Source of the DNA: an uncultured Oscillospiraceae bacterium
GTDB lineage: Bacteria > Bacillota > Clostridia > Oscillospirales > Oscillospiraceae
Assembly (NCBI GenBank): GCA_947629795.1
Contig: CANRFC010000006.1
Coordinates: 36,286 to 100,285, forward strand
Direction: 5' to 3'
Length of the DNA stretch: 64,000 nt
The notes below the pieces were generated by a model that worked only from the letters and a program-made list of their open reading frames with translations, did not search any database and was not told the origin of the DNA. Below, piece by piece: positions 1-64,000 of this stretch. The position numbers and the translations under genes are program-made. Position 1 is the stretch's first letter, and each line of letters starts with the position of its first letter.

Positions 1-80
1 TCCTGATCCGGATCGCCGAATTTTATCAGGTCTCCCTGGACTATCTGGTGGGGCGGAGCGACGAAAAGGAACTTCGGTAG
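1..80 (+). CDS. C-terminal end of an XRE-family HTH regulator (partial, runs off window start)
   Basis: Frame from nt 3 reads LIRIAEFYQVSLDYLVGRSDEKELR-stop (TAG 78-80), the typical Cro/C1-type HTH C-terminal motif. Confidence 0.75.
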   Translation, partial: LIRIAEFYQVSLDYLVGRSDEKELR

Positions 81-107
81 AGCGGGAAGAGTCACACAAA
101 ACAGAAG

Positions 108-136
108 AGGTCCTGCGGATGGTTTCCGCAGGACCT
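108..136. terminator. Hairpin between convergent genes, probable bidirectional intrinsic terminator
   Basis: AGGTCCTGCGGA / TCCGCAGGACCT 12-bp perfect stem between convergent stop codons. Confidence 0.6.
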
Positions 137-170
137 TTCGGTTTGCTTTGGCGCTTTTACGGCGGGTCGT

Positions 171-1172
171 TCAGCCCTCCCGGTCCCGGCGGGGCAGGGA
201 CAGGATGAGGAGGACCAGGGCGGCGGCCAGGAGGACCCAGACGGTGATCCGGTTGCCCAGCTGCTCCAGAGGAAAGGGGAGGGTGGGGAGGAAGTAGGCG
301 GCGAAGAGGGGCCCATCAAACCGTCCGGTAAGGCCCCAGAGGGGGAGGACGTTGCCCAGGGGAATGGCCAGAGCGGAGAGCAGGCAGAGAAGAGCGGCCC
401 GGAAATGGCCGCCGATGGGCAGACGGAGGATGAGCAGCGCCGCCCAGAGGAAGGCCAGGCACACTCCGGCGATGGGAAGGCCCAGCTGCCAGAGCCAGAC
501 CTCCCGGGTGAAGAGCTGGATGACCCCCAAAAGGACCACCAGCCACACGGAGAACAGGGCGGCGGCCCGGAAGGGGAAGGGCCGGGGGCAGTTTTTCCAC
601 AGGAGATATCCACCCCAGGGCAGGGCCAGGGACACGGCGGTGATGACCAGACCGCCCAGGACCCAGCGTCCGCCCACGAACCGCCAGCAGGCCAGAAGCA
701 GGGCCAGCAGGGAGAGGGTGCCCCACACCATGGCGGAGAGGAGCCTGTGCCGTTCCAGCCAGAGGGGAAGGGTAGTCAGGGAGAAGAAGACGCCCAGGCC
801 GGTGAGAACGATCCAGAACCAGTCCAGACTGTGATAGAGGAGCAGGTCGCACAAAAGGCAGACGCCCAGAGCGATGGCGCAGGCCACGGTGGAGGCCCAC
901 TTCCACGCCTGGAGGAAGATCTGCCGGCGAAGGGCGGCCCGGTCCCGGGCGGCCTGCTTTTCATCGTCGCAGGCACTGAAGAATTCGTGTTCGGTGATGT
1001 TCAGCTCCCGGCAGATGTCCGGGACCAGGGTCACGTCGGGGTAGCTCAGGGCCCGCTCCCACTTGCTCACGGCGGACTCCACCACGTGGAGCCGCTCCGC
1101 CAGGGCACGCTGGGTGAGCCCGGCCTGTTCCCGCTTGGCGCGGATATAGGCGCCGAAGGATGCCTTTTCCAT
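171..1172 (-). CDS. XRE-family HTH regulator fused to a multi-pass membrane domain
   Basis: N-terminal HTH (FGAYIRAKREQAGLTQRALAERLHVVESAVSKWE) followed by many hydrophobic helices; ATG 1172 has AGGAGG 6 nt upstream. Confidence 0.8.
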   Translation of the reverse strand: MEKASFGAYIRAKREQAGLTQRALAERLHVVESAVSKWERALSYPDVTLVPDICRELNITEHEFFSACDDEKQAARDRAALRRQIFLQAWKWASTVACAIALGVCLLCDLLLYHSLDWFWIVLTGLGVFFSLTTLPLWLERHRLLSAMVWGTLSLLALLLACWRFVGGRWVLGGLVITAVSLALPWGGYLLWKNCPRPFPFRAAALFSVWLVVLLGVIQLFTREVWLWQLGLPIAGVCLAFLWAALLILRLPIGGHFRAALLCLLSALAIPLGNVLPLWGLTGRFDGPLFAAYFLPTLPFPLEQLGNRITVWVLLAAALVLLILSLPRRDREG

Positions 1173-1336
1173 AGGGGACCTCCTGGAATTTTGGATGGTC
1201 TCAGGATAGGACACACGGGGGAAAAAGTCAATGGAAAGCTCTCATTTTGCCCCTCGACCGGCAGTCGAGGGGCAAAAACCGCCCGGCGCCGGGGAGGGCC
1301 GGGCGGTCCCACAGGAGGGGGCCTCGGAGGGCTGCG

Positions 1337-2926
1337 TCACGGCAGGGAGGAGACGAACTCCCCGGAATAGGGGGGCATCTCGGTCCGCTGCTCCCACTGG
1401 GCCTGGGTGTAGTCGGGCCAGGTCTCATAGGACCCGCCGGGGAGGAAGATGAGGGTCACGTCTTCCGGGATGCCGTAAAACCAGCGGAAGTAGCAGGCGT
1501 ATTCCGCGTCCGGGGGGTTCCGGGCCTGCCAGAATTTGTCGCCGTACCGGTCGGTGGGGAGGATCAGAGTATCCGCCCCCGCCGCCGCGGCCTGGCGGAT
1601 CTCCTGGGCGCGGGCCAGGCTGCAGCCCGCCACTACGCCGGCACGGTGCCCCCACAGCAGGAAAAGGCAGGCCATGGCCGCGCCGGCCAGGACCGTTCCC
1701 GTCCGCCGGGTGAGCAGCGGGGCGGCCAGGTCTCCTGCCAGCAGGATCAGGACCAGCATGGGCAGGAAGTAGAACCGGTGGCCCAGGGTGGTGGTGGCCG
1801 CCAGGGGCAGCAGGTCCAGAGGGGCGACGAGGAACAGCAGGACCCGGCGGAGCTTCAGCTCCCGCCCGCTCCGGCAGACCAGCAGGGCCAGAAAGGTCAG
1901 TCCCCAGCTCAGGCAGCCGGCGGCGGCATGGGAATAGGTCAGGTAATCGTTGGTGCTCCAGATCAGGTAATGGGCCCACAGGGGGACGGCCGCGAGCAGG
2001 CTCAGAGGACGCAGGGAGCTGTTCCAGAAGCCCAGGGCGATGATGATGGCCATGGGGACGGCCATGTGGGGCCCCCGAAGCAGGGCGATGGGGAGCAGGC
2101 GGTGGAGGTACCACTTCAGAATGCCTGCCGCCATGCCGGGAAGGCCGGCCTGGGCGTCGAAGGTCAACTTCCGCAGGCCGTTGAGGGCCGCGCCGCTGGA
2201 GGCCAGGTCGGAGACGATGGCGTTGGAGAACATGATCGCCGCTGCCAGGACGGCCCCCGCGAAGGAGGCCCAGAAGGGGAGACGGAGGGGCTTGTCCCAG
2301 AGGGCGGCATAGAGTCCCAGTACCAGGGTCACGCCCAGGAACAGGAGAGCCTGGGTCTCCACAAACAGTCCCATGACCAGGGCCGCGGCGAACAGGGCTC
2401 CGGCGCGGAGCTTCAGGCGGTCCCGCCGCTGGTGGGTCTGCCGCACCAGGAGCAGGAAGGCGAGGAATACCGCCGCCGACACCCCGTAATTCCCAAAACC
2501 GGACACCCAGCCGTACATCTCGGTCCACATGATGTCGGGCATGAGCAGGATCAGAGCGTTGGACAGCAGGAAGACGGGGAGGAACCGCTCCCGGTCCCCT
2601 CTGGCCATCAGCACTGCCATCAGCATGGGGATGGCGAACATGCATCCGCCCATGATGAGGACCTTCAGCGGCTGAAAGTGGCACATGAGCAGGGTGACCA
2701 GGTTCCCCACATAACGCCCGTTCAGAAGGCCGTACCGCCACCAGCGCACGCCCTGCTCCATGCCCCACTGCAGATCGTCGGTGGTGGAGTAAGGTACCGC
2801 CCAGGCCAGGAACAGGTAAAACAGCAGGGTGACCGCCAGCACGGTGGGGACGACCCAGCCGGGCTGCCGGCCTGCCTGTGCCTGCCGTCTGCGGCCCGCA
2901 TCCATGGCCGCACCGTCGTTGGGCAT
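1337..2926 (-). CDS. Polytopic membrane protein, DUF6056 / GT-C glycosyltransferase-like
   Basis: Motifs TTDDLQW and LNGRYVGN, ~12 TM segments and a soluble C-terminal domain; AGGAGG before ATG 2926. Family call from memory. Confidence 0.55.
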   Translation of the reverse strand: MPNDGAAMDAGRRRQAQAGRQPGWVVPTVLAVTLLFYLFLAWAVPYSTTDDLQWGMEQGVRWWRYGLLNGRYVGNLVTLLMCHFQPLKVLIMGGCMFAIPMLMAVLMARGDRERFLPVFLLSNALILLMPDIMWTEMYGWVSGFGNYGVSAAVFLAFLLLVRQTHQRRDRLKLRAGALFAAALVMGLFVETQALLFLGVTLVLGLYAALWDKPLRLPFWASFAGAVLAAAIMFSNAIVSDLASSGAALNGLRKLTFDAQAGLPGMAAGILKWYLHRLLPIALLRGPHMAVPMAIIIALGFWNSSLRPLSLLAAVPLWAHYLIWSTNDYLTYSHAAAGCLSWGLTFLALLVCRSGRELKLRRVLLFLVAPLDLLPLAATTTLGHRFYFLPMLVLILLAGDLAAPLLTRRTGTVLAGAAMACLFLLWGHRAGVVAGCSLARAQEIRQAAAAGADTLILPTDRYGDKFWQARNPPDAEYACYFRWFYGIPEDVTLIFLPGGSYETWPDYTQAQWEQRTEMPPYSGEFVSSLP

Positions 2927-3025
2927 AGTGAGGACCTCCTTCGTCTGCATAGGGGTATTTTACTATAAGGCGGCGGGAAACGCAAGCGGGAGGGTCCGCC
3001 GGGGGCCAGGCCCCGGCGGATAAGA

Positions 3026-3057
3026 AGACCGCCCCGGGGAGAGCCCCGGAGCGGTCT
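3026..3057 (-). terminator. Probable terminator downstream of ilvC
   Basis: AGACCGCCCCGGGG / CCCCGGAGCGGTCT imperfect stem just after the ilvC stop, followed by TCTT on the minus strand. Confidence 0.5.
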
Positions 3058-3071
3058 GATGGAAAAGCAGC

Positions 3072-4091
3072 TCAGTTGGAGGCGGTGTCCATGTCCTGGT
3101 CGGAGCCCCAGATCATGTTCTTGCGCAGCTCGGCGCCCACGATCTCCATCTGGTGCTTGGCCAGAGCGGCCCGCTTGGAGTTGAAGAAGGTCCGGCCGTT
3201 CTTGTTCTCGGCGATCCACTTGCCGGCGAAGGTGCCGTCCTGGATGTCGTCCAGGACCTTGCGCATGTTCTTCTTGGTCTCCTCATAGGGCAGGACCCGG
3301 GGGCCGGAGACGTACTCGCCGAACTCGGCGGTGTCCGAGATGGAGAAGTTCATCATGCCGATGCCGCCCTTGTTGATCAGGTCCACGATGAGCTTCATCT
3401 CGTGGATGCACTCAAAGTAGGCGTTCTCGGGCTCGTAGCCGGCCTCCACCAGGGTCTCGAAGCCGCACTTCATCAGGTCCACCACGCCGCCGCAGAGCAC
3501 GCACTGCTCGCCGAACAGGTCGGTCTCGGTCTCGTCGTGGAAGGTGGTCTCCATCACGCCGGCCCGGGCGCCGCCGATGCCGGCGATGTAGGCCAGGGCG
3601 ATCTGATAGGCGCGGCCGGTGGCGTCCTGCTCCACGGCCACCAGGCAGGGCACGCCCTTGCCGTTGACGTAGGTGGAGCGGACGGTGTGGCCGGGACCCT
3701 TGGGGGCGGCCATGAACACGTCCACGCCGGCGGGGGGGACGATCTGGCCGTAGCGGATGTTGAAGCCGTGGGCGAAGGCCAGGGCCTTGCCCTCGGTCAT
3801 GTAGGGGGCGATGGACTTCTTGTACACGTCGGCCTGGACCTCGTCGTTGATGAGGATCATCACGATGTCGCCCCACTTGGCGGCGTCCTCGACGGTCTTC
3901 ACCGTCAGCCCGGCCTTCTCGGCCACGGCCCAGTTCTTGGAGCCCTCCCGCAGGCCCACGCACACGTCGCAGCCCGAGTCCTTCAGATTCAGAGCGTGGG
4001 CGTGGCCCTGGGAGCCGTAGCCGATGATGGCGATCTTCCTGCCGTCCAGGTAGGACAGGTCGCAGTCCTTCTCGTAGTACATCTTTGCCAT
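3072..4091 (-). CDS. ilvC: Ketol-acid reductoisomerase
   Basis: [38 protein letters not shown] motifs; AGGAG 9 nt upstream of ATG 4091. Confidence 0.98.
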
Positions 4092-4235
4092 TTTCATACA
4101 CTCCTTTACAGTGGTTGGATTTCCGACCGATTGGGGTCAGTATGGCACAGAGCGGGGAAAAAGAATGTAACGCGCGATACAATTAAACGCTGAGCGGGTC
4201 AGCCTCCGGTATTCAGGGCAGTCGGGCCGGGCGCG

Positions 4236-4688
4236 TTATCCGAGGGCGAAGCCCAGCTCCACCTCATCCTCATCCGAGCGGCCGGTTTCCGTGAAGCCCA
4301 GCGCCTGGTAGAGGTGGTACGCGATGGAATTTTCGGGGTTTACCGTTAAGAGGACCCTGTCTGAGGGCCCAAAGGGCTTTGTGCGGATGTAGTTCATGGC
4401 CAGGGCCATGGCCGCTTTGCCGCAGCCTCTTCCCTGGTGCCGCGCGTCGATCATCAGGTGCCAGATATTGTAGGTTTTCTCGTCATAGTCATAGATGACC
4501 ATGAGATACCCCACAACATCACCGTTACAGCAGACGGCAAAGGGGGTGCACTGCCGGGAATAGACATACGCCTGGGCCAGGCTGCGAATGGGGTGGGATA
4601 CAAAATCCTCCTGCCAGGCGTTCAATTTTAAGGCAAAGCAGGCGAGGAAATTCGATTCATCCACTTTTTGCAGGGAAATATGATCCAT
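4236..4688 (-). CDS. GNAT acetyltransferase (spermidine/spermine N-acetyltransferase-like)
   Basis: Acetyl-CoA motif HQGRGCGKAAM and AYHLYQALGF; LAQAYVY N-terminal motif. Confidence 0.85.
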   Translation of the reverse strand: MDHISLQKVDESNFLACFALKLNAWQEDFVSHPIRSLAQAYVYSRQCTPFAVCCNGDVVGYLMVIYDYDEKTYNIWHLMIDARHQGRGCGKAAMALAMNYIRTKPFGPSDRVLLTVNPENSIAYHLYQALGFTETGRSDEDEVELGFALG

Positions 4689-4847
4689 ACTTTCTCCTTC
4701 CTGTGGGGAGGGTCAGCACATGAGCACCCTCCGGGCGGTTGATGGGAATATCCTGCTGTGTATTTTTCATAGCTGATCTCCCCCTTTCCCTGGAAGAAAT
4801 TGGATCATATATGGAAACACAGATATCTCTGTGGGGTTTTCCGCGGC

Positions 4848-5402
4848 TCAGAGCACGCTCTTGCCCAGATTGAACTCGGTGGTCTCCTTGCGCTCGTCGG
4901 AGATGGTGTAGGCGCCCCGCTCCAGGGCCACCATGCCGGTGCGGACCAGTTCCAGGATGCCGAAGGAGGCCAGGAGGTTCTGCATGGCCTCGGCCTTGGA
5001 CTCGTCGCCGATGAGGGCGATGGTCAGGGACTTGATGGACACGTCGATGATGGAGGCACGGAAGATGTTGGCCACCTGGATGATCTCGTTGCGCACATCG
5101 GCGGTCTCGGCCTTCACCTTGAACATCACCAGCTCCCGGCGGATGGACCGCTCAGGCTTGAGCTCCTGGACCGAGTAGACCGAGAACTGCTTGCGCAGCT
5201 GGTTCATCAGCTGCTCCATCATGGCGTCGTCTCCCATGACCTCGATGGTGATACGGGAGGTGGAGGGGTCGTCGGTGGTGCCCACGGCCAGGGATTCGAT
5301 GTTGTAGCCCTTCCGGGAGAAGAGCCGGGAGACCTGGGAGAGGACGCCGGCGGCGTTCTCCACCAGCACGGACAGGGTGTGGCGGGTATGTTCGGTTTTC
5401 AT
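4848..5402 (-). CDS. ilvN: Acetolactate synthase small (regulatory) subunit
   Basis: ACT domain LSVLVENAAGVLSQVSRLFSRKGYNIESL; ELVRTG; directly downstream of ilvB. Confidence 0.96.
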   Translation of the reverse strand: MKTEHTRHTLSVLVENAAGVLSQVSRLFSRKGYNIESLAVGTTDDPSTSRITIEVMGDDAMMEQLMNQLRKQFSVYSVQELKPERSIRRELVMFKVKAETADVRNEIIQVANIFRASIIDVSIKSLTIALIGDESKAEAMQNLLASFGILELVRTGMVALERGAYTISDERKETTEFNLGKSVL

Positions 5403-5415
5403 CTGCATCCCCTCC

Positions 5416-7125
5416 TTAATCCAGCAAAAAGTCGGTGACCGGGGTCCCCGCGGAGACCATGGGGTGGACCATGGCGTCCTTGTCGATGGCGCACTCGATG
5501 ACCCAGGGTTCTCCGCTGTCCAGGGCCTTCTTCAGGATCTCACGGAACTCCGGCTGGGTGTCGGCCTGAGCTCCCTGGATGCCGTAGGCCCGGGCCAGCT
5601 TGGGGAAGTCGGGGCCCCGGTCCAGGTCGGTCTGGGAGTAGCGCTCGCCGTAGATGAGGTGCTGCCACTGGCGGACCATGCCCAGGGTGCGGTTGTTGAA
5701 AATGACCACGATGACGGGGATGTGGTAGTACTGGATGGTGGCAAGCTCATTGCAGTTCATGCGGAAGCCGCCGTCGCCGGTACACAGCACCACGGGCACA
5801 TCGGGATTGCCCAGCTTGGCCCCCATGGCCGCCCCCATGCCGAAGCCCATGGAGCCGAAGCCGCCGGAGGTGATGAGCTGGCCCGGCCGGGAGAAGTGGT
5901 AGTACTGGGCCGACCACATCTGGTGCTGGCCCACGTCGGTGGCGATGATGGCCTTCCCGTCGGTGAGGTCCTGGATGGTCTCCAGCACCTCGTGGGGGTG
6001 GAGGATATCGTCCTTTTTCAGGGGGACCTCCTCGTGGGAGAACACCCACTTTTTCCACTGGGGATAGTCGTGGGCGGGAAGGGACTTGTTGAGCTGCTCC
6101 AGCACCTGCCGGGCGTCCCCGATGATGTGGTGGTGGGTCTTCACGTTCTTGTCGATCTCCGAGCGGTCGATGTCGATCTGGACCACCTTGGCCTGCTTGG
6201 CGAAGGTCTCGGGGTCGGTGGCCACCCGGTCGGAGAACCGGCAGCCGACGGCGATGAGCAGGTCGCACTCGCTGGAGGCCAGGTTGGAGGCGTGGGAGCC
6301 GTGCATGCCGATCATGCCGGTGAAGAGGGGGTGGTCGCCGGGGAGGGCGCCGCCGCCCATGATGGTGGAGGCCACCGGGGCGTTCAGGGTCTCCACGAAC
6401 CTGCGGAACTCGGGCACCGCCCCCCGGGAGCGGATGACGCCGCCGCCCACCAGCACCAGGGGCTTCCGGGCCTCGGCGATCATGTCCAGCAGGCGTTGGA
6501 TGTCCCCGGCGTCGGGCTCGGGAGTCTTCAGGTCGTGGCTGGAGCGGCGGAGCATGGCCGCCAGCCGGCCGTGGGCGGCGTGCTGCTCCACCGGCAGGTA
6601 CTCGTAGTCGGCGGTGGCGGCGGTGACGTTCTTGGCAATGTCGATGAGCACCGGCCCGGGCCGGCCCGAGCGGGCGATGGCGAAGGCCTCCCGGATCACG
6701 TCGGCCAGCTGGTCGGGGTCCTTCACCAGGTAGTTGCACTTGGTGATGGGCATGGTGATGCCGGTGATGTCCACCTCCTGGAAGGAGTCCTTGCCGATGA
6801 GGTTTTCCGACACGTTGCAGGTGATGAAGACCACAGGGGAGGAGTCCATATAGGCGGTGGCGATGCCGGTGGTGAGGTTGGTGGCGCCGGGGCCGGAGGT
6901 GGCGAAGCACACCCCCACCTTGCCGGTGGAGCGGGCGTAGCCGTCGGCGGCGTGGGAGGCGCCCTGTTCGTGGGCGGTGAGGATGTGGCGGATCTTATTC
7001 TTATAGCCGTGGAGCTCCATCTCGTCATACACGTTGAGGATGGTGCCGCCGGGGTAGCCGAAGACGGTGTCCACCCCCTGCTCCAGCAGGCACTCCATGA
7101 TGATCTGGGCGCATTTCATTTTCAT
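5416..7125 (-). CDS. ilvB: Acetolactate synthase large subunit
   Basis: VFGYPGG, HEQGASHAADGYAR, TSGPGATN, TPP motif GDGGFRMN; GGAGG before ATG 7125 (ORF track start is over-extended). Confidence 0.97.
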   Translation of the reverse strand: MKMKCAQIIMECLLEQGVDTVFGYPGGTILNVYDEMELHGYKNKIRHILTAHEQGASHAADGYARSTGKVGVCFATSGPGATNLTTGIATAYMDSSPVVFITCNVSENLIGKDSFQEVDITGITMPITKCNYLVKDPDQLADVIREAFAIARSGRPGPVLIDIAKNVTAATADYEYLPVEQHAAHGRLAAMLRRSSHDLKTPEPDAGDIQRLLDMIAEARKPLVLVGGGVIRSRGAVPEFRRFVETLNAPVASTIMGGGALPGDHPLFTGMIGMHGSHASNLASSECDLLIAVGCRFSDRVATDPETFAKQAKVVQIDIDRSEIDKNVKTHHHIIGDARQVLEQLNKSLPAHDYPQWKKWVFSHEEVPLKKDDILHPHEVLETIQDLTDGKAIIATDVGQHQMWSAQYYHFSRPGQLITSGGFGSMGFGMGAAMGAKLGNPDVPVVLCTGDGGFRMNCNELATIQYYHIPVIVVIFNNRTLGMVRQWQHLIYGERYSQTDLDRGPDFPKLARAYGIQGAQADTQPEFREILKKALDSGEPWVIECAIDKDAMVHPMVSAGTPVTDFLLD

Positions 7126-7402
7126 GGGCTTTCCTCCGTTCCAAGGGCAGAAATTATCATTTATCTTACCGCCCAACGGCGTTTTTGTCAATCGAAAGCC
7201 CGGCGTTTCGTCAATTTTTTGCGCCTGCGGCGGCGGGGGAGGGCAGCGCTTGGAAAAAGTGCCATAAATTACGGCGCAGACGAAATTTATCCGGCTTTTT
7301 TGCGGGGGAGGACTGGACATTTTGCGGAAACTGTACTATGATATACTCGTTTTTAAAGCGCGCTCTTTGGGGAAAGAGAAGCGAAAAGATTGAGGTGAGG
7401 CT

Positions 7403-8758
7403 ATGTTGCATCAGTTTTTCGGCGGAGTACACCCCGCCGAGCACAAGGACCTGACCGAGCATAAGGCCACAACGCCTCTGGCGGAGGCGCCGGCCCAGGT
7501 GGTCATTCCCATGGCTATGCACGTGGGAGCCCCCTGTAAGCCGGTGGTCGCCGTCGGCGACGAGGTGAAGGTAGGCACGCTCATCGGTGAGACCACCGGT
7601 CTGGGCGCGCCCATCCACGCCAGCGTGTCCGGCAGGGTGGCCGCCGTGGAGCCCAGGCCCTATGGCGGCGGCGGGATGATGATGTCCGTGGTCATCGACA
7701 ACGATTTCCAGGACACCCCCGACCCCTGTGTGAAGCACCGGGACAACGTGGACGCGCTGACCGGAGCTGAGATCATCGAGATCGTGAAGAACGCCGGCAT
7801 CACCGGTATGGGCGGCGCGGGTTTCCCCACCCACGTCAAACTCTCCGGCGCCGTCGGCAAGGTGGACACTCTGATCCTCAACGGCGCGGAGTGCGAGCCC
7901 TACATCACCTCCGACCACCGGCTCATGCTGGAGCGGGGCGAGGCCGTCATCGGCGGCGCCCGGCTCATGGCCAAGGCCTGCGGCCTTACGGAGGCCACCA
8001 TCGGCATCGAGCTCAACAAGCCCGACGCCATCGAGCACCTCAAGACCCTGGCGGGCAGCGATGTGCACATCGAGGGCCTGAAGACCCGGTACCCCCAGGG
8101 CGCTGAGAAGCAGCTCATCCAGATGATCACCGGCCGCCAGGTGCCTCCCGGAGGGCTTCCCGCCCACGTGGGCTGCCTGGTGAGCAACGTGGCCACCGCC
8201 GCCGCCGTGTGGGACGCGGTGACCGAGGGCAAGCCCCTGACCCGCCGCGGCGTGACCCTCACCGGCGGCGCCATGGCCGAGCCCATGAACGTCCTGGCCC
8301 CCGTGGGCACCCCCGTGGGCTGGCTGGTGAAGATGGCCGGCGGCTTCAAGGAGACCCCCGACCGGCTCCTCTACGGCGGCCCCATGATGGGCAACCCCAT
8401 CTACGACCTGGACGCGCCCATGATGAAGTCCACCAACTGCCTGCTGGCCCTGACCGCTGCCGAGGTGGCCGAGCAGGACCCCGCCCAGACCTGTATCCGC
8501 TGCGGCAAGTGCGTGGAGGCCTGCCCCATGCACCTGACCCCGCTGTTCATGCGCATGCGGGTGGACAAGCGCAAGTGGGATGAGGTGGAGGCGCTGCACG
8601 TGATGGACTGCATCGAGTGCGGCTCCTGCAACTACATCTGTCCCGCCCGGCTGCCCCTGGTGCAGTCCTTCCGGACGGCCAAGTTCGCCATCCGGGACAA
8701 GGCCGCCAAGGAGAAGGCGGCCCGGGAAGCCAAAGAGAAGGAGGCGGCGAAGGCATGA
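7403..8758 (+). CDS. rnfC: Rnf electron transport complex subunit C
   Basis: GMGGAGFPTHVK, NGAECEPY, two CxxCxxCxxxCP clusters; first gene of rnfCDGEAB. Confidence 0.96.
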   Translation: MLHQFFGGVHPAEHKDLTEHKATTPLAEAPAQVVIPMAMHVGAPCKPVVAVGDEVKVGTLIGETTGLGAPIHASVSGRVAAVEPRPYGGGGMMMSVVIDNDFQDTPDPCVKHRDNVDALTGAEIIEIVKNAGITGMGGAGFPTHVKLSGAVGKVDTLILNGAECEPYITSDHRLMLERGEAVIGGARLMAKACGLTEATIGIELNKPDAIEHLKTLAGSDVHIEGLKTRYPQGAEKQLIQMITGRQVPPGGLPAHVGCLVSNVATAAAVWDAVTEGKPLTRRGVTLTGGAMAEPMNVLAPVGTPVGWLVKMAGGFKETPDRLLYGGPMMGNPIYDLDAPMMKSTNCLLALTAAEVAEQDPAQTCIRCGKCVEACPMHLTPLFMRMRVDKRKWDEVEALHVMDCIECGSCNYICPARLPLVQSFRTAKFAIRDKAAKEKAAREAKEKEAAKA

Positions 8759-9831
8759 ACGAGTATAAGGATCTGAAGCTGACCGTGGCCTCCTCCCCCC
8801 ACGTGAACTCCCCGGTGAACACCCGGTCTCTCATGCTGGACGTGCTCATCGCCCTGGTCCCCGCCCTGTGCTTCGCGGTGTTTTTCCAGGGACCCAAGGC
8901 CCTGGCCCTGACCCTGGTCAGCGTGGCCGGCTGTGAGTTCTTCGAGTGGCTCTACCGCAAGCTCCTGAAGAAGCCCCAGACCATGGGCGACCTGTCCGCC
9001 GCCGTCACCGGCGTGCTGTTGGCCTTTGTCTGCCCGGTGACCCTGCCCTACTGGACCGTGCTCATCGGCGACTTCTTCGCCATGTTCGTGGTCAAGCAGC
9101 TCTTCGGCGGCCTGGGCAAGAACTTCCTCAACCCCGCCCTGGCGGGCCGTGCCTTCCTGATGCTCTCCTATCCCGTGCTCATGACCACCTGGGCCAAGCC
9201 GGGAGTGAGCAACTGGTTCGGCCTCACCGCTCAGTCGGCCGACGCCATCACCGCCGCCACCCCCATGGGCGTGATGCACGGCTCCACCGTGGCCGACCCC
9301 ATGCTCCCCTGGAAGGCGGCGGAGAGCGCCGGCACCCTCCGGGACCTGTTCATGGGCAACGTGGGCGGCTGTATCGGCGAGGTCTCCGCCCTGGCCCTCA
9401 TTATCGGCGGGATCTACCTCATCTGGCGGGGCGTCATCAACCCCCGCATCCCCGGGGCTTACATCGGTACCGTGGCGGTGCTCACCCTCATCTTCTCCCG
9501 GGGCAATCCCCACTTTGAGTGGATGCTCTCCCAGCTCTTCGGGGGCGGCCTGATGCTGGGCGCCTTCTTCATGGCCACCGACTATGTCACCAGCCCCTGC
9601 ACCCCCAACGGCGAGCTCATCTACGGTGTGGGCTGCGGCCTGCTCACCGTGTTCATCCGCTACTTCGGCGGCTATCCCGAGGGGGTCTCCTACGCCATCC
9701 TGCTGATGAACGTGTGCACCCCCATCATTGAGAAGTACACCCATCCCAGCCGCTTTGGCGTGAGCAAAGAGGACATCAGGAAGGCCAAAGAGGCGGCCAA
9801 GGCCGCCAAGAAGGGGGGCGCTGAGGCATGA
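8755..9831 (+). CDS. rnfD: Rnf subunit D
   Basis: SSPH, FGGLGKNFLNPALAGRAFL, FMN site DAITAATP; ATGA overlap with the rnfC stop. Confidence 0.96.
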   Translation: MNEYKDLKLTVASSPHVNSPVNTRSLMLDVLIALVPALCFAVFFQGPKALALTLVSVAGCEFFEWLYRKLLKKPQTMGDLSAAVTGVLLAFVCPVTLPYWTVLIGDFFAMFVVKQLFGGLGKNFLNPALAGRAFLMLSYPVLMTTWAKPGVSNWFGLTAQSADAITAATPMGVMHGSTVADPMLPWKAAESAGTLRDLFMGNVGGCIGEVSALALIIGGIYLIWRGVINPRIPGAYIGTVAVLTLIFSRGNPHFEWMLSQLFGGGLMLGAFFMATDYVTSPCTPNGELIYGVGCGLLTVFIRYFGGYPEGVSYAILLMNVCTPIIEKYTHPSRFGVSKEDIRKAKEAAKAAKKGGAEA

Positions 9832-10385
9832 GCGAGGCAGTTGCTGCTGTGAAGACCAATGATTCCGGCATGGCGAAGCTCACCATCACCCTGGGCGCCA
9901 TCTGTGCCGTCTGCGCCCTGGTGCTGGGCCTGGTCAACTTTGTCACCGCCGATCCCATCGCCGCCGTGCAGAAGGCCAAGAACGACGCCGCCATGGCCGA
10001 GGTCCTTCCCGCCGACAGCTATGAGAAGGTGGACTACACCGGCTCCGACGCCACCATCAAGTCGGTCAACAAGGCCGGCGACGTGGGCTACGTGGTGGAG
10101 GTCAGCCCCTCCGGCTCCTTCTCCGGCACCCTGACCATCATGGTGGGCGTCAACGCCGACGGCACCGTCTCCGGCGTGGCCGTCACCAAGTCCGGCGAGA
10201 CCTCCGGCCTGGGTGACAACGCCAAGAAGCCTGAGTTCCGCAGCCAGTTCGCCGGCATGTCCGGCGAGGTCAAGGTCACCAAGGACGGCGGCCAGGTGGT
10301 CCCCATCACCGGCGCCACCATCACCTCCCGGGCGGTCTCCGCCGGAGTCACCTCCGCGCTGGCCGCCGTGGCCGAGCTGGGTTAA
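9828..10385 (+). CDS. rnfG: Rnf subunit G
   Basis: Single TM helix plus FMN-binding motif ITGATITSRAV. Confidence 0.93.
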   Translation: MSEAVAAVKTNDSGMAKLTITLGAICAVCALVLGLVNFVTADPIAAVQKAKNDAAMAEVLPADSYEKVDYTGSDATIKSVNKAGDVGYVVEVSPSGSFSGTLTIMVGVNADGTVSGVAVTKSGETSGLGDNAKKPEFRSQFAGMSGEVKVTKDGGQVVPITGATITSRAVSAGVTSALAAVAELG

Positions 10386-10399
10386 GGAGGGAATGACGT

Positions 10400-11047
10400 A
10401 TGGATTTTAAGAAACAGCTCAAAGAGGGCCTGGTCTCCCAGAACCCGGTCACCGTCCAGCTCCTGGGCATGTGCTCCACCATGGCCATCACCACCAGCCT
10501 CTTCAACGGCATCGGTATGGGCCTGTCCGTGCTGGTGATCCTCACCCTCTCCAACATCTTCATCTCCGCTTTGCGGAAGGTGATCCCCGACAAGATCCGC
10601 ATCGCCTGCTTCATCGTGGTCATTGCCACCTTCGTCACCGTGGTGGACCTGTGCCTCCAGGCCTATCTGCCCGACCTGGCCGAGAACCTGGGCGTGTTCA
10701 TCCCCCTGATCGTGGTCAACTGCATCATCCTGGGCCGCGCCGAGTCCTTCTGCTATAAAAACGGCGTGGCCGCTTCGGCGGTGGACGGCGTCTGCCAGGG
10801 CCTGGGCTACACCTGGGTGCTCATCGTCATGTGCGTGGTCCGCGAGCTGCTGGGCAAGGGCACCTTCGGCGGCGGCATCCTGGGCGGCGGCGAGGGCGTG
10901 ACCATCTTCCCGTCCCACTTCGCCGCCATGGGCGTCGCCCTTCCCGTGGGCGGCTTCCTGGTCCTGGCCTGCGTCATCGCGGCCATGCAGTACTTCCTCA
11001 ACAAGCCCAAGAAGGCCGCCGAGGAGAAAGAGGAGGTGGCGAAGTAA
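10400..11047 (+). CDS. rnfE: Rnf subunit E
   Basis: QLLGMCSTMAIT, LIVVNCIILGRAE. Confidence 0.95.
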   Translation: MDFKKQLKEGLVSQNPVTVQLLGMCSTMAITTSLFNGIGMGLSVLVILTLSNIFISALRKVIPDKIRIACFIVVIATFVTVVDLCLQAYLPDLAENLGVFIPLIVVNCIILGRAESFCYKNGVAASAVDGVCQGLGYTWVLIVMCVVRELLGKGTFGGGILGGGEGVTIFPSHFAAMGVALPVGGFLVLACVIAAMQYFLNKPKKAAEEKEEVAK

Positions 11048-11637
11048 TGATTGCTGAGCTTATCACCGTCGCCCTGGGCGCCATTCTGATCAACAACTTT
11101 ATCTTCTCCCAGTTCCTGGGCATCTGCCCCTTCATGGGCGTGTCCAAGTCCACCGACACCGCCACCGGCATGGGCCTGGCCGTGACCTTCGTCATGGGCC
11201 TTGCCTCCGCCGTGTGCTGGCCCATCAACCACTTCATCCTGGAGCCCAACAAGCTGGTCTTTATGCAGACCATCGTCTTCATCCTGGTCATCGCCTCCCT
11301 GGTGCAGTTCATCGAGATGTTCCTCCAGAAGGCCATGCCCGCCCTGTACACCGCTCTGGGCGTGTACCTGCCCCTCATCACCACCAACTGCGCGGTGCTG
11401 GGCGTGGTGCTCCAGAACACCCAGAACAGCTACGGCTTCATCACCAGCGTGGTCTACGGCGTCACCGGCGGCCTGGGCTTCCTGCTGGCCATCTACCTCT
11501 TCGCCAGCGTTCGGGAGAAGATGGAGTACTCCGAGTGCCCCAAGTCCTTCGAGGGCTTTCCCATCGCCCTGGTGGCCGCCGGCCTGCTGGCCCTGTGCTT
11601 CATGGGCTTCTCCGGGCTGAAGCTGCCCATTGGTTAA
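11047..11637 (+). CDS. rnfA: Rnf subunit A
   Basis: QFLGICPFMGVS, LPLITTNCAVLG; TAATG overlap with rnfE. Confidence 0.95.
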   Translation: MIAELITVALGAILINNFIFSQFLGICPFMGVSKSTDTATGMGLAVTFVMGLASAVCWPINHFILEPNKLVFMQTIVFILVIASLVQFIEMFLQKAMPALYTALGVYLPLITTNCAVLGVVLQNTQNSYGFITSVVYGVTGGLGFLLAIYLFASVREKMEYSECPKSFEGFPIALVAAGLLALCFMGFSGLKLPIG

Positions 11638-11651
11638 GGGGGTAGAAGAGA

Positions 11652-12605
11652 ATGACAACAGTGATTTTCAGCGTCGTGCTCCTTCTGGTCATGGGAGCTG
11701 TCTTCGGCGCCATCCTGGCCTTCGCGGCCAAGGTCTTCGCCGTGGAGAAGGACCCCAAGGAGGAGGCCATCCTGGGCTGCCTGCCCGGCGCCAACTGCGG
11801 CGGCTGCGGCTTCCCCGGCTGCGCCGGCTACGCCGCCGCCGTGGCCTCCGGTAAGGCCGGCGTCAACAACTGCGCCGCCGGCGGCGAGGCCGTGGCGGCC
11901 CAGATCGCCCAGATCATGGGCGTGGCCGCCGGCGAGAGCGTGAAGATGGTGGCCGCCGTCCACTGCACCGGCTGCGGCGCCGACAAGACCAAGTACAACT
12001 ACGTGGGCGTCCAGGACTGCCTGGCCGCCTCCCGGGTGGCCGGCGGCGGTGCCCTGTCCTGTGACTTCGGCTGCCTGGGCTTCGGCACCTGCCAGAAGGT
12101 CTGCCCCTTCGACGCCATCCACGTGAAAAACGGCGTGGCCGTGGTGGACGAGGACAAGTGCAAGGCTTGCTCCAAGTGCGTGGACGCCTGCCCCCGGCAC
12201 ATCATCTACCTGGAGCCCTACAAGACCAAGAAGCACGTGGCCATCCACTGCTCCTCCAAGGCCAAGGGCCCCGTGGTCACCAAGGTGTGCTCCAACGGCT
12301 GTATCGGCTGCTCCCTGTGCGCCAAGGCCTGCCCCAAGCAGGCCATCACCGTGGAGAACTTCCTGGCCAAGATCGACTACGACAAGTGTGTCGGCTGCGG
12401 CATCTGCGCCCAGAAGTGCCCCCGCGGCCTGATCACCGTGGACGGCGTGGTCCCCGAGAAGAAGCCCGTGCCGCCCAAGCCCGCCGCCCCCGCCGCTCCC
12501 AAGGCAGAGCCGGCGCCCAAGGCGGAGGAGGCTCCCAAGCCCGCCGAGCCCGCTGCCGAGGCCCCCAAGGCCGAGGAAAAGCCCGCCGAGACCAAGAGCG
12601 AGTGA
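11652..12605 (+). CDS. rnfB: Rnf subunit B (polyferredoxin, Pro/Ala/Glu/Lys-rich tail)
   Basis: LPGANCGGCGFPGC and several CxxCxxCxxxCP motifs. Confidence 0.95.
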   Translation: MTTVIFSVVLLLVMGAVFGAILAFAAKVFAVEKDPKEEAILGCLPGANCGGCGFPGCAGYAAAVASGKAGVNNCAAGGEAVAAQIAQIMGVAAGESVKMVAAVHCTGCGADKTKYNYVGVQDCLAASRVAGGGALSCDFGCLGFGTCQKVCPFDAIHVKNGVAVVDEDKCKACSKCVDACPRHIIYLEPYKTKKHVAIHCSSKAKGPVVTKVCSNGCIGCSLCAKACPKQAITVENFLAKIDYDKCVGCGICAQKCPRGLITVDGVVPEKKPVPPKPAAPAAPKAEPAPKAEEAPKPAEPAAEAPKAEEKPAETKSE

Positions 12606-12610
12606 TCTTT

Positions 12611-12661
12611 TTCCGTCCCACCCCAGCCCACCCCACCTCGGGGTGGGCTGATTTTTTGCCC
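12611..12661 (+). repeat. 51-bp direct repeat, copy 1 (contains an intrinsic terminator hairpin)
   Basis: TTCCGTCCCACCCCAGCCCACCCCACCTCGGGGTGGGCTGATTTTTTGCCC, identical at 19260-19310; 11-bp stem CAGCCCACCCC/GGGGTGGGCTG plus T-tract. Confidence 0.95.
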
Positions 12662-12732
12662 CGGTTTTGGTTGAATACCATCCAAAATTGTTATACAATA
12701 GAGCCATCAAAGATAAAGAGGGGAGGGAGAGC

Positions 12733-13632
12733 GTGAAGATATCTCAACTTCGATACTTCTGTGAGGTCTGCAAGCTGCAGAATGTCAGCAAGGCCGCAGA
12801 GGTCCTGTATGTCTCCCAGCCGGCTATCTCTGCCGCGATCCGGGCACTGGAATCAGAGCTGCAGGTCACGCTGTTCCTGCGCTCCCGCAACCGCCTGACT
12901 TTGACAGCTGAAGGCGTCGCACTGAATGAGATGGCAAAAGAGATACTCTCCCGTGTGGACAGCATTCCCGAGCAGATCCGCAGCATGACTCAGCGTCGAA
13001 CGACCATCTCGGTGGGGCTTCCTCCACTCTCTTCCGCATTCTATATCCCCAAGCTGTTCAAAATCAAGCAGGAATATGAAAAGCTGCACCCCAACGTGGA
13101 AGTAGAAGTGGTCGAATTTCCCTCCTTTGCGGCTATGTGTGACCTGCTGGACAGCGGGAAGCTGGACTTGGCCCTCTCTGCCTTGGAAGAGAGCAGTTTT
13201 GCGGAGATGGACAAGTTGACGCTGTTCCAAACACCAATTATGCTGTGCGTGGGCCCCAACCATCCTCTGGTGAAGGAAAAACGTGTCAGCATCCACCAAT
13301 TCTACCAAGAACCCCTGGCCCGGACCTATCACAGCGCGTCGGCCATGTACCGGGTCATCAACAGCTATTATTCCAAAAACTGCTATACACCAAATTATAA
13401 GTATTCCTTTACCCAGTCCAAGGCAGCGGAACTTCTGCTGCTGGAAAACCAGGCGGTATTGTTGGCTCGTCCGGAGATGGAGTATATTGACAGCAAGCTG
13501 GTGGCAATTCCTCTGGAGGAACCCCTGATGATCGACATCGGGGTGCTGTGGAGCAGCAAACAGCCCATTACCAGCGAGGTGGCGGCCTTTGTGGAGCGGC
13601 TGAAGCAGGTGAATTTCCGAAGTGTTCGGTAG
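12733..13632 (+). CDS. LysR-family transcriptional regulator
   Basis: GTG start after GGAGGGAG; KISQLRYF...VSKAAEVLYVSQPAISAAIRALESEL HTH followed by a substrate-binding domain. Confidence 0.93.
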   Translation: MKISQLRYFCEVCKLQNVSKAAEVLYVSQPAISAAIRALESELQVTLFLRSRNRLTLTAEGVALNEMAKEILSRVDSIPEQIRSMTQRRTTISVGLPPLSSAFYIPKLFKIKQEYEKLHPNVEVEVVEFPSFAAMCDLLDSGKLDLALSALEESSFAEMDKLTLFQTPIMLCVGPNHPLVKEKRVSIHQFYQEPLARTYHSASAMYRVINSYYSKNCYTPNYKYSFTQSKAAELLLLENQAVLLARPEMEYIDSKLVAIPLEEPLMIDIGVLWSSKQPITSEVAAFVERLKQVNFRSVR

Positions 13633-13719
13633 GAAGGACAAACTTCTGCTTACCTTGCTCAGATGAACCGGTATTATAAATAAAAATTATCGCATTTTCA
13701 AACCATCAGATAGCGATAT

Positions 13720-13769
13720 TATACAAAACGTTCTCTTTCTGCTATAATCAAGAACAGAAAGAGAACGTT
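13720..13769 (+). promoter_or_regulatory. Promoter of the transporter-asparaginase-lyase operon; -10 bracketed by a 15-bp inverted repeat
   Basis: TATACA-17-TATAAT (13743-13748); AACGTTCTCTTTCTG (13727-13741) / CAGAAAGAGAACGTT (13755-13769). Confidence 0.6.
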
Positions 13770-13851
13770 CTTTTTTATCGCAAATTTTCCGGAAAACGCG
13801 CATTTCCAAGGCAAATTGGACAAACCATACAATAGAAAGAGGGGAAAAGTT

Positions 13852-15075
13852 ATGTCTTTGATTGAACGGTTAGGCATGTCCGACTCGGTACAGGTAGTAG
13901 CGATTCTCGGCGTTATGTTTCTCGTTATCTATTTTGTAGTTTCGTATATTCATAAGATTCCGGTTGTGCGAAAGATTGGCGCGCCTTTGGTTTTGGTGTT
14001 TGTGGGTATCATTCTGACCAACTGTGGGATCCTTCCCGGCCCTACCTATCCACTGTATAGCACGATCAATTCCATTGGAATGCCCTTGGCCCTCTCTATG
14101 TTGCTCTTCTCAATAGATCTGCGTTCCATGAAAAAGATTTTAGGGGCAAAGCCGTTTCTGATTATGCTGCTCGGTGCGGTTGCAACATCTGTTGGCGGTT
14201 TGATTGTAGGCCTGGCCTGGGGCGCAATCGGCAATCCCTCACCGGACCAACTGAAGGGGCTTGCAATGATGATTGGTGCGGGAATTGGCGGTACGGAGAA
14301 CTTCATTGCGGTGGGGCAGTCCCTGGAGGCCACCACTGAGGCTTTGGCCGGCTATTCCATTCCCATGGTATTTGCCTGTCAGGCAATTGTTGCCATCAAC
14401 TATGTAATTGCCGGCGATCCATCACTGCAGGATAAGTTTAACGGCTGGATCAAGCCAAGCGAAAACATTGTTGATCGGATCCATGCCTATGGAGAAGATG
14501 AGGTGGTCAAGCGGCCCTTTGATGGACAGTCCAGCCTGCTGGTCTTTGCTATGGCCTGCCTGGCTACTGGCGTTTCCTTCTGGCTGGGTGGAATCATTCC
14601 TCCGATCCCTCTTCCCGGCGGCGGCGTGCTGACCATCCCTTCACTGCTGATTCTTACCACGATCTGCCTGCTGTGCGGCACATTTACAAAATTTGTGCGT
14701 ATCGAAAAAATGCAGGAAATGGGCGGCGCTGCGCTGTATCTTGTCGTTTTGGCCTTATTCATGACCATGGACTTTTCTACCTTTGCGGACAACCTGGTGA
14801 TTCTGCTGCCCTTCTTCATTCTGTGTGTCATTCATTGGATTTTGATCATGCTGTTTGCAAAGCTGTTCAAAGTTGACATTGTCTCCACGATTATTGCTTC
14901 CACTGCCAACATGGGCGGCAATGTGTCTTCTCCCATCTGCGCCACACTGACAGGCTATAAGCAGCTGGTTCCCGTTGCAGTCATGATGGCTGCCATCGGC
15001 ACAGCGCTTGCCAACTATGGCGGCTTTGCCATCGGTCAGATCCTTCTTAAGGTCATCTGCGGGATAACAATTTGA
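13852..15075 (+). CDS. DUF819-like multi-pass membrane protein, putative transporter
   Basis: ~10-11 TM helices; IGGTENFIAV and IIASTANMGGNVSSP motifs resemble DUF819 (from memory). Confidence 0.7.
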   Translation: MSLIERLGMSDSVQVVAILGVMFLVIYFVVSYIHKIPVVRKIGAPLVLVFVGIILTNCGILPGPTYPLYSTINSIGMPLALSMLLFSIDLRSMKKILGAKPFLIMLLGAVATSVGGLIVGLAWGAIGNPSPDQLKGLAMMIGAGIGGTENFIAVGQSLEATTEALAGYSIPMVFACQAIVAINYVIAGDPSLQDKFNGWIKPSENIVDRIHAYGEDEVVKRPFDGQSSLLVFAMACLATGVSFWLGGIIPPIPLPGGGVLTIPSLLILTTICLLCGTFTKFVRIEKMQEMGGAALYLVVLALFMTMDFSTFADNLVILLPFFILCVIHWILIMLFAKLFKVDIVSTIIASTANMGGNVSSPICATLTGYKQLVPVAVMMAAIGTALANYGGFAIGQILLKVICGITI

Positions 15076-15092
15076 TATCGAGGTGCGCTCAT

Positions 15093-16109
15093 ATGAAGAA
15101 GAGAATCAAGGTTTTGCTTTTGGGTGGAACCATTGCCTACAGTGAAAAAAGCGGCCGGCCTGCCGTGGGAGATATCACATCTTTGGCGCTGGACATGCCG
15201 GAAGTGGCGGATTATGCTCAGCTTGAAGTGGAGCAGTTCCGCAGGATATCCAGCCCGGACTTTCAAGTCGAAGTTGCAGTGGAACTGGTGAATCGGATTG
15301 AGCAGATCCTAAGGGAAGAGCATCCCGATGGGATTGTTGTGGTCCAGGGGACTGACGTCATGGATGAAGTGGCCTTTTCCCTTCATCTGCTGATAGACAC
15401 GGATGTCCCCATTGCCATTACCGGAGCGATGCGGAATCCCGACATGAAGGGAGCTGACGGTCCTGCAAACCTGTTGGCCGCCATCCAGGTAGCTGCATCA
15501 GACAATTGCAGGGGAATTGGCGTAGTTGTGGTTTTCAATGACGTCATTATGTCCGCCGGCACCGTTCGGAAAGCGCATCCCCAGAGTACAGGCGCCTTTG
15601 TGTCTGAATATCCTCTGGGCTATGTAGCTGAAGGGACGCCGTCTTTGCGGGTTTGGCCGATCAAGCGCAGGCTGCCTTGGCTGAAACTGAAAACGGACAA
15701 GGTCTGCACACTGCCTATCTACGCGGCCCCCCTTGGCGATGACGGACTTCTTCTGCCCAAGGTACGTGAACTGAGGTATCCCGGCCTTATCGTAGAAGGC
15801 ACTGGTGGAGGACACTGCTCCAGCCGTATCGTCCCGGCCTTGGTGGACTTAGCAAAGGACCTGCCGGTGGTAATGACCTCCCGTGTGGCGGTTGGCGACC
15901 TTTTGACCAATACCTATGGAGACTGTCCAGGCACTGAGAAATATCTGTATGAGCGCGGTATCATATGCGGAGGGCTCCTCAATGCGAGACAGGCGCGGCT
16001 CCTGCTGATCTTCCTGCTGATGTCTGGTTGTGATCGGGAGCAGATTCGGGAGAGTTTTCGTATTTACTCGAAAGCCTTCGAAATCCCGGAGCAGTACAAG
16101 AAACTATAA
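15093..16109 (+). CDS. Asparaginase/glutaminase-family amidohydrolase, cytoplasmic (no signal peptide)
   Basis: LGGTIA and QGTDVM catalytic Thr motifs, ITGAMR, SADGP-like GADGPANL. Confidence 0.9.
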   Translation: MKKRIKVLLLGGTIAYSEKSGRPAVGDITSLALDMPEVADYAQLEVEQFRRISSPDFQVEVAVELVNRIEQILREEHPDGIVVVQGTDVMDEVAFSLHLLIDTDVPIAITGAMRNPDMKGADGPANLLAAIQVAASDNCRGIGVVVVFNDVIMSAGTVRKAHPQSTGAFVSEYPLGYVAEGTPSLRVWPIKRRLPWLKLKTDKVCTLPIYAAPLGDDGLLLPKVRELRYPGLIVEGTGGGHCSSRIVPALVDLAKDLPVVMTSRVAVGDLLTNTYGDCPGTEKYLYERGIICGGLLNARQARLLLIFLLMSGCDREQIRESFRIYSKAFEIPEQYKKL

Positions 16110-16144
16110 AATGGTAGGTAACATTTGACAAGGAGGACCAGAAA

Positions 16145-17668
16145 ATGTCTGTTTATCGAGGCGAAGGCGTGCGTCTGAAAAAAGAGACCAGCCAAAACCT
16201 GATCAATACATGCTATCCCGGCCCGGATGAGACCGTGATGGGGAAATATGCCCGGATGCGCCCTCAACTGCCCTACTTCCATGCCTTTGACAAGGCCCAT
16301 CTGGTTATGCTGGTGGAACAGGGCCTGGTGCCGGTGGCGGATGCCCAGAAGATGTTCAAAGTCTTTCGCGAGGTGGAACAGGAGGGTGTGGAGGAAGCCA
16401 GGGCCGCCACCTGCGAACATATGCACTCCGGCGAGGCCATCCTTACCGCAAAACTGGGCAAGGAGATTGGCGGTGAGGTCCACCTTGGCCGCAGTTCCGG
16501 AGATCTGCTGACCGTCTCCTATCGGATGGCTATGCGGGAAAAAGTACTGACCCTCTGCGAGCAGTTCAATCAGATGCGCAAGGCCATCCTGAAACTGGCC
16601 GGTGAGAATCTGGAGACGGTGATCCCCGGCTACACCCATATGCAGCATGCTCAGCCTCAGACGCTGGCCCACTATCTGGGCTTCTGGGAGAGCTCCTTTG
16701 ACCGGGACTTTGAGCGCTTCCGCGAGTATTATCGGCGGCTGAACATGAGCCCCGCTGGGGCCGCTGTGGTGGTGGGTTCGGACTTTCCCCTGGACCGCGA
16801 GCGTACCTGCCGGCTCCTGGGTTTTGACGAGATCAACCTCAACACACTGGATTCAATTTACAGCCGGGATGTGGAACTGGAGGCCCATACCATCCTGACC
16901 GTGATGACGGCTACTCTGGGTCGCATGTGTGAAGATCTGCTCCTGTGGTCTTCCTCCGAGTTCAACATGGTGGAGATCGACGATGGCCTGTGCGGGACCA
17001 GTTCTATCATGCCCCAGAAGAAGAACGCCTACGGAGTGGAGTACTTGAAGGGCCTGGTGGGAACCTGCCTGGGCTACCTGGTGGAGTCGGTGACCATTTA
17101 CAAAAATCCGCCTACAGCCACCACCTTTGAGTGGATCCGCAATTTGACCGATGCCTGGCGGGGATATGATGAGGTCATCACTGCTCTGCCGCTGGTCACT
17201 GAGACCCTGGAGACCCTCACCATCCACAAGGACCGGATGCTGGAGCAAGCCGGCGCCTTCTGGGATACCGCCACCGACCTGGCCGGTGCCATTGTGCGGG
17301 AGGGCAAGCTTCCCTGGCGCTTTGGTCACCAGATCACCGGCGTGGTGGTACGTATGGCCATTGAGGAGGGCCGGCAGCCCAAGGAGGTGGACAGCGCCTT
17401 TGTGGACCGGGCGGCGCAGGTCATCCTGGGCAAGCCCCTGCATATGGACGAAGAGGTTATCCGCAAGGCCATGGATCCGACCCACTCGGTCCTGGCCCAT
17501 AAGATGCCCGGCGGCCCCGCACCCGAGCGGATGCGGGAGGAACTGACGATCCATTCGGGCAAGCTGGAGGACGATATAGCCTGGGTCGCCCGGTGCCGGG
17601 AAAACCTCCGCCAGGCCAGCGGCCAGCTGGAGTCGGCCATCGACGGCATTTTGGAGCAGAAGGCGTAA
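16145..17668 (+). CDS. Argininosuccinate-lyase-like C-N lyase, paralogue 1 (aspartase/fumarase superfamily)
   Basis: PGYTHMQHAQP, signature GTSSIMPQKKNAY, HLGRSSGD. Confidence 0.85.
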   Translation: MSVYRGEGVRLKKETSQNLINTCYPGPDETVMGKYARMRPQLPYFHAFDKAHLVMLVEQGLVPVADAQKMFKVFREVEQEGVEEARAATCEHMHSGEAILTAKLGKEIGGEVHLGRSSGDLLTVSYRMAMREKVLTLCEQFNQMRKAILKLAGENLETVIPGYTHMQHAQPQTLAHYLGFWESSFDRDFERFREYYRRLNMSPAGAAVVVGSDFPLDRERTCRLLGFDEINLNTLDSIYSRDVELEAHTILTVMTATLGRMCEDLLLWSSSEFNMVEIDDGLCGTSSIMPQKKNAYGVEYLKGLVGTCLGYLVESVTIYKNPPTATTFEWIRNLTDAWRGYDEVITALPLVTETLETLTIHKDRMLEQAGAFWDTATDLAGAIVREGKLPWRFGHQITGVVVRMAIEEGRQPKEVDSAFVDRAAQVILGKPLHMDEEVIRKAMDPTHSVLAHKMPGGPAPERMREELTIHSGKLEDDIAWVARCRENLRQASGQLESAIDGILEQKA

Positions 17669-17741
17669 CAACATGCGGGCCGGGCAGGGGAGAGGTCCTG
17701 CCCGGCCAGTAAATACTATTCTAATATGGAGGAGCTGCCTT

Positions 17742-19259
17742 ATGGCATTTTACCGAGGTGCAAATATCAGATTGACCAAGGAGACCAGCGAAAATCTTAT
17801 GAAGACCTGCTATCCCGGCCCCGATGAGGAGACTCTGGGGCGGTATGCCCGCCTGCGCCCCCAATATATCGCCTTTCAGGCTTTTGATAAGGCGCATATC
17901 ATTATGCTCTGTGAACAGGGCTGGCTGACCCGCCAGGAGGCCGCCGATATGCTGCGGGTCCTTCGCGAGCTGGAGCGCGGCGACGTGGAGGAGGCCCGGG
18001 CTGCCACCGGCGAGCACTGGCACGCCGGCGAGGCCATCCTTACCCAAGCCCTGGGGAAAGAAGTGGGCGGCAAAATGCACATTGGCCGCAGCTCCGGCGA
18101 TCTGCTGAATGTGACCTATCGCTTCACCCTGCGGCGGAAACTGCTGGATTTGGGCCTCGCCCTGAACAAGTTCCGGGATGCGGTCCTCCGGGTCGCTCAG
18201 CTCCATCTGGACACCGTGATGCCAGCCTATACCCATATGCAGCATGCCCAGCCCCAGACCTTCGGCTACTACTTGGCAAGCTGGGCCACCGCTTATGACA
18301 GGGACTTTCAGCGCCTGCGCCAATTCTTTGAGCGCGCCAACGTCAGCCCCGCCGGCGCCGCCGTCACTGTGGGATCGGAGTTTGGCCTGGACCGTGAGCG
18401 CACCTGCCGGCTTTTGGGGTTCGACAGCGTCAGCGTCAACTGTTTTGACAGCATTTGGGGACGGGATGTGGAGATCGAGGCCATGTCCGTGCTTTCCCTT
18501 CTCTGCGGAGATGTGGGCCGCCTGGCGGAGGACCTGCTGTTGTGGTCCACGCCCGAATTCCGAATGGTGGAGTCGGATGACAGCCTGTGTGGGACCAGTT
18601 CCATCATGCCTCAGAAGAAAAACGCTTACGCTCTGGAATACTTGAAAGGCCTGCCCTGCATTGCCTCCGGCTTGTTTGTGGAGATGTCCATGGTCCACAA
18701 AAACCCCACCAGTGCTCCCGTCCTGGAGTGGATCCGCATGATGGGTGACACCTGGCGCAGTTACGATGAAGTTATTACCGCTTTGGCTCTGGCGGAGGAG
18801 GAGATCGCCACTCTGAAGGTGAACAAGGACCTGATGCGCTACCGGGCCGGTTATTACTGGGCTACCGCCACCGACCTGGCCGGCGTGATGGTCACGGCCT
18901 GTGGCATCCCCTGGCGTCGGGCTCACCAGATCACCGCTATCGTGGTCCGCCTGGGCATTGAGCGCGGGATCAAGCCGGAGGAAGTCCCTCTGGCCCTGGT
19001 GCAGGAAGCTTCCCGGCAGTATAACGGAGAAGAACTCCCACTGACACAGGAGCAGATCCGTGCTGCCATGGACCCGGCAGAGTCGGTGAAGCACCACGAC
19101 ATGCCCGGCGGCCCTGCCCCCCAGCGAGTGGCAGAGGAGCTGGCCCTGCATCGGGAAAACCTGAAGAAGGACGAGATGTGGCTGACAGAGCGTCAGGAGC
19201 GGGAGCGCCAGGCAGCCCGGCAAATGGAGGAAGCCATCGACAGGATTTTGGAGGCCTGA
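17742..19259 (+). CDS. Argininosuccinate-lyase-like C-N lyase, paralogue 2
   Basis: PAYTHMQHAQP, GTSSIMPQKKNAY, HIGRSSGD; collinear with paralogue 1; GGAGG before ATG 17742. Confidence 0.85.
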   Translation: MAFYRGANIRLTKETSENLMKTCYPGPDEETLGRYARLRPQYIAFQAFDKAHIIMLCEQGWLTRQEAADMLRVLRELERGDVEEARAATGEHWHAGEAILTQALGKEVGGKMHIGRSSGDLLNVTYRFTLRRKLLDLGLALNKFRDAVLRVAQLHLDTVMPAYTHMQHAQPQTFGYYLASWATAYDRDFQRLRQFFERANVSPAGAAVTVGSEFGLDRERTCRLLGFDSVSVNCFDSIWGRDVEIEAMSVLSLLCGDVGRLAEDLLLWSTPEFRMVESDDSLCGTSSIMPQKKNAYALEYLKGLPCIASGLFVEMSMVHKNPTSAPVLEWIRMMGDTWRSYDEVITALALAEEEIATLKVNKDLMRYRAGYYWATATDLAGVMVTACGIPWRRAHQITAIVVRLGIERGIKPEEVPLALVQEASRQYNGEELPLTQEQIRAAMDPAESVKHHDMPGGPAPQRVAEELALHRENLKKDEMWLTERQERERQAARQMEEAIDRILEA

Positions 19260-19310
19260 TTCCGTCCCACCCCAGCCCACCCCACCTCGGGGTGGGCTGA
19301 TTTTTTGCCC
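19260..19310 (+). repeat. 51-bp direct repeat, copy 2 (terminator of the lyase operon)
   Basis: Identical to 12611-12661; begins immediately after the stop codon at 19259. Confidence 0.95.
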
Positions 19311-19418
19311 TCTCGCCCCATAAACCCCACTTTTTTCCAGAAAATGCAGCCATTTCTCTCTGTTTCTGCATATTTCACGCAAACTTCTACCAAATTTCCA
19401 CAAATTGAAACTTTTTAC

Positions 19419-19446
19419 TTGACTTGATTCATTCTTATGTTATCAT
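19419..19446 (+). promoter_or_regulatory. Probable sigma-A promoter of the sipW operon
   Basis: TTGACT-16-TATCAT with an extended -10 TG. Confidence 0.45.
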
Positions 19447-19535
19447 AATTATAAAGTGTGTCCTTATACGCTGACCCGCCCTACGGCCTGCCGGGCCGCC
19501 GGCGGAGACTTACCCGATGTGTCCCCTGAAAGGAG

Positions 19536-20207
19536 ATGACGGCCACGACCCAGCAGTCAGAAAAGCGCTCCGGCAGTGTGCTCTTCAACGTGATCGGGGT
19601 GCTCCTGTGCCTGATCTTCATCCCGGTCATCCTGGTGAACCTGGTGCTCATCGCCAAGACCTACACCGACCCCGACCACATCCCCAGCGTGGCCGGCTTC
19701 AGCCCGGTGATCTGTCTCTCCGGCTCCATGGAGCCCACCTTCTCGACAGGGGACATGATCCTCATCCGCCATGTGGCCGACCCCGCCGCCCTGGAAAAAG
19801 GCGACGTGATCTGCTACCTCACCGGGGAGGGCATCGCCGTGACCCACACCATCGTCCAGGTCACCGACCTGGACGGCCAGGTCCGCTACGTCACCCAGGG
19901 CGACGCCAACAACACCGCCGACCAGCTTGCGGTGAGCCCTGACCAGATCGAGGGGGTCTACACCGGGGTCCACATCCCCAAGCTGGGCTCCCTGGCCATG
20001 TTCATGCAGACCACCACCGGCATGCTCCTGTTCATCGTCTGTCCTCTCCTGCTTCTGGTGGGCTGGGACATCCTCCGCCGGAGGATGGACGCCAAGCGCG
20101 AGGCCCAGCACACCCGGGAACTGGAGGAGCGCCTGAAGGAGCTGGAATCCGCCGGCGGCACCGCCCCCGGGGAGGAGGCCAAGATCTCCCGGGAACCCCC
20201 GCAGTAA
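19536..20207 (+). CDS. sipW: Signal peptidase I, SipW/ER-type (S26B), copy 1
   Basis: LSGSMEP catalytic Ser, VTHTI His, TQGDANNTAD; N- and C-terminal TM helices. Confidence 0.9.
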   Translation: MTATTQQSEKRSGSVLFNVIGVLLCLIFIPVILVNLVLIAKTYTDPDHIPSVAGFSPVICLSGSMEPTFSTGDMILIRHVADPAALEKGDVICYLTGEGIAVTHTIVQVTDLDGQVRYVTQGDANNTADQLAVSPDQIEGVYTGVHIPKLGSLAMFMQTTTGMLLFIVCPLLLLVGWDILRRRMDAKREAQHTRELEERLKELESAGGTAPGEEAKISREPPQ

Positions 20208-20222
20208 GCGGCCTTGCCCCCG

Positions 20223-20291
20223 CCGTTCACGCAGAAAAAGCTACCGTTCACGCAAGCCACCCCGCAGGCTCCCCTTTCATGGGAGTATAAT
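20223..20291 (+). promoter_or_regulatory. Activator-type promoter: tandem direct repeat upstream of TATAAT
   Basis: CCGTTCACGCA at 20223-20233 and 20244-20254 (period 21); TATAAT 20286-20291; no recognisable -35. Confidence 0.55.
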
Positions 20292-20351
20292 GAAAATGAG
20301 AACAAGGACCTGTTTTTCCCAAAATGTCAACATAATAAAGGAGGAAATGAA

Positions 20352-21017
20352 ATGAAAAAGAGAGGGTACATCGGAAGACTGGCCGCCCTGGCCCTGGTGC
20401 TGTGCATGGTCACCATGAGCCTCACCGCCGGCACCCTGGCCAAGTACGCCAGCGATGCCAGCGGCAAGGCGAGCGCCGTCGTGGCAAGGTGGGACGTTGA
20501 TTTCAAAAATGGGACAGAGGATTACACTTCGAGCACCGTTATTACGCTGAAGCCGGACGCAGACAAATTCGTGGCTACCAAATTGGTGAAGGACGAAAGA
20601 ATTGCTCCGGAGACCACGGGTAGTTTGGAGTTGAGCGTAGATGGCACAAACACAGAAGTGGCCTTTGACTATGCCATCACGCTGGATTTGAGCACCATTG
20701 AGCAGACAATTGGGGATTCGGCGGCCAACGGACTTGACACAACTGCACCGCTGAAATTCTACAAGAATGTGGAGTGCACGCAAGAGGCTGATATGATTGA
20801 CGGCAAGCCTGGCGTGAAGGGCACGATTATGGCTGATGCCACTGGTGATGACAGAAAGGCTACCGCAACAATTTACTGGAAGTGGGATTCTTCTGGTATT
20901 AATATTGATTCCACAGCCGCGGGAGATGCCACTGATACAAAACTGGGCATTGAGGCCGACACATTCAAGATTCCTGTTACCATCAAGGCCGAGCAGAAAG
21001 TCGCTGCCAATCCCTAA
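20352..21017 (+). CDS. SipW-class signal peptide protein, probable major TasA-like pilin
   Basis: MKKR + hydrophobic stretch + AGTLAKY motif, then the beta-rich IAPETTG...YWKW core; strong RBS and its own promoter. Confidence 0.75.
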   Translation: MKKRGYIGRLAALALVLCMVTMSLTAGTLAKYASDASGKASAVVARWDVDFKNGTEDYTSSTVITLKPDADKFVATKLVKDERIAPETTGSLELSVDGTNTEVAFDYAITLDLSTIEQTIGDSAANGLDTTAPLKFYKNVECTQEADMIDGKPGVKGTIMADATGDDRKATATIYWKWDSSGINIDSTAAGDATDTKLGIEADTFKIPVTIKAEQKVAANP

Positions 21018-21026
21018 CCCTACCCC

Positions 21027-21077
21027 CGCCGGAGGCTTCGGCCTCCGGCGGAGGACGTTCAGGGAACGTCTTCCGCC
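21027..21077 (+). other. Two tandem stable stem-loops without a U-tract after the major pilin gene
   Basis: CGCCGGAGGC-TTCG-GCCTCCGGCG, then GGCGGAGGACGTTC-AGG-GAACGTCTTCCGCC. Confidence 0.7.
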
Positions 21078-21107
21078 GAGGGCCGAAACCACCTCACCCC
21101 GTGACCA

Positions 21108-22556
21108 ATGGAGGAACCTGACTTGAATACCGTCTCAGACCCCGCCGGGCGAGAGGGGGAGAAGAGCAGGCGCAGGTCGCTGACCCCTCTGCTGCTTCTC
21201 TTGCTGTTTCTGCTGCTCGCCACCTCCTGTATCGTGGGCTTCCTCCTGGGCCGGACCACCGAGCCCGGGCGCTTCGGCGCGCTCATCGACACCATTGTCC
21301 TCTCCCCGGAGCAGGCCGACCCCACCCCTGTCCCCACCCCCGCGGAGACCCCCGGGGCCGCGGAGACCCCCGCCGTGGGCTCACCCGCCGCCCAGGCCAC
21401 CCCGGCCGGAGAGCTCTCCCAGCTCATCTGTCTGCTGGGCCTGGTCCGCTATACCGACGGCGCCCCCTTCACCCAGGGCAGCGTGGAGCTGCGCAGTCAG
21501 CCCCGGTACTCCTCCCTGGACGAAGAGGGCCGCTTCCGCTTTGACGACGTGGAGCCGGGGGACCATCAGATCACCGTCCTGGACCTGGCGGGAAACCCTT
21601 TGGCCACCCGGACCATCCGGGTGGAGCGGGACGCCCTGGAACAGGCCTATATGGAATATGAGGCCGCGGTGTGCGTCATGCACATCCGGCTCCTCACCGT
21701 GGAGGTCAACGTGGAGCTCACCCTGGATGAGGACCCGGGCGCCCCCCTGGAGGTGGTCCTGGTGTCCACCCGGGAGGAGGGCGGGGAGACCCAGCCCGCG
21801 GGCCGGCCCTCCCCGGCGCCCACCGCCCTCCCTTCCGAAGAGCCCACCCCCCAGGCCAGCCCCGATATCTCTCCGGCGGTCACCCCCGCCGTCAGTCCCT
21901 CGGCGGCGCCCACTCCACTTCCCGACAATACCCCCGGCGTGACGCCCACGGCAACGCCCGCCGTCACCCCCAGTCCCACCCCAAGCCACAGCGGGGGAAA
22001 TGACGGCCCCGCCCCTCAGCCCACGCCTGCTCCGACTCCCACGCCTCCTGTGGAGGAGGCCCTGGTCTACCACGGCAACAGCGATGTGACCTGGACCCAG
22101 CAGGCCCGGATCGACCTCTTCCGGACCCTTGCCGGCGGCCAGGCGAAGATCGCCCCCGGTTCCAGGGGCTACTACCTCTTCCGCCTGAAAAACGGCCAGC
22201 AGGAGGACGTCGCCTTCACCCTGGCCCTCCGGGAGGGGAGCTTCCACGTCCCCCTGGAGTACCGCATCACCACCGACGACCCCATCCCCAAGGCCCTCAC
22301 CGCCTGGCAGACCGCCTCCACCGGTGCCGAGACCGTCAGCAGCCCGGTGCCCCTGAAGGCGGAGGGAGAGGGGTTCTATCAGATCCAGTGGCGCTGGCTC
22401 CCCGACAGGAATGACGCCGTGGATACCGCCCTGGGCGAGCAGGCCGGGGTGTATATTCTGGACCTCACCATCCGGGTGGAGGGCGGCGCAGGAGGGCCAT
22501 CTTGCGGGTCTTCCGCGCCGCCGTTCTTATCCTGCTCTCGGCGGTGGTGCTCATAA
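21108..22556 (+). CDS. Membrane-anchored protein: TM helix, Ig/prealbumin-like domain, Pro/Thr stalk, C-terminal pilin-like domain
   Basis: RRRS + LLLLLLFLLL TM; LDEEGRFRFDDVEPGDHQITV; PT/PA repeats; C-terminal IAPGSRG...YQIQWRW...DTALG resembles the 20352 protein. Confidence 0.7.
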   Translation: MEEPDLNTVSDPAGREGEKSRRRSLTPLLLLLLFLLLATSCIVGFLLGRTTEPGRFGALIDTIVLSPEQADPTPVPTPAETPGAAETPAVGSPAAQATPAGELSQLICLLGLVRYTDGAPFTQGSVELRSQPRYSSLDEEGRFRFDDVEPGDHQITVLDLAGNPLATRTIRVERDALEQAYMEYEAAVCVMHIRLLTVEVNVELTLDEDPGAPLEVVLVSTREEGGETQPAGRPSPAPTALPSEEPTPQASPDISPAVTPAVSPSAAPTPLPDNTPGVTPTATPAVTPSPTPSHSGGNDGPAPQPTPAPTPTPPVEEALVYHGNSDVTWTQQARIDLFRTLAGGQAKIAPGSRGYYLFRLKNGQQEDVAFTLALREGSFHVPLEYRITTDDPIPKALTAWQTASTGAETVSSPVPLKAEGEGFYQIQWRWLPDRNDAVDTALGEQAGVYILDLTIRVEGGAGGPSCGSSAPPFLSCSRRWCS

Positions 22557-23005
22557 ACGGGGCCCTGCTCGTCTCCCGCTTCGTGCTGAAGCAGGAGCCG
22601 CCCCATGTGTTTGGATGCTACCCCATGCTGGTCGCCACCGGGAGCATGGAGCCCAACCTTCCCGCCGGGTCCCTGGTCATCGCCCGGGCCCGGGAGGACT
22701 ATCAGGTGGGGGACGTGATCTCCTTCCGCCAGGGCGGGGCGGTGGTGACCCATCGCATCATCGGAGTGGACCCGGAGGGCTGCCGCACCGCCGGGGACGC
22801 CAATACCGCCCCGGACAGCGCCCCGGTGCCCTGGGACGCGGTGCTGGGCAAGGTGGTGCTCTGCCTGCCCTGGGCGGGCCGTCTGGCCCTGGCCCTGCGG
22901 GGCCCCATCGGAATTCTGGCTTTGGCGGCGGGAGGAGGACTTCTCCTCTTCCTGCCCGAGAGACGGGGGAAGGAGCGCTATGAGGACAAGGAGAAAAAAG
23001 CATAG
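22502..23005 (+). CDS. sipW: Signal peptidase I, SipW-type, copy 2
   Basis: TTG start after GGAGG; ATGSMEP, VTHRI, TAGDAN motifs. Confidence 0.85.
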   Translation: MRVFRAAVLILLSAVVLINGALLVSRFVLKQEPPHVFGCYPMLVATGSMEPNLPAGSLVIARAREDYQVGDVISFRQGGAVVTHRIIGVDPEGCRTAGDANTAPDSAPVPWDAVLGKVVLCLPWAGRLALALRGPIGILALAAGGGLLLFLPERRGKERYEDKEKKA

Positions 23006-23588
23006 CCGGCTCTGGGCCTACCTGCTCTACCTGGGCCTGGTGACCTCCCTTATCCTGTCGGTGACCCTGGCCCGGTACGCCTCCACCGCCGGGGGTACCG
23101 GCACCGCCACCGTGGCCGCCCTGGCCGGCGGGGTGGAGGACGCTGCGGAGGCCGCCCCCATCGAGCTGTCCCTGGGAGACCTCTCTCCCGGCGACACCAG
23201 AGTGCTGAAATTCAAGGTGGTCAACTATTCCGGCGATAAGCGCAGCGAGGTGGCCCTGGACTACACCCTCACCCTGGAATCCACCAACAATCTGCCCCTC
23301 ACCTTCACCCTGGCCGCTCAGGCCGAAAATCAGGCCGACCTGGTGACCCTCCCCGCCGACGGGGCCGTCCTGGGGCCGGATACCCTCCAGACCGAAGGGG
23401 AGAAGATGGGGACCAGAATGGAGACCCTCTCCGGCGGCGCCTTCGACCTCACCGGGGAAGATCAGGAGCATACCTATACCCTCACGGTGACCTGGCCGGC
23501 GGGGGAGTATGATGGAAATTATTCCCAGGAAATCGACCTGGTGACCGTAAAAGTCAAGGCGATACAGAGACTCCAGACCGGGGGGTAG
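22980..23588 (+). CDS. SipW-class signal peptide protein, probable minor pilin
   Basis: Basic N-terminus, hydrophobic core, SVTLARY motif; LSPGDTR...YTLTVTWP core. Confidence 0.7.
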   Translation: MRTRRKKHSRLWAYLLYLGLVTSLILSVTLARYASTAGGTGTATVAALAGGVEDAAEAAPIELSLGDLSPGDTRVLKFKVVNYSGDKRSEVALDYTLTLESTNNLPLTFTLAAQAENQADLVTLPADGAVLGPDTLQTEGEKMGTRMETLSGGAFDLTGEDQEHTYTLTVTWPAGEYDGNYSQEIDLVTVKVKAIQRLQTGG

Positions 23589-23645
23589 AGACCCAAAACC
23601 GGGGGGTCAGAGAGCCGCATGAGCCTACGAAAAGGGGGGAACGGG

Positions 23646-24650
23646 ATGGCAAAATACCGGGGAAAACGGCTCTCCGCCGTTCCTGACCCGCCCCCGGAGG
23701 GCCGGGTGCCCAGCCGTCTGGACCCCTCCTTGGCCGTTCCGGAGGAAGCCCGCAAACCCAGGCGCCCCAAGCGTTTGGCCCCTCCCAGATTCCCCCTGGT
23801 GGTCCGCCTTCTCTTCCTGGCCGCCCTCCTGACCACCGCCGGGAGCCTGGGCCTCACCACCGCCCGCTACCTGAAGGACTGGTCCCAGGACTCCCTGGCC
23901 ACCGCCGGGAGTTTTTACTTCGCCAGCGCCGAGCTCAATGGCGGCACCCACCGCCTGACCGGCGACAAGACGGTGGATCTCTCCTTCACACTGCGGAATT
24001 ATCTGGTGGCCGGGTATCCCACGAAAAGCGCCATTTCCTACACCTGCCAGGTCACCGATAGCAAGGGAAAGCTGGTGTCCAACGTCAAATGGCTGAACAG
24101 CGACAACGCCGAGATCGGCACCGCCGCCACCGGGGACGGGGTCTCCGACAGCGCGGCCGGCGGGGTGTTTACCGGGAGCTTTGCCGCCAATGACGGCGGG
24201 GAAGCGGGAGGACAGACAAGGACACTGATCTGCCGTATTCCCAAAAACGCCTTCGGGGCCAAGGGGGACCAGGTCCTCACCCTCACGGCCCGGGCCACTT
24301 CGCCCTATTCCGCGACCCTGGAGGTCCGGCTTGCCCTGACCACCGGGGGCGTGCAGATGGTGGTCACCGACCCCGGCGCCAAGAACGGCGCGGTGAGCGT
24401 GGCCCTCTACAACACCGACGAGGAGGCCCACACGGTGGATCTGAAGTGGCCGGCGGGGAGCGAGATCACCCTGGTCTCCGACCCCACCTGGGATGTGGTC
24501 CCCACAGGCAGCGGGGACAAGACCACCGGGCGGGGGACGGTGACAGTTCCCGGAAAGGGCGCGGTCTCCATGGTATTCCTGAAAAAGGACACCACCCAGA
24601 ACTTTACCGAGGAGAATTTCCCCTTCACGGTGACCGACGCCGCCAACTGA
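23646..24650 (+). CDS. SipW-class signal peptide protein, probable minor pilin/adaptor
   Basis: Long basic Pro-rich n-region, hydrophobic core, GLTTARY motif, two beta-rich domains. Confidence 0.6.
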   Translation: MAKYRGKRLSAVPDPPPEGRVPSRLDPSLAVPEEARKPRRPKRLAPPRFPLVVRLLFLAALLTTAGSLGLTTARYLKDWSQDSLATAGSFYFASAELNGGTHRLTGDKTVDLSFTLRNYLVAGYPTKSAISYTCQVTDSKGKLVSNVKWLNSDNAEIGTAATGDGVSDSAAGGVFTGSFAANDGGEAGGQTRTLICRIPKNAFGAKGDQVLTLTARATSPYSATLEVRLALTTGGVQMVVTDPGAKNGAVSVALYNTDEEAHTVDLKWPAGSEITLVSDPTWDVVPTGSGDKTTGRGTVTVPGKGAVSMVFLKKDTTQNFTEENFPFTVTDAAN

Positions 24651-24867
24651 TCCCAGGGCCCGGAAGAGGGAAAGGCCGCAGGGGCCCGGCGGAGTGACAA
24701 GATCGAGGCAAGGGGCCTTACTTGACAGGACTTGGAAGCGGGAAAGAGCGTGCAGGGCCGGTGGAGTGATAGCGAGCAAGGAATTTCACTTGCCAGGCTC
24801 CGGGAGCGGGAAAGACAACGGGGCCCGGGGAAGAGCCCGAAGACCACGGAGAAAGGAGGGCTGGAGG

Positions 24868-27800
24868 ATGCAGAGATATACGCCGCTTCATCGGGTGACG
24901 TCGGTCCTGGTGGCCGCCGCCCTGCTCTCCAGCCTCCTGACGCTCTCCCTCACCCGGGCCCGGGCCGACAAGGCGCCGGAGCGTATCGACGTGGGGCCGG
25001 AGCTCACCGCCGTGCTCACCGCCGACGGGGTGCTGACCCTGGAGGGCACGGGGCGGAGCGACGACTTTACCCCGGAGACCGCCCCTCTGACGGCCTACGC
25101 GGATCAGATCAAGGCGGTGGTGATCCCCGAGGGGGTCACCGGGCTGGGGGACTGCCTGTTTTACGGTTGCTACGGTCTGACAGGGACCCTGGAGCTGCCG
25201 GGGACCCTGGTGGAGCTGGGGGACCGGGTGTTTTCCGGCCCTGACAGGGAGCACGCCCCCCGGTTCACCTACATTTTCAACGATTTTACCTCCTGTGAGG
25301 AGGTCCTTGCTCCGGAGAGCGTGGTGCCTACCGAGAGCGTGGTGCCTACCGAGAGCGTGGTGCCTGCTGAAAGTGTCATGCCCTCAGAGAGCGTTGTGCC
25401 CTCCGAAAGCGTCATGCCTTCGGAGAGTGCTGCACCTGCCGAAAGCGTTGTGCCCACTGAGAGCGTCAGCCCCTCGGAGAGTGCGGCGCCTGCGGAGACT
25501 CCCGAACCAACGGAAAGCGTCCTGCCTGGGGAGAGCGTGAAGCCCTCCGAGAGTGTGAAGCCCGGCGAGAGCGTCACACCCACGGAGAGCGCCATGCCCT
25601 CTGAAAGTGCTGCGCCCGCAGAGACGCCCAAGCCCGTGGAGACCCCCGTGCCGGAGGAGACGGACAGGGCGGAGGTGAGCGCCCCGCCTGCGGCCTCTGA
25701 GAAGCCCGCGGAGAGCGCTTTGCCGGCGGAGGAGCCCACCCCTGCCCAGGCGGAGAGCGCCGCTCCCGGGGCCGCGGAGGGGCTCACAGAGGACTCCCGG
25801 GGGGATGAGGTGACCATCGACGACCCGGAGCCGGCCCTGGCCCCCGAGCCCGGGGAGGAGGTCTCCGACGGGAGCTCCACCGAAGGAGTTGAGACCGCAG
25901 CAGGGGCTTCTGAGACCTCTGGGGAGGGGGAAAAGGCTCCCACGGAGGTGACGGCGCAGGACGAGACCCAGGGGGCCGGCGAAGAGCCGGGCCTGGATGA
26001 GAGCCAAAGCGCCGATGAAGAGCCGGGTCTGGACGAGACCCAGGGCACCGGCGAAGAGCCGGGCTTGGACGAGACCCAGGGCACTGGCGAAGAACCGGGC
26101 CTGGATGAACCCCAGGGGGCCGTGGAGACCCCCGCTTCCGGCGTGTCCGGGAGCGCCGGGGAGGAATACCGGGTGGAGACCCGGGACGCCCAGAGCGTGG
26201 GGGAGGAGATCTTCTATCCCGCCGCCCAGGGGGAGCGGACGGGGCTGTTTCTGTGCACCCTGGAGAACCTGAGCTTCCTCCAGGCCGCGGTGGAGGGGGG
26301 CTACGGCCTGGCCGACGGGGAGTTTTCCCTGTACCTCATCCCCGGGGAGGGCGAGGGGGAGCTGCTGACCATCCGGGCCCTGGCCCTGGATGGGCAGGCC
26401 ATTGCACCGGCGTGCCCGGAGAGCTTTGGGCCCCCCGCGGAGGACCGCACGTTCCTGGGCTGGCTGACCATGGAGGGGGAGGAGGTCTGTGCCCCCGGCG
26501 AGAGCTTCCCCGTGGACCTGGAGACGGGGGAGGGGGCGCTGTGCGCCTATTGGGGGACGGCCACGCTGGAGATCGCGGCGGAGGGGGACTATCCCTACGC
26601 CCCCTGGCCCGAGGGGCTGACGGCGCCGCTGACGCTGGAGGGGGAGCCCACGGGCCTGCCCAATGGGTATGACACTGCCATCGTTTTTGACGGCTGGGCC
26701 GTGCTGGACGCGGCGGGCAACAAGACGGGAACGGTCGTTGACCCCGGCGACCGAATTGATCCCGGCACCAGGCTGGAGGCCCAGTGGGCCTGGGCGGTGG
26801 TGGGATATATGAGCAAGATGAACACCACATATTTGTCTGTGGCGATGGAGAATTTATCTAAGAATTCCGAGACTTCCACGGACAAATACCGCAATATTAT
26901 CGTGGTGGACCGAAGCAACACCCAACTGTATAAAAATGGATGGTTGCTTAGTCCAGCAAACGACCAGTTGCCGTCCCTTGCCTGTACAGTTACGGGATTT
27001 GACCCGGTAGAGAAAAAGCAATACGATTACTTACTCAGCACGGATTCCTATGTTTTAAGCGATGAATATAAGTTTGCACGGTTAAGCAATTCGATGATTT
27101 TTCACGATATTTCTTTGAGCGCAAATCATGGCGATGCATTTAAGGATTTTGGCGTAGGTTACTATGATGGCCTTTATGCCTGCTCCAACAAGCTTGTTAT
27201 GGGTTTTGGCGTCAATGTGACCGGGACCCTCAACCTGTTTGGCGGCGCGGGTGGCGGTGTAGGAGCTGAAACTCTAACAAAATCAGCTCAAATGAATATT
27301 TTCAGCGGCACCTATCAGCGGCTTTACGGCGGCAGCTTCCGGGTGGCCATGACCGGCTGTGACCGCACCTTGAATTTTCTGGGCGGAGAGACTAACTACC
27401 TCTTCGGCGGCGGATATCAGAAGGGAAGGACCACTTCTGGTACCAGCAACGTCTATATAGCTGGCGGTACGGTGAAAAACGATGTGTTCGCCTCCTCCGA
27501 CCAGGGTACGGTCAACGGCAGTGCCAGCCTGGTCATCGCCGGGAGCACCGCGACCGTAACGGGCAACGTCTACGGTGGGGGAAATTCGGCCACCATGACC
27601 GGGGATACCTCCATCACCATGGCGGGAGGCATCGTGGACGGCAGCGTCTACGGCGGCGGGGACCTGGCCATCATGACCGGGAACACCTCCATCACCGTGG
27701 AGGGGGGCACCGTGAACGGCAGCGTCTTCGGCGGCAGCAACCAGGCCGCCCTGACGGGAAATACCACCATCGAGGTCAAGGGCGGTGAGGTCCTGGGCTC

Positions 27801-30800
27801 GGTGTTCGGCGGCGGAGACCAGTCCGGCGCTGTGGTCACCGGGGATACCACGGTCACGGTCTCGGGCGGCGTTGTGGGCACCAATGTCTACGGCGGCGGC
27901 GACCTGGCGCCGGTGGAAGCCAATGGCAGTACGGGCGGCTCCGCCACGGTGAACCTCTCCGCCGGGACGGTGAAGGGCAACATTTACGGCGCCGGGCGGG
28001 GCGGAGACAAGGTGGAGGATGTGGCCCCCGTGGCCCGGAAGACCACCGTCAACATCACCGGCGGCACGGTGGGCACCGCAGTGGGCGACGAGACGGCCTA
28101 TGGGGACGTCTTCGGCGGCGGCGAAAAGGGTAACGTGGGTGAGACCGGCGGGACAGAAGCGGTCTCCACCCAGGTAAATCTCTCCAACGGCGTGGTCCTG
28201 GGCAGCGTCTACGGCGGCAGCGACCGGGGCCAGGTGGGCAAGGGCACTGTCAACGTGGAGGCCGCCACTGTGGCCGAACAGATGACAGTGAGCCTGAGGG
28301 GCTCCACCACAGTGAATATCTCCGGCGTGAGCGACGTGGGCGGCAGCGTCTTCGGCGGCGGAAAGGGCCTGGACGAGGGCGCCACCGGCGGCGGCCTGGG
28401 CGCGGTGTTCGGCGACGCCACGGTGAATATCACCGGCGGCACCGTGCGGCGGCACGTCTTCGGCGGCGGGAGTATGTCCCGGACGGCGGGGAGCACTGCG
28501 GTGGATGTGAATTCCAGCACCGGGGCGGTCACTGTCGAGGAGACCATCTACGCCGGCGGCAACGGCGCGGGCACCACGTTCGACGAGGGAAAGTTCCTGG
28601 TCTACGGGGATTCCACCGTCTATGTGGAAAAGACGGACCATGAACTGACCCTGAAGGGCAGCATCTTCGGCTCGGGCAACCTGACGAGAGTGCTGGGAAG
28701 GCGGAGCCTGACCATCAAGGGGCCGGAGGGGGAGAAGTGGGCCACCTCGGTGGACTCCCTCCAGCGGGCCCACACGGTGACCATCCAGAACTGCGACCTC
28801 ACCCTCAACGGGGCGGGAGACAAGGTGGACGGCACCAACCAGCATTACTCCATGGCCCAGGTGAAGGACGCCCTGACCTCCGAGACCTCCGGCGGCACCA
28901 TTCCGGCGGATGTGGGGGTCAGGCTCATCCACGCCAACCTCACCGCCATGACGGGGCTCAACGAGGTGGCAGCCTTCCGGAGCTATCAGGCCGACGGAGT
29001 CACCCCCGCGACGAAGGAGGATGGGAACGTGCTCACCATCCAGGCAGGGAAGCTGCTGGCCTTCGGCGTCACCAACGCCGACGGGACCTTCTTCTACGGC
29101 CCGGTGGAGGGGGTCACCACCCTGAGGTGGCAGGGAAAGGAAGGGGACATGAAAAACGGCGTGTTCGTCCACGCCGATACCGAAAGCAAGATCGGCGATC
29201 CCAGCGTTAAGGATGAAACCACCGGCGCGCAGGTGGATACCGGCGCCTTTGTGGCGGCGGAGGACCAGAAGATGCCCGAGGGCTATTCCCTCCGCTCCGG
29301 CCCGCCTGCGGGCGTGGCCTGCAGCTACCACTACTGGCAGTTGGGCGGCAACGCGGTCACCCACACCCAGACCCTGAAGCTGAAGGACACTACGCCGGAT
29401 GCTGACGGCTATTACGAGGATACGCTGACCATCCGGCTGCACATAGAGGTGCCGGCGGGCACGGAGTTCGTGGCGATGGACCCCAACGTGGTGGAGTTTT
29501 CGCCCATCCTGACGGAGAACGGGGAGAACGTCTTCTCCCTCAACGTGCTCCAGGGGGAGACGGGGGACGCCGCCGCGGTCCAGTGGAAGGATACTTACCA
29601 CAGCCTGAAGATCGTGAATACGGTCACAGGTGATGTGACCAGCTCGGACCAGGCAAATTTCGTGTACAGCGCCCACCCGGACGGTTCGGTCCACAACCCG
29701 GTGACCACCAGCGCGGGCGTGGCTCAGTTTACAGTCTCCCTGAAATACAAGGACCTGGAGATCTCGGGGGGCAAGGTCAGCTTTACTCTGGTGGCCCATC
29801 CGGAAGGAGCGGACAAGGCCGACGACAGCCTGGGCCGGTTCACCGTGGTGGTGGACGTCATCGGCCAGGGCAAGGGCCGCTCCACCGGCCGGGCTATGGC
29901 CGGGCGGCAGTATGACCGGTTCTACGCCGCCGACACCCCCACGCCCACCATTGCCGGCGACGACGTGGTCAGCGTCCAGGTGGTGCTGAACTATACCCCC
30001 CAGCTGGTACAGGGAGAGACGGACGAGGCCAAGTACCCCGTCATCTCAGTCTACGACAAGTCCACGGGAGCGCCGGTGAGCGGCAGCGTCCGGGTCCTGA
30101 TGGCCGATCTGGCGTCTCCCTCGGCCCCCAAGTGGTACACGGGGACCATGGAACAGGGGAAGCTGATCGCCATGCATCTGACCAACGTCCGGCACGGAAA
30201 CCTCTGGGTGCCCCCCACGGCGGGCCAGGAGGTGGTGGACAAGTCCCTCATCTTCCTGCTGGATTTCCAGGAGGGAGCGCTGGCCAACGGCGAGTATTAC
30301 TTCTATCTGGAGTTCCCGCTGAAGAGCTGCGAGCCTTGCAGAGTGCCCTTTGAGGTGAGGGACTCGGGAGTGGGAACGCTGAGCTGGTCGGGGTCCTCCG
30401 ATGCCGGGAAGGCCACCCTCACCGTCGGCTCCCCCGCCGACAACGCGGACTATGCCGACGGAGCCCTGGTGCGGCTCACCGGCCTGACCGGGGAGGAGGC
30501 GGGGAGAGTCACGGCTGCCGACGCCAGTGGCAGGCCTCTGGAGCTCATGGCCGGGAAGGGAGCCATCTTCCTCCGGCTGCCCGGCCTGGCCCAGGGAGGA
30601 ACGGCAAAGGTGACATGGAGCTTCCCGGGTCTGCAGAGGGAGACTGTCGTCACCGCCGAGCTCTACCCTCTGCCCGTGTTCCAGACCGGCGGCGGGGAAT
30701 CTTCCGCCGCCACAGCGCCGTTGACGCTGAGCAGCACCGGCGGGGGAGAGACGGTGATCTCCGACCGGGCCTTCGTGGTGGAGCTCACAAGTGATAACCG

Positions 30801-31101
30801 GGTGCTGGACAGCGCCGACACCGCCGGCGTCGGGCTGACCTTTGCCATCACCCCGGACCGGGCGCTTGGGGAGGGGGAGAGCATTGTGGTGACCCAACTC
30901 CTGAGAAAGACCGGGACTGCCCCCGGCAACGCCAGCTATACCCAGAAGGTCAGCGGCTGGACCTATGACGCCGCGGCCGGTAAGCTGACTCTGCCCGCAC
31001 TGGAGGCGGGGACCTACCGGATCTGCTTCCAGCTCCAGCGGACCGAGAACGGCGGGACCACGGCCCTGGCCCAGTACCCCTTCAACATCATCGTGCACTG
31101 A
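24868..31101 (+). CDS. Giant secreted multidomain protein (~2080 aa), probable adhesin
   Basis: Sec signal ending ARA; BspA/LRR-like start (VVIPEGVTGLGDCLF); low-complexity acidic repeats; >10 (V/I)(Y/F)GGG beta-helix repeats; Ig-like C-terminus; no LPXTG or C-terminal TM. Confidence 0.75.
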   Translation: MQRYTPLHRVTSVLVAAALLSSLLTLSLTRARADKAPERIDVGPELTAVLTADGVLTLEGTGRSDDFTPETAPLTAYADQIKAVVIPEGVTGLGDCLFYGCYGLTGTLELPGTLVELGDRVFSGPDREHAPRFTYIFNDFTSCEEVLAPESVVPTESVVPTESVVPAESVMPSESVVPSESVMPSESAAPAESVVPTESVSPSESAAPAETPEPTESVLPGESVKPSESVKPGESVTPTESAMPSESAAPAETPKPVETPVPEETDRAEVSAPPAASEKPAESALPAEEPTPAQAESAAPGAAEGLTEDSRGDEVTIDDPEPALAPEPGEEVSDGSSTEGVETAAGASETSGEGEKAPTEVTAQDETQGAGEEPGLDESQSADEEPGLDETQGTGEEPGLDETQGTGEEPGLDEPQGAVETPASGVSGSAGEEYRVETRDAQSVGEEIFYPAAQGERTGLFLCTLENLSFLQAAVEGGYGLADGEFSLYLIPGEGEGELLTIRALALDGQAIAPACPESFGPPAEDRTFLGWLTMEGEEVCAPGESFPVDLETGEGALCAYWGTATLEIAAEGDYPYAPWPEGLTAPLTLEGEPTGLPNGYDTAIVFDGWAVLDAAGNKTGTVVDPGDRIDPGTRLEAQWAWAVVGYMSKMNTTYLSVAMENLSKNSETSTDKYRNIIVVDRSNTQLYKNGWLLSPANDQLPSLACTVTGFDPVEKKQYDYLLSTDSYVLSDEYKFARLSNSMIFHDISLSANHGDAFKDFGVGYYDGLYACSNKLVMGFGVNVTGTLNLFGGAGGGVGAETLTKSAQMNIFSGTYQRLYGGSFRVAMTGCDRTLNFLGGETNYLFGGGYQKGRTTSGTSNVYIAGGTVKNDVFASSDQGTVNGSASLVIAGSTATVTGNVYGGGNSATMTGDTSITMAGGIVDGSVYGGGDLAIMTGNTSITVEGGTVNGSVFGGSNQAALTGNTTIEVKGGEVLGSVFGGGDQSGAVVTGDTTVTVSGGVVGTNVYGGGDLAPVEANGSTGGSATVNLSAGTVKGNIYGAGRGGDKVEDVAPVARKTTVNITGGTVGTAVGDETAYGDVFGGGEKGNVGETGGTEAVSTQVNLSNGVVLGSVYGGSDRGQVGKGTVNVEAATVAEQMTVSLRGSTTVNISGVSDVGGSVFGGGKGLDEGATGGGLGAVFGDATVNITGGTVRRHVFGGGSMSRTAGSTAVDVNSSTGAVTVEETIYAGGNGAGTTFDEGKFLVYGDSTVYVEKTDHELTLKGSIFGSGNLTRVLGRRSLTIKGPEGEKWATSVDSLQRAHTVTIQNCDLTLNGAGDKVDGTNQHYSMAQVKDALTSETSGGTIPADVGVRLIHANLTAMTGLNEVAAFRSYQADGVTPATKEDGNVLTIQAGKLLAFGVTNADGTFFYGPVEGVTTLRWQGKEGDMKNGVFVHADTESKIGDPSVKDETTGAQVDTGAFVAAEDQKMPEGYSLRSGPPAGVACSYHYWQLGGNAVTHTQTLKLKDTTPDADGYYEDTLTIRLHIEVPAGTEFVAMDPNVVEFSPILTENGENVFSLNVLQGETGDAAAVQWKDTYHSLKIVNTVTGDVTSSDQANFVYSAHPDGSVHNPVTTSAGVAQFTVSLKYKDLEISGGKVSFTLVAHPEGADKADDSLGRFTVVVDVIGQGKGRSTGRAMAGRQYDRFYAADTPTPTIAGDDVVSVQVVLNYTPQLVQGETDEAKYPVISVYDKSTGAPVSGSVRVLMADLASPSAPKWYTGTMEQGKLIAMHLTNVRHGNLWVPPTAGQEVVDKSLIFLLDFQEGALANGEYYFYLEFPLKSCEPCRVPFEVRDSGVGTLSWSGSSDAGKATLTVGSPADNADYADGALVRLTGLTGEEAGRVTAADASGRPLELMAGKGAIFLRLPGLAQGGTAKVTWSFPGLQRETVVTAELYPLPVFQTGGGESSAATAPLTLSSTGGGETVISDRAFVVELTSDNRVLDSADTAGVGLTFAITPDRALGEGESIVVTQLLRKTGTAPGNASYTQKVSGWTYDAAAGKLTLPALEAGTYRICFQLQRTENGGTTALAQYPFNIIVH
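25315..25640 (+). repeat. 18-nt coding tandem repeat (ESVVPT-type)
   Basis: GAGAGCGTGGTGCCTACC twice exact, then degenerate copies. Confidence 0.85.
25981..26121 (+). repeat. 36-nt coding tandem repeat x4 (EEPGLDETQGTG)
   Basis: Units start at 25981, 26017, 26053 and 26089. Confidence 0.9.
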
Positions 31102-31151
31102 GCGGGGCGGCACAGGGCCGGAAGGAGCGGGGATGCCCGAAAAATGGACGG

Positions 31152-31198
31152 ATGACCTCCTGCCTTTGACAGACAGTCCTTCAAAGGCGGGAGGCCAT
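31152..31198. repeat. Palindromic element, copy 1
   Basis: ATGACCTCCTGCCTTTGA-11nt-TCAAAGGCGGGAGGCCAT; a homologous copy lies at 37575-37624. Confidence 0.8.
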
Positions 31199-31257
31199 TT
31201 TCCGTGAGAAGAGGACGGCGCTTTCAGGCGCTGTAAGACACAGAAGGGAAGCGGTGA

Positions 31258-32100
31258 ATGCAGATGATCGGTGCGATCGTCGGGGATATCGTGGGCTCGG
31301 TCTACGAGTGGAACAATATCAAGACAAAGGAATTCCCCCTCTTTCAGGAGAGGTGCCGCTTTACGGACGACACGGTGATGACCGTCGCCGTGGCCGAGGC
31401 GCTGATGAATGGCGGCGAGCGGGATGACTTCATCGACGCCATGAAGAAGTACGGCAGGATGTATCCGGACGCCGGCTACGGCGGGCGTTTCAGCACGTGG
31501 CTGTTCTCGGACAGCAGGGAGCCGTACCATTCCTGGGGAAACGGCTCTGCCATGCGGGTGTCGCCGGTGGGCTTCTGGGTGGAGCCGAGCTGGGACGTGA
31601 CCGCCACGGCATGCGCGGTAAGTGCCTATGCCGCGCGCTCCGCCGAGGTCACCCATGACCACCCTGAGGGGATCAAGGGCGCCCGGGCGGCCGCCGAGGC
31701 GATCCTGTTCATGCGCTATCGACGGAAAGGCGGCGATGGCCCGGAGGAGAGCAAGGCGGGGCTACGGCAATTCATGGAAGAAAAGTACGGCTATGATCTG
31801 AGTCCCACGCTGGACGAGATCCGGCCCGCGTATGAGTTTGACGTGAGCTGCCAGGGTACGGTGCCCCAGGCCATCACTGCGTTTTTGGAGAGCAGGGATT
31901 TTGAGGATGCCATCCGCAACGCCGTTTCTCTGGGCGGCGACAGCGACACCCTGGCCGCCATCACCGGTGGGATCGCAGAGGCGGCCTATGGAGTCCCGCA
32001 GTGGATCAAGGATAAGGCGTGGGGATATCTGGATGAGCCGCTGAGGGATGTGCTGCGCAGATGGAAGAGGGAGTTGGAAGCCAGGAAGCAGGGATCTTGA
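31258..32100 (+). CDS. ADP-ribosylglycohydrolase (ARH/DraG family)
   Basis: GAIVGDIVG, FTDDTVMT, GNGSAMR, LGGDSDTLAAITG. Confidence 0.93.
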   Translation: MQMIGAIVGDIVGSVYEWNNIKTKEFPLFQERCRFTDDTVMTVAVAEALMNGGERDDFIDAMKKYGRMYPDAGYGGRFSTWLFSDSREPYHSWGNGSAMRVSPVGFWVEPSWDVTATACAVSAYAARSAEVTHDHPEGIKGARAAAEAILFMRYRRKGGDGPEESKAGLRQFMEEKYGYDLSPTLDEIRPAYEFDVSCQGTVPQAITAFLESRDFEDAIRNAVSLGGDSDTLAAITGGIAEAAYGVPQWIKDKAWGYLDEPLRDVLRRWKRELEARKQGS

Positions 32101-32400
32101 GCGGATATACAGGCAATTCATCTGCTGAAACAAAGACAGAGCAGGGGGATCTTCTATGATCCACCTGCTCTGTTGGCGGTGGGGGAAGGGTCAAAGTGTT
32201 GAATGGAAGGGAAAATGAGGCCATAACTGTTGAAGGGAATCTCAACAAGCGGTGAACGCGGGTAGAAGTTACAGTTGAGAAAAATGCCGCAACATGGTAA
32301 AATTTGTGCAGATGGTTGCGTGAATCCTTTTTCCCTGTAATGGATAATACCGTGATATGCTTGGGCTGTCTATCAATTCCGACTGAATGAGGGTAAGGTT

Positions 32401-32757
32401 TTGCAGGAGTATATGTTTACAAAGCAGGATTGGAAGCTTTTCCGGGCGAAAGTTGCTGATTGGCAGGAAAGTCATATGGATAAGCTGTGTCGCGAATACA
32501 TTGAATTGCTCAGCAGGGAAGATAATCCGTCGGAAAAGTTTTGGCAGTTAGATAGGCGGATCAAGGAAGACAAGAGAAGTCCAGGCGTTCAGATACGGAT
32601 GACTCGAACGAATTTCATCTATGACATTATTTTGCTTATAAGCGATGGCGTGATTACTGTTGGAGATCTTGAAGATTTCAGTGATGAGCTGAAGAAAACA
32701 GTAAACGCATTCCTTGAGCGGCAGAATTGTGACTTTTTGGATGAGGATAAGGAGTAG
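32401..32757 (+). CDS. Small helical hypothetical protein
   Basis: 118-aa ORF with natural composition (KQDWKLFRAKVADWQE) in an operon-like position; start may be ATG 32413. Confidence 0.65.
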   Translation: MQEYMFTKQDWKLFRAKVADWQESHMDKLCREYIELLSREDNPSEKFWQLDRRIKEDKRSPGVQIRMTRTNFIYDIILLISDGVITVGDLEDFSDELKKTVNAFLERQNCDFLDEDKE

Positions 32758-32873
32758 TGCCGGGCGGCAGTTTCAGAAGGCCGTTATCCGTTGGGAACAC
32801 AGATTTGGATGTGGTTTTCAACAGAGAGTGTAACACAGCAAAATGTTTTATACTAAACAAAAGAGGAATCATT

Positions 32874-33251
32874 ATGACAGAAGTCGTGGCTGCCCTTATT
32901 TGGGCGGGAGATAAATTCATGATTTGCCAGCGGCCGGCACACAAAGCAAGAGGGCTGCTTTGGGAATTCGTCGGTGGCAAGGTCGAGCCCGGCGAGACGA
33001 AGGAGCAGGCGCTGATCCGGGAGTGCCGAGAGGAACTTGCAATTGAGGTATCAGTGGGAGATACATATATGGAGGTTATCCACGAGTATCCGGATTTAAC
33101 GGTGCATCTGACACTGTTTGAGGCGCGGATTGAAGGAGGAACGCCCCAAAAGTTGGAACATCGTGATATTCGCTGGATCACCACGGCAGAAATTCCACAA
33201 TACCAGTTCTGCCCGGCGGACGAAGTGATTTTGAGCAAGCTGCAGGGTTGA
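32874..33251 (+). CDS. MutT-like NUDIX hydrolase
   Basis: Nudix box GGKVEPGETKEQALIRECREEL; GAGG before ATG 32874. Confidence 0.93.
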   Translation: MTEVVAALIWAGDKFMICQRPAHKARGLLWEFVGGKVEPGETKEQALIRECREELAIEVSVGDTYMEVIHEYPDLTVHLTLFEARIEGGTPQKLEHRDIRWITTAEIPQYQFCPADEVILSKLQG

Positions 33252-33284
33252 GCAATTAAGTGACACAGAAAAAGAGGCGTGAGT

Positions 33285-36200
33285 ATGCTGAAACCAGGAC
33301 TGTATGAGCAGGTCATCAACGATAAAATCAGCCGGGAGTTGGCGGAGATTCCCGCAGCCCGGCAGGAAACTGCGCCCATCGATGCGGCGGAGGCGGCCCA
33401 GGTGCTGGCCCAGTATCTGGCCGGCGTGGTAAAAAAGGGCCTTGACAACGTCTTGGACAGGGGCGGGGATTTGTCGGACCAGGTTGACCTGGTCAATCAG
33501 GTGATCGGTGTGGTTCGAAATGCCACCCAGGAGGCGGATTTTGCCGCCCTGTCTGTGGATCAGCGGGCCGAGCAGCTCCTGGCTCTTTTGAAGGAGAATG
33601 ACGCCCGCTTGGCCTTTGGAAAAACCGCGGCCGACATCACGCGCCCAGAGACATCCATCGCCCAGAGCAGCCTCTTTACAGGAGCCGTTCACGAGCCACA
33701 GATGTTCTCTGAGCTCAAAAAAGAAATCGGGACGGCAGACCGGATCGACATGCTGGTATCCTTCATTAAGTGGAGCGGCCTCCGGCTGATTATGGAGGAC
33801 CTGCGGGAATTCACTCAAAATGGAGGGCACCTGCGGATCATCACCACCTCCTACATGGGTGCCACCGATCTTAAGGCCATCGAGGAGTTGCACCAGCTCC
33901 CCAACACGGAGATCAAGGTCAGCTATGACACCAAGCGTACGCGACTCCACGCAAAGACCTATGTGTTTTACCGGGATACCGGGTTCACCACCGCCTATGT
34001 GGGCTCATCAAACCTGTCAAACGCGGCAATATCCAGCGGTCTGGAGTGGAATGTGAAGGTGACCGCCAAGGATCTGCCGGACACCATTCAGAAAATTTCG
34101 GCCACCTTTGACAGCTACTGGAATTCCTCCGAGTTTGAAACTTACCGAGAGGAAGAGAAACAGCGACTTTCCCAAGCCCTTCGAGCCGAGCGCTTTGTGG
34201 GTGACGGCAGTGCCCGAACCTTTGTGTTTGATATTCGCCCCTATCCCTATCAGCAGGAGATACTGGACAAGCTCCAGGCTGAGCGGGAGGTGCGGAAACG
34301 GAACCGCAACTTGGTGGTGGCGGCAACCGGCACAGGCAAGACGGTGATCTCCGCTTTCGACTATCAACGGTTCTGCAAGGCTCATCCTGGGGAGGCCAAC
34401 CGGCTGCTGTTTGTGGCTCACCGGGAGGAGATTTTGCGCCAGAGCCGGGACACGTTTCAGGGCGTTTTGAAGGACCCCAATTTTGGCGAGCTCTTTGTGG
34501 GGAGTTACCGCCCGGAGAGTGTGGACCATCTCTTCATTTCAGTTCAGACCATGAATTCCCAGGCGCTCTATGACAAGCTGCCGGCGGACTATTACGACTA
34601 CATAGTGGTGGACGAGTTCCACCATGCGGCGGCGCCTACCTATCAAAGGCTGCTGGGCCATTTTCGACCGAAGATTTTACTGGGCCTTACCGCTACGCCG
34701 GAGCGTATGGACGGCAAGAGTATTTTGGACTACTTTGGCGGCCGAATTGCGGCAGAAATCCGTCTGCCGGAGGCCATTGACCGCAAGCTCCTGTGCCCAT
34801 TTCAGTATTTTGGCGTCACCGATACGGTGGATTTGTCGGAGCTGCGGTGGGTGCGAGGCGGCTATGACAAAAACGAGCTGTCCAATTTGTATTCCTTAAA
34901 CCGGACCGTAGCAGAGCGCCGGGCGGATCATATCATCCAGTCCCTGGACCGCTATGTCACAGATATGGAAGCGGTAAAAGGGCTTGGCTTCTGTGTCTCC
35001 ATTGAGCACGCCCAATTTATGGCAGAGTGGTTCAATGCCCGTGGGATTCCCTCCATCGCGCTGGTGGGAGGTTCTTCCGACGAGGAGCGACATACCGCTA
35101 AAAATCGCTTGGTCAACGGAGAAATCAAGTTCATTTTCGTTGTGGACATTTACAACGAGGGTGTGGATATCCCGGAAGTCAATACGGTACTGTTTCTACG
35201 CCCTACAGAGTCCCTGACCATCTTTTTGCAGCAGCTTGGCCGAGGCCTACGGTTGGCGGAGGGGAAAGAGTGCCTGACCGTTTTGGATTTCATCGGCCAG
35301 GCCAATCAAAAGTATAACTTTGAGGAAAAGTTTTCTGCGCTGTTATCCAACACCAAGCACAGTGTCCAATATGAACTGAAAAATGGCTTTACAGCTGCGC
35401 CAAAGGGGTGCTACATTCAACTGGAAAAGCTGGCTGCGAAGGCGATTCTGGATAACATCAAAAAGTCCTTCGGCGTGCGCGCTGGGCTGGTGGGACGGAT
35501 CGCCACTTTTGAAGAGGACACGGGCCTGCCGCTGAATTTGGGCAACTTCCTGAGGCATTATCATCTTGATGTGCGAGCGATCTATGGGAAGTACAGTTTT
35601 TCACGCCTCTGCGTGGATGCGGGTGTGAGGGAGGACTACATAGAGCCGGCGGAGGAGGCCTTGACCAAGGCGTTCTCCCGGCTGTGTGCGGTGGATTCCC
35701 GCCGGTGGATCGGGTTCCTTTTGGACCTGTTGCCCCGCCTGGAAGGGGTCAACTTTTCTGCATTGGCTCCCGTTGAGCAGCGGATGCTGCAAATGTTCTA
35801 TGTTACGGTCTGGGGCAAAGCCATTGAAAATATGGACGACGGAGAAGTGCAAAGCAACCTTCAAAGCCTTGCAGCCAGCCCCATCATGCTGGGAGAACTT
35901 TTGGAGCTGCTGCAGTACAACTACGACCACATCGATTTCATTGACCATCCGGTGGAGCTGGGCTTTGACTGCCCACTGGACGTGCACTGTACCTATACCC
36001 GCGACCAACTGCTTGTAGCGCTGGACTTTTTGAAGCCCGCCACCGTGCGCGAAGGAGTAAAGTGGCTGCCGGAGAAGAAGCTGGATGTGTTCTTCGTGAC
36101 GCTGAACAAAGCTGACAAAGACTATTCCCCCACCACAATGTATCAAGATTACTCCATCAATGAGACCCTGTTCCACTGGCAGAGTCAAAGCACTACGGCA

Positions 36201-36431
36201 GAGACATCCACTACCGGACAGCGGTACATCCACCATCGGGAGCAGGGAAGTCAAGTGCTCCTCTTCGTTCGGGAATTCAAGACGGATTCCGTTGGGGCTG
36301 CCCCCTATACATTCCTTGGGATTGCGAACTACGTAGAGCACCAAGGCAGCCGGCCGATGAGCATCACATGGAAGTTGGATACGCCCATCCCGGCAAAGTA
36401 TTTGAAGAAAACGAACAAGCTGGTGGGGTAA
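33285..36431 (+). CDS. PLD nuclease - SF2 helicase - DUF3427-like protein; SauUSI-like type IV restriction enzyme
   Basis: HxK motif RLHAKTY...GSSNLS; Walker A ATGTGKT; DEFH; TATPER; QLGRGLR; C-terminal FHWQSQS domain; NUDIX gene upstream as in sauUSI. Confidence 0.85.
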   Translation: MLKPGLYEQVINDKISRELAEIPAARQETAPIDAAEAAQVLAQYLAGVVKKGLDNVLDRGGDLSDQVDLVNQVIGVVRNATQEADFAALSVDQRAEQLLALLKENDARLAFGKTAADITRPETSIAQSSLFTGAVHEPQMFSELKKEIGTADRIDMLVSFIKWSGLRLIMEDLREFTQNGGHLRIITTSYMGATDLKAIEELHQLPNTEIKVSYDTKRTRLHAKTYVFYRDTGFTTAYVGSSNLSNAAISSGLEWNVKVTAKDLPDTIQKISATFDSYWNSSEFETYREEEKQRLSQALRAERFVGDGSARTFVFDIRPYPYQQEILDKLQAEREVRKRNRNLVVAATGTGKTVISAFDYQRFCKAHPGEANRLLFVAHREEILRQSRDTFQGVLKDPNFGELFVGSYRPESVDHLFISVQTMNSQALYDKLPADYYDYIVVDEFHHAAAPTYQRLLGHFRPKILLGLTATPERMDGKSILDYFGGRIAAEIRLPEAIDRKLLCPFQYFGVTDTVDLSELRWVRGGYDKNELSNLYSLNRTVAERRADHIIQSLDRYVTDMEAVKGLGFCVSIEHAQFMAEWFNARGIPSIALVGGSSDEERHTAKNRLVNGEIKFIFVVDIYNEGVDIPEVNTVLFLRPTESLTIFLQQLGRGLRLAEGKECLTVLDFIGQANQKYNFEEKFSALLSNTKHSVQYELKNGFTAAPKGCYIQLEKLAAKAILDNIKKSFGVRAGLVGRIATFEEDTGLPLNLGNFLRHYHLDVRAIYGKYSFSRLCVDAGVREDYIEPAEEALTKAFSRLCAVDSRRWIGFLLDLLPRLEGVNFSALAPVEQRMLQMFYVTVWGKAIENMDDGEVQSNLQSLAASPIMLGELLELLQYNYDHIDFIDHPVELGFDCPLDVHCTYTRDQLLVALDFLKPATVREGVKWLPEKKLDVFFVTLNKADKDYSPTTMYQDYSINETLFHWQSQSTTAETSTTGQRYIHHREQGSQVLLFVREFKTDSVGAAPYTFLGIANYVEHQGSRPMSITWKLDTPIPAKYLKKTNKLVG

Positions 36432-36541
36432 GAAACAGTAAACAATTTGGAGGGAATCATGGCCCCCAAATTCTTCAGAGATCCACATTATAAGGCGTTG
36501 ACAGGTATCTTAGCGTTACACGCCGGAGAGAAGTGATCAAA

Positions 36542-37549
36542 ATGCCCTTCACCATCGTCCGACAGGACATCACAAAAATGAAAGTCGATGCCATCGTCAA
36601 CGCTGCCAACACCGATTTGCAGATGGGTGGGGGCGTGTGTGGGGCAATTTTTCAGGCGGCCGGACCGAAGCGGCTGCAGGAGGCCTGCAACAAGGTCGCC
36701 CCCATTCTGACGGGTGGTGCGGCCATTACGCCGGGGTTCGACCTGCCGGCAAAGTATGTGATCCACGCTGCCGGACCGGTATACAGCCATTGGAACAAGG
36801 AACAGAGCCGTGCGCTGCTCCGCTCGGCCTACATAGAGTCCATGAAACTGGCAGAGGAAAAAGGCTGCGAGAGCATCGCCTTCCCTCTGATCTCCAGCGG
36901 CATCTACGGCTACCCCAAGGACGAGGCCCTGGAGGTTGCCCGGCTGGCCATTGAGGAATATCTGCAAGACCATGATATGGAGGTCTATCTTGCCGTTTTT
37001 GACAAGTCCTCTTTTCTGATCAGCAAGGCCCTGTCGGGGGATGTTGAGAGCTACATTGACGAGCATTATGTGGACACCCGCCGGCGCTCCCGGCGGCAGC
37101 TTCTCGATGTGGAGGAGATGGCGCTGGGGCAGGCTGTAAAGCCTGACCTGAGCGCGTCGTGTCTGCCGGCGACGCCTGTCCACGGGCTGGATGACCTGAT
37201 GGACAACCTGGATGAGCCCTTTTCAGACGCCCTCCTGAAACTCATTGACGCAAAGGGAAAGACCGATGTGGAGGTCTACAAGAAGGCCAATATCGACCGG
37301 AAACTCTTTTCCAAGATACGGACAGGGAAGGGTTACACGCCGAAAAAGCCCACCATTCTGGCCCTTGCCATCGCCCTGGAGCTGACCCTTCCCGAGACGG
37401 AGAAACTGCTGGCGCGAGCAGGTTATGCCCTGTCCCACGCCAGCAAGTTTGACGTGATCGTGGAATATTTTATCGTCAGCGGAAAATACGATATCTTCCA
37501 ACTCAATGAGGTGCTGTTTTCCTATGACCAGCCCCTGCTTGGCTCGTAA
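36542..37549 (+). CDS. Macro-domain (ADP-ribose binding/hydrolase) protein with a C-terminal HTH
   Basis: DAIVNAAN...GGGVCGAIF, VIHAAGP, SIAFPLISSGIYGYP; C-terminal VYKKANIDRKLFSKIR HTH-like segment. Confidence 0.88.
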   Translation: MPFTIVRQDITKMKVDAIVNAANTDLQMGGGVCGAIFQAAGPKRLQEACNKVAPILTGGAAITPGFDLPAKYVIHAAGPVYSHWNKEQSRALLRSAYIESMKLAEEKGCESIAFPLISSGIYGYPKDEALEVARLAIEEYLQDHDMEVYLAVFDKSSFLISKALSGDVESYIDEHYVDTRRRSRRQLLDVEEMALGQAVKPDLSASCLPATPVHGLDDLMDNLDEPFSDALLKLIDAKGKTDVEVYKKANIDRKLFSKIRTGKGYTPKKPTILALAIALELTLPETEKLLARAGYALSHASKFDVIVEYFIVSGKYDIFQLNEVLFSYDQPLLGS

Positions 37550-37574
37550 AAAATGTCGCTTTCCAAGCGACCTC

Positions 37575-37624
37575 ATGACCTCCTGCCTTTGGTAAGATAA
37601 TACCATCAAAGAGCAGGAGGTCAT
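37575..37624 (+). promoter_or_regulatory. Palindromic element, copy 2, enclosing an extended -10 and the RBS of the vWA gene
   Basis: ATGACCTCCTGCCTTTGG-TAAGATAATACCA-TCAAAGAGCAGGAGGTCAT; TGnTAAGAT in the loop; AGGAGG at 37615-37620. Confidence 0.7.
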
Positions 37625-37629
37625 TTTCA

Positions 37630-38280
37630 ATGAAAAAAGGTTTTACAGAGTTGGTATTCATCCTGGACAAGAGCGGCTCCATGGCCGGATTGGAGAGCGA
37701 CACCATCGGCGGGTTCAATGCCATGCTGCAAAAGCAAAAGGCGGTGGCAGGGGAGTGCCGGATCACCACCGTACTGTTCGACAACCGTTACGAGCTGCTC
37801 CATGACCGCCTGGATATCCAGGCGGTCAGCCCCATGACGGACAGGGAGTATTTTGTGGGGGGCTCCACGGCTCTCCTGGATGCCATCGGCAGAACGATCC
37901 ACAAGATGGTGGCTGTCCAGAAGAATACGGCAGAGGAATATCGGGCCGAAAATGTGATGTTTGTCATCATCACGGACGGCGCAGAGAATGCCAGCCGGGA
38001 GTATTCCGTGTCCCAGGTCAAGGCCATGATCCAGCGGGAGAAGGAGAAGTACGGCTGGGAGTTCATCTTCCTGGGGGCAAATATGGATGCCGTGGAAACG
38101 GCGGGGTGGTTCGGCATTTCAGCGGATCATGCGGCGGATTATGTGCCCGACGGAGAGGGGACCGCCCTGAATTTCCAGATGATGAGCGAGACGGTGGCCG
38201 CCTTCCGGGAGACCAGCAAAATGCCCCGGGCTCCACTGGAAGCAATTCGTAGAGATAAGAAAAACCGAGGCCGGAAATAG
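37630..38280 (+). CDS. von Willebrand factor A domain protein
   Basis: MIDAS DKSGSM, GSTALLDA, FVIITDGAEN. Confidence 0.92.
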   Translation: MKKGFTELVFILDKSGSMAGLESDTIGGFNAMLQKQKAVAGECRITTVLFDNRYELLHDRLDIQAVSPMTDREYFVGGSTALLDAIGRTIHKMVAVQKNTAEEYRAENVMFVIITDGAENASREYSVSQVKAMIQREKEKYGWEFIFLGANMDAVETAGWFGISADHAADYVPDGEGTALNFQMMSETVAAFRETSKMPRAPLEAIRRDKKNRGRK

Positions 38281-38338
38281 AACGGCCTGCCTTTGGCTGA
38301 TTCGTAGAGGCAGACATTTTCCGAAAACCTGCCTCTTC

Positions 38339-38388
38339 TTTTGGCGGATCTAAAGGTAACTTGAGTTCTCGACCTCTCGGATGCGAAC
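38339..38388 (-). repeat. Decayed copy of the tRNA-Ala 3' half (distal att site)
   Basis: 21-bp exact match CTCGACCTCTCGGATGCGAAC (38368-38388 = 49456-49476); alignable with mismatches out to the CCA end. Confidence 0.85.
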
Positions 38389-38573
38389 TATGAGATAAAA
38401 CTTTTTCGGCTAATTTCCGGGCATTTCTAATAGTTTTTGCTTTGTTTTACTTCTCTTCTAACCCTCTTTGACCGCATCCACTCCGTATGTTCCAACCGCA
38501 AATGTGGTGCCACATGTGGTCAGGGGTGTCCAGAGTGAATCGTACTTCGGATGAAAGAAATCCTAAAGTAGAA

Positions 38574-40367
38574 TTAGGACCTTGATTCTGTTGCATTATT
38601 GCCCATTGGGTTAGACTCTTTATAGTAATATGGATTGAAACCGCTCTTTTTTTCAGAAACTAACTCAGTCGAACGGGCTGGGGTAATGGCCAAGTCGGCA
38701 CTGGCTTCATCATCAAAAATAATAATTTGAAAATCATCTGGGGATATGTCATCGTATGCACCATGGATTACCTTTCCAATAGCCATTTTGTTTTTGAAAT
38801 CAAATGGCTTAGAAATATGATCAATAATTAAAATGGGGATGAGGGGATACCGATCCTCTGCGATAAGCATTTTAAGAAAAGCCAAATAGCCACATAGTTG
38901 AATCAATGTGCGCCGGGCCATACTGCCTGTATAGTAATTTCGTTTTGATTTATCAGTGCTGTCAGTTGAGTCAATTTGAGGTTGAAGAACATTGCCGCTT
39001 TTGATATACGAAATCTGGAACCCCTGATTTTGGAAATCCTGATCCGATAGGTCAGATACATCGATGGATTTCTTATAAAGCCGAGTGATTTCATTTGATA
39101 GTAGGTTGATCTTTTGAGTGTCGTTGCTATTTTGTAAAGCCCGAAGTTCTTCTCGTATTCCTCTTAGTTTGCGGCGGATAATAGAAATATTATCGTCAGA
39201 TTCTATATCATCCCGGTAATAGTCTAAATATTCTTTTATAAGCGTGATTGCACGAGCTTTATCTGAAACTGAATAGATTTTGTAGTATGACTTCATGGAG
39301 AGAATCTGTTCACGAATTTGCTCGCGCTGTTTCTTCAACTCTTTTATAGTGTTTTCCTGGATGAAATATTTATTGAAAGAAATACTGCGATTTAGCTCCT
39401 CTGTTAATTTAATAATTGGTTCCGCCAAATAGCTGTAAGAAACTTCAGATTCAATGATTGCATGCAATTTCTCCAAAAGCGCAATCTGCTTGCGACTATC
39501 ACTTTCAAATGCGCGGTGATCATTCTCGATATTTTCTTGTCGCTTAATTTGCTCATCAAGACTGGTATATATTGCCTCCAATTCAGTAATTGTTAAACCT
39601 CTGTTGATAGTTTCCGATTTCTTAATTTCTGACTGAAAACTATCAATTAGAAGTCGGATATCAGTTGCGTTTTGCCCAGTAAAAACTTTCCTTATGCCAA
39701 GAATTTTTAGCTGGGTGTTAATTCGCAATCTGGTTTCGTTATTTTGTGCTGATATTTTTTCATGATTGTCTAACCGCTCTTTTAATTGAGCTTCTTGATC
39801 CGTCAATTCCTTAATTCGGGCTAAGTTTTTGTTAAACACATAGTTAATAATTGAAGGCAATTTTAGCGCATACTTAATATCAGTGGCTTTATCCCAAAAA
39901 TCATTAAGGATACCTTGTCTGGTTTCACCTAAGAAGTTGAATAGAGTAAATACTCTGTAGCTTACATCTTCTTCGACGAAAGTTCGTAATTCTTTCAGGG
40001 CTTCTTGACTTTGGGAAAAAACTTGGTTCAGTCTTACCCGATACTCGCTGTTACGAATCGGCTCCCCTCGATTTTCATCAGCATAATAGAAATAGTTTTT
40101 GTTTGGCAATTCTATATAGCGTTCGAGTACATAAGTCAATTCGTCTTTTACAAATATCATTTTAGCGTGATCAAGGGAGCCTTGATACCATTCCTTGCTT
40201 TGTAGCTCCACATTTGCACCGAACATATAATCCAAAAACAAATAAAATTCTGTTTTGCCAGAATCGTTTTTTCCACGAAAATAATTGATTCCTGCACTGA
40301 AGTGATATGTATATGGATTGAGGTGCGTTTTAGTGGGATACAAAGTTAGGCTGATAATTCTAAACAA
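38574..40367 (-). CDS. SMC/ABC-type coiled-coil ATPase (LmuB-like, ABC three-component system)
   Basis: TTG start after GAGGTG; Walker A GKNDSGKT; central coiled coil; TGSMARR signature; Walker B LIIDH. Confidence 0.75.
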   Translation of the reverse strand: MFRIISLTLYPTKTHLNPYTYHFSAGINYFRGKNDSGKTEFYLFLDYMFGANVELQSKEWYQGSLDHAKMIFVKDELTYVLERYIELPNKNYFYYADENRGEPIRNSEYRVRLNQVFSQSQEALKELRTFVEEDVSYRVFTLFNFLGETRQGILNDFWDKATDIKYALKLPSIINYVFNKNLARIKELTDQEAQLKERLDNHEKISAQNNETRLRINTQLKILGIRKVFTGQNATDIRLLIDSFQSEIKKSETINRGLTITELEAIYTSLDEQIKRQENIENDHRAFESDSRKQIALLEKLHAIIESEVSYSYLAEPIIKLTEELNRSISFNKYFIQENTIKELKKQREQIREQILSMKSYYKIYSVSDKARAITLIKEYLDYYRDDIESDDNISIIRRKLRGIREELRALQNSNDTQKINLLSNEITRLYKKSIDVSDLSDQDFQNQGFQISYIKSGNVLQPQIDSTDSTDKSKRNYYTGSMARRTLIQLCGYLAFLKMLIAEDRYPLIPILIIDHISKPFDFKNKMAIGKVIHGAYDDISPDDFQIIIFDDEASADLAITPARSTELVSEKKSGFNPYYYKESNPMGNNATESRS

Positions 40368-40803
40368 TATTAAGCACCTCTTTCCAAAATTGACGATCGG
40401 TATAGTCTGTACTTTCTTCAATGGTAGCAATCGTGAAAGAACCATAGTCTTCGGCAGATACGCTGGCGGGGTGTTTACAAAGTAGTTCACTTTCATGCAA
40501 TTCACAAAAACCGATTTTTATCAGTAGATCAAGTGACTCAAGAATATATGGCAGCTGTGAGCAAAACTCATCATAGCATCCAGATACTTGCGATAAAAAT
40601 TTGAGGACAAGGTCTGAGCGATTTTTTCCAGTATAGCAGCCACTATGCAAATAGGTAACCTTTTTAATTGTATAACTAAAAGCGGCCAATTTTACAATGC
40701 TCATGCTCCGATGGTAGGCAAGAAGATTTTTGATTATATCACAGTACATACTAACTTGGACGACTTCGATTGCCTTTACAATTTTGGCGTTGTTAGGCAT
40801 CAT
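40360..40803 (-). CDS. Middle component of an ABC-3C / Lamassu-like system (LmuC-like)
   Basis: ~147-aa helical ORF overlapping both neighbours; position between effector and ATPase. Confidence 0.6.
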   Translation of the reverse strand: MMPNNAKIVKAIEVVQVSMYCDIIKNLLAYHRSMSIVKLAAFSYTIKKVTYLHSGCYTGKNRSDLVLKFLSQVSGCYDEFCSQLPYILESLDLLIKIGFCELHESELLCKHPASVSAEDYGSFTIATIEESTDYTDRQFWKEVLNIV

Positions 40804-41950
40804 TTCCTTCATCCTTCCATGAAATTTGATTTGGATTGTCATCTCCTGTTAGATAGATATATGCTCCCCAGCGTGAAAACTCATTCTCAAGATAAGATAT
40901 TGGCATTGTTTTAGTCTTAACTAAGCGCAATTTAGGGCTATCTTTTCCCATTACTTGAAGCTCTATAACAACCCCTTGGTGGTTGTTATAGGCAATCCCC
41001 TCTATTGATGCGATTGTATCACCATGAGCGTCCAATAAATAGTGCTGACGGAAGTTTTCGTAATATTGCTCCCATCTCATATGATTTAATATTTGCTCTA
41101 CCGGTAAGCCGCAATATGCCAATTGTCGATACTCCCTACAGGCCATTAGTGATTCGTCCAGAACAAGAGGCTTGGTGGTTTTGATAAATGCTTGATAATC
41201 AGGATCATATCTGTCGGGTGAGATATCCCTGCAGATTTCTTCACACAATTGTTCAAACTCACTGTTTGTGCATATGTACGGGTTGTGCGCTAAAGCGCAA
41301 TCTATGATGCGAGAGCATATGCGACTAAATAGTTCTTTAATTCTGCGTTCAAAAAACACGGGCCCGATAATTCCGGCAGTCGCATGAAATTCTCGCTGTA
41401 CAACATTTGATAAGGCAGTGTCCACCGCTTCACACACAATTGACTTGTTATTAACAATAAAATTATAGTCCTTTTTGAAACGCTCAAAATCCCCGCTATA
41501 GAGTGTTTTAACTCGCGAAACCAATGCAAGAGGTGCCTCTGCAGATTCTGTAATTATTTTATATTCTTGTTCTGGACCACTGCGAAAGGCAGCCTGGGAC
41601 ACAGTGCGACCCTTTTCTGAATAAAGTATAAAACTGGTAATAGAAGGCTCTGCGTCGTATGCTAATAGCCAATTATATAGTATTTTTCGGCTGATTTCAG
41701 CGCTAACATTTGCCTTTTTAACCTGGACAGCTTTAACGCTTCCATCACTGGCCTTTATGCGTTTGAGACAGTGATCTTCCTGCTTGTCGCTGTTAATAAT
41801 ATCAGTAACGACAACATCATCTAAAGTTTCAAACTCTACTTGTTGCCCTTCATTAGTTTGAGAAAGAAGCAATAAAAACACTTTCATCTGATAAGCAAAG
41901 CCAGAAAGACTGACCAATCCAGAGTTAGTAATACTGCCGTGTGGAGACAT
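40793..41950 (-). CDS. Cap4-like PD-(D/E)XK nuclease effector with a C-terminal domain (LmuA-like)
   Basis: SGFAYQ...EFETLDDVVV...VQVKK nuclease pattern; first gene of the trio. Confidence 0.7.
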   Translation of the reverse strand: MSPHGSITNSGLVSLSGFAYQMKVFLLLLSQTNEGQQVEFETLDDVVVTDIINSDKQEDHCLKRIKASDGSVKAVQVKKANVSAEISRKILYNWLLAYDAEPSITSFILYSEKGRTVSQAAFRSGPEQEYKIITESAEAPLALVSRVKTLYSGDFERFKKDYNFIVNNKSIVCEAVDTALSNVVQREFHATAGIIGPVFFERRIKELFSRICSRIIDCALAHNPYICTNSEFEQLCEEICRDISPDRYDPDYQAFIKTTKPLVLDESLMACREYRQLAYCGLPVEQILNHMRWEQYYENFRQHYLLDAHGDTIASIEGIAYNNHQGVVIELQVMGKDSPKLRLVKTKTMPISYLENEFSRWGAYIYLTGDDNPNQISWKDEGNDA

Positions 41951-42348
41951 ATTAACACCACCCTTACCCAGATGAAAATATCTCAATTAAGAGGCCATGC
42001 AAATTTTTGTATAGACGACCTTATCGCTATGAGCCATATGCCTTATATTAAATTATATGATATCCTGAATATAATTTCAAGTTAATATATGTTGGAATGA
42101 AGTTTCCTGCCTGTTTTAGGTTGAGTCAACGGAAAAAGGAGCACCACCCCGGTCGGCCGCTTAAATACAACCGAGGCAACAAATGCTTGGCAATAAACAA
42201 TGAGAAAGATACTAAAATGAGCCGCTTCCATGAAGATCCAGGATGTGGTCTTAATATAAAAGCGATTGCGAGGGAGTTGTACAGTTTATACTTGGGTTAT
42301 TCGGAAGTGCTTCCAAATGCTTGCTTGGCGAGAAGGCTTCGTTGCAAC

Positions 42349-42386
42349 AAAACACGCAGGATCAGAAGGCTGATCCTGCGTGTTTG
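42349..42386 (-). terminator. Terminator downstream of the methylase
   Basis: AAACACGCAGGATCAG / CTGATCCTGCGTGTTT perfect 16-bp stem. Confidence 0.7.
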
Positions 42387-42394
42387 AAAATTGG

Positions 42395-43294
42395 TTAAAA
42401 ATTTTTGATTAAAAGCTCCTTAATATACCCACGGTCATTTGCGACGCTATTAATTTTGCGCTTTGCATCTATTCGCTGCACATCATAATCTGCGTATAAT
42501 TCTTCAAAAAAATCGTCTTCTGGATCAACATTTTTGGGATCTGAATTACTCAAAATAATATATGCACCGCAGGCACCTATTTCCTCTATAAATCCAGCAA
42601 GTTCCTTTTGACAACTATCATCAAATTCGACTTCAGTGTAGGAAATAAAACTATCACGGCCCTTTAGGGGGCGGTAAGGAGGGTCAAGATAAACCAGCGT
42701 GTGGGCATCTATAAAACCTCGGGAGGCAGTATAGTCTCCGCAAACGATCTGAACATCTGAAAGAGCGGCTGAAACGGCTCTGATATTTTCTGCATGGCAA
42801 ATTAGAGGATTAGCCTGATTCCCTTGTGGAACATTAAATAGGCCTTGACGATTTGCTCGATAAAGGCCATTGAAGCAAGTGCGGTTCAAGAAAATGAACA
42901 ACGCTGCACTTTTGATGCCTTTTTTACTTTCTCCACTTTGGATAAGATGGTTAAAATCCGTTCGCCTTTCGTAGTAATACTTCTTGCGAGCATCGGCGTC
43001 AAGAGACAAGTATTCCTTTTGGTATGTACCCAGCATTGCAATGAGGGACTCTGGCTGATCTCGAACCATCAAATACATATTAATTAGTTCAGCGTTGACA
43101 TCACTGATATACACTTCGTCTAATTCGTATTTAGAAAGAATGTCAAAAAGAACGGCGCCTCCGCCCACAAAGGGTTCTGCATATCGGCGTATAGTATTCC
43201 CAAAGCCCGGGGGATATGCATGGGAGATATCACCTAACAGCTGTGTCTTTCCTCCTGCCCATTTTAGAATAGGCTTTGGAACTTGCCGCTGCAC
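42395..43294 (-). CDS. Dam-family (D12 class) N6-adenine DNA methyltransferase
   Basis: KWAGGK, YAEPFVGGGAV, FNGLYR, VYLDPPY; GTG 43294 lies 7 nt after GGAGG. Confidence 0.93.
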   Translation of the reverse strand: MQRQVPKPILKWAGGKTQLLGDISHAYPPGFGNTIRRYAEPFVGGGAVLFDILSKYELDEVYISDVNAELINMYLMVRDQPESLIAMLGTYQKEYLSLDADARKKYYYERRTDFNHLIQSGESKKGIKSAALFIFLNRTCFNGLYRANRQGLFNVPQGNQANPLICHAENIRAVSAALSDVQIVCGDYTASRGFIDAHTLVYLDPPYRPLKGRDSFISYTEVEFDDSCQKELAGFIEEIGACGAYIILSNSDPKNVDPEDDFFEELYADYDVQRIDAKRKINSVANDRGYIKELLIKNF

Positions 43295-43455
43295 ATACGT
43301 CACCTCCCAGAATGGCGATATTTACTTAAGTGTAACACAAGTCGTCTGAAATTGGAACAGATTTTAAGAACTTTGTTTGGACATTGAGTTACATTGCGGC
43401 TGCAGCAGCTTGAAGATAATATAGGAAAAATATTTTAAAAAAATTACAAAAATAC

Positions 43456-43484
43456 TTGACAAATATTTTGCTATATAGTATCGT
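43456..43484 (+). promoter_or_regulatory. Sigma-A promoter of the GHKL operon
   Basis: TTGACA-17-TATCGT; an alternative TGnTATATA is also present. Confidence 0.55.
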
Positions 43485-43507
43485 ATGGGTGACGGAGGTG
43501 TCGAATT

Positions 43508-43729
43508 ATGGCTGTAGATAAAAAGGCAAATTTTATTAGGATCGCGGAGGCAAGAACAAATAGAATTATTGAAAGTATTGCGCAATTAGGGAATTTGTCT
43601 AACACGTCCTATTACGAATATACACCTGAGCAGATAGAGGCAATATTTGCGGCCATTCAAGCCGAACTGGATAACCAGAAAAAGCGGTTTTCTGAAAAAA
43701 CATCTAAAAGAAAAAGATTTCGTCTGTGA
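43508..43729 (+). CDS. Small basic helical protein, first gene of the GHKL operon
   Basis: GGAGGTG RBS; 73 aa; amphipathic helices and a basic C-terminus. Confidence 0.75.
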   Translation: MAVDKKANFIRIAEARTNRIIESIAQLGNLSNTSYYEYTPEQIEAIFAAIQAELDNQKKRFSEKTSKRKRFRL

Positions 43730-43743
43730 GGAGGGTGAAATAA

Positions 43744-45672
43744 ATGAGTGAAAAAATGTGGAGATTTCCCGATAATCGGTACACAAACGAGAACGGCCTT
43801 GATACCAGTGATATGGAGACATTTAAGAAGGATCCGGTATCTTCGCTGGCGAGAGAGATCTGCCAGAATTCAATTGATGCGGGTTTTCAGAAAAAGCCTG
43901 TTCGAGTGGTCTTTAGTCTGTTTCAGGTTGGACGGGAGGAAATTCCTGGTGTTGATGAGTTAGAAAAACAAATTACGGCTTGTTATGAGTATAAAAAAGG
44001 GTCTCCCAAAGAAGGGCCGGCACTGGCTGAACTGAAAAAATCCATTAAGAAATCAAAAATTACGTGTCTTCGGATTAGTGATTTTAATACGACAGGGGTT
44101 GAGGGAGCGACAACCAACAAGCGAGGGACTCCGTTTTATAATCTGACCAAAGGTTCGGGTGTCAGTGATAAAGGCGGAAGTATGGGTGGGTCCAAGGGTA
44201 TTGGAAAATTCGCATCCTTTGTAGTAAGTAATACAAATACTGTTTTTTATTCCACGCGCGCAAAGGACGGTTCCTGCGCTCATATTGGAATAAGCAAACT
44301 TCGTTCGACTCCAATCCCTGGCGAGGATACCGACCTTCTTACTATGGGGATCGGATACTATGGGATTAGCGAGAAAAACCTTCCCATTATGGAAGAAATC
44401 CACCTTGATAGGGGATTTAGCCGCGGCGAGAAGGAATATGGCACAGATGTGTATATTATTGGATTTAATGCTTTCAGAGGATGGCAGAGTGACATCATAG
44501 CAAAAGTTTTGGAAAGTTTTATGGTTGCCATTGTTCGTGGAGATCTGGAAGTCGTTGTTAATAATATCTCCGTCAATGCAAATACTGTGAGAGAGATCAT
44601 CTATGGGGATGAGTTTCAGAATGAGCGCACGCGGACAGAGGTGCGCGAGATTCGAGCGCAATACGAGTTGTTACAAGATGATGAGTCAGTAGCAGTACAG
44701 GAGATTCAAATTGATGAAGACAATTCCGCCACCGTTTACATAAAGCGATACGGGCAGACAGATGAGATGGCCGCCACGAGACACTGCGTGATGGTGAGAT
44801 ACCCATACATGAAAATCATGTATATACGGCCTGGGGCTTACCTTCCGTTTTCTGCGCTTTGTGTCATTCATGACAATGATCTCAATAAGAAGTTGCGGGC
44901 AATTGAAAACCCTCAGCATACTGATTGGGAAATTAAGCGACTGAATGATTTCCCTGATGAAAAAAGGGAGACCAGGAGAATGAAGAAAGAGTTAGAGCAA
45001 GCGGTTACTGAATTTATTCGGAGTACTCTTCGTGAGAGCTCCGGGGAGTCGACAGACATAGAAGGTGCTGGAGAGTTTTTGCCTTCACAGGATGAACTCG
45101 GAAGTGTCGCTGGGAGCGCAGTTACAGATGAACAGGTGCAACTCCGCCCAGTTTCCGCAGTGAAAGTGCAGACTCCCAAGACCGTAAAAGCAGGGGAACG
45201 CGGCGAAAGCTATGAATTCGCCGATGGTGATCTAACGGACAACGGGGAGGGCGGGAAAATGCTCAAGAAGAAAAAGAAGCCGGAACCGCAGCCAAATCCC
45301 GAGCCGAAGTCCGAGCCGAAAGGCAGTACCGAAGTAGAGCCAGGCAAGTCACCAGTGCTCAAAAAGGTTCCGCTTAGTGGTATGCGTTATCGTACGGTAG
45401 TTACAGACAAAACCAGTGGGAAGTATGATTGTATTTTTACTTCCCAATACGATGAGAGCGATTGCGAATTTGCCATTCGCCTTTGTGGAGAGGCGGCAGA
45501 TAAGTATCCCATAGAGATCAAATCTGCCTCAATTGATGGCGTAGATTGTGAAGTTGTAAAAGGTAAAATTGTTGGAATGAAGATTGAGAAAGGAAAAACT
45601 TATAAGATATCATACTCCGTGAATAGTAGCGAAATGTTTGCGAGTGAGGTGATTTTAAGTGCAAATCGGTAA
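43744..45672 (+). CDS. GHKL (MORC/Hsp90/MutL-like) ATPase with an uncharacterised C-terminal region
   Basis: N box REICQNSIDA, G1 ISDFNTTG, G2 GGSKGIGKFASF. Confidence 0.8.
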   Translation: MSEKMWRFPDNRYTNENGLDTSDMETFKKDPVSSLAREICQNSIDAGFQKKPVRVVFSLFQVGREEIPGVDELEKQITACYEYKKGSPKEGPALAELKKSIKKSKITCLRISDFNTTGVEGATTNKRGTPFYNLTKGSGVSDKGGSMGGSKGIGKFASFVVSNTNTVFYSTRAKDGSCAHIGISKLRSTPIPGEDTDLLTMGIGYYGISEKNLPIMEEIHLDRGFSRGEKEYGTDVYIIGFNAFRGWQSDIIAKVLESFMVAIVRGDLEVVVNNISVNANTVREIIYGDEFQNERTRTEVREIRAQYELLQDDESVAVQEIQIDEDNSATVYIKRYGQTDEMAATRHCVMVRYPYMKIMYIRPGAYLPFSALCVIHDNDLNKKLRAIENPQHTDWEIKRLNDFPDEKRETRRMKKELEQAVTEFIRSTLRESSGESTDIEGAGEFLPSQDELGSVAGSAVTDEQVQLRPVSAVKVQTPKTVKAGERGESYEFADGDLTDNGEGGKMLKKKKKPEPQPNPEPKSEPKGSTEVEPGKSPVLKKVPLSGMRYRTVVTDKTSGKYDCIFTSQYDESDCEFAIRLCGEAADKYPIEIKSASIDGVDCEVVKGKIVGMKIEKGKTYKISYSVNSSEMFASEVILSANR

Positions 45673-46588
45673 TCGAATTTTTCCGTACCCTGTTTTGAAT
45701 CGTGATGAGTTCCTCTCCGACTATGTAGCGGGGGCCATATTTAGGTTGGAGTTCGATGTGGGTGAAGACGGGATCCCATTTATTGAAAACGGAGAGGTGA
45801 TATTTAAAAATCTCCATTACACACTCGAAGATGATTCGCTTGCTGAGTTGGTAAAGGAAGGAAAAGTAAGAGGCGCATTTATTGTGGAGTGTTCAGCCTC
45901 TGTGTATAGAAAGCGCTTTGACATCTCTAATATTCCAACGGATCTCCACATTTCTGCGTGCGAACTTAACGGGAATGTTGTAGCATCCTGCTATCTATAT
46001 GCGGTAGAGAGCATTCCTGATTTTAAGAGTGCTGGGTTTGTCCCTGAATATACTGGGTATTCTTTTGAGATTGACAAGTTTGACATTCTTGCTGTAGATG
46101 ATGGATTTAAGTTTAAAGTTGAACTTGACCCAACGGAGGATGATAAGGTAGCTTCTATCTTTACCGTGGTAAAAAAGGAAAACGAAGATGATGTGATGAC
46201 GTATGCTAACAATGAGAAAAGTATTGTTATCCATCTTCCATCTGCAATCTATGAGGCTTATGATAATATTAAAATGAAAAAAGAGTACAATAATATTGCG
46301 TTTGCCATATTAGCGATTCCGGTTTTGGCAAGTTGCTTAGAAGAAGTTTATACCGAGTGCAGTAGTGACACAATGGAAGAACTCCTCGAAGCACACCCGT
46401 GGTTTCGTGCGGTATGTGTTAGCTATAAGAATAGAACTGGCAAAGAACTGCTTTATGAGGATTTTGTAAGTGCAAATAAGCTTGAACTTGCCCAGATGGT
46501 GTTAAATAGTGCATCCTGCAATGGCCTCAAAGATTTCGGCGATATGCTATTGGGAAGCGTGGAAGAAAGTGGTGATGATGATGAGTAA
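45659..46588 (+). CDS. Uncharacterised protein, translationally coupled to the GHKL ATPase
   Basis: GTG start after GAGGTG, overlapping the upstream stop; starts QIGNRIFPYPVL; beta-rich N-half, helical C-half. Confidence 0.8.
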   Translation: MQIGNRIFPYPVLNRDEFLSDYVAGAIFRLEFDVGEDGIPFIENGEVIFKNLHYTLEDDSLAELVKEGKVRGAFIVECSASVYRKRFDISNIPTDLHISACELNGNVVASCYLYAVESIPDFKSAGFVPEYTGYSFEIDKFDILAVDDGFKFKVELDPTEDDKVASIFTVVKKENEDDVMTYANNEKSIVIHLPSAIYEAYDNIKMKKEYNNIAFAILAIPVLASCLEEVYTECSSDTMEELLEAHPWFRAVCVSYKNRTGKELLYEDFVSANKLELAQMVLNSASCNGLKDFGDMLLGSVEESGDDDE

Positions 46589-47393
46589 AATTCATATTAA
46601 ATACATGACTGATGAGGCGCTGGAGACGTTGAAAGCTAATATCGATGTCATCACCGAAAAGCTGATCGAAAACCCTGACAGCTCTGCATGGTTAAGGAAT
46701 TTTATTCCTTGTGAGCTATATGTTACCAAGAAGTATGAGATTGAAGAATTTGCTCTGCGCCAACCAAAGGATGACAAAGATCGAGAGACGGATATTTATA
46801 ACTCCATTTTGTTATACGAGAGGCTCAAAGATCTTCCCCTCTATGTTTTGACAGATGAACGATTTTGGTGTTGGATGAACTTTGAAATGGGGTACTCGGT
46901 TGCGTTGAAGTATATGCCGGTCAAAAAGAATTCGTCTGTTTTTAAAGACCACTGGCTGCTCACGCAGGGCAAAAGACGCGGCTTGTTCTTTGGCGTTTTA
47001 TCCCGTTGCTACTTTCGAGTTGCACTATCCATTGATTCAGAACTTGATGATCCATACGAATTAACTCGATTTGTTATTGAGAATCCCCTTCGCTTTAGAG
47101 AGTTAACATGGCGCTCGTTTTCCAGCGAGAAAATGATTGTCCTCGGGACATTGAAAGCGGAGAAGCGAGTCCAGGCGGAATTCCCTCAGATTGAGGAAAG
47201 CACAAAGCATTTTGCAGAGATTGCAAAGCACCTGTCAAAATTGGGGAGTGTTATGCTTCTTGACTGTATGACAGAAAGAGACATAGAAGAGTACATATAT
47301 GCGAAATATAAGGCGATGATTGAGGAAGAACTTTCACACCAAGGAGTCTTTGACAAGATTAAAATGGCCTTTGCAAAGGCATATACTCATTAA
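46578..47393 (+). CDS. DUF6339-like helical protein
   Basis: LYERLKDL...TDERFW...DPYELT pattern recalled for DUF6339; overlaps the upstream stop; three tandem ATGs at 46575-46581. Confidence 0.6.
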   Translation: MMSKIHIKYMTDEALETLKANIDVITEKLIENPDSSAWLRNFIPCELYVTKKYEIEEFALRQPKDDKDRETDIYNSILLYERLKDLPLYVLTDERFWCWMNFEMGYSVALKYMPVKKNSSVFKDHWLLTQGKRRGLFFGVLSRCYFRVALSIDSELDDPYELTRFVIENPLRFRELTWRSFSSEKMIVLGTLKAEKRVQAEFPQIEESTKHFAEIAKHLSKLGSVMLLDCMTERDIEEYIYAKYKAMIEEELSHQGVFDKIKMAFAKAYTH

Positions 47394-47433
47394 TGATTTG
47401 ATGGAAATATCTACCTTGCAATAAACGAATGAA

Positions 47434-47469
47434 AAGGCCGGGAGCGGGTCGTGATCCGCTCCCGGCCTT
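47434..47469. terminator. Hairpin between convergent genes
   Basis: AAGGCCGGGAGCGG / CCGCTCCCGGCCTT 14-bp stem. Confidence 0.7.
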
Positions 47470-47478
47470 GCTATATCC

Positions 47479-48210
47479 TCACAACTGATCCAGCTTCCGC
47501 GCCACTTCCTCGTCTGTCAGTTCGCCCCGTTCAGATTGAGCCACCAACTCCTGCGCCTGGGCTACGGCGGCGTTCCATTCGTCCACGCTGATCTTGCCTC
47601 TCTGCTTTCGGACTTTCAGGCGGTTGTAGGCCCGGTCGTACTCCCGCTGGGCTGGGGTGCGGTTGGCGCGGCCCTGGGCCTCCTTGCGGTGGGCGCCCAC
47701 TTTGCGGCAGGTGCGCTCGGTCTCGCCGGGGGCGATGTTGTTGCAGTAGCAGGTGTTGTACCCGGCGGTCAGGAGAAAATAGCGTCCGCAGTTGTGACAC
47801 CGCCTCGGAGCATTGCCTGCGGCCAGTCCCCGGTAAAACTCCGTGCGCAAAAAGTCTGTCAGACTGCTGAAGGTGGCCTTCTCCGCGATGAAGATCTTGC
47901 CCGCCTCGGTGGGGTGCATCATAGGCACAAAACTGACCTCCAAGGGGAAGCTCTGCTGGAAGTTCTCGTGAAATATATGGGCGCTGACCGAGAGCATATG
48001 GGCGTAGAAGTAGGAGTAAGCGCCGGCATAGGCGTGGGCGTTCCTCCGCTTCAGCGGCTCGAAGTACTGCTCCGTCATGAGGGCTATCTGCCCCCGCAGA
48101 TCCCGGAGGTCGGTCGCGAAGCAGGTAAAGCCTGCAAGCATTCCCAGAAACATGGCGTAGCCCTCCGAGGTGGGATCCTGTACCTGCGCCCACTTCTCCT
48201 CATCTGCCAT
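47479..48210 (-). CDS. DUF6076-like protein with a Zn-finger (possibly 5'-truncated)
   Basis: RRCHNCGRYFL...CYC...RTCRKVGA Cys cluster; higher GC than its neighbours. Confidence 0.6.
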   Translation of the reverse strand: MADEEKWAQVQDPTSEGYAMFLGMLAGFTCFATDLRDLRGQIALMTEQYFEPLKRRNAHAYAGAYSYFYAHMLSVSAHIFHENFQQSFPLEVSFVPMMHPTEAGKIFIAEKATFSSLTDFLRTEFYRGLAAGNAPRRCHNCGRYFLLTAGYNTCYCNNIAPGETERTCRKVGAHRKEAQGRANRTPAQREYDRAYNRLKVRKQRGKISVDEWNAAVAQAQELVAQSERGELTDEEVARKLDQL

Positions 48211-48311
48211 GAGCCGCTCAAAGGTGTGGAAATTGCGTAAGCGTCAAATCTAACAGCGTATAAAGACACCGTGCTCGGGGGTGAGCACGGTGTCCTTTTA
48301 CGCGGATAGCT

Positions 48312-48707
48312 TTGACGCTTGCCATCATCGGCCATGTGTCCAGCAGCACCACGCTGAATATCTACGCCCACGTCACCGATGAGATGCGCCGGAGCGCGGC
48401 GGCGAAGATCGACCGGGGGATTGCCAAGGCGGAGGCGCAAGAAGCGGTGGGGGAGAAGGAGAAGCCTGAACCGCTGGAGTTTATCCCCTACAAGCCGCCC
48501 CGCCGCCGTCCGGGAACGGGCTGCGTCAGCCAGTTGGGCGACCATCTATGGGAGGGAAGATACTCCCCGGTCTGGCCCGACGGCAAAAAGCACGCCCGAA
48601 ACGTCTATGCCAAGACGGAAGCCGAGTGCGAGGAGAAATTGAAAGTGCTGATCCGGGAGATGAAAAAGGAGATCGCTCAAGTGAGGGAGAAAACAATGGC
48701 GCGCTGA
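48312..48707 (+). pseudogene. C-terminal remnant of a tyrosine integrase with an AP2-like tail
   Basis: IIGHVSSSTTLNIYAHV (box II His and catalytic Tyr); RRRPGTGCVSQ...WEGRY tail; the R-H-R part and N-terminus are absent. Confidence 0.8.
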
Positions 48708-48718
48708 TAAGTTGAAGA

Positions 48719-49288
48719 CTATTCAATTGGCGGCATAACCTTAAACACGGGGGTGTCTCGATACCGCTGGAATCCGTCTTTACTTTCCCAATTTTTCCAG
48801 TTTTCCTCTATCGATTGGAGATAGTACCATGTGCTGTCATCCCAATCCTCTAAGGATTCTTCCAGATCCATATGGGCTTCGCTCCACGCAAAGTATGCAT
48901 CCATAAGCGGCATAATATCTTCTTTTGCACCGTTGTCCCAATAAAACTTTGAAACGAAGACACAGCTTTCCTCCACCGCAAACCATTCCACTTCGTGGGA
49001 TAGCTCCAGCGCCTTCAGGATTGCTTGAATGGGATATTCCCACCGGGTACAAAATTTGACCTCATATCGCCCATCATCTCGTTTTGCCCAGGAGAAGTCA
49101 AAGCCGTAATAGATGTGTACACCAATCTTTTCCTGATATTCGCTTAAAGACCGAAGGCCAAACAACTTGTTGAATGAAATATATGGTTCGCTCATGGGGT
49201 TATCTGGCCCACAAGGAAAGAAATCGAAGAGGTATGTATCCAGGAAATCCTTGCTGCAAACCACTTTGTTTGAAACATAGTTCGCCAT
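48719..49288 (-). CDS. Hypothetical acidic, aromatic-rich protein
   Basis: ~190-aa AT-rich ORF just downstream of tRNA-Ala; no certain motif. Confidence 0.6.
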   Translation of the reverse strand: MANYVSNKVVCSKDFLDTYLFDFFPCGPDNPMSEPYISFNKLFGLRSLSEYQEKIGVHIYYGFDFSWAKRDDGRYEVKFCTRWEYPIQAILKALELSHEVEWFAVEESCVFVSKFYWDNGAKEDIMPLMDAYFAWSEAHMDLEESLEDWDDSTWYYLQSIEENWKNWESKDGFQRYRDTPVFKVMPPIE

Positions 49289-49393
49289 GTGTGATGTTTC
49301 AGCTCCTTCCATATAATCTTATCGGTTGGGTTAATTATACCACCGCCACCGGTTTTCCGAAACCCTGTCTGTGGTATATATGTGGTCAAACGA

Positions 49394-49425
49394 AAAACCA
49401 CCGCAGAATGATCTGCGGTGGTTTT
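49394..49425 (-). terminator. Terminator after tRNA-Ala
   Basis: AAAACCACCGCAG / CTGCGGTGGTTTT. Confidence 0.75.
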
Positions 49426-49430
49426 CATTT

Positions 49431-49506
49431 TGGTGGACCTGAAGGGACTTGAACCCTCGACCTCTCGGATGCGAACCGAACGCTCTCCCAACTGAGCTAC
49501 AGGCCC
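49431..49506 (-). tRNA. tRNA-Ala(CGC)
   Basis: GGGCCTGTAGCTCAGTTGGGAGAGCG...TTCGCAT...GGTTCAAGTCCC...CCACCA; G3:U70 pair; 76 nt. Confidence 0.97.
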
Positions 49507-49523
49507 TCATGGCTGACCACGAT

Positions 49524-49552
49524 ATTATAGCAATTTTCTTCGTCGGTGTAAA
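49524..49552 (-). promoter_or_regulatory. Sigma-A promoter of tRNA-Ala
   Basis: TTTACA-17-TATAAT on the minus strand. Confidence 0.75.
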
Positions 49553-49583
49553 GAGCTTTTTCAAAAAACTTTTCCGTTTCCCA

Positions 49584-49612
49584 TTGAACGAAGGGAAAAA
49601 GTATTGTATAAT
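49584..49612 (+). promoter_or_regulatory. Sigma-A promoter of ffs-dnaX
   Basis: TTGAAC-17-TATAAT with an extended TG. Confidence 0.75.
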
Positions 49613-49660
49613 AACAAGGTATCCGCCTGTCTCGGCCAAGGCTTGTCCCCGGCCTGAGGC

Positions 49661-49931
49661 AAGGCCGCGCTAATCGGGGAGATAGCGGTGCCCTGTACCC
49701 GCAATCCGCTATAGCGGGGATGAATCCCGGCCCCCGGAAGCGCGCTGTATCGTCTGACCCCGATAAGCAGTGATGATGGGTCGGTCCCACGCAACGTTCT
49801 CCCGTGAACCGTGTCAGGCGGGGAACCGAGCAGCACTAAGCGGGCTCGAGCGTGTGCCGTGGGGACGCCGTCCCTGAGCCGGCTGTCCGGGTAACGGGTA
49901 TAGCGTGTCTTTCAAAGGCCGGTGCGCGGTC
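49661..49931 (+). ncRNA. ffs: Large bacterial SRP RNA (scRNA)
   Basis: Alu-like GGTGCCCTGTACCCGCAATCCGCTATAGCGGG and S-domain GTGAACCGTGTCAGG-GGAA-AGCAGCAC; upstream of dnaX as in Bacillus subtilis. Ends approximate. Confidence 0.92.
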
Positions 49932-50004
49932 TTGCCACAGGCCGGAGCGGGGAAGAGGGGGTGAGCCCTTCTTCCCCCTTTCCTTCTTTTCGTGAGGTGA
50001 AACT

Positions 50005-51879
50005 ATGTATCAGGCTCTCTACCGCAAATGGCGGCCCCGCACCTTTGACGATGTGGTGGGCCAGAGCCATATCACCGAGACCCTCAAGCGCCAGGTGGCC
50101 GAGGGCCGGCTCTCCCACGCCTACCTCTTCACCGGCACCCGGGGCACCGGCAAGACCACCTGCGCCAAGATCCTGGCCAAGGCGGTGAACTGCGAGCACC
50201 CGGTGGACGGCAGCCCCTGCAATCAGTGTCCGGCCTGCCTGGGCATCGACAGCGGCGCCGTCATGGACGTGCTGGAGTTGGACGCCGCTTCCAACAACGG
50301 CGTGGACCAGGTCCGTGCCCTTCGGGACGAGGCGGTCTACACCCCGGCGGCGGTGAAAAAGCGGGTCTACATCGTGGACGAGGTCCATATGCTCTCCACC
50401 GCGGCCTTCAATGCCCTGCTGAAGATCCTGGAGGAGCCTCCCGAGCATCTTATGTTCATCCTGGCCACCACCGAGCTCCACAAGGTGCCGGCCACCATCA
50501 AATCCCGCTGCCAGCAGTTTGCCTTCAAGCGCATCTCCCCCCTGGACATCGCCCAGCGGTTGAAGTTCGTGGCGGGGGAGGAGAAGATCCCTCTCACCGA
50601 CCGGGGCGCCGCCCTCCTGGCCCGCCTGGCCGACGGCGGCCTGCGGGACGCCCTCTCTCTGCTGGACCAGTGCGCCTCGGGAGAGGGCTCCGGCGAGCTG
50701 GGGGAGGGGGAGATCCTGGACACCCTGGGTCTGGCGGGGAACGTGGAGACCGCCGCCCTCATGGGAGAGATCGCCCGGGGCGACGCCGGAGCCGCCCTGG
50801 AACGGCTGGACCGGCTCTACGCCGCCGGCAAGGACGTGGGGAGCCTGCTGGGCGAGTTCTCCGCCCTGGCCCGGGACCTGCTCATCCGCAAAACGGCCCC
50901 CAAGGGGGGCGCGGGGCTCCTCACCGGGGGCTATGACGAGACCACCCTCCGGGGGCTCTCCGAGCTCCTGGGAACGGCCCGGCTGGTCCAGCTCCTGGGC
51001 GGCCTCCAGCAGACCGCCTCGGGCCTGGACCGCAGCGCCAACCGCCGGGTGGACGCCGAACTGTGCCTTATCAAGCTGTGCGACGAGACCCTGGACGCCT
51101 CTCCGGCGGGGCTCAACGCCCGCCTGGCCCGGGTGGAGGAGATGGTCATCAGAGGTGCCCTGTCAGCCCCGCAAAGGGCTACCCCTTTACAGACCACGGG
51201 AAATGTGGCGGCCCCGGCCGCTCCCAAGGCAGAAAATGCCCCTTCAAGGGCTGCCCAGCCCGTGAAAACGCCCGCCCCGGTGGCGGACGACGAAGCGCCC
51301 CCCTGGGACATGGAGCCGCCCCCTCTGGGGGACGAGGACGCACCCCCTTGGGCGGACGAACCCTCCGAGCCCCCGGTCCGGCCGGCTCCCCAGCCCAGGC
51401 AGTCCGCCCCGGCGGCCCGGCCCGCAGCCCCCACTCCCACGGCGGCGCCTGGAGAGAGCGGCGGGGAGAAACCCCAGCCCGCGGCCCCGACAGCTTCCCA
51501 AGCCACGCCCCCGGGCAATTTCTGGCCCGGACTGGTGGCGGGGCTCAAGGGGAAGATCCCCATGGGGGAGTACAGCTTCCTGTCCAATCCCGAGGCCGTC
51601 CAGGGCACGGCGGAGGGCGGGGTGCTCACCCTCTGGGTCAAGGACGAATTTACCCGGAAAATGCTGAACAAGCCCGGCATCCTGGCCGCCATTCAGAAGG
51701 GGGCCAACCTGCTTCCCGGCGCCCCCTACCGGGCGGCGGTGACGGTGGGACAGGCCCCCAAGGCCCCGGCGGCGGGCGCCGCTCCGGCGGAGGATGCCCC
51801 GGCGGCAGACGGCCACGACAAGCTGGATGACCTGCGGGCCCTGGGCCGGCAGTTCGGCGACATATTCCATGAAAGCTGA
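50005..51879 (+). CDS. dnaX: DNA polymerase III subunit gamma/tau
   Basis: YQALYRKWRP, GTRGTGKTT, ELDAASNNGVD, DEVHML, SRC. Confidence 0.98.
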   Translation: MYQALYRKWRPRTFDDVVGQSHITETLKRQVAEGRLSHAYLFTGTRGTGKTTCAKILAKAVNCEHPVDGSPCNQCPACLGIDSGAVMDVLELDAASNNGVDQVRALRDEAVYTPAAVKKRVYIVDEVHMLSTAAFNALLKILEEPPEHLMFILATTELHKVPATIKSRCQQFAFKRISPLDIAQRLKFVAGEEKIPLTDRGAALLARLADGGLRDALSLLDQCASGEGSGELGEGEILDTLGLAGNVETAALMGEIARGDAGAALERLDRLYAAGKDVGSLLGEFSALARDLLIRKTAPKGGAGLLTGGYDETTLRGLSELLGTARLVQLLGGLQQTASGLDRSANRRVDAELCLIKLCDETLDASPAGLNARLARVEEMVIRGALSAPQRATPLQTTGNVAAPAAPKAENAPSRAAQPVKTPAPVADDEAPPWDMEPPPLGDEDAPPWADEPSEPPVRPAPQPRQSAPAARPAAPTPTAAPGESGGEKPQPAAPTASQATPPGNFWPGLVAGLKGKIPMGEYSFLSNPEAVQGTAEGGVLTLWVKDEFTRKMLNKPGILAAIQKGANLLPGAPYRAAVTVGQAPKAPAAGAAPAEDAPAADGHDKLDDLRALGRQFGDIFHES

Positions 51880-51891
51880 GGAGGAAGAAAA

Positions 51892-52242
51892 ATGGCGAAG
51901 GGATTCAACCGCGGCGGCTTCGGAATGGGCGGAGGCGGCGGCATGAACATGAACATGATCAAGCAGGCCCAGAAGATGCAGCAGGACATGATGAAGATGC
52001 AGGAGGAACTGGCCTCCAAGACCTACACCGCCGCCGCCGGCGGAGGCGTGGTCTCCGCCGAGGTCAACGGTCAGCATCAGCTCCTCAGCGTGACCATTGA
52101 CCCCGAGGCGGTGGACCCCGAGGACGTGGAGATGCTCCAGGATCTGGTGGTGGCCGCCGTCAACGAGGCCATGCGCCAGGCCGAGAGCGACGCCGCCAAC
52201 TCCATGAAGAGTCTCACCGGCGGCCTGAACCTGCCATTCTAA
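51892..52242 (+). CDS. ybaB: YbaB/EbfC nucleoid-associated protein
   Basis: KQAQKMQ...DPEDVEMLQDLVVAAVNEA; follows dnaX. Confidence 0.95.
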   Translation: MAKGFNRGGFGMGGGGGMNMNMIKQAQKMQQDMMKMQEELASKTYTAAAGGGVVSAEVNGQHQLLSVTIDPEAVDPEDVEMLQDLVVAAVNEAMRQAESDAANSMKSLTGGLNLPF

Positions 52243-52283
52243 CGGGGTGGCGAAGTCCAAAAGAGGGGAGTAGAAGACTGAAA

Positions 52284-53411
52284 ATGACGCCTTCAAAAGT
52301 GTATTTTACCGATTTTCGGGTGCCCATCGGCACCAGCCAGCTCACCAAGCTCCGCAGGCTCATGGAGCGGGCCGGGGCGGGGGAGATCGACTTCGAGGGC
52401 AAGCTGGTGTGCATCAAAATGCACTTCGGCGAGCCGGGCAACCTCACCTTCCTGCGGCCCAACTGGGCCAAGGTGGTGGCCGACTTCGTGAAGGACCACG
52501 GCGGGGTGCCCTTCCTGTCCGACTGCAACACCCTGTACGCAGGCCGGCGGAAGAACGCCCTGGAGCACCTGGACGCCGCCATGGAGAACGGCTTCTCGCC
52601 TCTGTCTACCGGGTGCCAGATCATCATCGGCGACGGGCTCAGGGGCACCGACGACATTGAGGTCCCCGTGATGGGGGGCGAGTACGTCAAGGCCGCCAAG
52701 ATCGGCCGGGCCATCATGGACGCCGACGTGTTCATCTCCCTGAGCCACTTCAAGGGCCATGAGCAGGCCGGTTTCGGCGGGGCCATCAAGAACATCGGCA
52801 TGGGCTGCGGCTCCCGGGCGGGGAAGATGGAGCAGCACAACTGCGGCAAGCCCGTGGTCCATCCCGAGAAGTGCCGCTCCTGCCACCGCTGCGCCCGGGA
52901 GTGCGGCCAGGACGCCATCTCTTACAGCCCCGCCGACGGCAAGGCCGTCATCGATCACGACAGGTGCGTGGGCTGCGGCCGCTGCATCGGCGCGTGCAAC
53001 TTCGACGCCATCGAGAATCCCTCCTGGGATACGGTGCAGATGCTCAACCGCAAGATGGCCGAGTACGCCAAGGCGGTGGTGGACGGCCGGCCCTGCTTCC
53101 ACATCAGCCTGGTGCGGGATATCTCTCCCAACTGCGACTGCCACGGGGAAAACGACATCCCCATCCTGCCCGACATCGGCATGTTCGCCTCCTTCGACCC
53201 GGTGGCCCTGGACCAGGCCTGCGCCGACGCCTGCATGGCTCAGGAGCCTTTGCCCGGCAGCCAGTTGGCCCGGCGGATGGCCTTGCCCGACTTCATCGAC
53301 CACGGCGACCACTTTGAAAACGCCACCGAGGGGTCCGAGTGGAAGTCCTGCCTGGAGCACGCCGAGAAGATCGGTCTGGGGACCCGGAGCTACGAATTGG
53401 TGAAATGTTGA
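52284..53411 (+). CDS. DUF362-family protein with a 2x[4Fe-4S] ferredoxin insert
   Basis: KMHFGEPGN, SHFKGH, GGAIKNIGMG, CxxCxxCxxxC twice, DPVALDQA. Confidence 0.85.
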   Translation: MTPSKVYFTDFRVPIGTSQLTKLRRLMERAGAGEIDFEGKLVCIKMHFGEPGNLTFLRPNWAKVVADFVKDHGGVPFLSDCNTLYAGRRKNALEHLDAAMENGFSPLSTGCQIIIGDGLRGTDDIEVPVMGGEYVKAAKIGRAIMDADVFISLSHFKGHEQAGFGGAIKNIGMGCGSRAGKMEQHNCGKPVVHPEKCRSCHRCARECGQDAISYSPADGKAVIDHDRCVGCGRCIGACNFDAIENPSWDTVQMLNRKMAEYAKAVVDGRPCFHISLVRDISPNCDCHGENDIPILPDIGMFASFDPVALDQACADACMAQEPLPGSQLARRMALPDFIDHGDHFENATEGSEWKSCLEHAEKIGLGTRSYELVKC

Positions 53412-53492
53412 AAAACATCTGGTAATTTCCCCCGGTCTGTGGTAGAATACACACTGTTCGGAAAATAACAAGAGAGAAAGGACGGCTCCGCT

Positions 53493-54158
53493 ATGGAAAT
53501 GCGCGAGATCCTGAGCCACTGTGACCACACCCTGCTCAAGCAGGAGAGCACCTGGGAGCAGATCAAGGAGATCTGTGACGACGGCGTGAAGTACGGCTGC
53601 GCCAGCGTGTGCATCCCCGCCTGCTATGTGAAGAGAGCTGACGAATATCTGGAGGGCAAGCTGAAGGTCTGCACCGTCATCGGCTTCCCCAACGGCTATT
53701 CCACCACCGCCGTCAAGGTATTTGAGACCGAGAACGCCATCCGCCACGGCGCCGACGAGATCGACATGGTCATCAACATCGGCTGGGTGAAGGACCAGCG
53801 CTGGGACCGGATCCTGGAGGAGATCAAGGCGGTGAAGCTGGCCTGCGGCGGCCATATCCTGAAGGTCATCGTGGAGACCTGCCTGCTCACCGAGGAAGAG
53901 AAGATCAAGATGTGCGAGATCGTCACCGAGTCGGGGGCCGACTATATCAAGACCTCCACCGGCTTCTCCACCGGAGGGGCCACCCGGGAGGACGTGAAGC
54001 TCTTTGCCGAGCACGTGGGCCCCGGGGTGAAGATCAAGGCCGCCGGCGGCATCGCCAGCTGGAAGGACGCCGAGGACTTCATCGCCCTGGGCGCCGACCG
54101 TCTGGGCACCTCCCGCCTGGTCAAGCTGGCCAAGGGCCAGCAGGGCACGGGGTATTGA
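53493..54158 (+). CDS. deoC: Deoxyribose-phosphate aldolase
   Basis: [40 protein letters not shown]. Confidence 0.97.
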
Positions 54159-54179
54159 GGAGCGGTTTCTATGTTTTCT

Positions 54180-54212
54180 ATGGAGGCGGGAGAAGACCCG
54201 CCTCCATTTTTT
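54180..54212 (+). terminator. Terminator after deoC
   Basis: ATGGAGGCGGG / CCCGCCTCCAT plus T-tract. Confidence 0.8.
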
Positions 54213-54236
54213 GTGTAACATTTTTGTAAAAATTTG

Positions 54237-54265
54237 TTGCGATTTGTAGCCATACAAGCTATAAT
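54237..54265 (+). promoter_or_regulatory. Sigma-A promoter of the BMP ABC operon
   Basis: TTGCGA-17-TATAAT. Confidence 0.7.
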
Positions 54266-54341
54266 GGACTTGCTTAGTTCGGTCGGCTCCGGCGCTCCGC
54301 CGGAGGGGCCGGGCAAAAATGAAAGGAAGGTATGATCAGGA

Positions 54342-55556
54342 ATGAACAAGACCAGTAAGCTCCTTGCACTGCTCCTGTCCGGCGCCATGATGCTGGGCCT
54401 CGCCTCTTGCGGCGGCGGCGCTGCCGAGAGCAAGGCTCCCGAGGAGAGCAAGGCCCCCGTGGAGAGCCAGGCTCCCGCTGAGAGCCAGGCCCCTGCCGAG
54501 AGCCAGGCTCCCGAGGAGACCCCCGCTCCCGCTGCCAAGTCCGCTGAGGACATCCCCGACAGCATGACCTCCGCCGACGGCAAGTATCAGGTGGCCTTCA
54601 TCACCGACGTGGGCCAGCTCAAGGACAAGTCCTTCAACCAGGGCACCTTCGACGGCGTGAAGCTCTTTGCTGACGCCAACGGCAAGTCCTACAAGTACTA
54701 TCAGCCCGCCAACGGCGACCAGGCCACTGACGACGACCGCTACGACGCCATGAAGGCCGCCGTGGACGGTGGCGCCGAGGTGGTGGTGTGCGCCGGCTTC
54801 ATGCAGGGCACCGCTCTGGAGAAGGCCGCCACGGAGTTCCCCGACACCAAGTTCATCTTCATTGATGGCTGGTCCCTGGGTCTGGACAACGAGGTGGGCG
54901 TCACCTTCAAGGAAGAGCAGTGCGGCTACATGGCCGGCTACGCCGTGGTCAAGGAAGGCTACACCAAGCTGGGCTTCTCCGGCGGCGGCGGTGGCGACAA
55001 CCCTGCCTGCTGCCGTTACGGCTATGGCTACGTCCAGGGCGCCAACGCGGCTGCTGCTGAGATGGGCGCGGATGTGGAGATCAACTACTCCTGGCAGTAC
55101 GGCGCCTCCTTCTCCGCTTCTCCCGAGCTGCAGACCATGATCTCCGGCTGGTACGCCAACGGCACTGAGGTGGTCTTCGCCGCCGGCGGCTCCATGTTCC
55201 AGTCCATCACCGCCGCTGCCGCCGCCAACGACGGCCTGGTGGTCGGCGTGGACGTGGACCAGTCCAGCCAGTCCGACACCGTCATCACCTCCGCTCTGAA
55301 GGGCCTGTCCGACGCCACTGTGTGGGCCTGCGGCAAGGCTTATGACGGCACTTGGGCCGAAATGGGCGGCGCTGCCGACCTGGGCGCTGACACCGGCGCC
55401 ACCGGCCTGCCTGTGGACACCTGGATGCTGGAGAACTACTCCGTGGAGGAGTACCAGGCTCAGCTGGCTGACATCGTCTCCGGCAAGCTGGTCATCGACA
55501 ATGACTACTCCAACCTGGAGCAGGATTGGTCCAACGTGAAGCTGAACATTATCTAA
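54342..55556 (+). CDS. BMP/PnrA-family ABC substrate-binding lipoprotein (nucleoside-type)
   Basis: Lipobox LASC; DKSFNQ, GVDVDQ, SALK motifs; APAESQ linker. Confidence 0.92.
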   Translation: MNKTSKLLALLLSGAMMLGLASCGGGAAESKAPEESKAPVESQAPAESQAPAESQAPEETPAPAAKSAEDIPDSMTSADGKYQVAFITDVGQLKDKSFNQGTFDGVKLFADANGKSYKYYQPANGDQATDDDRYDAMKAAVDGGAEVVVCAGFMQGTALEKAATEFPDTKFIFIDGWSLGLDNEVGVTFKEEQCGYMAGYAVVKEGYTKLGFSGGGGGDNPACCRYGYGYVQGANAAAAEMGADVEINYSWQYGASFSASPELQTMISGWYANGTEVVFAAGGSMFQSITAAAAANDGLVVGVDVDQSSQSDTVITSALKGLSDATVWACGKAYDGTWAEMGGAADLGADTGATGLPVDTWMLENYSVEEYQAQLADIVSGKLVIDNDYSNLEQDWSNVKLNII

Positions 55557-55716
55557 TTCCCTTTCCCTTTCAAAAAACGGGCGGAGCGCAGTGCGCTCCG
55601 CTCGTTTTTGTATATTTCATATCAAAATTTCTTGTCTTTTGTTGGTGGCTACGCTATAATAAGCTTAGCATGAACAGCCGCAGGCAGGCTTTCAAAATTC
55701 AATGGAAGGAAGCGGG

Positions 55717-57258
55717 ATGAGGACTATGGAAGCTGAGAACATCATCGAAATGCTCCACATCACCAAAGAGTTCCCGGGTATCATCGCCAACGATGATATC
55801 ACCCTGCAGCTCCGGCACGGGGAGATCCACGCCCTGCTGGGGGAGAACGGCGCGGGGAAGTCCACGCTGATGAGCGTGCTTTTCGGCCTCTATCAGCCGG
55901 AAAAGGGGGAGATCCGCAAAAACGGCCAGGTGGTCAAGATCAACAACCCCAACGACGCCACCGCCCTGGGCATCGGCATGGTCCACCAACACTTCAAGCT
56001 GGTGGATGTGTTCACCGTCCTGGACAACATCATTCTGGGGGCCGAGACCACCAAGATGGGCTTCCTCCAGAAGAAGGAGGCAAGGGCCAAGGTAGAGGCC
56101 CTGTCTGAGCGCTACGGCCTGAAGGTGGACCTGGACGCCAGGGTGGAGGACATCACCGTGGGCATGCAGCAGCGGGTGGAGATCCTGAAGATGCTCTACC
56201 GGGACAATGAGATCCTGATCTTTGACGAGCCCACCGCCGTGCTCACCCCCCAGGAGATCGAGGAGCTCATGGCCACCATGCGGGAGTTTGCCAAGGAGGG
56301 CAAGTCCATCCTCTTCATCTCCCACAAGCTCAACGAGATCATGGAGGTCTCCGACCGGGTGACGGTGCTGCGCAAGGGCAAGTACATCGGCACGGTGGAC
56401 ACCAAGGACACCGACAAGCAGTCCCTTTCCAACATGATGGTGGGCCGTCCGGTGCAGCTGGAGGTCCAGAAGGATCCCGCCAAGCCCGGCGAGGTGGTGC
56501 TGGACCTGAAGGACTTCAGCGTCAAGGGGCACCACAAGAAGGACGCCGTCCACAACGTGTCCCTCCAGGCCAGGGCCGGCGAGATCCTGTGCATCGCGGG
56601 CATCGACGGCAACGGCCAGACCGAGTTCATCCACGGCCTCACCGGCCTGGAAAAGTCCACCGGCACAGTGACGCTGTGCGGCAAGGACATCTCCCACGCC
56701 ACCATCAAGGGCAGGGGAGAGAACATGAGCCACATTCCCGAGGACCGGCACAAGCACGGCCTGGTCCTGGACTTCACCCTGGAGCAGAACATGGTGCTCC
56801 AGCGCTTCCAGGAGCCGGAGTTCCAGCATATGGGCTTTATCAAGCAGGGCGCGGTGCGGCAGTACGCCGAGAAGCTCATCGCCCAGTACGATGTGCGCTC
56901 GGGCCAGGGGCCCATCACTACCGCCCGGAGCATGTCGGGCGGCAACCAGCAGAAGGCCATCATCGCCCGGGAACTGGACCGGAACAAGGAACTGGTGGTG
57001 GCGGTGCAGCCCACCCGCGGCCTGGACGTGGGCGCCATCGAGTACATCCACGGCCAGTTGGTCAAGGAGCGGGACGAGGGCAAGGCCATCCTCCTGGTCT
57101 CCCTGGAGCTGGATGAGGTCATGAGCCTGTCCGACCGCATCCTGGTCATGTACGAGGGCGAGATCGTGGGCGAGCTGGACCCGAAGAAGACCACCGTGCA
57201 GGAGCTGGGCCTTTACATGGCTGGCGCCAAGCGGCAGAAGGAGGGTGAGGGAGCATGA
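55717..57258 (+). CDS. Nucleoside/sugar ABC transporter ATP-binding protein (tandem ABC)
   Basis: GENGAGKST, FDEPTAVLTPQE, MSGGNQQK, QPTRGLDVGA. Confidence 0.95.
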   Translation: MRTMEAENIIEMLHITKEFPGIIANDDITLQLRHGEIHALLGENGAGKSTLMSVLFGLYQPEKGEIRKNGQVVKINNPNDATALGIGMVHQHFKLVDVFTVLDNIILGAETTKMGFLQKKEARAKVEALSERYGLKVDLDARVEDITVGMQQRVEILKMLYRDNEILIFDEPTAVLTPQEIEELMATMREFAKEGKSILFISHKLNEIMEVSDRVTVLRKGKYIGTVDTKDTDKQSLSNMMVGRPVQLEVQKDPAKPGEVVLDLKDFSVKGHHKKDAVHNVSLQARAGEILCIAGIDGNGQTEFIHGLTGLEKSTGTVTLCGKDISHATIKGRGENMSHIPEDRHKHGLVLDFTLEQNMVLQRFQEPEFQHMGFIKQGAVRQYAEKLIAQYDVRSGQGPITTARSMSGGNQQKAIIARELDRNKELVVAVQPTRGLDVGAIEYIHGQLVKERDEGKAILLVSLELDEVMSLSDRILVMYEGEIVGELDPKKTTVQELGLYMAGAKRQKEGEGA

Positions 57259-58523
57259 AACACAGCCTGTTAGAGAAAGAGGGGACCCGTTCGGTCCTGG
57301 CTTCCATCATCTCCATCCTCTGCGGATTGCTGGTGGGTGCCGTCCTGATCCTCATCATGGGCCTGAGCAACGATACGCTGGGCCCCACCAGCGCCTGGGA
57401 GGGGATCCGGCTGATCTTCGGCGGCCTCTTCGCCACCGGGCGGAACGGCGCCGGCGCCCTGACCTTCGGATTCAACCCCTCCAACTTCGGCAACATGTTC
57501 TTCCGAGCCACCCCCCTGATCCTGGTGGGCCTTTCGGTGGCTGTGGCCTATAAGACGGGCCTGTTCAACATCGGCGCGCCGGGCCAGTACCTCCTGGGTA
57601 CCGCCGCCTCTCTGGTCATTGCCCTGGGCATCCCCACCACCAGCGTGCCCGCCCCGGTGGTGTGGCTGCTGTCCTTCCTGGGCGGCGTGGCAGCCGGCGC
57701 CCTGTGGGGCTGTATCCCCGGCCTGGTGAAGGCCTTCCTCAACATCAACGAGGTGCTGGCCTGCATCATGACCAACTGGATCGCCGCCAATGTGGTGACC
57801 TGGATCTTTGACGGCTCGGTGTTCCGCAATACCACCGAGGGTACCAAGACCGCCTATGTCTACAAGACTTCGGTCAACGGTGTGCAGACCGCCAAGATGG
57901 GCCTGGACAAGCTCTTCCCAGGCTCCCAGATCAACGGCGGCATCCTCATCGCCGTGGTCATTGCCATCGGCGTGTATGTCCTTATGAGCAAGACCACCCT
58001 GGGCTATCAGCTCAAGGCCTGCGGCTCCAACCGTCACGCCGCCCGGTATGCCGGCATCAACGACAAGCGGAACATCGTGCTGTCCATGGCCATCGCCGGT
58101 GCCCTCTCCGGCGCTGCCGCCTCTCTCTACTGGCTCTCCGGCAACACCGAGTTCTATTGGAGCACTTACCAGGCCCTGCCCGCCATCGGTTTCAACGGCA
58201 TCCCCGTGGCCCTGCTGGCGTCCAGCAATCCCATTGCCGTCATCTTTACCGGGATCTTCATGTCCATGCTGGACATCATCGGCCAGCAGGTGACCACCCT
58301 CACCGCATACAACGAATACATCACCGACGTGATCATCTCGGTCATCGTCTACATGGCCGCCTTCTCTCTGCTGATCAAGACCTTCCTTGCCGGCAGGGCG
58401 AAGAACAAGGTGGGGATCAACGTCAATGCCGAGCCTGCCCCTGCGGCGCCCCCGGTCTCGCCTGAGCCGGGCGGAGAACCGCCGGTCCAAGCAAGTCCGG
58501 AGAAAGGAGGCGAGGAGAAATGA
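57255..58523 (+). CDS. ABC transporter permease 1
   Basis: GLFNIGAPGQY, GYQLKACGSNRHAARYAGI. Confidence 0.92.
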   Translation: MKHSLLEKEGTRSVLASIISILCGLLVGAVLILIMGLSNDTLGPTSAWEGIRLIFGGLFATGRNGAGALTFGFNPSNFGNMFFRATPLILVGLSVAVAYKTGLFNIGAPGQYLLGTAASLVIALGIPTTSVPAPVVWLLSFLGGVAAGALWGCIPGLVKAFLNINEVLACIMTNWIAANVVTWIFDGSVFRNTTEGTKTAYVYKTSVNGVQTAKMGLDKLFPGSQINGGILIAVVIAIGVYVLMSKTTLGYQLKACGSNRHAARYAGINDKRNIVLSMAIAGALSGAAASLYWLSGNTEFYWSTYQALPAIGFNGIPVALLASSNPIAVIFTGIFMSMLDIIGQQVTTLTAYNEYITDVIISVIVYMAAFSLLIKTFLAGRAKNKVGINVNAEPAPAAPPVSPEPGGEPPVQASPEKGGEEK

Positions 58524-59548
58524 CATTCCTCATTCAGCAGACGCTCCTCTACGCGGTGCCCCTGATGATCGTGGCTCTGGCCGGCGTCTTTGCCGAGCGC
58601 AGCGGTATCATCAACCTGGCTCTGGAAGGTATTATGATCTTCGGCGCCTTCGTGGGCGTGCTCTTCGTGAACCTGACCCAGACCTTGCCCGTCTTCGCCG
58701 ACGCCAAGGCCGCGGGGAACTGGGTGGCCCTTCAGGGCTATGAGATCCTGGCCATGGTGGTGGCGGCCCTCTTCGGCGCCATCTTCTCCCTGCTGCTCTC
58801 CTTCGCCTCGGTGAATCTGAAGGCGGACCAGACCATCGGCGGTACCGCTCTGAACCTGATGGCCCCCGCCCTGGTCCTCTTCCTCATCCGGATCATCGCC
58901 AACCAGAACACCCTCCAGATGAACGGCGACGCCGCCAGCTGGTTCATGCTGAAGAACAGCCTCTTCGGCATGAAGCGCACCGAGAAGGGCAACTTCCTCT
59001 GGGAGACCTTCGTGAACAAGTCCTACATCGCCACCTACGTGTGCATCCTGCTGTTCATCCTCCTGTCCATCCTGCTCTACAAGACCCGGTTCGGCCTGCG
59101 GCTGCGCTCCTGCGGCGAAAATCCCCAGGCGTCTGACTCCCTGGGCATCAACGTCTACAAGATGCGCTACGCCGGCACCACCATCTCCGGCGCCCTGGCG
59201 GGCATGGGCGGCTTCGTCTACGCCCTGACCACCGCCAACTGCGCCTCCACCGGCGACGTGGCCGGCTTCGGCTTCCTGGCCCTGGCCGTCATGATCTTCG
59301 GCAACTGGAAGCCCCTGAACATCGCCGGCGCGTCTCTGCTCTTCGGCCTGTTCAAGTGCATCGCCGCCGCCTATACTTCCATCGACATCAACGGCGACGG
59401 GGTCTACCTGCTGACCGAGATCGGCGTGAGCCAGCACGTGTACCGGATGCTGCCCTATATCATCACCCTGGTGGTCCTGGCCTTCACCTCCAAGAAGTCC
59501 CGGGCTCCCAAGGCCGAGGGCATCCCCTACGACAAGGGGCAGAGGTAA
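58520..59548 (+). CDS. ABC transporter permease 2
   Basis: ERSGIINLALEG, GLRLRSCGENP, LPYIITLVVL. Confidence 0.92.
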   Translation: MTFLIQQTLLYAVPLMIVALAGVFAERSGIINLALEGIMIFGAFVGVLFVNLTQTLPVFADAKAAGNWVALQGYEILAMVVAALFGAIFSLLLSFASVNLKADQTIGGTALNLMAPALVLFLIRIIANQNTLQMNGDAASWFMLKNSLFGMKRTEKGNFLWETFVNKSYIATYVCILLFILLSILLYKTRFGLRLRSCGENPQASDSLGINVYKMRYAGTTISGALAGMGGFVYALTTANCASTGDVAGFGFLALAVMIFGNWKPLNIAGASLLFGLFKCIAAAYTSIDINGDGVYLLTEIGVSQHVYRMLPYIITLVVLAFTSKKSRAPKAEGIPYDKGQR

Positions 59549-59750
59549 GCTCGCCTGAGGCTTGTACCCAGAGGTTCTCAAAACACGCATATCGGTGCGC
59601 ATTGCGCACCCGGAACATGGGGGCCCGTTCTTTCCGCAGGAAAGAACGGGCCTCCGAATTCTCAGAGGAGGAGAAGGCCAGGCCCTCAGACCGGACGAGC
59701 GCCGCCGGGCGCCTGCCATTTTTTACACCTGCCCCTCCGAGATATAAAAA

Positions 59751-59786
59751 GCAAGAGACAGCCCACCTCAGCGGGCTGTCTCTTGC
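59751..59786. terminator. Bidirectional terminator between convergent operons
   Basis: GCAAGAGACAGCCC / GGGCTGTCTCTTGC flanked by A- and T-tracts. Confidence 0.8.
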
Positions 59787-59868
59787 CTTTTTCGGGGTAA
59801 GAAAATGCGCTTCCGGCCAAAGGACCTGTCAAAGGCCAAACCGAGGTCCGGGCGCACCGCGTTTCAGC

Positions 59869-61965
59869 CTAAGCACGGCCCAGGATGCTCCGCAAGGTGG
59901 CAAACAGCTTGCCTGTGTCAACGGGTTTGCCCAGATGGCCGTCCATGCCGGCGGCGAAGATCCTCTGGCGGTCCTCTTCAAAGGTGTTGGCAGTCATCGC
60001 CACGATGGGCAGCCGGGCCAGCTTCGGGTCCTCCATGGCGCGAATGGTTTCGGTCGCTTCGAGCCCATTCATCACAGGCATTTGGATGTCCATCAGGATC
60101 AGGTCATAGGGGGCGTCGGCAGAACGGCGGACCTTCTCCACCGCCTCGGCCCCGTCTGCAGCCACGTCCACAGTGCAGCCGGCCTCCTCCAGGATGGTCA
60201 CAGCGATCTCCTGATTCAATAGGTTGTCCTCTGCCAACAGGATGCGGCAGCCGGTGAACTGCTGCGGCTCAGAGGGCTCCGGCGCCTCCTGTTCGTCGAA
60301 GGTTTCGCTCAGGCGGAAGGGAAATGTGAGGGTAAATGTGCTGCCGACATCCTTCTGACTCTCCACGGTGATCTGCCCGTTCATGAGCTCCACCAGGTTC
60401 TTGGTGATGGACATGCCCAGGCCCGTGCCCTGGATGCCGCTGACGGTGGAGGTCCGCTCCCGCTCAAAGGGTTCGAAGATGTGGGCAAGGAACTCCGGGG
60501 CCATGCCGATGCCGGTATCACGGACACGGAATTCGTAGATGGCGGTGCCCTCAGTGTCACCGGGCCGCTCGGCGGCGGAGACGGAGATGTCTCCGCCTGC
60601 GGGCGTGAATTTCAGCGCGTTGCTCAGCGTATTCAGCAGAGCCTGGTTCAGCCGCAGCCGGTCACAGAACACATAGGGGTGGATCAGAGCACTGTCGTCC
60701 ATACGGAAGTTCAGCTTTTTGGTCTCCAGGTCGACCTGGATCATGGTCTGGAGATTCTGCAGGATCTGGGGCAGGCTGCAGGGCGTCTCCTCGATGATCA
60801 CATTGCCGCTCTCGATGCGGCTCATGTCCAGCACGTCATTGATCAGGCTGAGGAGATGGTCGGATGCGGTGGTGATCTTGCTCAGGTAGTCCTGTACCAG
60901 CTCCCGGTCATCCAGGTGGGCGGCGGCCAGATTCGTAAAGCCGATGATGGCGTTCATCGGGGTGCGGATATCGTGGGACATGTTGTTCAGGAACGTGGTT
61001 TTGGCGCGGGATGCCCGCTGGGCCTTGTCCAGGGCCTCCTCCAGGAGCCTGTGCTGCTCCTGGAGCTTTTCGGCAGTCTCCTTCCGCTCCGTGATATCCA
61101 CAAACATGCCCACATAGGTGATGGGCGTGCCGTCCTCCTGCCGGGAGAGCTTTCCTGTGGCCCGGAACCAGCGGTAGCCCCGGTCCTTCGTCAGAAGGCG
61201 ATACTCCACGTTGTAGAGGCTTTTGCCGGTATAATCGTTGATGGTATCATAGTATTGCTTCAGGACCCGGTCGCGGTCCTCGGGATGGAGAAGGTCCGAC
61301 CAGGAGGAGAGGACATTGGGGAAATCCTCCTCATCATGGTAGCCGATCATGGCGCGGAACTCCTGGCTCCAGGAAACACTGATCATCTGCCCCTGCCGGT
61401 CGAATTCCATGGTCCACATGCCGGAGCGCAGGATCTCATGTACCAGCTTCAGCGCCGTGGTCTCGTGCTCCAGTGCCTCCAGAGCTTCCAGCCGCTCCTG
61501 GGCCAGCTGGGCCGTGCGGGCGTCGTCCATGGCCTTGAGGTACTTCTCCGTGGCATCCTCCACAAAGACGTAGAAGAGATCACCGTAGAGGTCCGAGTGG
61601 ACAAAGTGCCCGTAATCTTCGATCCACCGGATCGTACCGTCCTTGCGTACGATCCGGTATTCTACATAGTCCAGATCATTGTCGTGGGCGCCGATCTGCT
61701 GTTTGATGCTCCCTTCGACCCGCTCTACGTCCTCCGGATAGATCAATCCGGGAAAGGTGTAGCCGGTGTATTCCCGGAACTCCTCCAAGCTCTCGCAGCC
61801 ATATATCCGGAAAAGGGCCTGATTGGCATAGATCAGCTGCTTATCCCCATCGGCGTGGTAAATAAAGAACCCTCCGGGCATCCCTGTAGTGATCTGCTCG
61901 ATGATCGGAAAAGTCTGCTCACTGAGGACCAGGTTGTTTCGGTCAGTTTGCCCGTGCATTTGCAT
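59869..61965 (-). CDS. Hybrid sensor histidine kinase (two PAS/PAC domains, HisKA, HATPase, receiver)
   Basis: FLNNMSHDIRTPMN, NALKFT, DTGIGM, GTGLG, LILMDIQMP; no TM segments; start uncertain. Confidence 0.93.
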   Translation of the reverse strand: MQMHGQTDRNNLVLSEQTFPIIEQITTGMPGGFFIYHADGDKQLIYANQALFRIYGCESLEEFREYTGYTFPGLIYPEDVERVEGSIKQQIGAHDNDLDYVEYRIVRKDGTIRWIEDYGHFVHSDLYGDLFYVFVEDATEKYLKAMDDARTAQLAQERLEALEALEHETTALKLVHEILRSGMWTMEFDRQGQMISVSWSQEFRAMIGYHDEEDFPNVLSSWSDLLHPEDRDRVLKQYYDTINDYTGKSLYNVEYRLLTKDRGYRWFRATGKLSRQEDGTPITYVGMFVDITERKETAEKLQEQHRLLEEALDKAQRASRAKTTFLNNMSHDIRTPMNAIIGFTNLAAAHLDDRELVQDYLSKITTASDHLLSLINDVLDMSRIESGNVIIEETPCSLPQILQNLQTMIQVDLETKKLNFRMDDSALIHPYVFCDRLRLNQALLNTLSNALKFTPAGGDISVSAAERPGDTEGTAIYEFRVRDTGIGMAPEFLAHIFEPFERERTSTVSGIQGTGLGMSITKNLVELMNGQITVESQKDVGSTFTLTFPFRLSETFDEQEAPEPSEPQQFTGCRILLAEDNLLNQEIAVTILEEAGCTVDVAADGAEAVEKVRRSADAPYDLILMDIQMPVMNGLEATETIRAMEDPKLARLPIVAMTANTFEEDRQRIFAAGMDGHLGKPVDTGKLFATLRSILGRA

Positions 61966-62086
61966 AAAAGCCCATCTGCCCTTCTGCAATATCCGAATCT
62001 TCAAGTGGATTTTATCACTTTTTGGTTCTCTGTCAAGTCCACCGATATTTCGGCGCTGTCCAGCGTCATGTGACGCTTTCCGAGTG

Positions 62087-62103
62087 TGGCGCAGAAGGAG
62101 GGA
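62087..62103 (-). repeat. 17-bp direct copy of the tRNA-Ser(GCT) 3' end
   Basis: TGGCGCAGAAGGAGGGA = 62220-62236. Confidence 0.75.
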
Positions 62104-62181
62104 GGGTCGTACGATGGGCTTTGCCTATTGTGAACCAATTGAAATAGTGAGGGTTCAAATCCCTCCTTTTTTCGCAAAAGA

Positions 62182-62218
62182 AAGACCTTAAGGAACAATA
62201 TCTGTCCCTTAAGGTCTT
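62182..62218 (-). terminator. Terminator after tRNA-Ser(GCT)
   Basis: AAGACCTTAAGG / CCTTAAGGTCTT followed by a T-rich tract on the minus strand. Confidence 0.7.
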
Positions 62219-62219
62219 C

Positions 62220-62310
62220 TGGCGCAGAAGGAGGGATTTGAACCCTCGCACGGTTTTACCCGCCTACTCCCTTAGCAGGGGAGCCCCTTCGGCCACTTGG
62301 GTACTTCTGC
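62220..62310 (-). tRNA. tRNA-Ser(GCT)
   Basis: GCAGAAG acceptor stem, CTGCTAA anticodon loop, long variable arm, GGTTCAAATCC, encoded CCA. Confidence 0.96.
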
Positions 62311-62493
62311 ATGCCGAAAAAATAAGAAGTATTCGATTGATGTTGCCGCCCTGCTTCGCGTTCTCAAGCCCTTTCGGGGTCCCCCAAAAGCGCCCCTCAG
62401 CTTTTTTTGGGAAAGGAGAAAGGAGCCTGCAAAAGAGGAATGGTCCTGAATGGAAGCTTTCTTAGCTTACTTTCTTTTTCAAAAGAAAGTAAG

Positions 62494-62582
62494 TGGCGGA
62501 GAGAGTGGGATTCGAACCCACGGTCCCTTGCGGGATCACCAGTTTTCAAGACTGGCTCCTTAAACCACTCGGACATCTCTCC
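62494..62582 (-). tRNA. tRNA-Ser(TGA)
   Basis: GGAGAGA acceptor stem, CTTGAAA anticodon loop, long variable arm, GGTTCGAATCC, CCA. Confidence 0.97.
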
Positions 62583-62613
62583 GTATTCCCGAGGCAAGCC
62601 AGATGCAACCAGT

Positions 62614-62642
62614 ATACTAACACATTTTTCCCCTTCTGTCAA
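62614..62642 (-). promoter_or_regulatory. Sigma-A promoter of the tRNA-Ser pair
   Basis: TTGACA-17-TAGTAT on the minus strand. Confidence 0.7.
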
Positions 62643-62714
62643 CCACGAAATATCCGTATGTTCCTCCATAAATTGGGCAAGCTACCGCCAGATCAAGAAA
62701 GGAGTTGTTCCCTC

Positions 62715-62900
62715 ATGGCAAATCTCAGCGCCAAGGAGCTCACCGCCCTCAGCGACCAGCTGAACTTTGAACGGGTGGTCTGCGCCAAGTACCAGGCTGC
62801 CGTCCAGGAGTGTGAGGACGCCCAGCTCAAGACCTGCTTCCAGAAGTACGCCGACCAGCACCGGCAGAATTTCAACTGCCTGCTGGGCTATCTGCAGTAA
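62715..62900 (+). CDS. Small ferritin-like spore coat-associated protein
   Basis: AAAGGAG RBS; LSAKELTALSDQL...HRQNFNCLLGYLQ; paired with a Coat F gene. Confidence 0.75.
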   Translation: MANLSAKELTALSDQLNFERVVCAKYQAAVQECEDAQLKTCFQKYADQHRQNFNCLLGYLQ

Positions 62901-62915
62901 GAAGGAGGAACCGAC

Positions 62916-63167
62916 ATGAACGACCAGGAGCGCATCACAGACCTGATCCTCAGCGAAAAAAAGATGACCACCAACTACAACATCTTCGCCGCTGAATGCA
63001 CCAACGTCCAGCTTCGGGACGAGTTCCTGAAGATCCTGGACCAGAGCCACAAGACCTCCACCGACCTGTTCCAGACCGCCCAGAGCAAGGGCTGGTATCA
63101 GGTGGAGCCCGCCCCCGCCAGCAAGATCAGCGAGACCTACAACAAGTTCAGCGCGCAAAAGCCCTGA
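62916..63167 (+). CDS. Coat F domain spore coat protein
   Basis: MNDQERITDLILSEK...AAEC...LF...KGWY pattern. Confidence 0.8.
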   Translation: MNDQERITDLILSEKKMTTNYNIFAAECTNVQLRDEFLKILDQSHKTSTDLFQTAQSKGWYQVEPAPASKISETYNKFSAQKP

Positions 63168-63315
63168 CGATCCGGGCGGGAAAGGTCTTTGCCTTTCCCG
63201 CCTCCATTTTTCTTCCGGTTTTTTGCCTTTTGTGTGAAAAGCCCTTGCAAAACGGGAGAACATAGAGTAAAATATTGATGCCTAATTTTGCTACTACGTT
63301 TGGAGGATGAGACCA

Positions 63316-63885
63316 ATGGCTACTATTACCGCTGGCGAGTTCCGCAACGGCGTGACCTTCGAGATGGACGGCAAGGTCATGCAGGTGATCGAGTTCCAGC
63401 ACGTCAAGCCCGGCAAGGGCGCAGCGTTCGTGCGCACCAAGATGAAGGACGTCCTGGGCGGCGGCGTGACCGAGACCTCGTTCAACCCCACCGCCAAGTT
63501 TGAAAGCGCCTACATCGAGCGCAAGGACGCCGAGTACAGCTACAATGACGGCGACCTGTACTACTTCATGGACCAGGAGACCTTCGACATGGTCCCCGTG
63601 TCCAAGGGCGACCTGCCCACCGGCTTTGACTTCGTCAAAGAGAACACCATGTGCAAGCTGATGATCTACAAGGAGAAGGTGGTGGGCGTGGAGGCCCCCA
63701 ACTTCGTGGAGCTGGAGATCACCGAGACCGACCCCGGCTTCAAGGGCGACACCGCCACCAACGTCACCAAGCCCGCCACCGTGGAGACCGGCGCCGAGAT
63801 CAAGGTGCCCCTGTTCATCAACATCGGCGACAGGATCAAGATCGACACCCGTACCGGCGAGTATCTGGAGCGCTGCAAGGGCTGA
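63316..63885 (+). CDS. efp: Translation elongation factor P
   Basis: [42 protein letters not shown]. Confidence 0.98.
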
Positions 63886-63906
63886 GAGCCCGAAAGGAGG
63901 AGCCAC

Positions 63907-64000
63907 ATGACCATTTCTGAAAAGGTCGCTTACCTCAAAGGTCTGGCCGAAGGGCTGGACCTGGACACCGCCAAATCCAAGGAGGGCAAGCTCATCTCCG
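63907..64000 (+). CDS. CD1247-like N-terminal domain protein (partial, runs off window end)
   Basis: AGGAGG RBS; MTISEKVAYLKGLAEGLDLD motif; commonly follows efp in Clostridia (from memory). Confidence 0.7.
   Translation, partial: MTISEKVAYLKGLAEGLDLDTAKSKEGKLIS

Follow-up and report, generated by a model that had tools for sequence, protein, structure and literature searches.

Among described enzymes, the EDDS lyase of Chelativorans sp. BNC1 (PDB 6G3D, 6G3H, 6RX8) is a catabolic C-N lyase that forms fumarate from N-substituted aspartates, with an amine pocket lined by R112, N113, D290 and Y320 (PMC12363623, PMC6973171). Other members of the aspartase/fumarase superfamily, such as the S-(2-succino) lyase 2SL (PMC9706529) and the phosphate-eliminating lyase XcbC, have been co-opted for new leaving groups and carried wrong annotations until characterised. 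Two catabolic systems offer further points of comparison: the fra locus of Salmonella, which handles fructose-asparagine by means of the asparaginase FraE, FraA, the kinase FraD and the deglycase FraB (PMC4072780, PMC12359202), and ansAB of Bacillus subtilis, in which an asparaginase works with a superfamily lyase that yields fumarate. Here we describe an acquired cassette of 6.6 kb, carried by a rabbit-gut Clostridia-like bacterium, in which an asparaginase is found beside two lyases that are named for arginine biosynthesis and appear to belong elsewhere. The cassette lies within a 64,000-nucleotide stretch of DNA, the window, that was analysed as a whole. An earlier note had placed five genes at 12733-19259, and the open reading frames and Pfam domains agree: all five are on the + strand and encode a LysR regulator, a DUF819 transporter, an asparaginase and two tandem ArgH-like lyases. 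The features are as follows.

12611..12661, + strand: 51-nt perfect direct repeat, left copy; intrinsic rnfB terminator (repeat search and terminator scan)
12671..12699, + strand: promoter-like site TTGAAT-17-TACAAT (consensus match only)
12733-13632, + strand: LysR-family regulator, 299 aa (HTH_1 and LysR_substrate, Pfam)
13718..13778, no strand assigned: 24-nt inverted repeat, candidate operator/promoter of the DUF819 operon (repeat and promoter scan)
13852-15075, + strand: DUF819 (CPA/AT-superfamily) membrane transporter, allele 'a', 407 aa (PF05684, 6e-38)
15093-16109, + strand: type I/II-fold L-asparaginase homologue, cytoplasmic, 338 aa (asparaginase N and C domains)
16145-17668, + strand: lyase 1, 507 aa, GRSSGD clade of the aspartase/fumarase superfamily (Pfam, NCBIfam, tree, fold search)
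17742-19259, + strand: lyase 2, 505 aa, paralogue of lyase 1 (tree, alignment)
19260..19310, + strand: right copy of the 51-nt repeat/terminator (repeat search and terminator scan)

The islet is foreign DNA, horizontally acquired, and like an integrative genomic island it deviates in composition and is flanked by direct repeats. These are a perfect duplication of the 51-nt rnfB terminator (100% identity between copies, spacing 6649; two matches against none expected by chance), whose right copy opens at the first base past the stop codon of lyase 2. The terminator itself has an 11-bp stem with 9 GC pairs followed by ATTTTTT, and folds at -25.8 kcal/mol (z -3.3). GC3 is 59-76% in the islet versus 86-94% in its flanks. 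No integrase lies within the islet; a related cluster (L145) carries Xis and a tyrosine integrase. An empty-site joint was seen in none of the 12 runs compared over the region, and end-to-start joins were found only in the low-depth run X7 and in contig L098.

Both lyases carry the Lyase_1 domain (PF00206, 8e-43 and 3e-42) and the SS-loop signature, which places them in the aspartase/fumarase superfamily. They are 57% identical in a gap-free alignment that also sets the real start of lyase 2 at 17742 (MAFYRG, aligned to M1 of lyase 1) and not at 17673. The motifs that had been read from the letters are found in both translations: the pair share GTSSIMPQKKN, P(G/A)YTHMQHAQP and GRSSGD, and begin M(S/A)(V/F)YRG..(V/I)RL with no LWGGRF. 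GRSSGD is no chance change and marks a whole clade: of the 120 best homologues in the database, which reach down to 40% identity, 107 have it. Lyase 2 forms its own subclade with 100% support. Searches of the literature and libraries found no biochemical data on any member of the GRSSGD clade, which is a large, uncharacterised branch of the superfamily.

The public names of the relatives are all 'argininosuccinate lyase', and both proteins clear the TIGR00838 equivalog cut-off of 279.5 with 327 and 303 bits, so that genuine, divergent ArgH enzymes of arginine biosynthesis or salvage have to be considered. Clearing this cut-off is not diagnostic, however, because the non-ArgH EDDS lyase does better (341) and genuine ArgH proteins reach 551-617. 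In a neighbour-joining tree, a simple distance method, the GRSSGD clade separates from true ArgH and from EDDS lyase in 94 of 100 bootstraps. Likeness to ArgH and delta-crystallin (TIGR00838) extends to the fold, the SS-loop signature, the YTH His and the ASL_C2 C-terminal domain, but identity is 28-32%, and residues that are invariant in 15 of 15 true ArgH are replaced: the Arg-Asn of C1 by Ser-Gly (GRSRND to GRSSGD) and the Asp of NPD by Tyr (NPD to NAY). In the 320s loop, where the alignment is ambiguous (Tyr320 falls opposite Trp with phmmer and opposite Thr/Pro with MAFFT), the ArgH Tyr (15/15), Asn (14/15), Gln (15/15) and Lys (9/15) give way to Thr/Pro, Thr/Val, Ile and Leu/Met. We take these ArgH-conserved positions, among them the counterparts of R112, N113, D290 and Y320 in the amine pocket of EDDS lyase, to form the pocket for the arginine moiety, by analogy with that enzyme and from what is known of delta-crystallin. 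The genes, moreover, sit in a foreign islet that varies between strains, beside a transporter and a LysR regulator, and not in an arg operon, and as the earlier note had stated no arg genes turned up among the roughly 35 large window ORFs in a Pfam scan that was not exhaustive. Taken together, the separate clade, the replaced pocket residues and the TIGR00838 scores indicate that neither lyase is a true ArgH, and a role in arginine metabolism seems very improbable indeed.

The proposed likeness to EDDS lyase has fared well, since among solved proteins this enzyme comes nearest to both lyases (E 2e-68 and 1e-75; ArgH gives 1e-45 to 1e-52) and is also the best match by fold, with TM scores from a monomer model of 0.88-0.90 over about 505 columns versus 0.76-0.81 for ArgH. 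Like EDDS lyase, they are some 500 aa long, end in the long C-terminal helix and keep the catalytic SS-loop Ser280, Lys286 and Asn288. More generally, the catalytic and fumarate-binding residues are invariant: the GTSS-loop Ser, Lys, Asn, the YTH His, Thr and Glu. The resemblance has limits. Identity to EDDS lyase is 31-35% only, the two are not sister clades (0 of 100 bootstraps), and the amine pocket is not retained: R112 is Ser, N113 is Gly, D290 is Tyr, and a 4-residue insertion has remodelled the loop of Y320, while Q159 is His, as in ArgH. The residue at the D290-equivalent position depends on the subclade (Y, F, N, H or D), and the genomic context, too, is particular to each subclade. 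The lyases most likely split an aspartate derivative into fumarate and an amine.

The third enzyme of the islet has clear asparaginase domains (PF00710, 3e-43; PF17763, 9e-18) and keeps the catalytic Thr13 (GGT), Thr87-Asp88 (GTD) and Lys160, yet falls below every NCBIfam equivalog cut-off (166 vs 314). Because the catalytic GGT already stands at residues 11-13, the protein lacks a signal peptide. Its association with lyases of this kind is specific and recurs in several unrelated clusters. For example, L107 and L109, its nearest JGI homologues, likewise adjoin ArgH-like lyases, and cluster L015 pairs a 46% identical asparaginase with a 44-46% identical lyase. It is, furthermore, a specific subfamily that travels with its own transporter allele. 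DUF819a is 88-94% identical to its counterpart in L007 and 90% to that in L145, and is always paired with the asparaginase (the window, L007, L145); allele b, 49% identical to allele a, never is (L100, L010). The two alleles of the islet are modular. Allele B (L100/L101, runs X3 and X19) is a natural sister at the same site, in which the LysR gene and both lyases are 99.1-99.9% identical to those of the window and DUF819b alone stands in place of DUF819a and the asparaginase. The asparaginase is thus dispensable in a sister allele of 99% identity, and it is so too in an orthologous cluster at 80%. A scheme of deamidation followed by elimination had been proposed for the islet; the link between asparaginase and lyases in unrelated clusters, with a transporter allele to match, fits it.

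The explanation that we favour, at about even confidence, is that of an acquired catabolic operon run by LysR, in which the lyases split an N-substituted aspartate with release of fumarate, and the amide form of the substrate enters by way of the asparaginase. We infer that the genes form an operon, that the steps run in the order given below, that fumarate is the product and that nitrogen is the leaving atom; the operon is predicted from gene spacing and a terminator scan only. DUF819 would import a small aspartate-type compound with a substituent on the alpha-nitrogen, and allele 'a' its beta-amide, or asparagine-type, form, which fits the pairing of DUF819a, but not of DUF819b, with the asparaginase. 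The cytoplasmic asparaginase would then strip the amide to give the free beta-carboxylate that superfamily lyases need, and lyases 1 and 2 would carry out an anti beta-elimination to fumarate and a free amine. The paralogues probably differ in their preference for leaving group or stereoisomer, or else form a mixed tetramer; the pair shows long-term conservation together with paralogue-specific differences in the pocket. Fumarate might be converted to pyruvate by fumarase and malic enzyme of the host or, alternatively, serve as an electron sink. Fumarate release, which the earlier note had proposed, is likely, since genes for fumarase and malic enzyme accompany the lyases in two related clusters: L146/L147 has the order Ly1-Ly2-transporters-FumC-malic enzyme in one direction, and in L007 FumC and malic enzyme lie next door.

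The lyase clade has recurrent contexts, and its transporter types across subclades span PTS, ABC, TctC, DASS and SSS; for instance, one cluster (L014) has a LIV-type ABC transporter, and beta-proteobacterial relatives have TctC in the lyase context. Together with the mannose-type PTS and aldolase of L015, these point to complex substrates in relatives. The islet could also be accommodated by plain catabolism of asparagine and aspartate, in the manner of ansA-ansB, with DUF819a taking Asn, DUF819b taking Asp, and the GRSSGD lyases acting as aspartate ammonia-lyases that form fumarate and ammonia. Gene content and the logic of the a and b alleles fit this equally well, the FumC and malic enzyme of L146 and L007 would complete the classic route, the asparaginase keeps all canonical catalytic residues and has a Ser-Pro substrate site with no obvious change relative to Bacillus-type enzymes, and TctC-family binding proteins bind aspartate. 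For DUF819 itself, we know of no substrate. As in B. subtilis ansAB, an asparaginase would be joined to a superfamily lyase giving fumarate, but here the lyases are of the ArgH branch, not the AspA branch, and are duplicated and linked to a dedicated transporter and LysR. To our knowledge, no ArgH-branch enzyme is an aspartase, and AspA models give lyase 1 only 29-38 bits. Nor would one expect a pocket position that varies by subclade alongside subclade-specific transporters if ammonia were always the leaving group, or need a tandem pair, kept in at least four lineages, for a single simple reaction. On balance we regard this alternative as unlikely, although still a serious one.

A leaving group other than nitrogen, either an S-(2-succino) thioether as for the 2SC lyase or a phosphate or oxygen ester as for XcbC, with the asparaginase separate or accessory, strikes us as improbable. 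The superfamily does have C-S and phosphate-eliminating members, the asparaginase is missing from allele B and L010, and the XcbC model is the second-best NCBIfam match (242 and 269 bits). These scores are, however, far under the cut-off of 575 and no higher than those of true ArgH on the same model (207-282 bits). The His-Glu pair that protonates the nitrogen leaving group in ArgH is kept, and the recurrent amidase argues for a nitrogen-rich, amino-acid-type substrate. The partner genes are also absent from the islet, both the acetyltransferase and deacetylase of the 2SC pathway (PMC9706529) and the CoM genes.

The earlier note had put forward, as the substrate, an Amadori product such as fructose-asparagine or else an opine, for instance succinamopine; this is a guess, to which we give little credence for the islet itself. 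Part of the idea may hold for a relative: a lyase 44-46% identical to those of the islet lies with its asparaginase in an operon (L015/L016) of mannose-family PTS, class II aldolase and Zn-dehydrogenase genes, and a sugar-asparagine conjugate is therefore plausible there. The host lives in the rabbit gut, where the feed is presumably plant-based and heat-processed. In the lyase pocket, Tyr in place of Asp at the D290 equivalent adds an aromatic residue, and a cationic Arg is lost. As with fra, an acquired island would be used in the gut, and an N-substituted asparagine would, as proposed here, be deamidated before the bond between aspartate and substituent breaks. The islet and its close relatives, however, are without kinase, deglycase, PTS or any sugar enzyme; neither fraB, fraD nor fraA, the last encoding a Dcu-type transporter, is represented among the five genes, and the transporters are of ion-coupled organic-anion types (DUF819, AbrB, MFS, ChrA-like). 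FraE is periplasmic whereas the islet asparaginase is leaderless, and the C-N bond would be cut on the aspartate side to give fumarate, where fra cuts on the sugar side to give aspartate. Crown-gall opines are unlikely in the gut, and none of the five islet genes encodes an enzyme for the released amine, which is unexpected for a sugar-amine or an opine.

A wider form of the favoured explanation is that GRSSGD lyases with a dedicated cytoplasmic asparaginase constitute an unrecognised, widespread gut-anaerobe route for N-substituted (glycated or alkylated) Asn and Asp, cut on the aspartate side to fumarate and either a free amine or an amino-sugar. The small cassette that carries this route would exchange modules of transporter plus amidase from strain to strain, and so move between the amide and acid forms of the nutrient. 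This we offer as speculation, tentatively and with more doubt than belief.

The lysR gene is co-directional with the downstream operon, and its product is 99.6% identical between alleles A and B. Because the same regulator serves the asparaginase-less allele, LysR probably senses the deamidated intermediate. The promoter-like TTGAAT-17-TACAAT site lies just inside the islet, upstream of lysR. The 24-nt inverted repeat (83% complementary, 13-nt spacer) encloses a TG-extended -10 box, TATACA-17-TATAAT, and the left breakpoint of the allele swap falls at 13778/13779.

Five genes make up the islet, and their positions and motifs are as the earlier note had read them:

12733-13632, + strand, LysR regulator
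13852-15075, + strand, DUF819 membrane protein
15093-16109, + strand, asparaginase
16145-17668, + strand, lyase 1 (507 aa)
17742-19259, + strand, lyase 2 (505 aa)

The rnf operon (rnfC to rnfB) lies upstream, and SipW-like signal peptidases and secreted proteins of no assigned family lie downstream. The asparaginase lacks a leader, since its catalytic GGT falls at residues 11-13. An ungapped alignment of the two lyases gives 57% identity; they share GTSSIMPQKKN, P(G/A)YTHMQHAQP and GRSSGD, and LWGGRF is absent from both. Lyase 2 starts at 17742, in register with the first residue of lyase 1; an alternative start at 17673 was rejected as spurious. In line with the earlier note, no other arg genes appear among the approximately 35 large ORFs of the window that were scanned.

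The lyases belong to a large clade that is distinct from argininosuccinate lyase (ArgH). GRSSGD is a family signature, present in 107 of the 120 best homologues from a search of 5.8 billion proteins, at identities down to 40%; those of the 120 that are named are all called "argininosuccinate lyase." The phylogenetic comparison that the earlier note proposed, here a neighbor-joining tree of 106 sequences, recovers the GRSSGD group as monophyletic in 94 of 100 bootstraps, apart from true ArgH of lactobacilli, streptococci, Treponema and archaea; EDDS lyase is its sister in none of the 100. Within the group, each islet lyase heads a subclade of its own, with 100% support. The closest solved protein is nonetheless the Chelativorans EDDS lyase, both by sequence (E-values of 2e-68 and 1e-75, versus 1e-45 to 1e-52 for ArgH) and by fold (TM-scores of 0.88-0.90 versus 0.76-0.81 for ArgH; AF2 model, pLDDT 88). 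Both lyases do pass the 279.5-bit cut-off of TIGR00838, the curated NCBIfam equivalog model for ArgH, scoring 327 and 303 bits. Real ArgH proteins score 551-617 and EDDS lyase, which is not an ArgH, scores 341, so passing the cut-off is uninformative on function. That both islet lyases are true ArgH is very improbable. Because the cut-off admits EDDS lyase and the whole GRSSGD clade (288-327 bits; a further lyase, on L107, scores 294), systematic mis-annotation as argininosuccinate lyase is likely. The public names of clade members, hundreds of database proteins, are very probably wrong. No characterized member of the clade was found in NCBIfam, Pfam, PDB or the searchable literature, and a family-alignment search of genome contigs returned mostly distant ArgH-like paralogues among the matches listed.

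Aligned positions, compared with 15 sampled true ArgH and with other clades, divide the active site in two. Kept in every clade are the Ser-Ser of the SS-loop, the Lys and Asn of QKKN, the Thr-His of YTH, the C1 Ser and Asp, and the Glu partnering His. Lost in both islet lyases are the Arg-Asn of GRSRND and the Asp of NPD, each present in 15/15 true ArgH, together with the Tyr and Gln (15/15), Asn (14/15) and Lys (9/15) of the 320s loop; in their place stand Ser-Gly, Tyr and, in the loop, small or hydrophobic residues. The role of the C1 Arg-Asn in ArgH we take to follow from delta-crystallin structures, beside the EDDS-lyase papers. The human ASL papers searched described no residue-level substrate contacts. 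In EDDS lyase, R112, N113, Q159, N288, D290 and Y320 are 4-6 A away from the substrate, the amine pocket being made up of D290 and Y320 (PMC12363623, PMC6973171). With catalytic residues kept and pocket positions replaced, beta-elimination to fumarate looks conserved and the leaving-group pocket looks new. The residue equivalent to D290 varies by subclade (Y, F, N, H or D), and the 320s loop sets the lyase 1 subclade consistently apart from that of lyase 2, although the loop alignment is uncertain, as phmmer and MAFFT disagree around a 4-residue insertion.

Related lyases occur in varied gene neighborhoods, in which DUF819a denotes the transporter type of the window and DUF819b a 49%-identical type.

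Gene contexts of related lyases (identity to the islet lyases)
L145; lyase 1 87%, lyase 2 77%; DUF819a, asparaginase, lyase 1, lyase 2, MFS, excisionase, tyrosine integrase
L007; lyase 1 87%; LysR, DUF819a (split), asparaginase, lyase 1, MFS; beside malic enzyme, FumC and Nfn-like genes
L010/L011; lyase 1 80%; LysR, DUF819b, lyase 1, lyase 2, AbrB-type transporter; plasmid-like contig without asparaginase
L146/L147; lyase 1 69-74%, lyase 2 75%; lyase 1, lyase 2, two ChrA-like genes, MFS, FumC, malic enzyme; single direction
L014; about 53%; two lyases, PGA_cap, LysR, LIV-type ABC transporter
L015/L016; 44-46%; asparaginase and LysR divergent from lyase, EIIA, Zn-dehydrogenase, EIIB, EIIC, EIID, class II aldolase, MFS, peptidase
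L005, L006, L012 (beta-proteobacteria); about 54%; one lyase, TctC, LysR
L084 (Paracoccus); 52%

Among the clusters compared, asparaginase always accompanies DUF819a and never DUF819b. Class II fumarase and malic enzyme adjoin GRSSGD lyases in two independent clusters (L146, 626-7090; L007, 3724-6347); in the former, two ChrA-like half-transporters and an MFS protein separate them from the lyases. The asparaginase of L015 is 46% identical to that of the window, on par with the lyase divergence. This PTS-associated homologue (7801-8802, - strand) reads GTN in place of the canonical catalytic GTD, such that the Asp of the Thr-Asp-Lys triad is Asn. The two closest informative JGI asparaginase homologues adjoin ArgH-like lyases of another type, with SSS or DASS transporters. 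On one of these contigs (L109, 1202-9646), an asparaginase 41% identical to that of the window and an ArgH-like lyase come after LysR, a Grd/FarE-like reductase component B pair, a DASS anion symporter and a protein partly matching cis-3-hydroxy-L-proline dehydratase; in the component B pair, the selenoprotein-B-like ORF ends at residue 349, against a model of 435 positions. A Stickland-type reductive pathway may be tied to the asparaginase/lyase pair there.

The islet itself is of foreign origin and built in modules. Its five genes have a GC3 of 59-76%, versus 86-94% in rnfB and the genes downstream, and the islet is bracketed by a perfect duplication of the intrinsic terminator of rnfB (11-bp stem plus T-run, -25.8 kcal/mol):

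12611-12661, left copy of the 51-nt direct repeat, a perfect match to the right copy
19260-19310, right copy, its first base directly following the stop codon of lyase 2

A 51-nt duplication far exceeds the length of a transposase target duplication, and the islet contains no integrase; the repeat may stem from a Campbell-type single crossover, from an att core, or from the loss of int/xis genes, which L145 retains intact. Islet sequence is present in rabbit-gut metagenomes, and no RNA-seq run was found to contain it. In run X22 (48x), depth is 48.4 in the flank, 48.4-49.7 in the islet and 46 downstream, which indicates one integrated copy; the repeat node stands at 77.6 (about 1.6x). An empty site turned up neither in 12 runs nor among the matches listed in the family-alignment contig search. 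Joins of islet end to start through one repeat copy, in contig L098 (6679 nt, or 6649 + 30) and the low-depth run X7 (19259 to 12611), might imply a circular or tandem islet; given the even X22 depths, we take them as probable k=31 assembly-graph artefacts. The right repeat copy carries T>C at 19293 in run X3.

Different rabbit-gut samples carry the window's allele A or a second allele, B, at the same site (contigs L100 and L101, 5602 nt; runs X3 and X19). Allele B runs LysR, DUF819b, lyase 1, lyase 2: its LysR and lyases are 99.1-99.9% identical to those of the window, and 1270 nt encoding the 49%-identical DUF819, with no asparaginase, replace 13779-16122. In X22 the assembly graph branches at 13749-13778, which suggests that this sample has both alleles. 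Immediately next to the left breakpoint lies a 24-nt inverted repeat (13718-13778, between lysR and DUF819; 83% complementary, 13-nt spacer) whose loop holds a TG-extended -10 box (TATAAT). This is a candidate operator, with arms much longer than the usual LysR T-N11-A site.

The islet is most economically read as a predicted catabolic operon. An aspartate-type compound would be imported; were it an amide, the asparagine-type hydrolase would first make the beta-carboxylate that the lyases require; the lyases would then eliminate fumarate, for which fumarase and malic enzyme would provide onward use in related clusters. That one LysR serves both alleles suggests the deamidated intermediate or a product as the inducer. 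We give an even chance to the substrate being an N-substituted aspartate, releasing fumarate and an amine. Plain asparagine/aspartate catabolism would follow the two-step logic that the islet shares with ansAB, but the retained His-Glu pair, a pocket rebuilt relative to ArgH and EDDS lyase that differs between subclades, and the varied transporter classes and PTS context favor, without proving, a substituted nitrogen over ammonia as leaving group, and we consider plain catabolism unlikely. A leaving atom other than nitrogen, with the elimination of fumarate retained, is quite improbable. The earlier note had envisaged an N-substituted asparagine, deamidated before two ArgH paralogues eliminate fumarate. 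Its separation of the lyases from ArgH holds up, whereas its specific candidates, fructose-asparagine or an opine, find no supporting genes in the islet: the fra locus has the same two-step logic, yet the islet lacks a deglycase or kinase, and because it encodes nothing for sugar handling or the released amine, this subset of N-substituted aspartates has only a slim chance.

With chemistry shared with EDDS lyase and ArgH, but pocket residues, clade and score level unlike ArgH, and pocket residues unlike EDDS-lyase-type enzymes, to which they are not sister, the islet lyases are best classed as an uncharacterized clade within a known superfamily, found in an operon of new arrangement. Finding the substrate would give this superfamily, prized for biocatalytic hydroamination, a new C-N (or C-X) lyase specificity, and name a nutrient of gut Clostridia. 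For this large and probably mis-annotated clade, the allele pair, with and without asparagine-type uptake, offers a tractable natural genetic experiment for finding that nutrient.

Elsewhere in the window, 32000-48000 is low in GC (39-55% versus approximately 65% for the host) and carries defence-like genes. Features in and beside it are:

31258-32100, ADP-ribosylglycohydrolase
33279-36431, ResIII/PLD/DUF3427 helicase-nuclease
36533-37549, Macro-domain protein
38574-40505, - strand, AAA_23 ATPase
42395-43303, - strand, D12 adenine methyltransferase
46509-47393, DUF6339 protein

Closer to the islet, two S26/SipW-like signal-peptidase-like ORFs (19536-20207 and 22502-23005, the second alone with a weak Pfam match) are interleaved with small secreted proteins lacking Pfam matches and followed by a 2135-aa ORF (24694-31101), also without a Pfam match; 19536-31101 is a possible SipW-dependent locus for a fibre or pilus.

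Follow-up and report, generated by a model that had tools for sequence, protein, structure and literature searches.

Organization of the operon and its genomic island

Four genes, S, A, B and C, follow one another on the same strand in the studied window (the whole 64-kb stretch of analysed DNA), and a Dam-family methylase gene (MT) lies divergently upstream of them. The carrier of the operon is a rabbit-gut Firmicute. Features of the locus are the following:

38359-38388, left island end, att-like partial copy of the 3' part of tRNA-Ala, 30 nt long and 90% identical to 49447-49476
42395-43303, minus strand, MT, Dam-family (DpnM-like) N6-adenine DNA methyltransferase (PF02086, TIGR00571, 2dpm)
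43304-43507, control region between the divergent MT and S genes, with the promoter-like site of S-A-B-C (promoter scan and sequence)
43508-43729, plus strand, S, 73 aa, first gene of the operon
43744-45672, plus strand, A, GHKL ATPase by prediction, 642 aa (PDC-M33A, AlphaFold, Foldseek, invariant residues)
45659-46588, plus strand, B, 309 aa (PDC-M33B)
46578-47393, plus strand, C, DUF6339 protein, 271 aa (PF19866, PDC-M33C, AlphaFold)
47437-47470, GC-rich 12-bp inverted repeat forming the hairpin GGCCGGGAGCGG-N8-CCGCTCCCGGCC, which separates the stop codon of C from a convergent DUF6076 gene
49431-49506, minus strand, right island end, tRNA-Ala(CGC), the integration target (ARAGORN)

The ORF list of the window confirmed the reading frames of MT, S, A, B and C as given in the initial annotation, and the other features described there (coupling of the four genes, promoter-like site, hairpin, divergent methylase and tRNA-Ala island) are likewise all present. 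Genes S and A are separated by 14 nt, while A overlaps B by 14 nt and B overlaps C by 11 nt; according to gene callers, C starts at 46575. Ribosome-binding sites of the GGAGG type precede S and A. The promoter-like site, TTGACA-17-TATCGT, was located at 43456-43484 by promoter scan and inspection of the sequence. Its -35 and -10 elements, together with an AT-rich near-palindrome upstream, are the best-conserved blocks of the control region in seven related loci, the near-palindrome having the form GTAATAT-N6-ATATTAC in relatives. Judged by its sequence, the hairpin is likely a bidirectional terminator shared by the convergent C and DUF6076 genes. Its T-run is on the minus-strand side, so for the plus-strand operon we only infer termination at this place.

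The island bounded by tRNA-Ala and its partial copy spans 11 kb and has a GC content of 37-46%, compared to 60-69% in the flanks, with the att-like copy coinciding with the GC drop. A remnant integrase-like ORF without a Pfam match is located at 48312-48707. GATC is depleted neither in the island nor in its flanks within the 64-kb window. The trio of ORFs neighbouring the operon (38574-41986) had been described as Lamassu-like. It gives weak matches to the effector LmuA (7.9e-15) and to the SMC-like ATPase LmuB (1.2e-6, over the N-terminus only), and its middle ORF has no match in Pfam or PADLOC. Another defence neighbour in the window is a PLD-helicase-DUF3427 protein.

Family membership and distribution

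Protein A matches the PADLOC model PDC-M33A at 8.2e-145, with residues 4-640 aligned to positions 3-625 of the 627 in the model, while B and C match PDC-M33B (4.6e-51) and PDC-M33C (1.9e-41), both in full length. PDC-M33 models are the only ones in PADLOC matched by these three proteins, and the matching genes are adjacent, overlapping and on the same strand. The operon is a member of the candidate family PDC-M33 and hence partly described already. The initial annotation had called it undescribed, which does not stand, and had held that a match to an already named system would speak against its proposal. Such a match weighs weakly here: PDC-M33 has a name in PADLOC, but systems labelled PDC-x are candidates that have been neither published nor validated (PMC11811056). 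In literature searches we found no paper mentioning PDC-M33, DUF6339 or PF19866 and no reported experiments on the family, while searches for GHKL or MORC in combination with defence yielded just VcSduA and the paraMORC study of 2008.

The PADLOC model comprises three genes. Neither S nor the methylase is part of it, and it also omits the X and restriction-enzyme genes that occur optionally in relatives. Our analysis adds to it S as a core gene, the predicted folds of A and C, an ExxxH motif in A, and the split of the family into Dam- and C5-linked clades.

Homologues of A form more than 1,480 clusters at 90% identity and occur mainly in Gram-positive bacteria. The family is common among Firmicutes of the gut and rumen, and its carriers include Faecalibacillus intestinalis and Veillonella parvula. 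Every locus of sufficient length shows the order A-B-C, in which the stop codon of one gene overlaps the start of the next. The number of clusters and the constancy of this order place the operon far beyond chance. In addition, A, B and C co-evolve (Spearman 0.76-0.86). Phage contigs hardly ever contain the system (one match in IMG/VR), and searches of PHROGs with S, A, B and C gave no phage family. A search for RNA-seq data covering the operon found no usable run, the best one containing 6% of the sampled words.

Protein A

In the AlphaFold model of A (pLDDT 76.7), residues 1 to ~434 comprise a Bergerat fold followed by a transducer-like middle domain, as well as a long helix. They are followed by a disordered linker rich in K, P and E, and by a C-terminal beta-sandwich (~530-642). 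Foldseek aligned the model with TRAP1/Hsp90 (3e-6), Topo VI-B (3e-6) and SMCHD1 (4e-5) over about 450 columns. Topo II and GyrB were matched as well, all within a range of E from 3e-6 to 1e-3. The Pfam match to HATPase_c_3 is marginal (E = 0.047, 14.2 bits vs the cut-off of 25), and sequence and profile searches of PDB gave nothing meaningful.

GHKL motifs I-IV (ExxxNxxD, DxxxxG..G, a glycine-rich lid and a conserved Thr) are all present in A, and over 125 sequences each of their key residues reaches a conservation of 97% or more. The conserved ATP-binding residues are E38, N42 and D45; D113, G118 and G121; G149, G152, G154 and K155; and T171. By its predicted fold and invariant motifs A is a GHKL ATPase, for which binding and hydrolysis of ATP are predicted, and the GHKL boxes noticed at the outset in the large protein are thus substantiated. 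Just after the middle domain A carries the ExxxH motif E388-N-P-Q-H392, invariant in the same 125 sequences. Outside the motifs of the ATPase module, E388, H392 and W395 are the only universal invariants between I358 and V636. No known nuclease fold was recognised in A by Foldseek, and no DUF4263 by Pfam.

Because the GHKL fold is common to MutL, MORC and SMCHD1-type DNA clamps, the operon could be a module for methyl-directed DNA transactions or for regulation that resides on mobile islands, for instance a strand-discriminating, repair-like or silencing machine comparable to MutL/MutH, MORC or SMCHD1, and not a device of immunity. The link to Dam methylation and the lack of a recognised nuclease would suit this role, and Iyer, Abhiman and Aravind (2008) noted that ATPases of this kind have occasionally been recruited to repair (PMC2292703). 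We nevertheless judge it improbable. The segment 'ENPQHTDWE' was inspected as a candidate for a MutL-type endonuclease motif, DQHA(X)2E(X)4E-like, and was rejected as D394 and E396 vary. Neither MutL nor MORC is among the 50 Foldseek matches listed, and the absence of the former argues in the same direction. So do the patchy, island-borne distribution in the company of defence genes, and the listing of the family as a defence candidate in PADLOC.

Proteins C, B and S

Protein C is a true member of DUF6339 (PF19866 at 7e-34). Its AlphaFold model (pLDDT 87.1, pTM 0.83) consists mainly of helices and has a small sheet at the N-terminus. Foldseek found no match for the model in PDB (best E 0.35) or in BFVD (best E 0.42) and recognised no known nuclease fold, and sequence and profile searches of PDB gave nothing meaningful. 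Residues N21, N75, W97, R133, R134, R143, R179 and D229 are invariant. Similarity to BrxA was considered for C and found unsupported, since the crystal structure of BrxA is published and C has no significant match in PDB.

The fastest-evolving component is B, in which an acidic C-terminal tail is conserved. None of 15 diverse members contains a Pfam family, and PDB has no match to B by sequence or by profile. Invariant residues are P9, Y10, P11, E77, R84, S166, F168, P194, P221, W248 and Q279. Sequence comparison disclosed no nuclease motif, no nuclease family and no nuclease-like acidic cluster among them. A putative PD-(D/E)xK site near 'VECS' was dismissed, as it has no invariant Asp or Lys and its 'DDG' is lost in the C5 clade. 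The claim that none of the three main proteins shows a nuclease therefore holds at the level of folds for A and C, and at the level of motifs and families for B.

Protein S is the most conserved of the four components (median pairwise identity 0.56), with a conserved, basic C-terminus, KRKRFRL. It was found in 55 of 78 loci anchored on A, and heads the operon in most loci. In a reciprocal scan anchored on S, (X)A-B-C comes after S wherever the contig allows. S has no family match in Pfam, PADLOC or PHROG, apart from one insignificant PADLOC match to PDC-S01. As judged from these sequence comparisons, S is the fourth core component, missing from the PADLOC model.

Association with DNA methylases

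MT belongs to the Dam family (PF02086 at 1e-52; TIGR00571 at 5e-75, above the cut-off). Its nearest solved relative is DpnM (2dpm, 4.6e-46), followed by E. coli Dam, and a DPPY motif is located at residue 207. These similarities suggest that its specificity is probably GATC. Among the ORFs of the 64-kb window there is no partner restriction enzyme, either of DpnII type or homologous to the 433-aa enzyme that accompanies Dam in some relatives.

To evaluate the linkage, we used the 45 loci that are flanked on each side by 3 kb or more. In 33 of these, a Dam or C5 methylase lies nearby. The remaining 12, with no adjacent methylase, are composed of the X-containing clade and the Anaeroplasma clade, the latter being without S as well. 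The methylase is usually the immediate neighbour, and its position and orientation vary among loci (upstream, downstream or divergent). Genes of defence systems (Gabija, Mrr, type III, MmeI) are also found beside relatives. The survey of homologue neighbourhoods proposed in the initial annotation thus yielded both methylases and defence genes.

Rank correlation between methylase and A is low (Spearman 0.16, and -0.05 for pairs with A less than 60% identical). The methylase does not share its phylogeny with A, B and C, and so is not a fixed partner gene. Its class, in contrast, agrees with a deep division in the A tree. One deep clade of 24 sequences has 20 C5-linked members, 4 for which no methylase was found, and none linked to Dam, while the other deep clade, which holds the window, is Dam-linked. 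This congruence strengthens the functional link to methylation, in line with the original proposal.

An explanation that dispenses with this link is that A, B and C constitute an autonomous anti-phage or anti-plasmid defence, in which S may or may not take part, with methylases reflecting only the clustering of genes in hot spots of defence or restriction-modification. The 12 loci without a nearby methylase, the lack of co-phylogeny with A, and the variable placement of the methylase gene would all agree with it. Chance clustering, however, predicts mixed methylase classes, while those observed are almost purely Dam or purely C5 according to the A clade, and it does not explain why the methylase is usually the immediate neighbour. 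We therefore regard this explanation as quite unlikely.

A complete GATC restriction-modification cassette is present in 15 of the 31 Dam-linked relatives. Since the methylase belongs to such a cassette in about half of Dam-linked loci, it may not be a dedicated partner of the operon. A full DpnII-type cassette lies beside S-A-B-C in loci L010, L034, L060 and L124-L131. In the clade of the window (~15 tips), a divergent methylase is kept next to S-A-B-C with no restriction enzyme, and retention of this lone methylase is most easily explained if S-A-B-C supplies the selection that retains it.

The abundance of cassettes is the basis for considering S-A-B-C as a guard or back-up, which would not itself read methylation of DNA but would monitor the neighbouring methylase or restriction system and trigger abortive infection when a phage anti-restriction function disables it. 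A comparable logic is known from PrrC with EcoPrrI, and from PARIS with Ocr. Cassettes adjoining S-A-B-C are of DpnII type (Dam, N6_N4 methylase and DpnII), of Dam plus 433-aa restriction enzyme type, type III Mod/Res and MmeI-like. Free exchange of the methylase gene, the absence of a recognised nuclease in A and C, and the position of S at the head of the DpnII cassette itself in loci L034, L096 and L097 would also be in accord with guarding. On the other hand, in the window, as throughout its clade, the methylase stands alone and there is no restriction enzyme that could be guarded, the congruence between methylase class and clade fits only if the guarded thing is the methylase, and no toxin-like effector was recognised. 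Taken with these observations, guarding appears unlikely.

Proposed mechanism

We propose that this operon of the PDC-M33 family is a self-contained, methylation-keyed and ATP-driven module of restriction- or BREX-like character, a reading that we consider to have an even chance of being correct. It builds on the gene content and coupling, the predicted folds of A and C, the methylase linkage, the agreement between methylase class and the A tree, and the location in a defence island. In its favour are also the full-length matches to PDC-M33, the invariant gene order, the co-evolution of A, B and C, the lone methylase kept in the clade of the window, the rarity of the system in phage contigs, and the precedents of other GHKL ATPases. 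Counting against it are the lack of a recognised nuclease or other effector fold in A and C and of a nuclease motif in B, the methylase gene not co-evolving with A, B and C and often belonging to a complete cassette, the 12 loci with no adjacent methylase, and the undepleted GATC of the window. Methylation is probably what distinguishes self from foreign DNA for this operon.

According to this proposal, the DpnM/Dam-like methylase would set the mark on host DNA, with GATC as its probable site. S, A, B and C, produced from one translationally coupled operon, would probably assemble into one complex. A would act in it as an ATP-operated, dimerising GHKL clamp resembling those of Hsp90, Topo VI-B and SMCHD1, possibly of the 'paraMORC2' type. 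C, with its invariant arginine cluster, would be the likely general DNA-binding or effector subunit, and the rapidly evolving B the likely specificity or sensor subunit, with S as a small regulatory or adaptor subunit. Unmarked DNA would be captured in an ATP-dependent manner and then neutralised, and any effect against phages or plasmids would result from this step. Neutralisation could proceed in two ways. The first would employ a catalytic centre of an unrecognised type, for which the ExxxH pocket of A, the polar cluster of C, and B are candidates. The second would operate without cleavage, as discussed for BREX.

If taken as the sole mode of action, the second route would represent nuclease-free, epigenetically keyed immunity, in which the GHKL clamp, the DUF6339 protein and B exclude or silence, by other means than conventional restriction, DNA that lacks host m6A (m5C in the sister clade). 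We consider this version doubtful. Were it true, one of the new proteins would be a novel reader of methylation state, or a DNA-acting enzyme of a new kind.

If the proposed methylation-keyed module operates in this way, it would be a third architecture of methylation-based discrimination between self and non-self, beside restriction-modification and BREX/DISARM, and its driver would be a GHKL clamp related to the eukaryotic silencers MORC and SMCHD1. Two of its proteins are without known relatives, one of them having a confident predicted fold absent from PDB, and may include the reader of methylation state or the effector. The split into Dam-linked and C5-linked clades offers a natural experiment for finding the determinant of specificity.

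Comparison with known systems

The window proteins have no PADLOC match to Mza, BREX, DISARM, Druantia or Tiamat, in agreement with the first impression that the gene content fits none of these systems. The signature proteins of the last four (PglX/PglZ/BrxC, DrmA-C, DruA-E and TmtA, respectively) are all missing. Mza is similar in being a multi-gene, methylase-associated (usually Dcm) system with a GHKL ATPase, which is MutL-like in Mza. It differs in that no Mza model is matched at E <= 0.1, and Z1, AIPR and DUF3696 genes are absent from the window. A sigma70_r4-type helix-turn-helix is common to the optional X protein found in relatives and the C-terminal part of MzaA (PADLOC 1.6e-5).

Resemblance to BREX is an analogy at the level of function only, and consists of a self-marking methylase, an ATPase, several small proteins and the lack of a recognised nuclease. 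Homologues of PglX, PglZ, BrxC and BrxL are missing, and the ATPase is of the GHKL and not of the AAA+/P-loop type.

GHKL ATPases have been located in restriction-modification operons (PMC2292703). Among those described, A resembles paraMORC2 in combining a GHKL with a transducer-like (S5-position) domain, in its gene adjoining DNA methylases and in occurring mainly in Gram-positive bacteria. The ExxxH feature of paraMORC2 has its counterpart in E388 and H392 of A, as compared by the published description of the motif (PMC2292703). The paraMORC operons reported in 2008 contain SF2 helicases and RE-fold/Vsr nucleases (PMC2292703), which are absent here, the partners of A in the window being instead S, B and the DUF6339 protein.

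ATPase-dependent defence has been shown experimentally for the GHKL-Shedu protein VcSduA (PMC12137116). VcSduA, of the paraMORC3 type, shares with A the GHKL motifs I-IV, which are needed for its protection (PMC12137116). It differs in that one polypeptide joins the GHKL part to a DUF4263 PD-(D/E)xK nuclease, the arrangement of Shedu type I-D, while A is without a nuclease domain and ends in a beta-sandwich.

The defining pair of classical type II restriction-modification, a methylase with its cognate endonuclease, is not found in the window. The closest parallel of this kind is the DpnII-type cassette (DpnM-DpnA-DpnB), with which the locus shares a DpnM-like methylase. The difference is that the window is without a GATC restriction enzyme, and S-A-B-C occupies its place.

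Organization of the locus and of its island

The Dam-family methylase gene is divergent from an operon encoding the small protein S, the GHKL ATPase A, protein B and the DUF6339 protein C (73, 642, 309 and 271 aa). These genes and the boundaries of the surrounding island are as follows:

38359-38388, 30-nt copy of the 3' part of tRNA-Ala, one island boundary
42395-43303, minus strand, Dam-family methylase, divergent from S-A-B-C
43508-43729, plus strand, S, first of four co-oriented genes
43744-45672, plus strand, A, second operon gene
45659-46588, plus strand, B, third operon gene
46578-47393, plus strand, C, fourth operon gene
49431-49506, tRNA-Ala, other island boundary

A gap of 14 nt lies between S and A, and overlaps of 14 nt (A/B) and 11 nt (B/C) join the remaining genes. 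Shine-Dalgarno sequences and a promoter-like TTGACA-17-TATCGT were located upstream of S by promoter scan and in the sequence, and a 12-bp GC hairpin (47437-47470) is found 3' of C. GC content is 37-46% in the island and 60-69% in its flanks. Because the island ends in tRNA-Ala and in a copy of its 3' part, it represents an 11-kb tRNA-integrated element. All features listed in the initial annotation (genes, overlaps, promoter-like site, hairpin, divergent methylase and tRNA island) were recovered. The methylase-S-A-B-C block, together with flanking genes matching the Lamassu-like trio, recurs on independent metagenome contigs, and rabbit-gut metagenomes are the main source of near-identical sequence.

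Previous record of the A-B-C trio

In PADLOC-DB v2, full-length matches were obtained to PDC-M33A (8e-145), PDC-M33B (5e-51) and PDC-M33C (2e-41), and A, B and C match no other model there. PDC entries are "unpublished candidate systems" (PMC11811056). Our literature search found no paper mentioning PDC-M33, DUF6339 or PF19866, and homologues are named "hypothetical protein" or "DUF6339 family protein" at NCBI. "Catalogued but uncharacterised" is therefore the fitting description of the trio and replaces "undescribed" in the original proposal of a methylase-linked GHKL defence system. The functional part of that proposal is strengthened by comparative genomics, so that the interpretation as a whole is partly supported. 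The module is a GHKL system linked to restriction-modification; the predicted fold of one of its proteins is absent from the PDB, and another protein has no detectable relatives.

Core and optional genes in related loci

Related loci come from two independent sets of 80 each: GTDB species genomes were scanned with A as the anchor, and metagenomes with S. A, B and C always stand in this order. S is present at 55 of 78 A-anchored loci; in the S-anchored loci it is followed by A-B-C, with or without the optional protein X before A, wherever the contig is long enough. Median pairwise identity is highest for S (0.56), followed by A (0.41), C (0.37-0.44) and B (0.35). Hosts are gut and rumen Clostridia, Erysipelotrichaceae, Bacilli, Negativicutes and Anaeroplasma; a single match was obtained among 2.9 million viral contigs.

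Protein X (~850 aa; 30 loci, including L012:7426-10008) is encoded between S and A. It carries a sigma70_r4 helix-turn-helix at about residues 248-297 (Pfam 6e-10; phrog_351 sigma factor) and weakly matches the MzaA C-terminus. In Veillonella (L037:7772-8704), a 310-aa protein with an X-like helix-turn-helix position and a 202-aa protein replace X upstream. In L060:8456-9997 the gene between S and A encodes a 513-aa DUF3427 protein, and in L031:13628-17228 Gabija genes (GajA 3e-109, GajB 4e-51) follow C past a 335-aa ORF without a family.

A 433-aa type II restriction enzyme is present at 14 loci, and some loci contain the entire DpnM-DpnA-DpnII cassette. In L034 (15378-16507), L096 and L097 S heads this cassette and not A-B-C, which hints that S may serve the methylase/restriction module, for example as a controller; in L034 the cassette is convergent to A-B-C. 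The S family is a large one of small proteins, comprises 1,832 representative clusters (50% identity) at E <= 1e-3 and looks wider than one system. S-like domains are also fused to DUF4357, a RAMA-like domain linked to restriction enzymes, and to HIT and CxxCxxCC domains (proteins P0512, P0444, P0422), and assembly artefacts may account for part of these fusions.

Anaeroplasmataceae loci (L044, L052, L057, L058, L061, L063, L069) have A-B-C without S and without a nearby methylase, in a context unlike that of all other loci. In six of them A-B-C lies 5' of a conserved housekeeping-like run (HTH, CinA, uridine kinase, a weak S_4TM match and PriA), and four of the six also have a MarR gene; genes downstream differ in L052.

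Association with methylases

Where both flanks extend for at least 3 kb (45 loci), a Dam or C5 methylase is present at 33 loci and none is found at the other 12. Co-evolution is seen among A, B and C (Spearman 0.76-0.86) and is absent for the Dam gene, whose correlation is 0.16, or -0.05 for pairs that share less than 60% identity in A. In the A tree, a deep clade of 24 has 20 C5-linked members, four with no methylase found and none that is Dam-linked, and the other clade, including the window, is Dam-linked. Conservation of methylation class with an interchangeable methylase gene is expected if what A-B-C requires is the mark itself, whichever methylase protein supplies it. About 15 independent loci in the window's clade keep the divergent methylase beside S-A-B-C without a restriction enzyme. 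Such stable retention of a lone methylase suggests that the selection comes from S-A-B-C, much as it comes from a restriction enzyme elsewhere.

Our preferred reading, to which we give about an even chance, is that S-A-B-C and the methylase form a methylation-keyed restriction- or BREX-like module. Methylase-less clades and absent methylase co-phylogeny also leave room for two other explanations, that S-A-B-C guards restriction-modification systems or that it is a defence independent of methylation beside which methylases cluster by chance; we consider each of them unlikely, the second slightly more so. Both are opposed by the congruence of methylase class with A clade and by the lone-methylase clade devoid of restriction enzymes. 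A non-immune module for methyl-directed DNA transactions is improbable.

The methylase and the region upstream of S

The methylase matches PF02086 (1e-52) and TIGR00571 "dam" (5e-75). Its closest solved structure is DpnM (5e-46), followed by E. coli Dam, and its specificity is therefore likely to be GATC, judging by sequence. No GATC-type restriction enzyme is encoded within the 64-kb window. About 20 bp 5' of the S-promoter -35, a 7-bp inverted repeat GTAATAT-N6-ATATTAC is conserved in L001, L002, L004 and L064 (intergenic alignment A7), and its aligned counterpart in the window (43420-43445) is degenerate, ATAATAT...ATATTTT. This near-palindrome may be an operator, and its conservation is compatible with autoregulation.

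Other features of the window

Three overlapping genes (38574-41986, minus strand; 643, 160 and 397 aa) look like a divergent Lamassu-like system in the same island, with weak matches to LmuB (1e-6, AAA_23/SMC N-terminus only) and LmuA (8e-15) and no family for the middle ORF. The operon faces a convergent DUF6076 gene (47479-48210, minus strand). A 131-aa ORF (48312-48707) without a Pfam match resembles fused C-terminal and N-terminal tyrosine integrase remnants, and the island integrase appears degraded. Next to tRNA-Ala is a 197-aa unannotated ORF (within 47479-49312).

Perfect 17-nt direct repeats (31152-31168 and 37575-37591) bracket a block of 51-55% GC encoding an ADP-ribosylglycohydrolase, a NUDIX protein, a 1050-aa PLD-nuclease/SF2-helicase/DUF3427 protein and a Macro-domain protein; a VWA protein is encoded immediately outside. 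Possibly, a second cassette was inserted here, with ADP-ribose or NAD as its theme. The high-GC flank 5' of the island region contains a very long ORF (24694-31101, plus strand, 2135 aa).

Protein features and proposed mechanism

C is a true DUF6339 member. Structural searches of the PDB and BFVD with its confident model (pLDDT 87, pTM 0.83) gave no significant match, and the pattern of invariant residues (N21, N75, W97, R133, R134, R143, R179, D229) points to nucleic-acid binding more than to any known nuclease site. B has no Pfam family in 15 diverse members scanned individually and no PDB relative was found; its invariant residues are few, and its acidic tail is conserved. S has a conserved basic C-terminus.

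The GHKL domain of A was barely detected by sequence methods (Pfam E = 0.047), and profile search gave no match in the PDB. The AlphaFold model (pLDDT 76.7) matches TRAP1/Hsp90, Topo VI-B, SMCHD1, Topo II and GyrB with E of 3e-6 to 1e-3 over ~450 columns. In 125 homologues, down to ~30% identity, the invariant residues comprise the four GHKL motifs, E388, H392 and W395, and a small number of core positions. A disordered K/P/E-rich linker leads into a terminal beta-sandwich, and no nuclease domain is present in A.

GHKL modules with a transducer domain are ATP-driven dimerising DNA clamps, for which a DNA-looping role in restriction-modification operons has been proposed (PMC2292703), and VcSduA defence requires its GHKL ATPase (PMC12137116). 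In the methylation-keyed module, A would be an ATP-operated clamp, C a conserved DNA-binding or effector subunit, B a variable sensor or specificity subunit and S a regulator or adaptor. The effector step could consist of cleavage, with an active site of unrecognised type, or of nuclease-free exclusion.

An ExxxH motif after the middle domain is the hallmark of paraMORC2, a family mainly of Gram-positive bacteria and cyanobacteria that occurs in restriction-modification operons (Iyer et al. 2008, PMC2292703). A has this motif, as E-N-P-Q-H, directly after its middle domain, and on the motif it is a candidate member of paraMORC2, which we regard as a lead.
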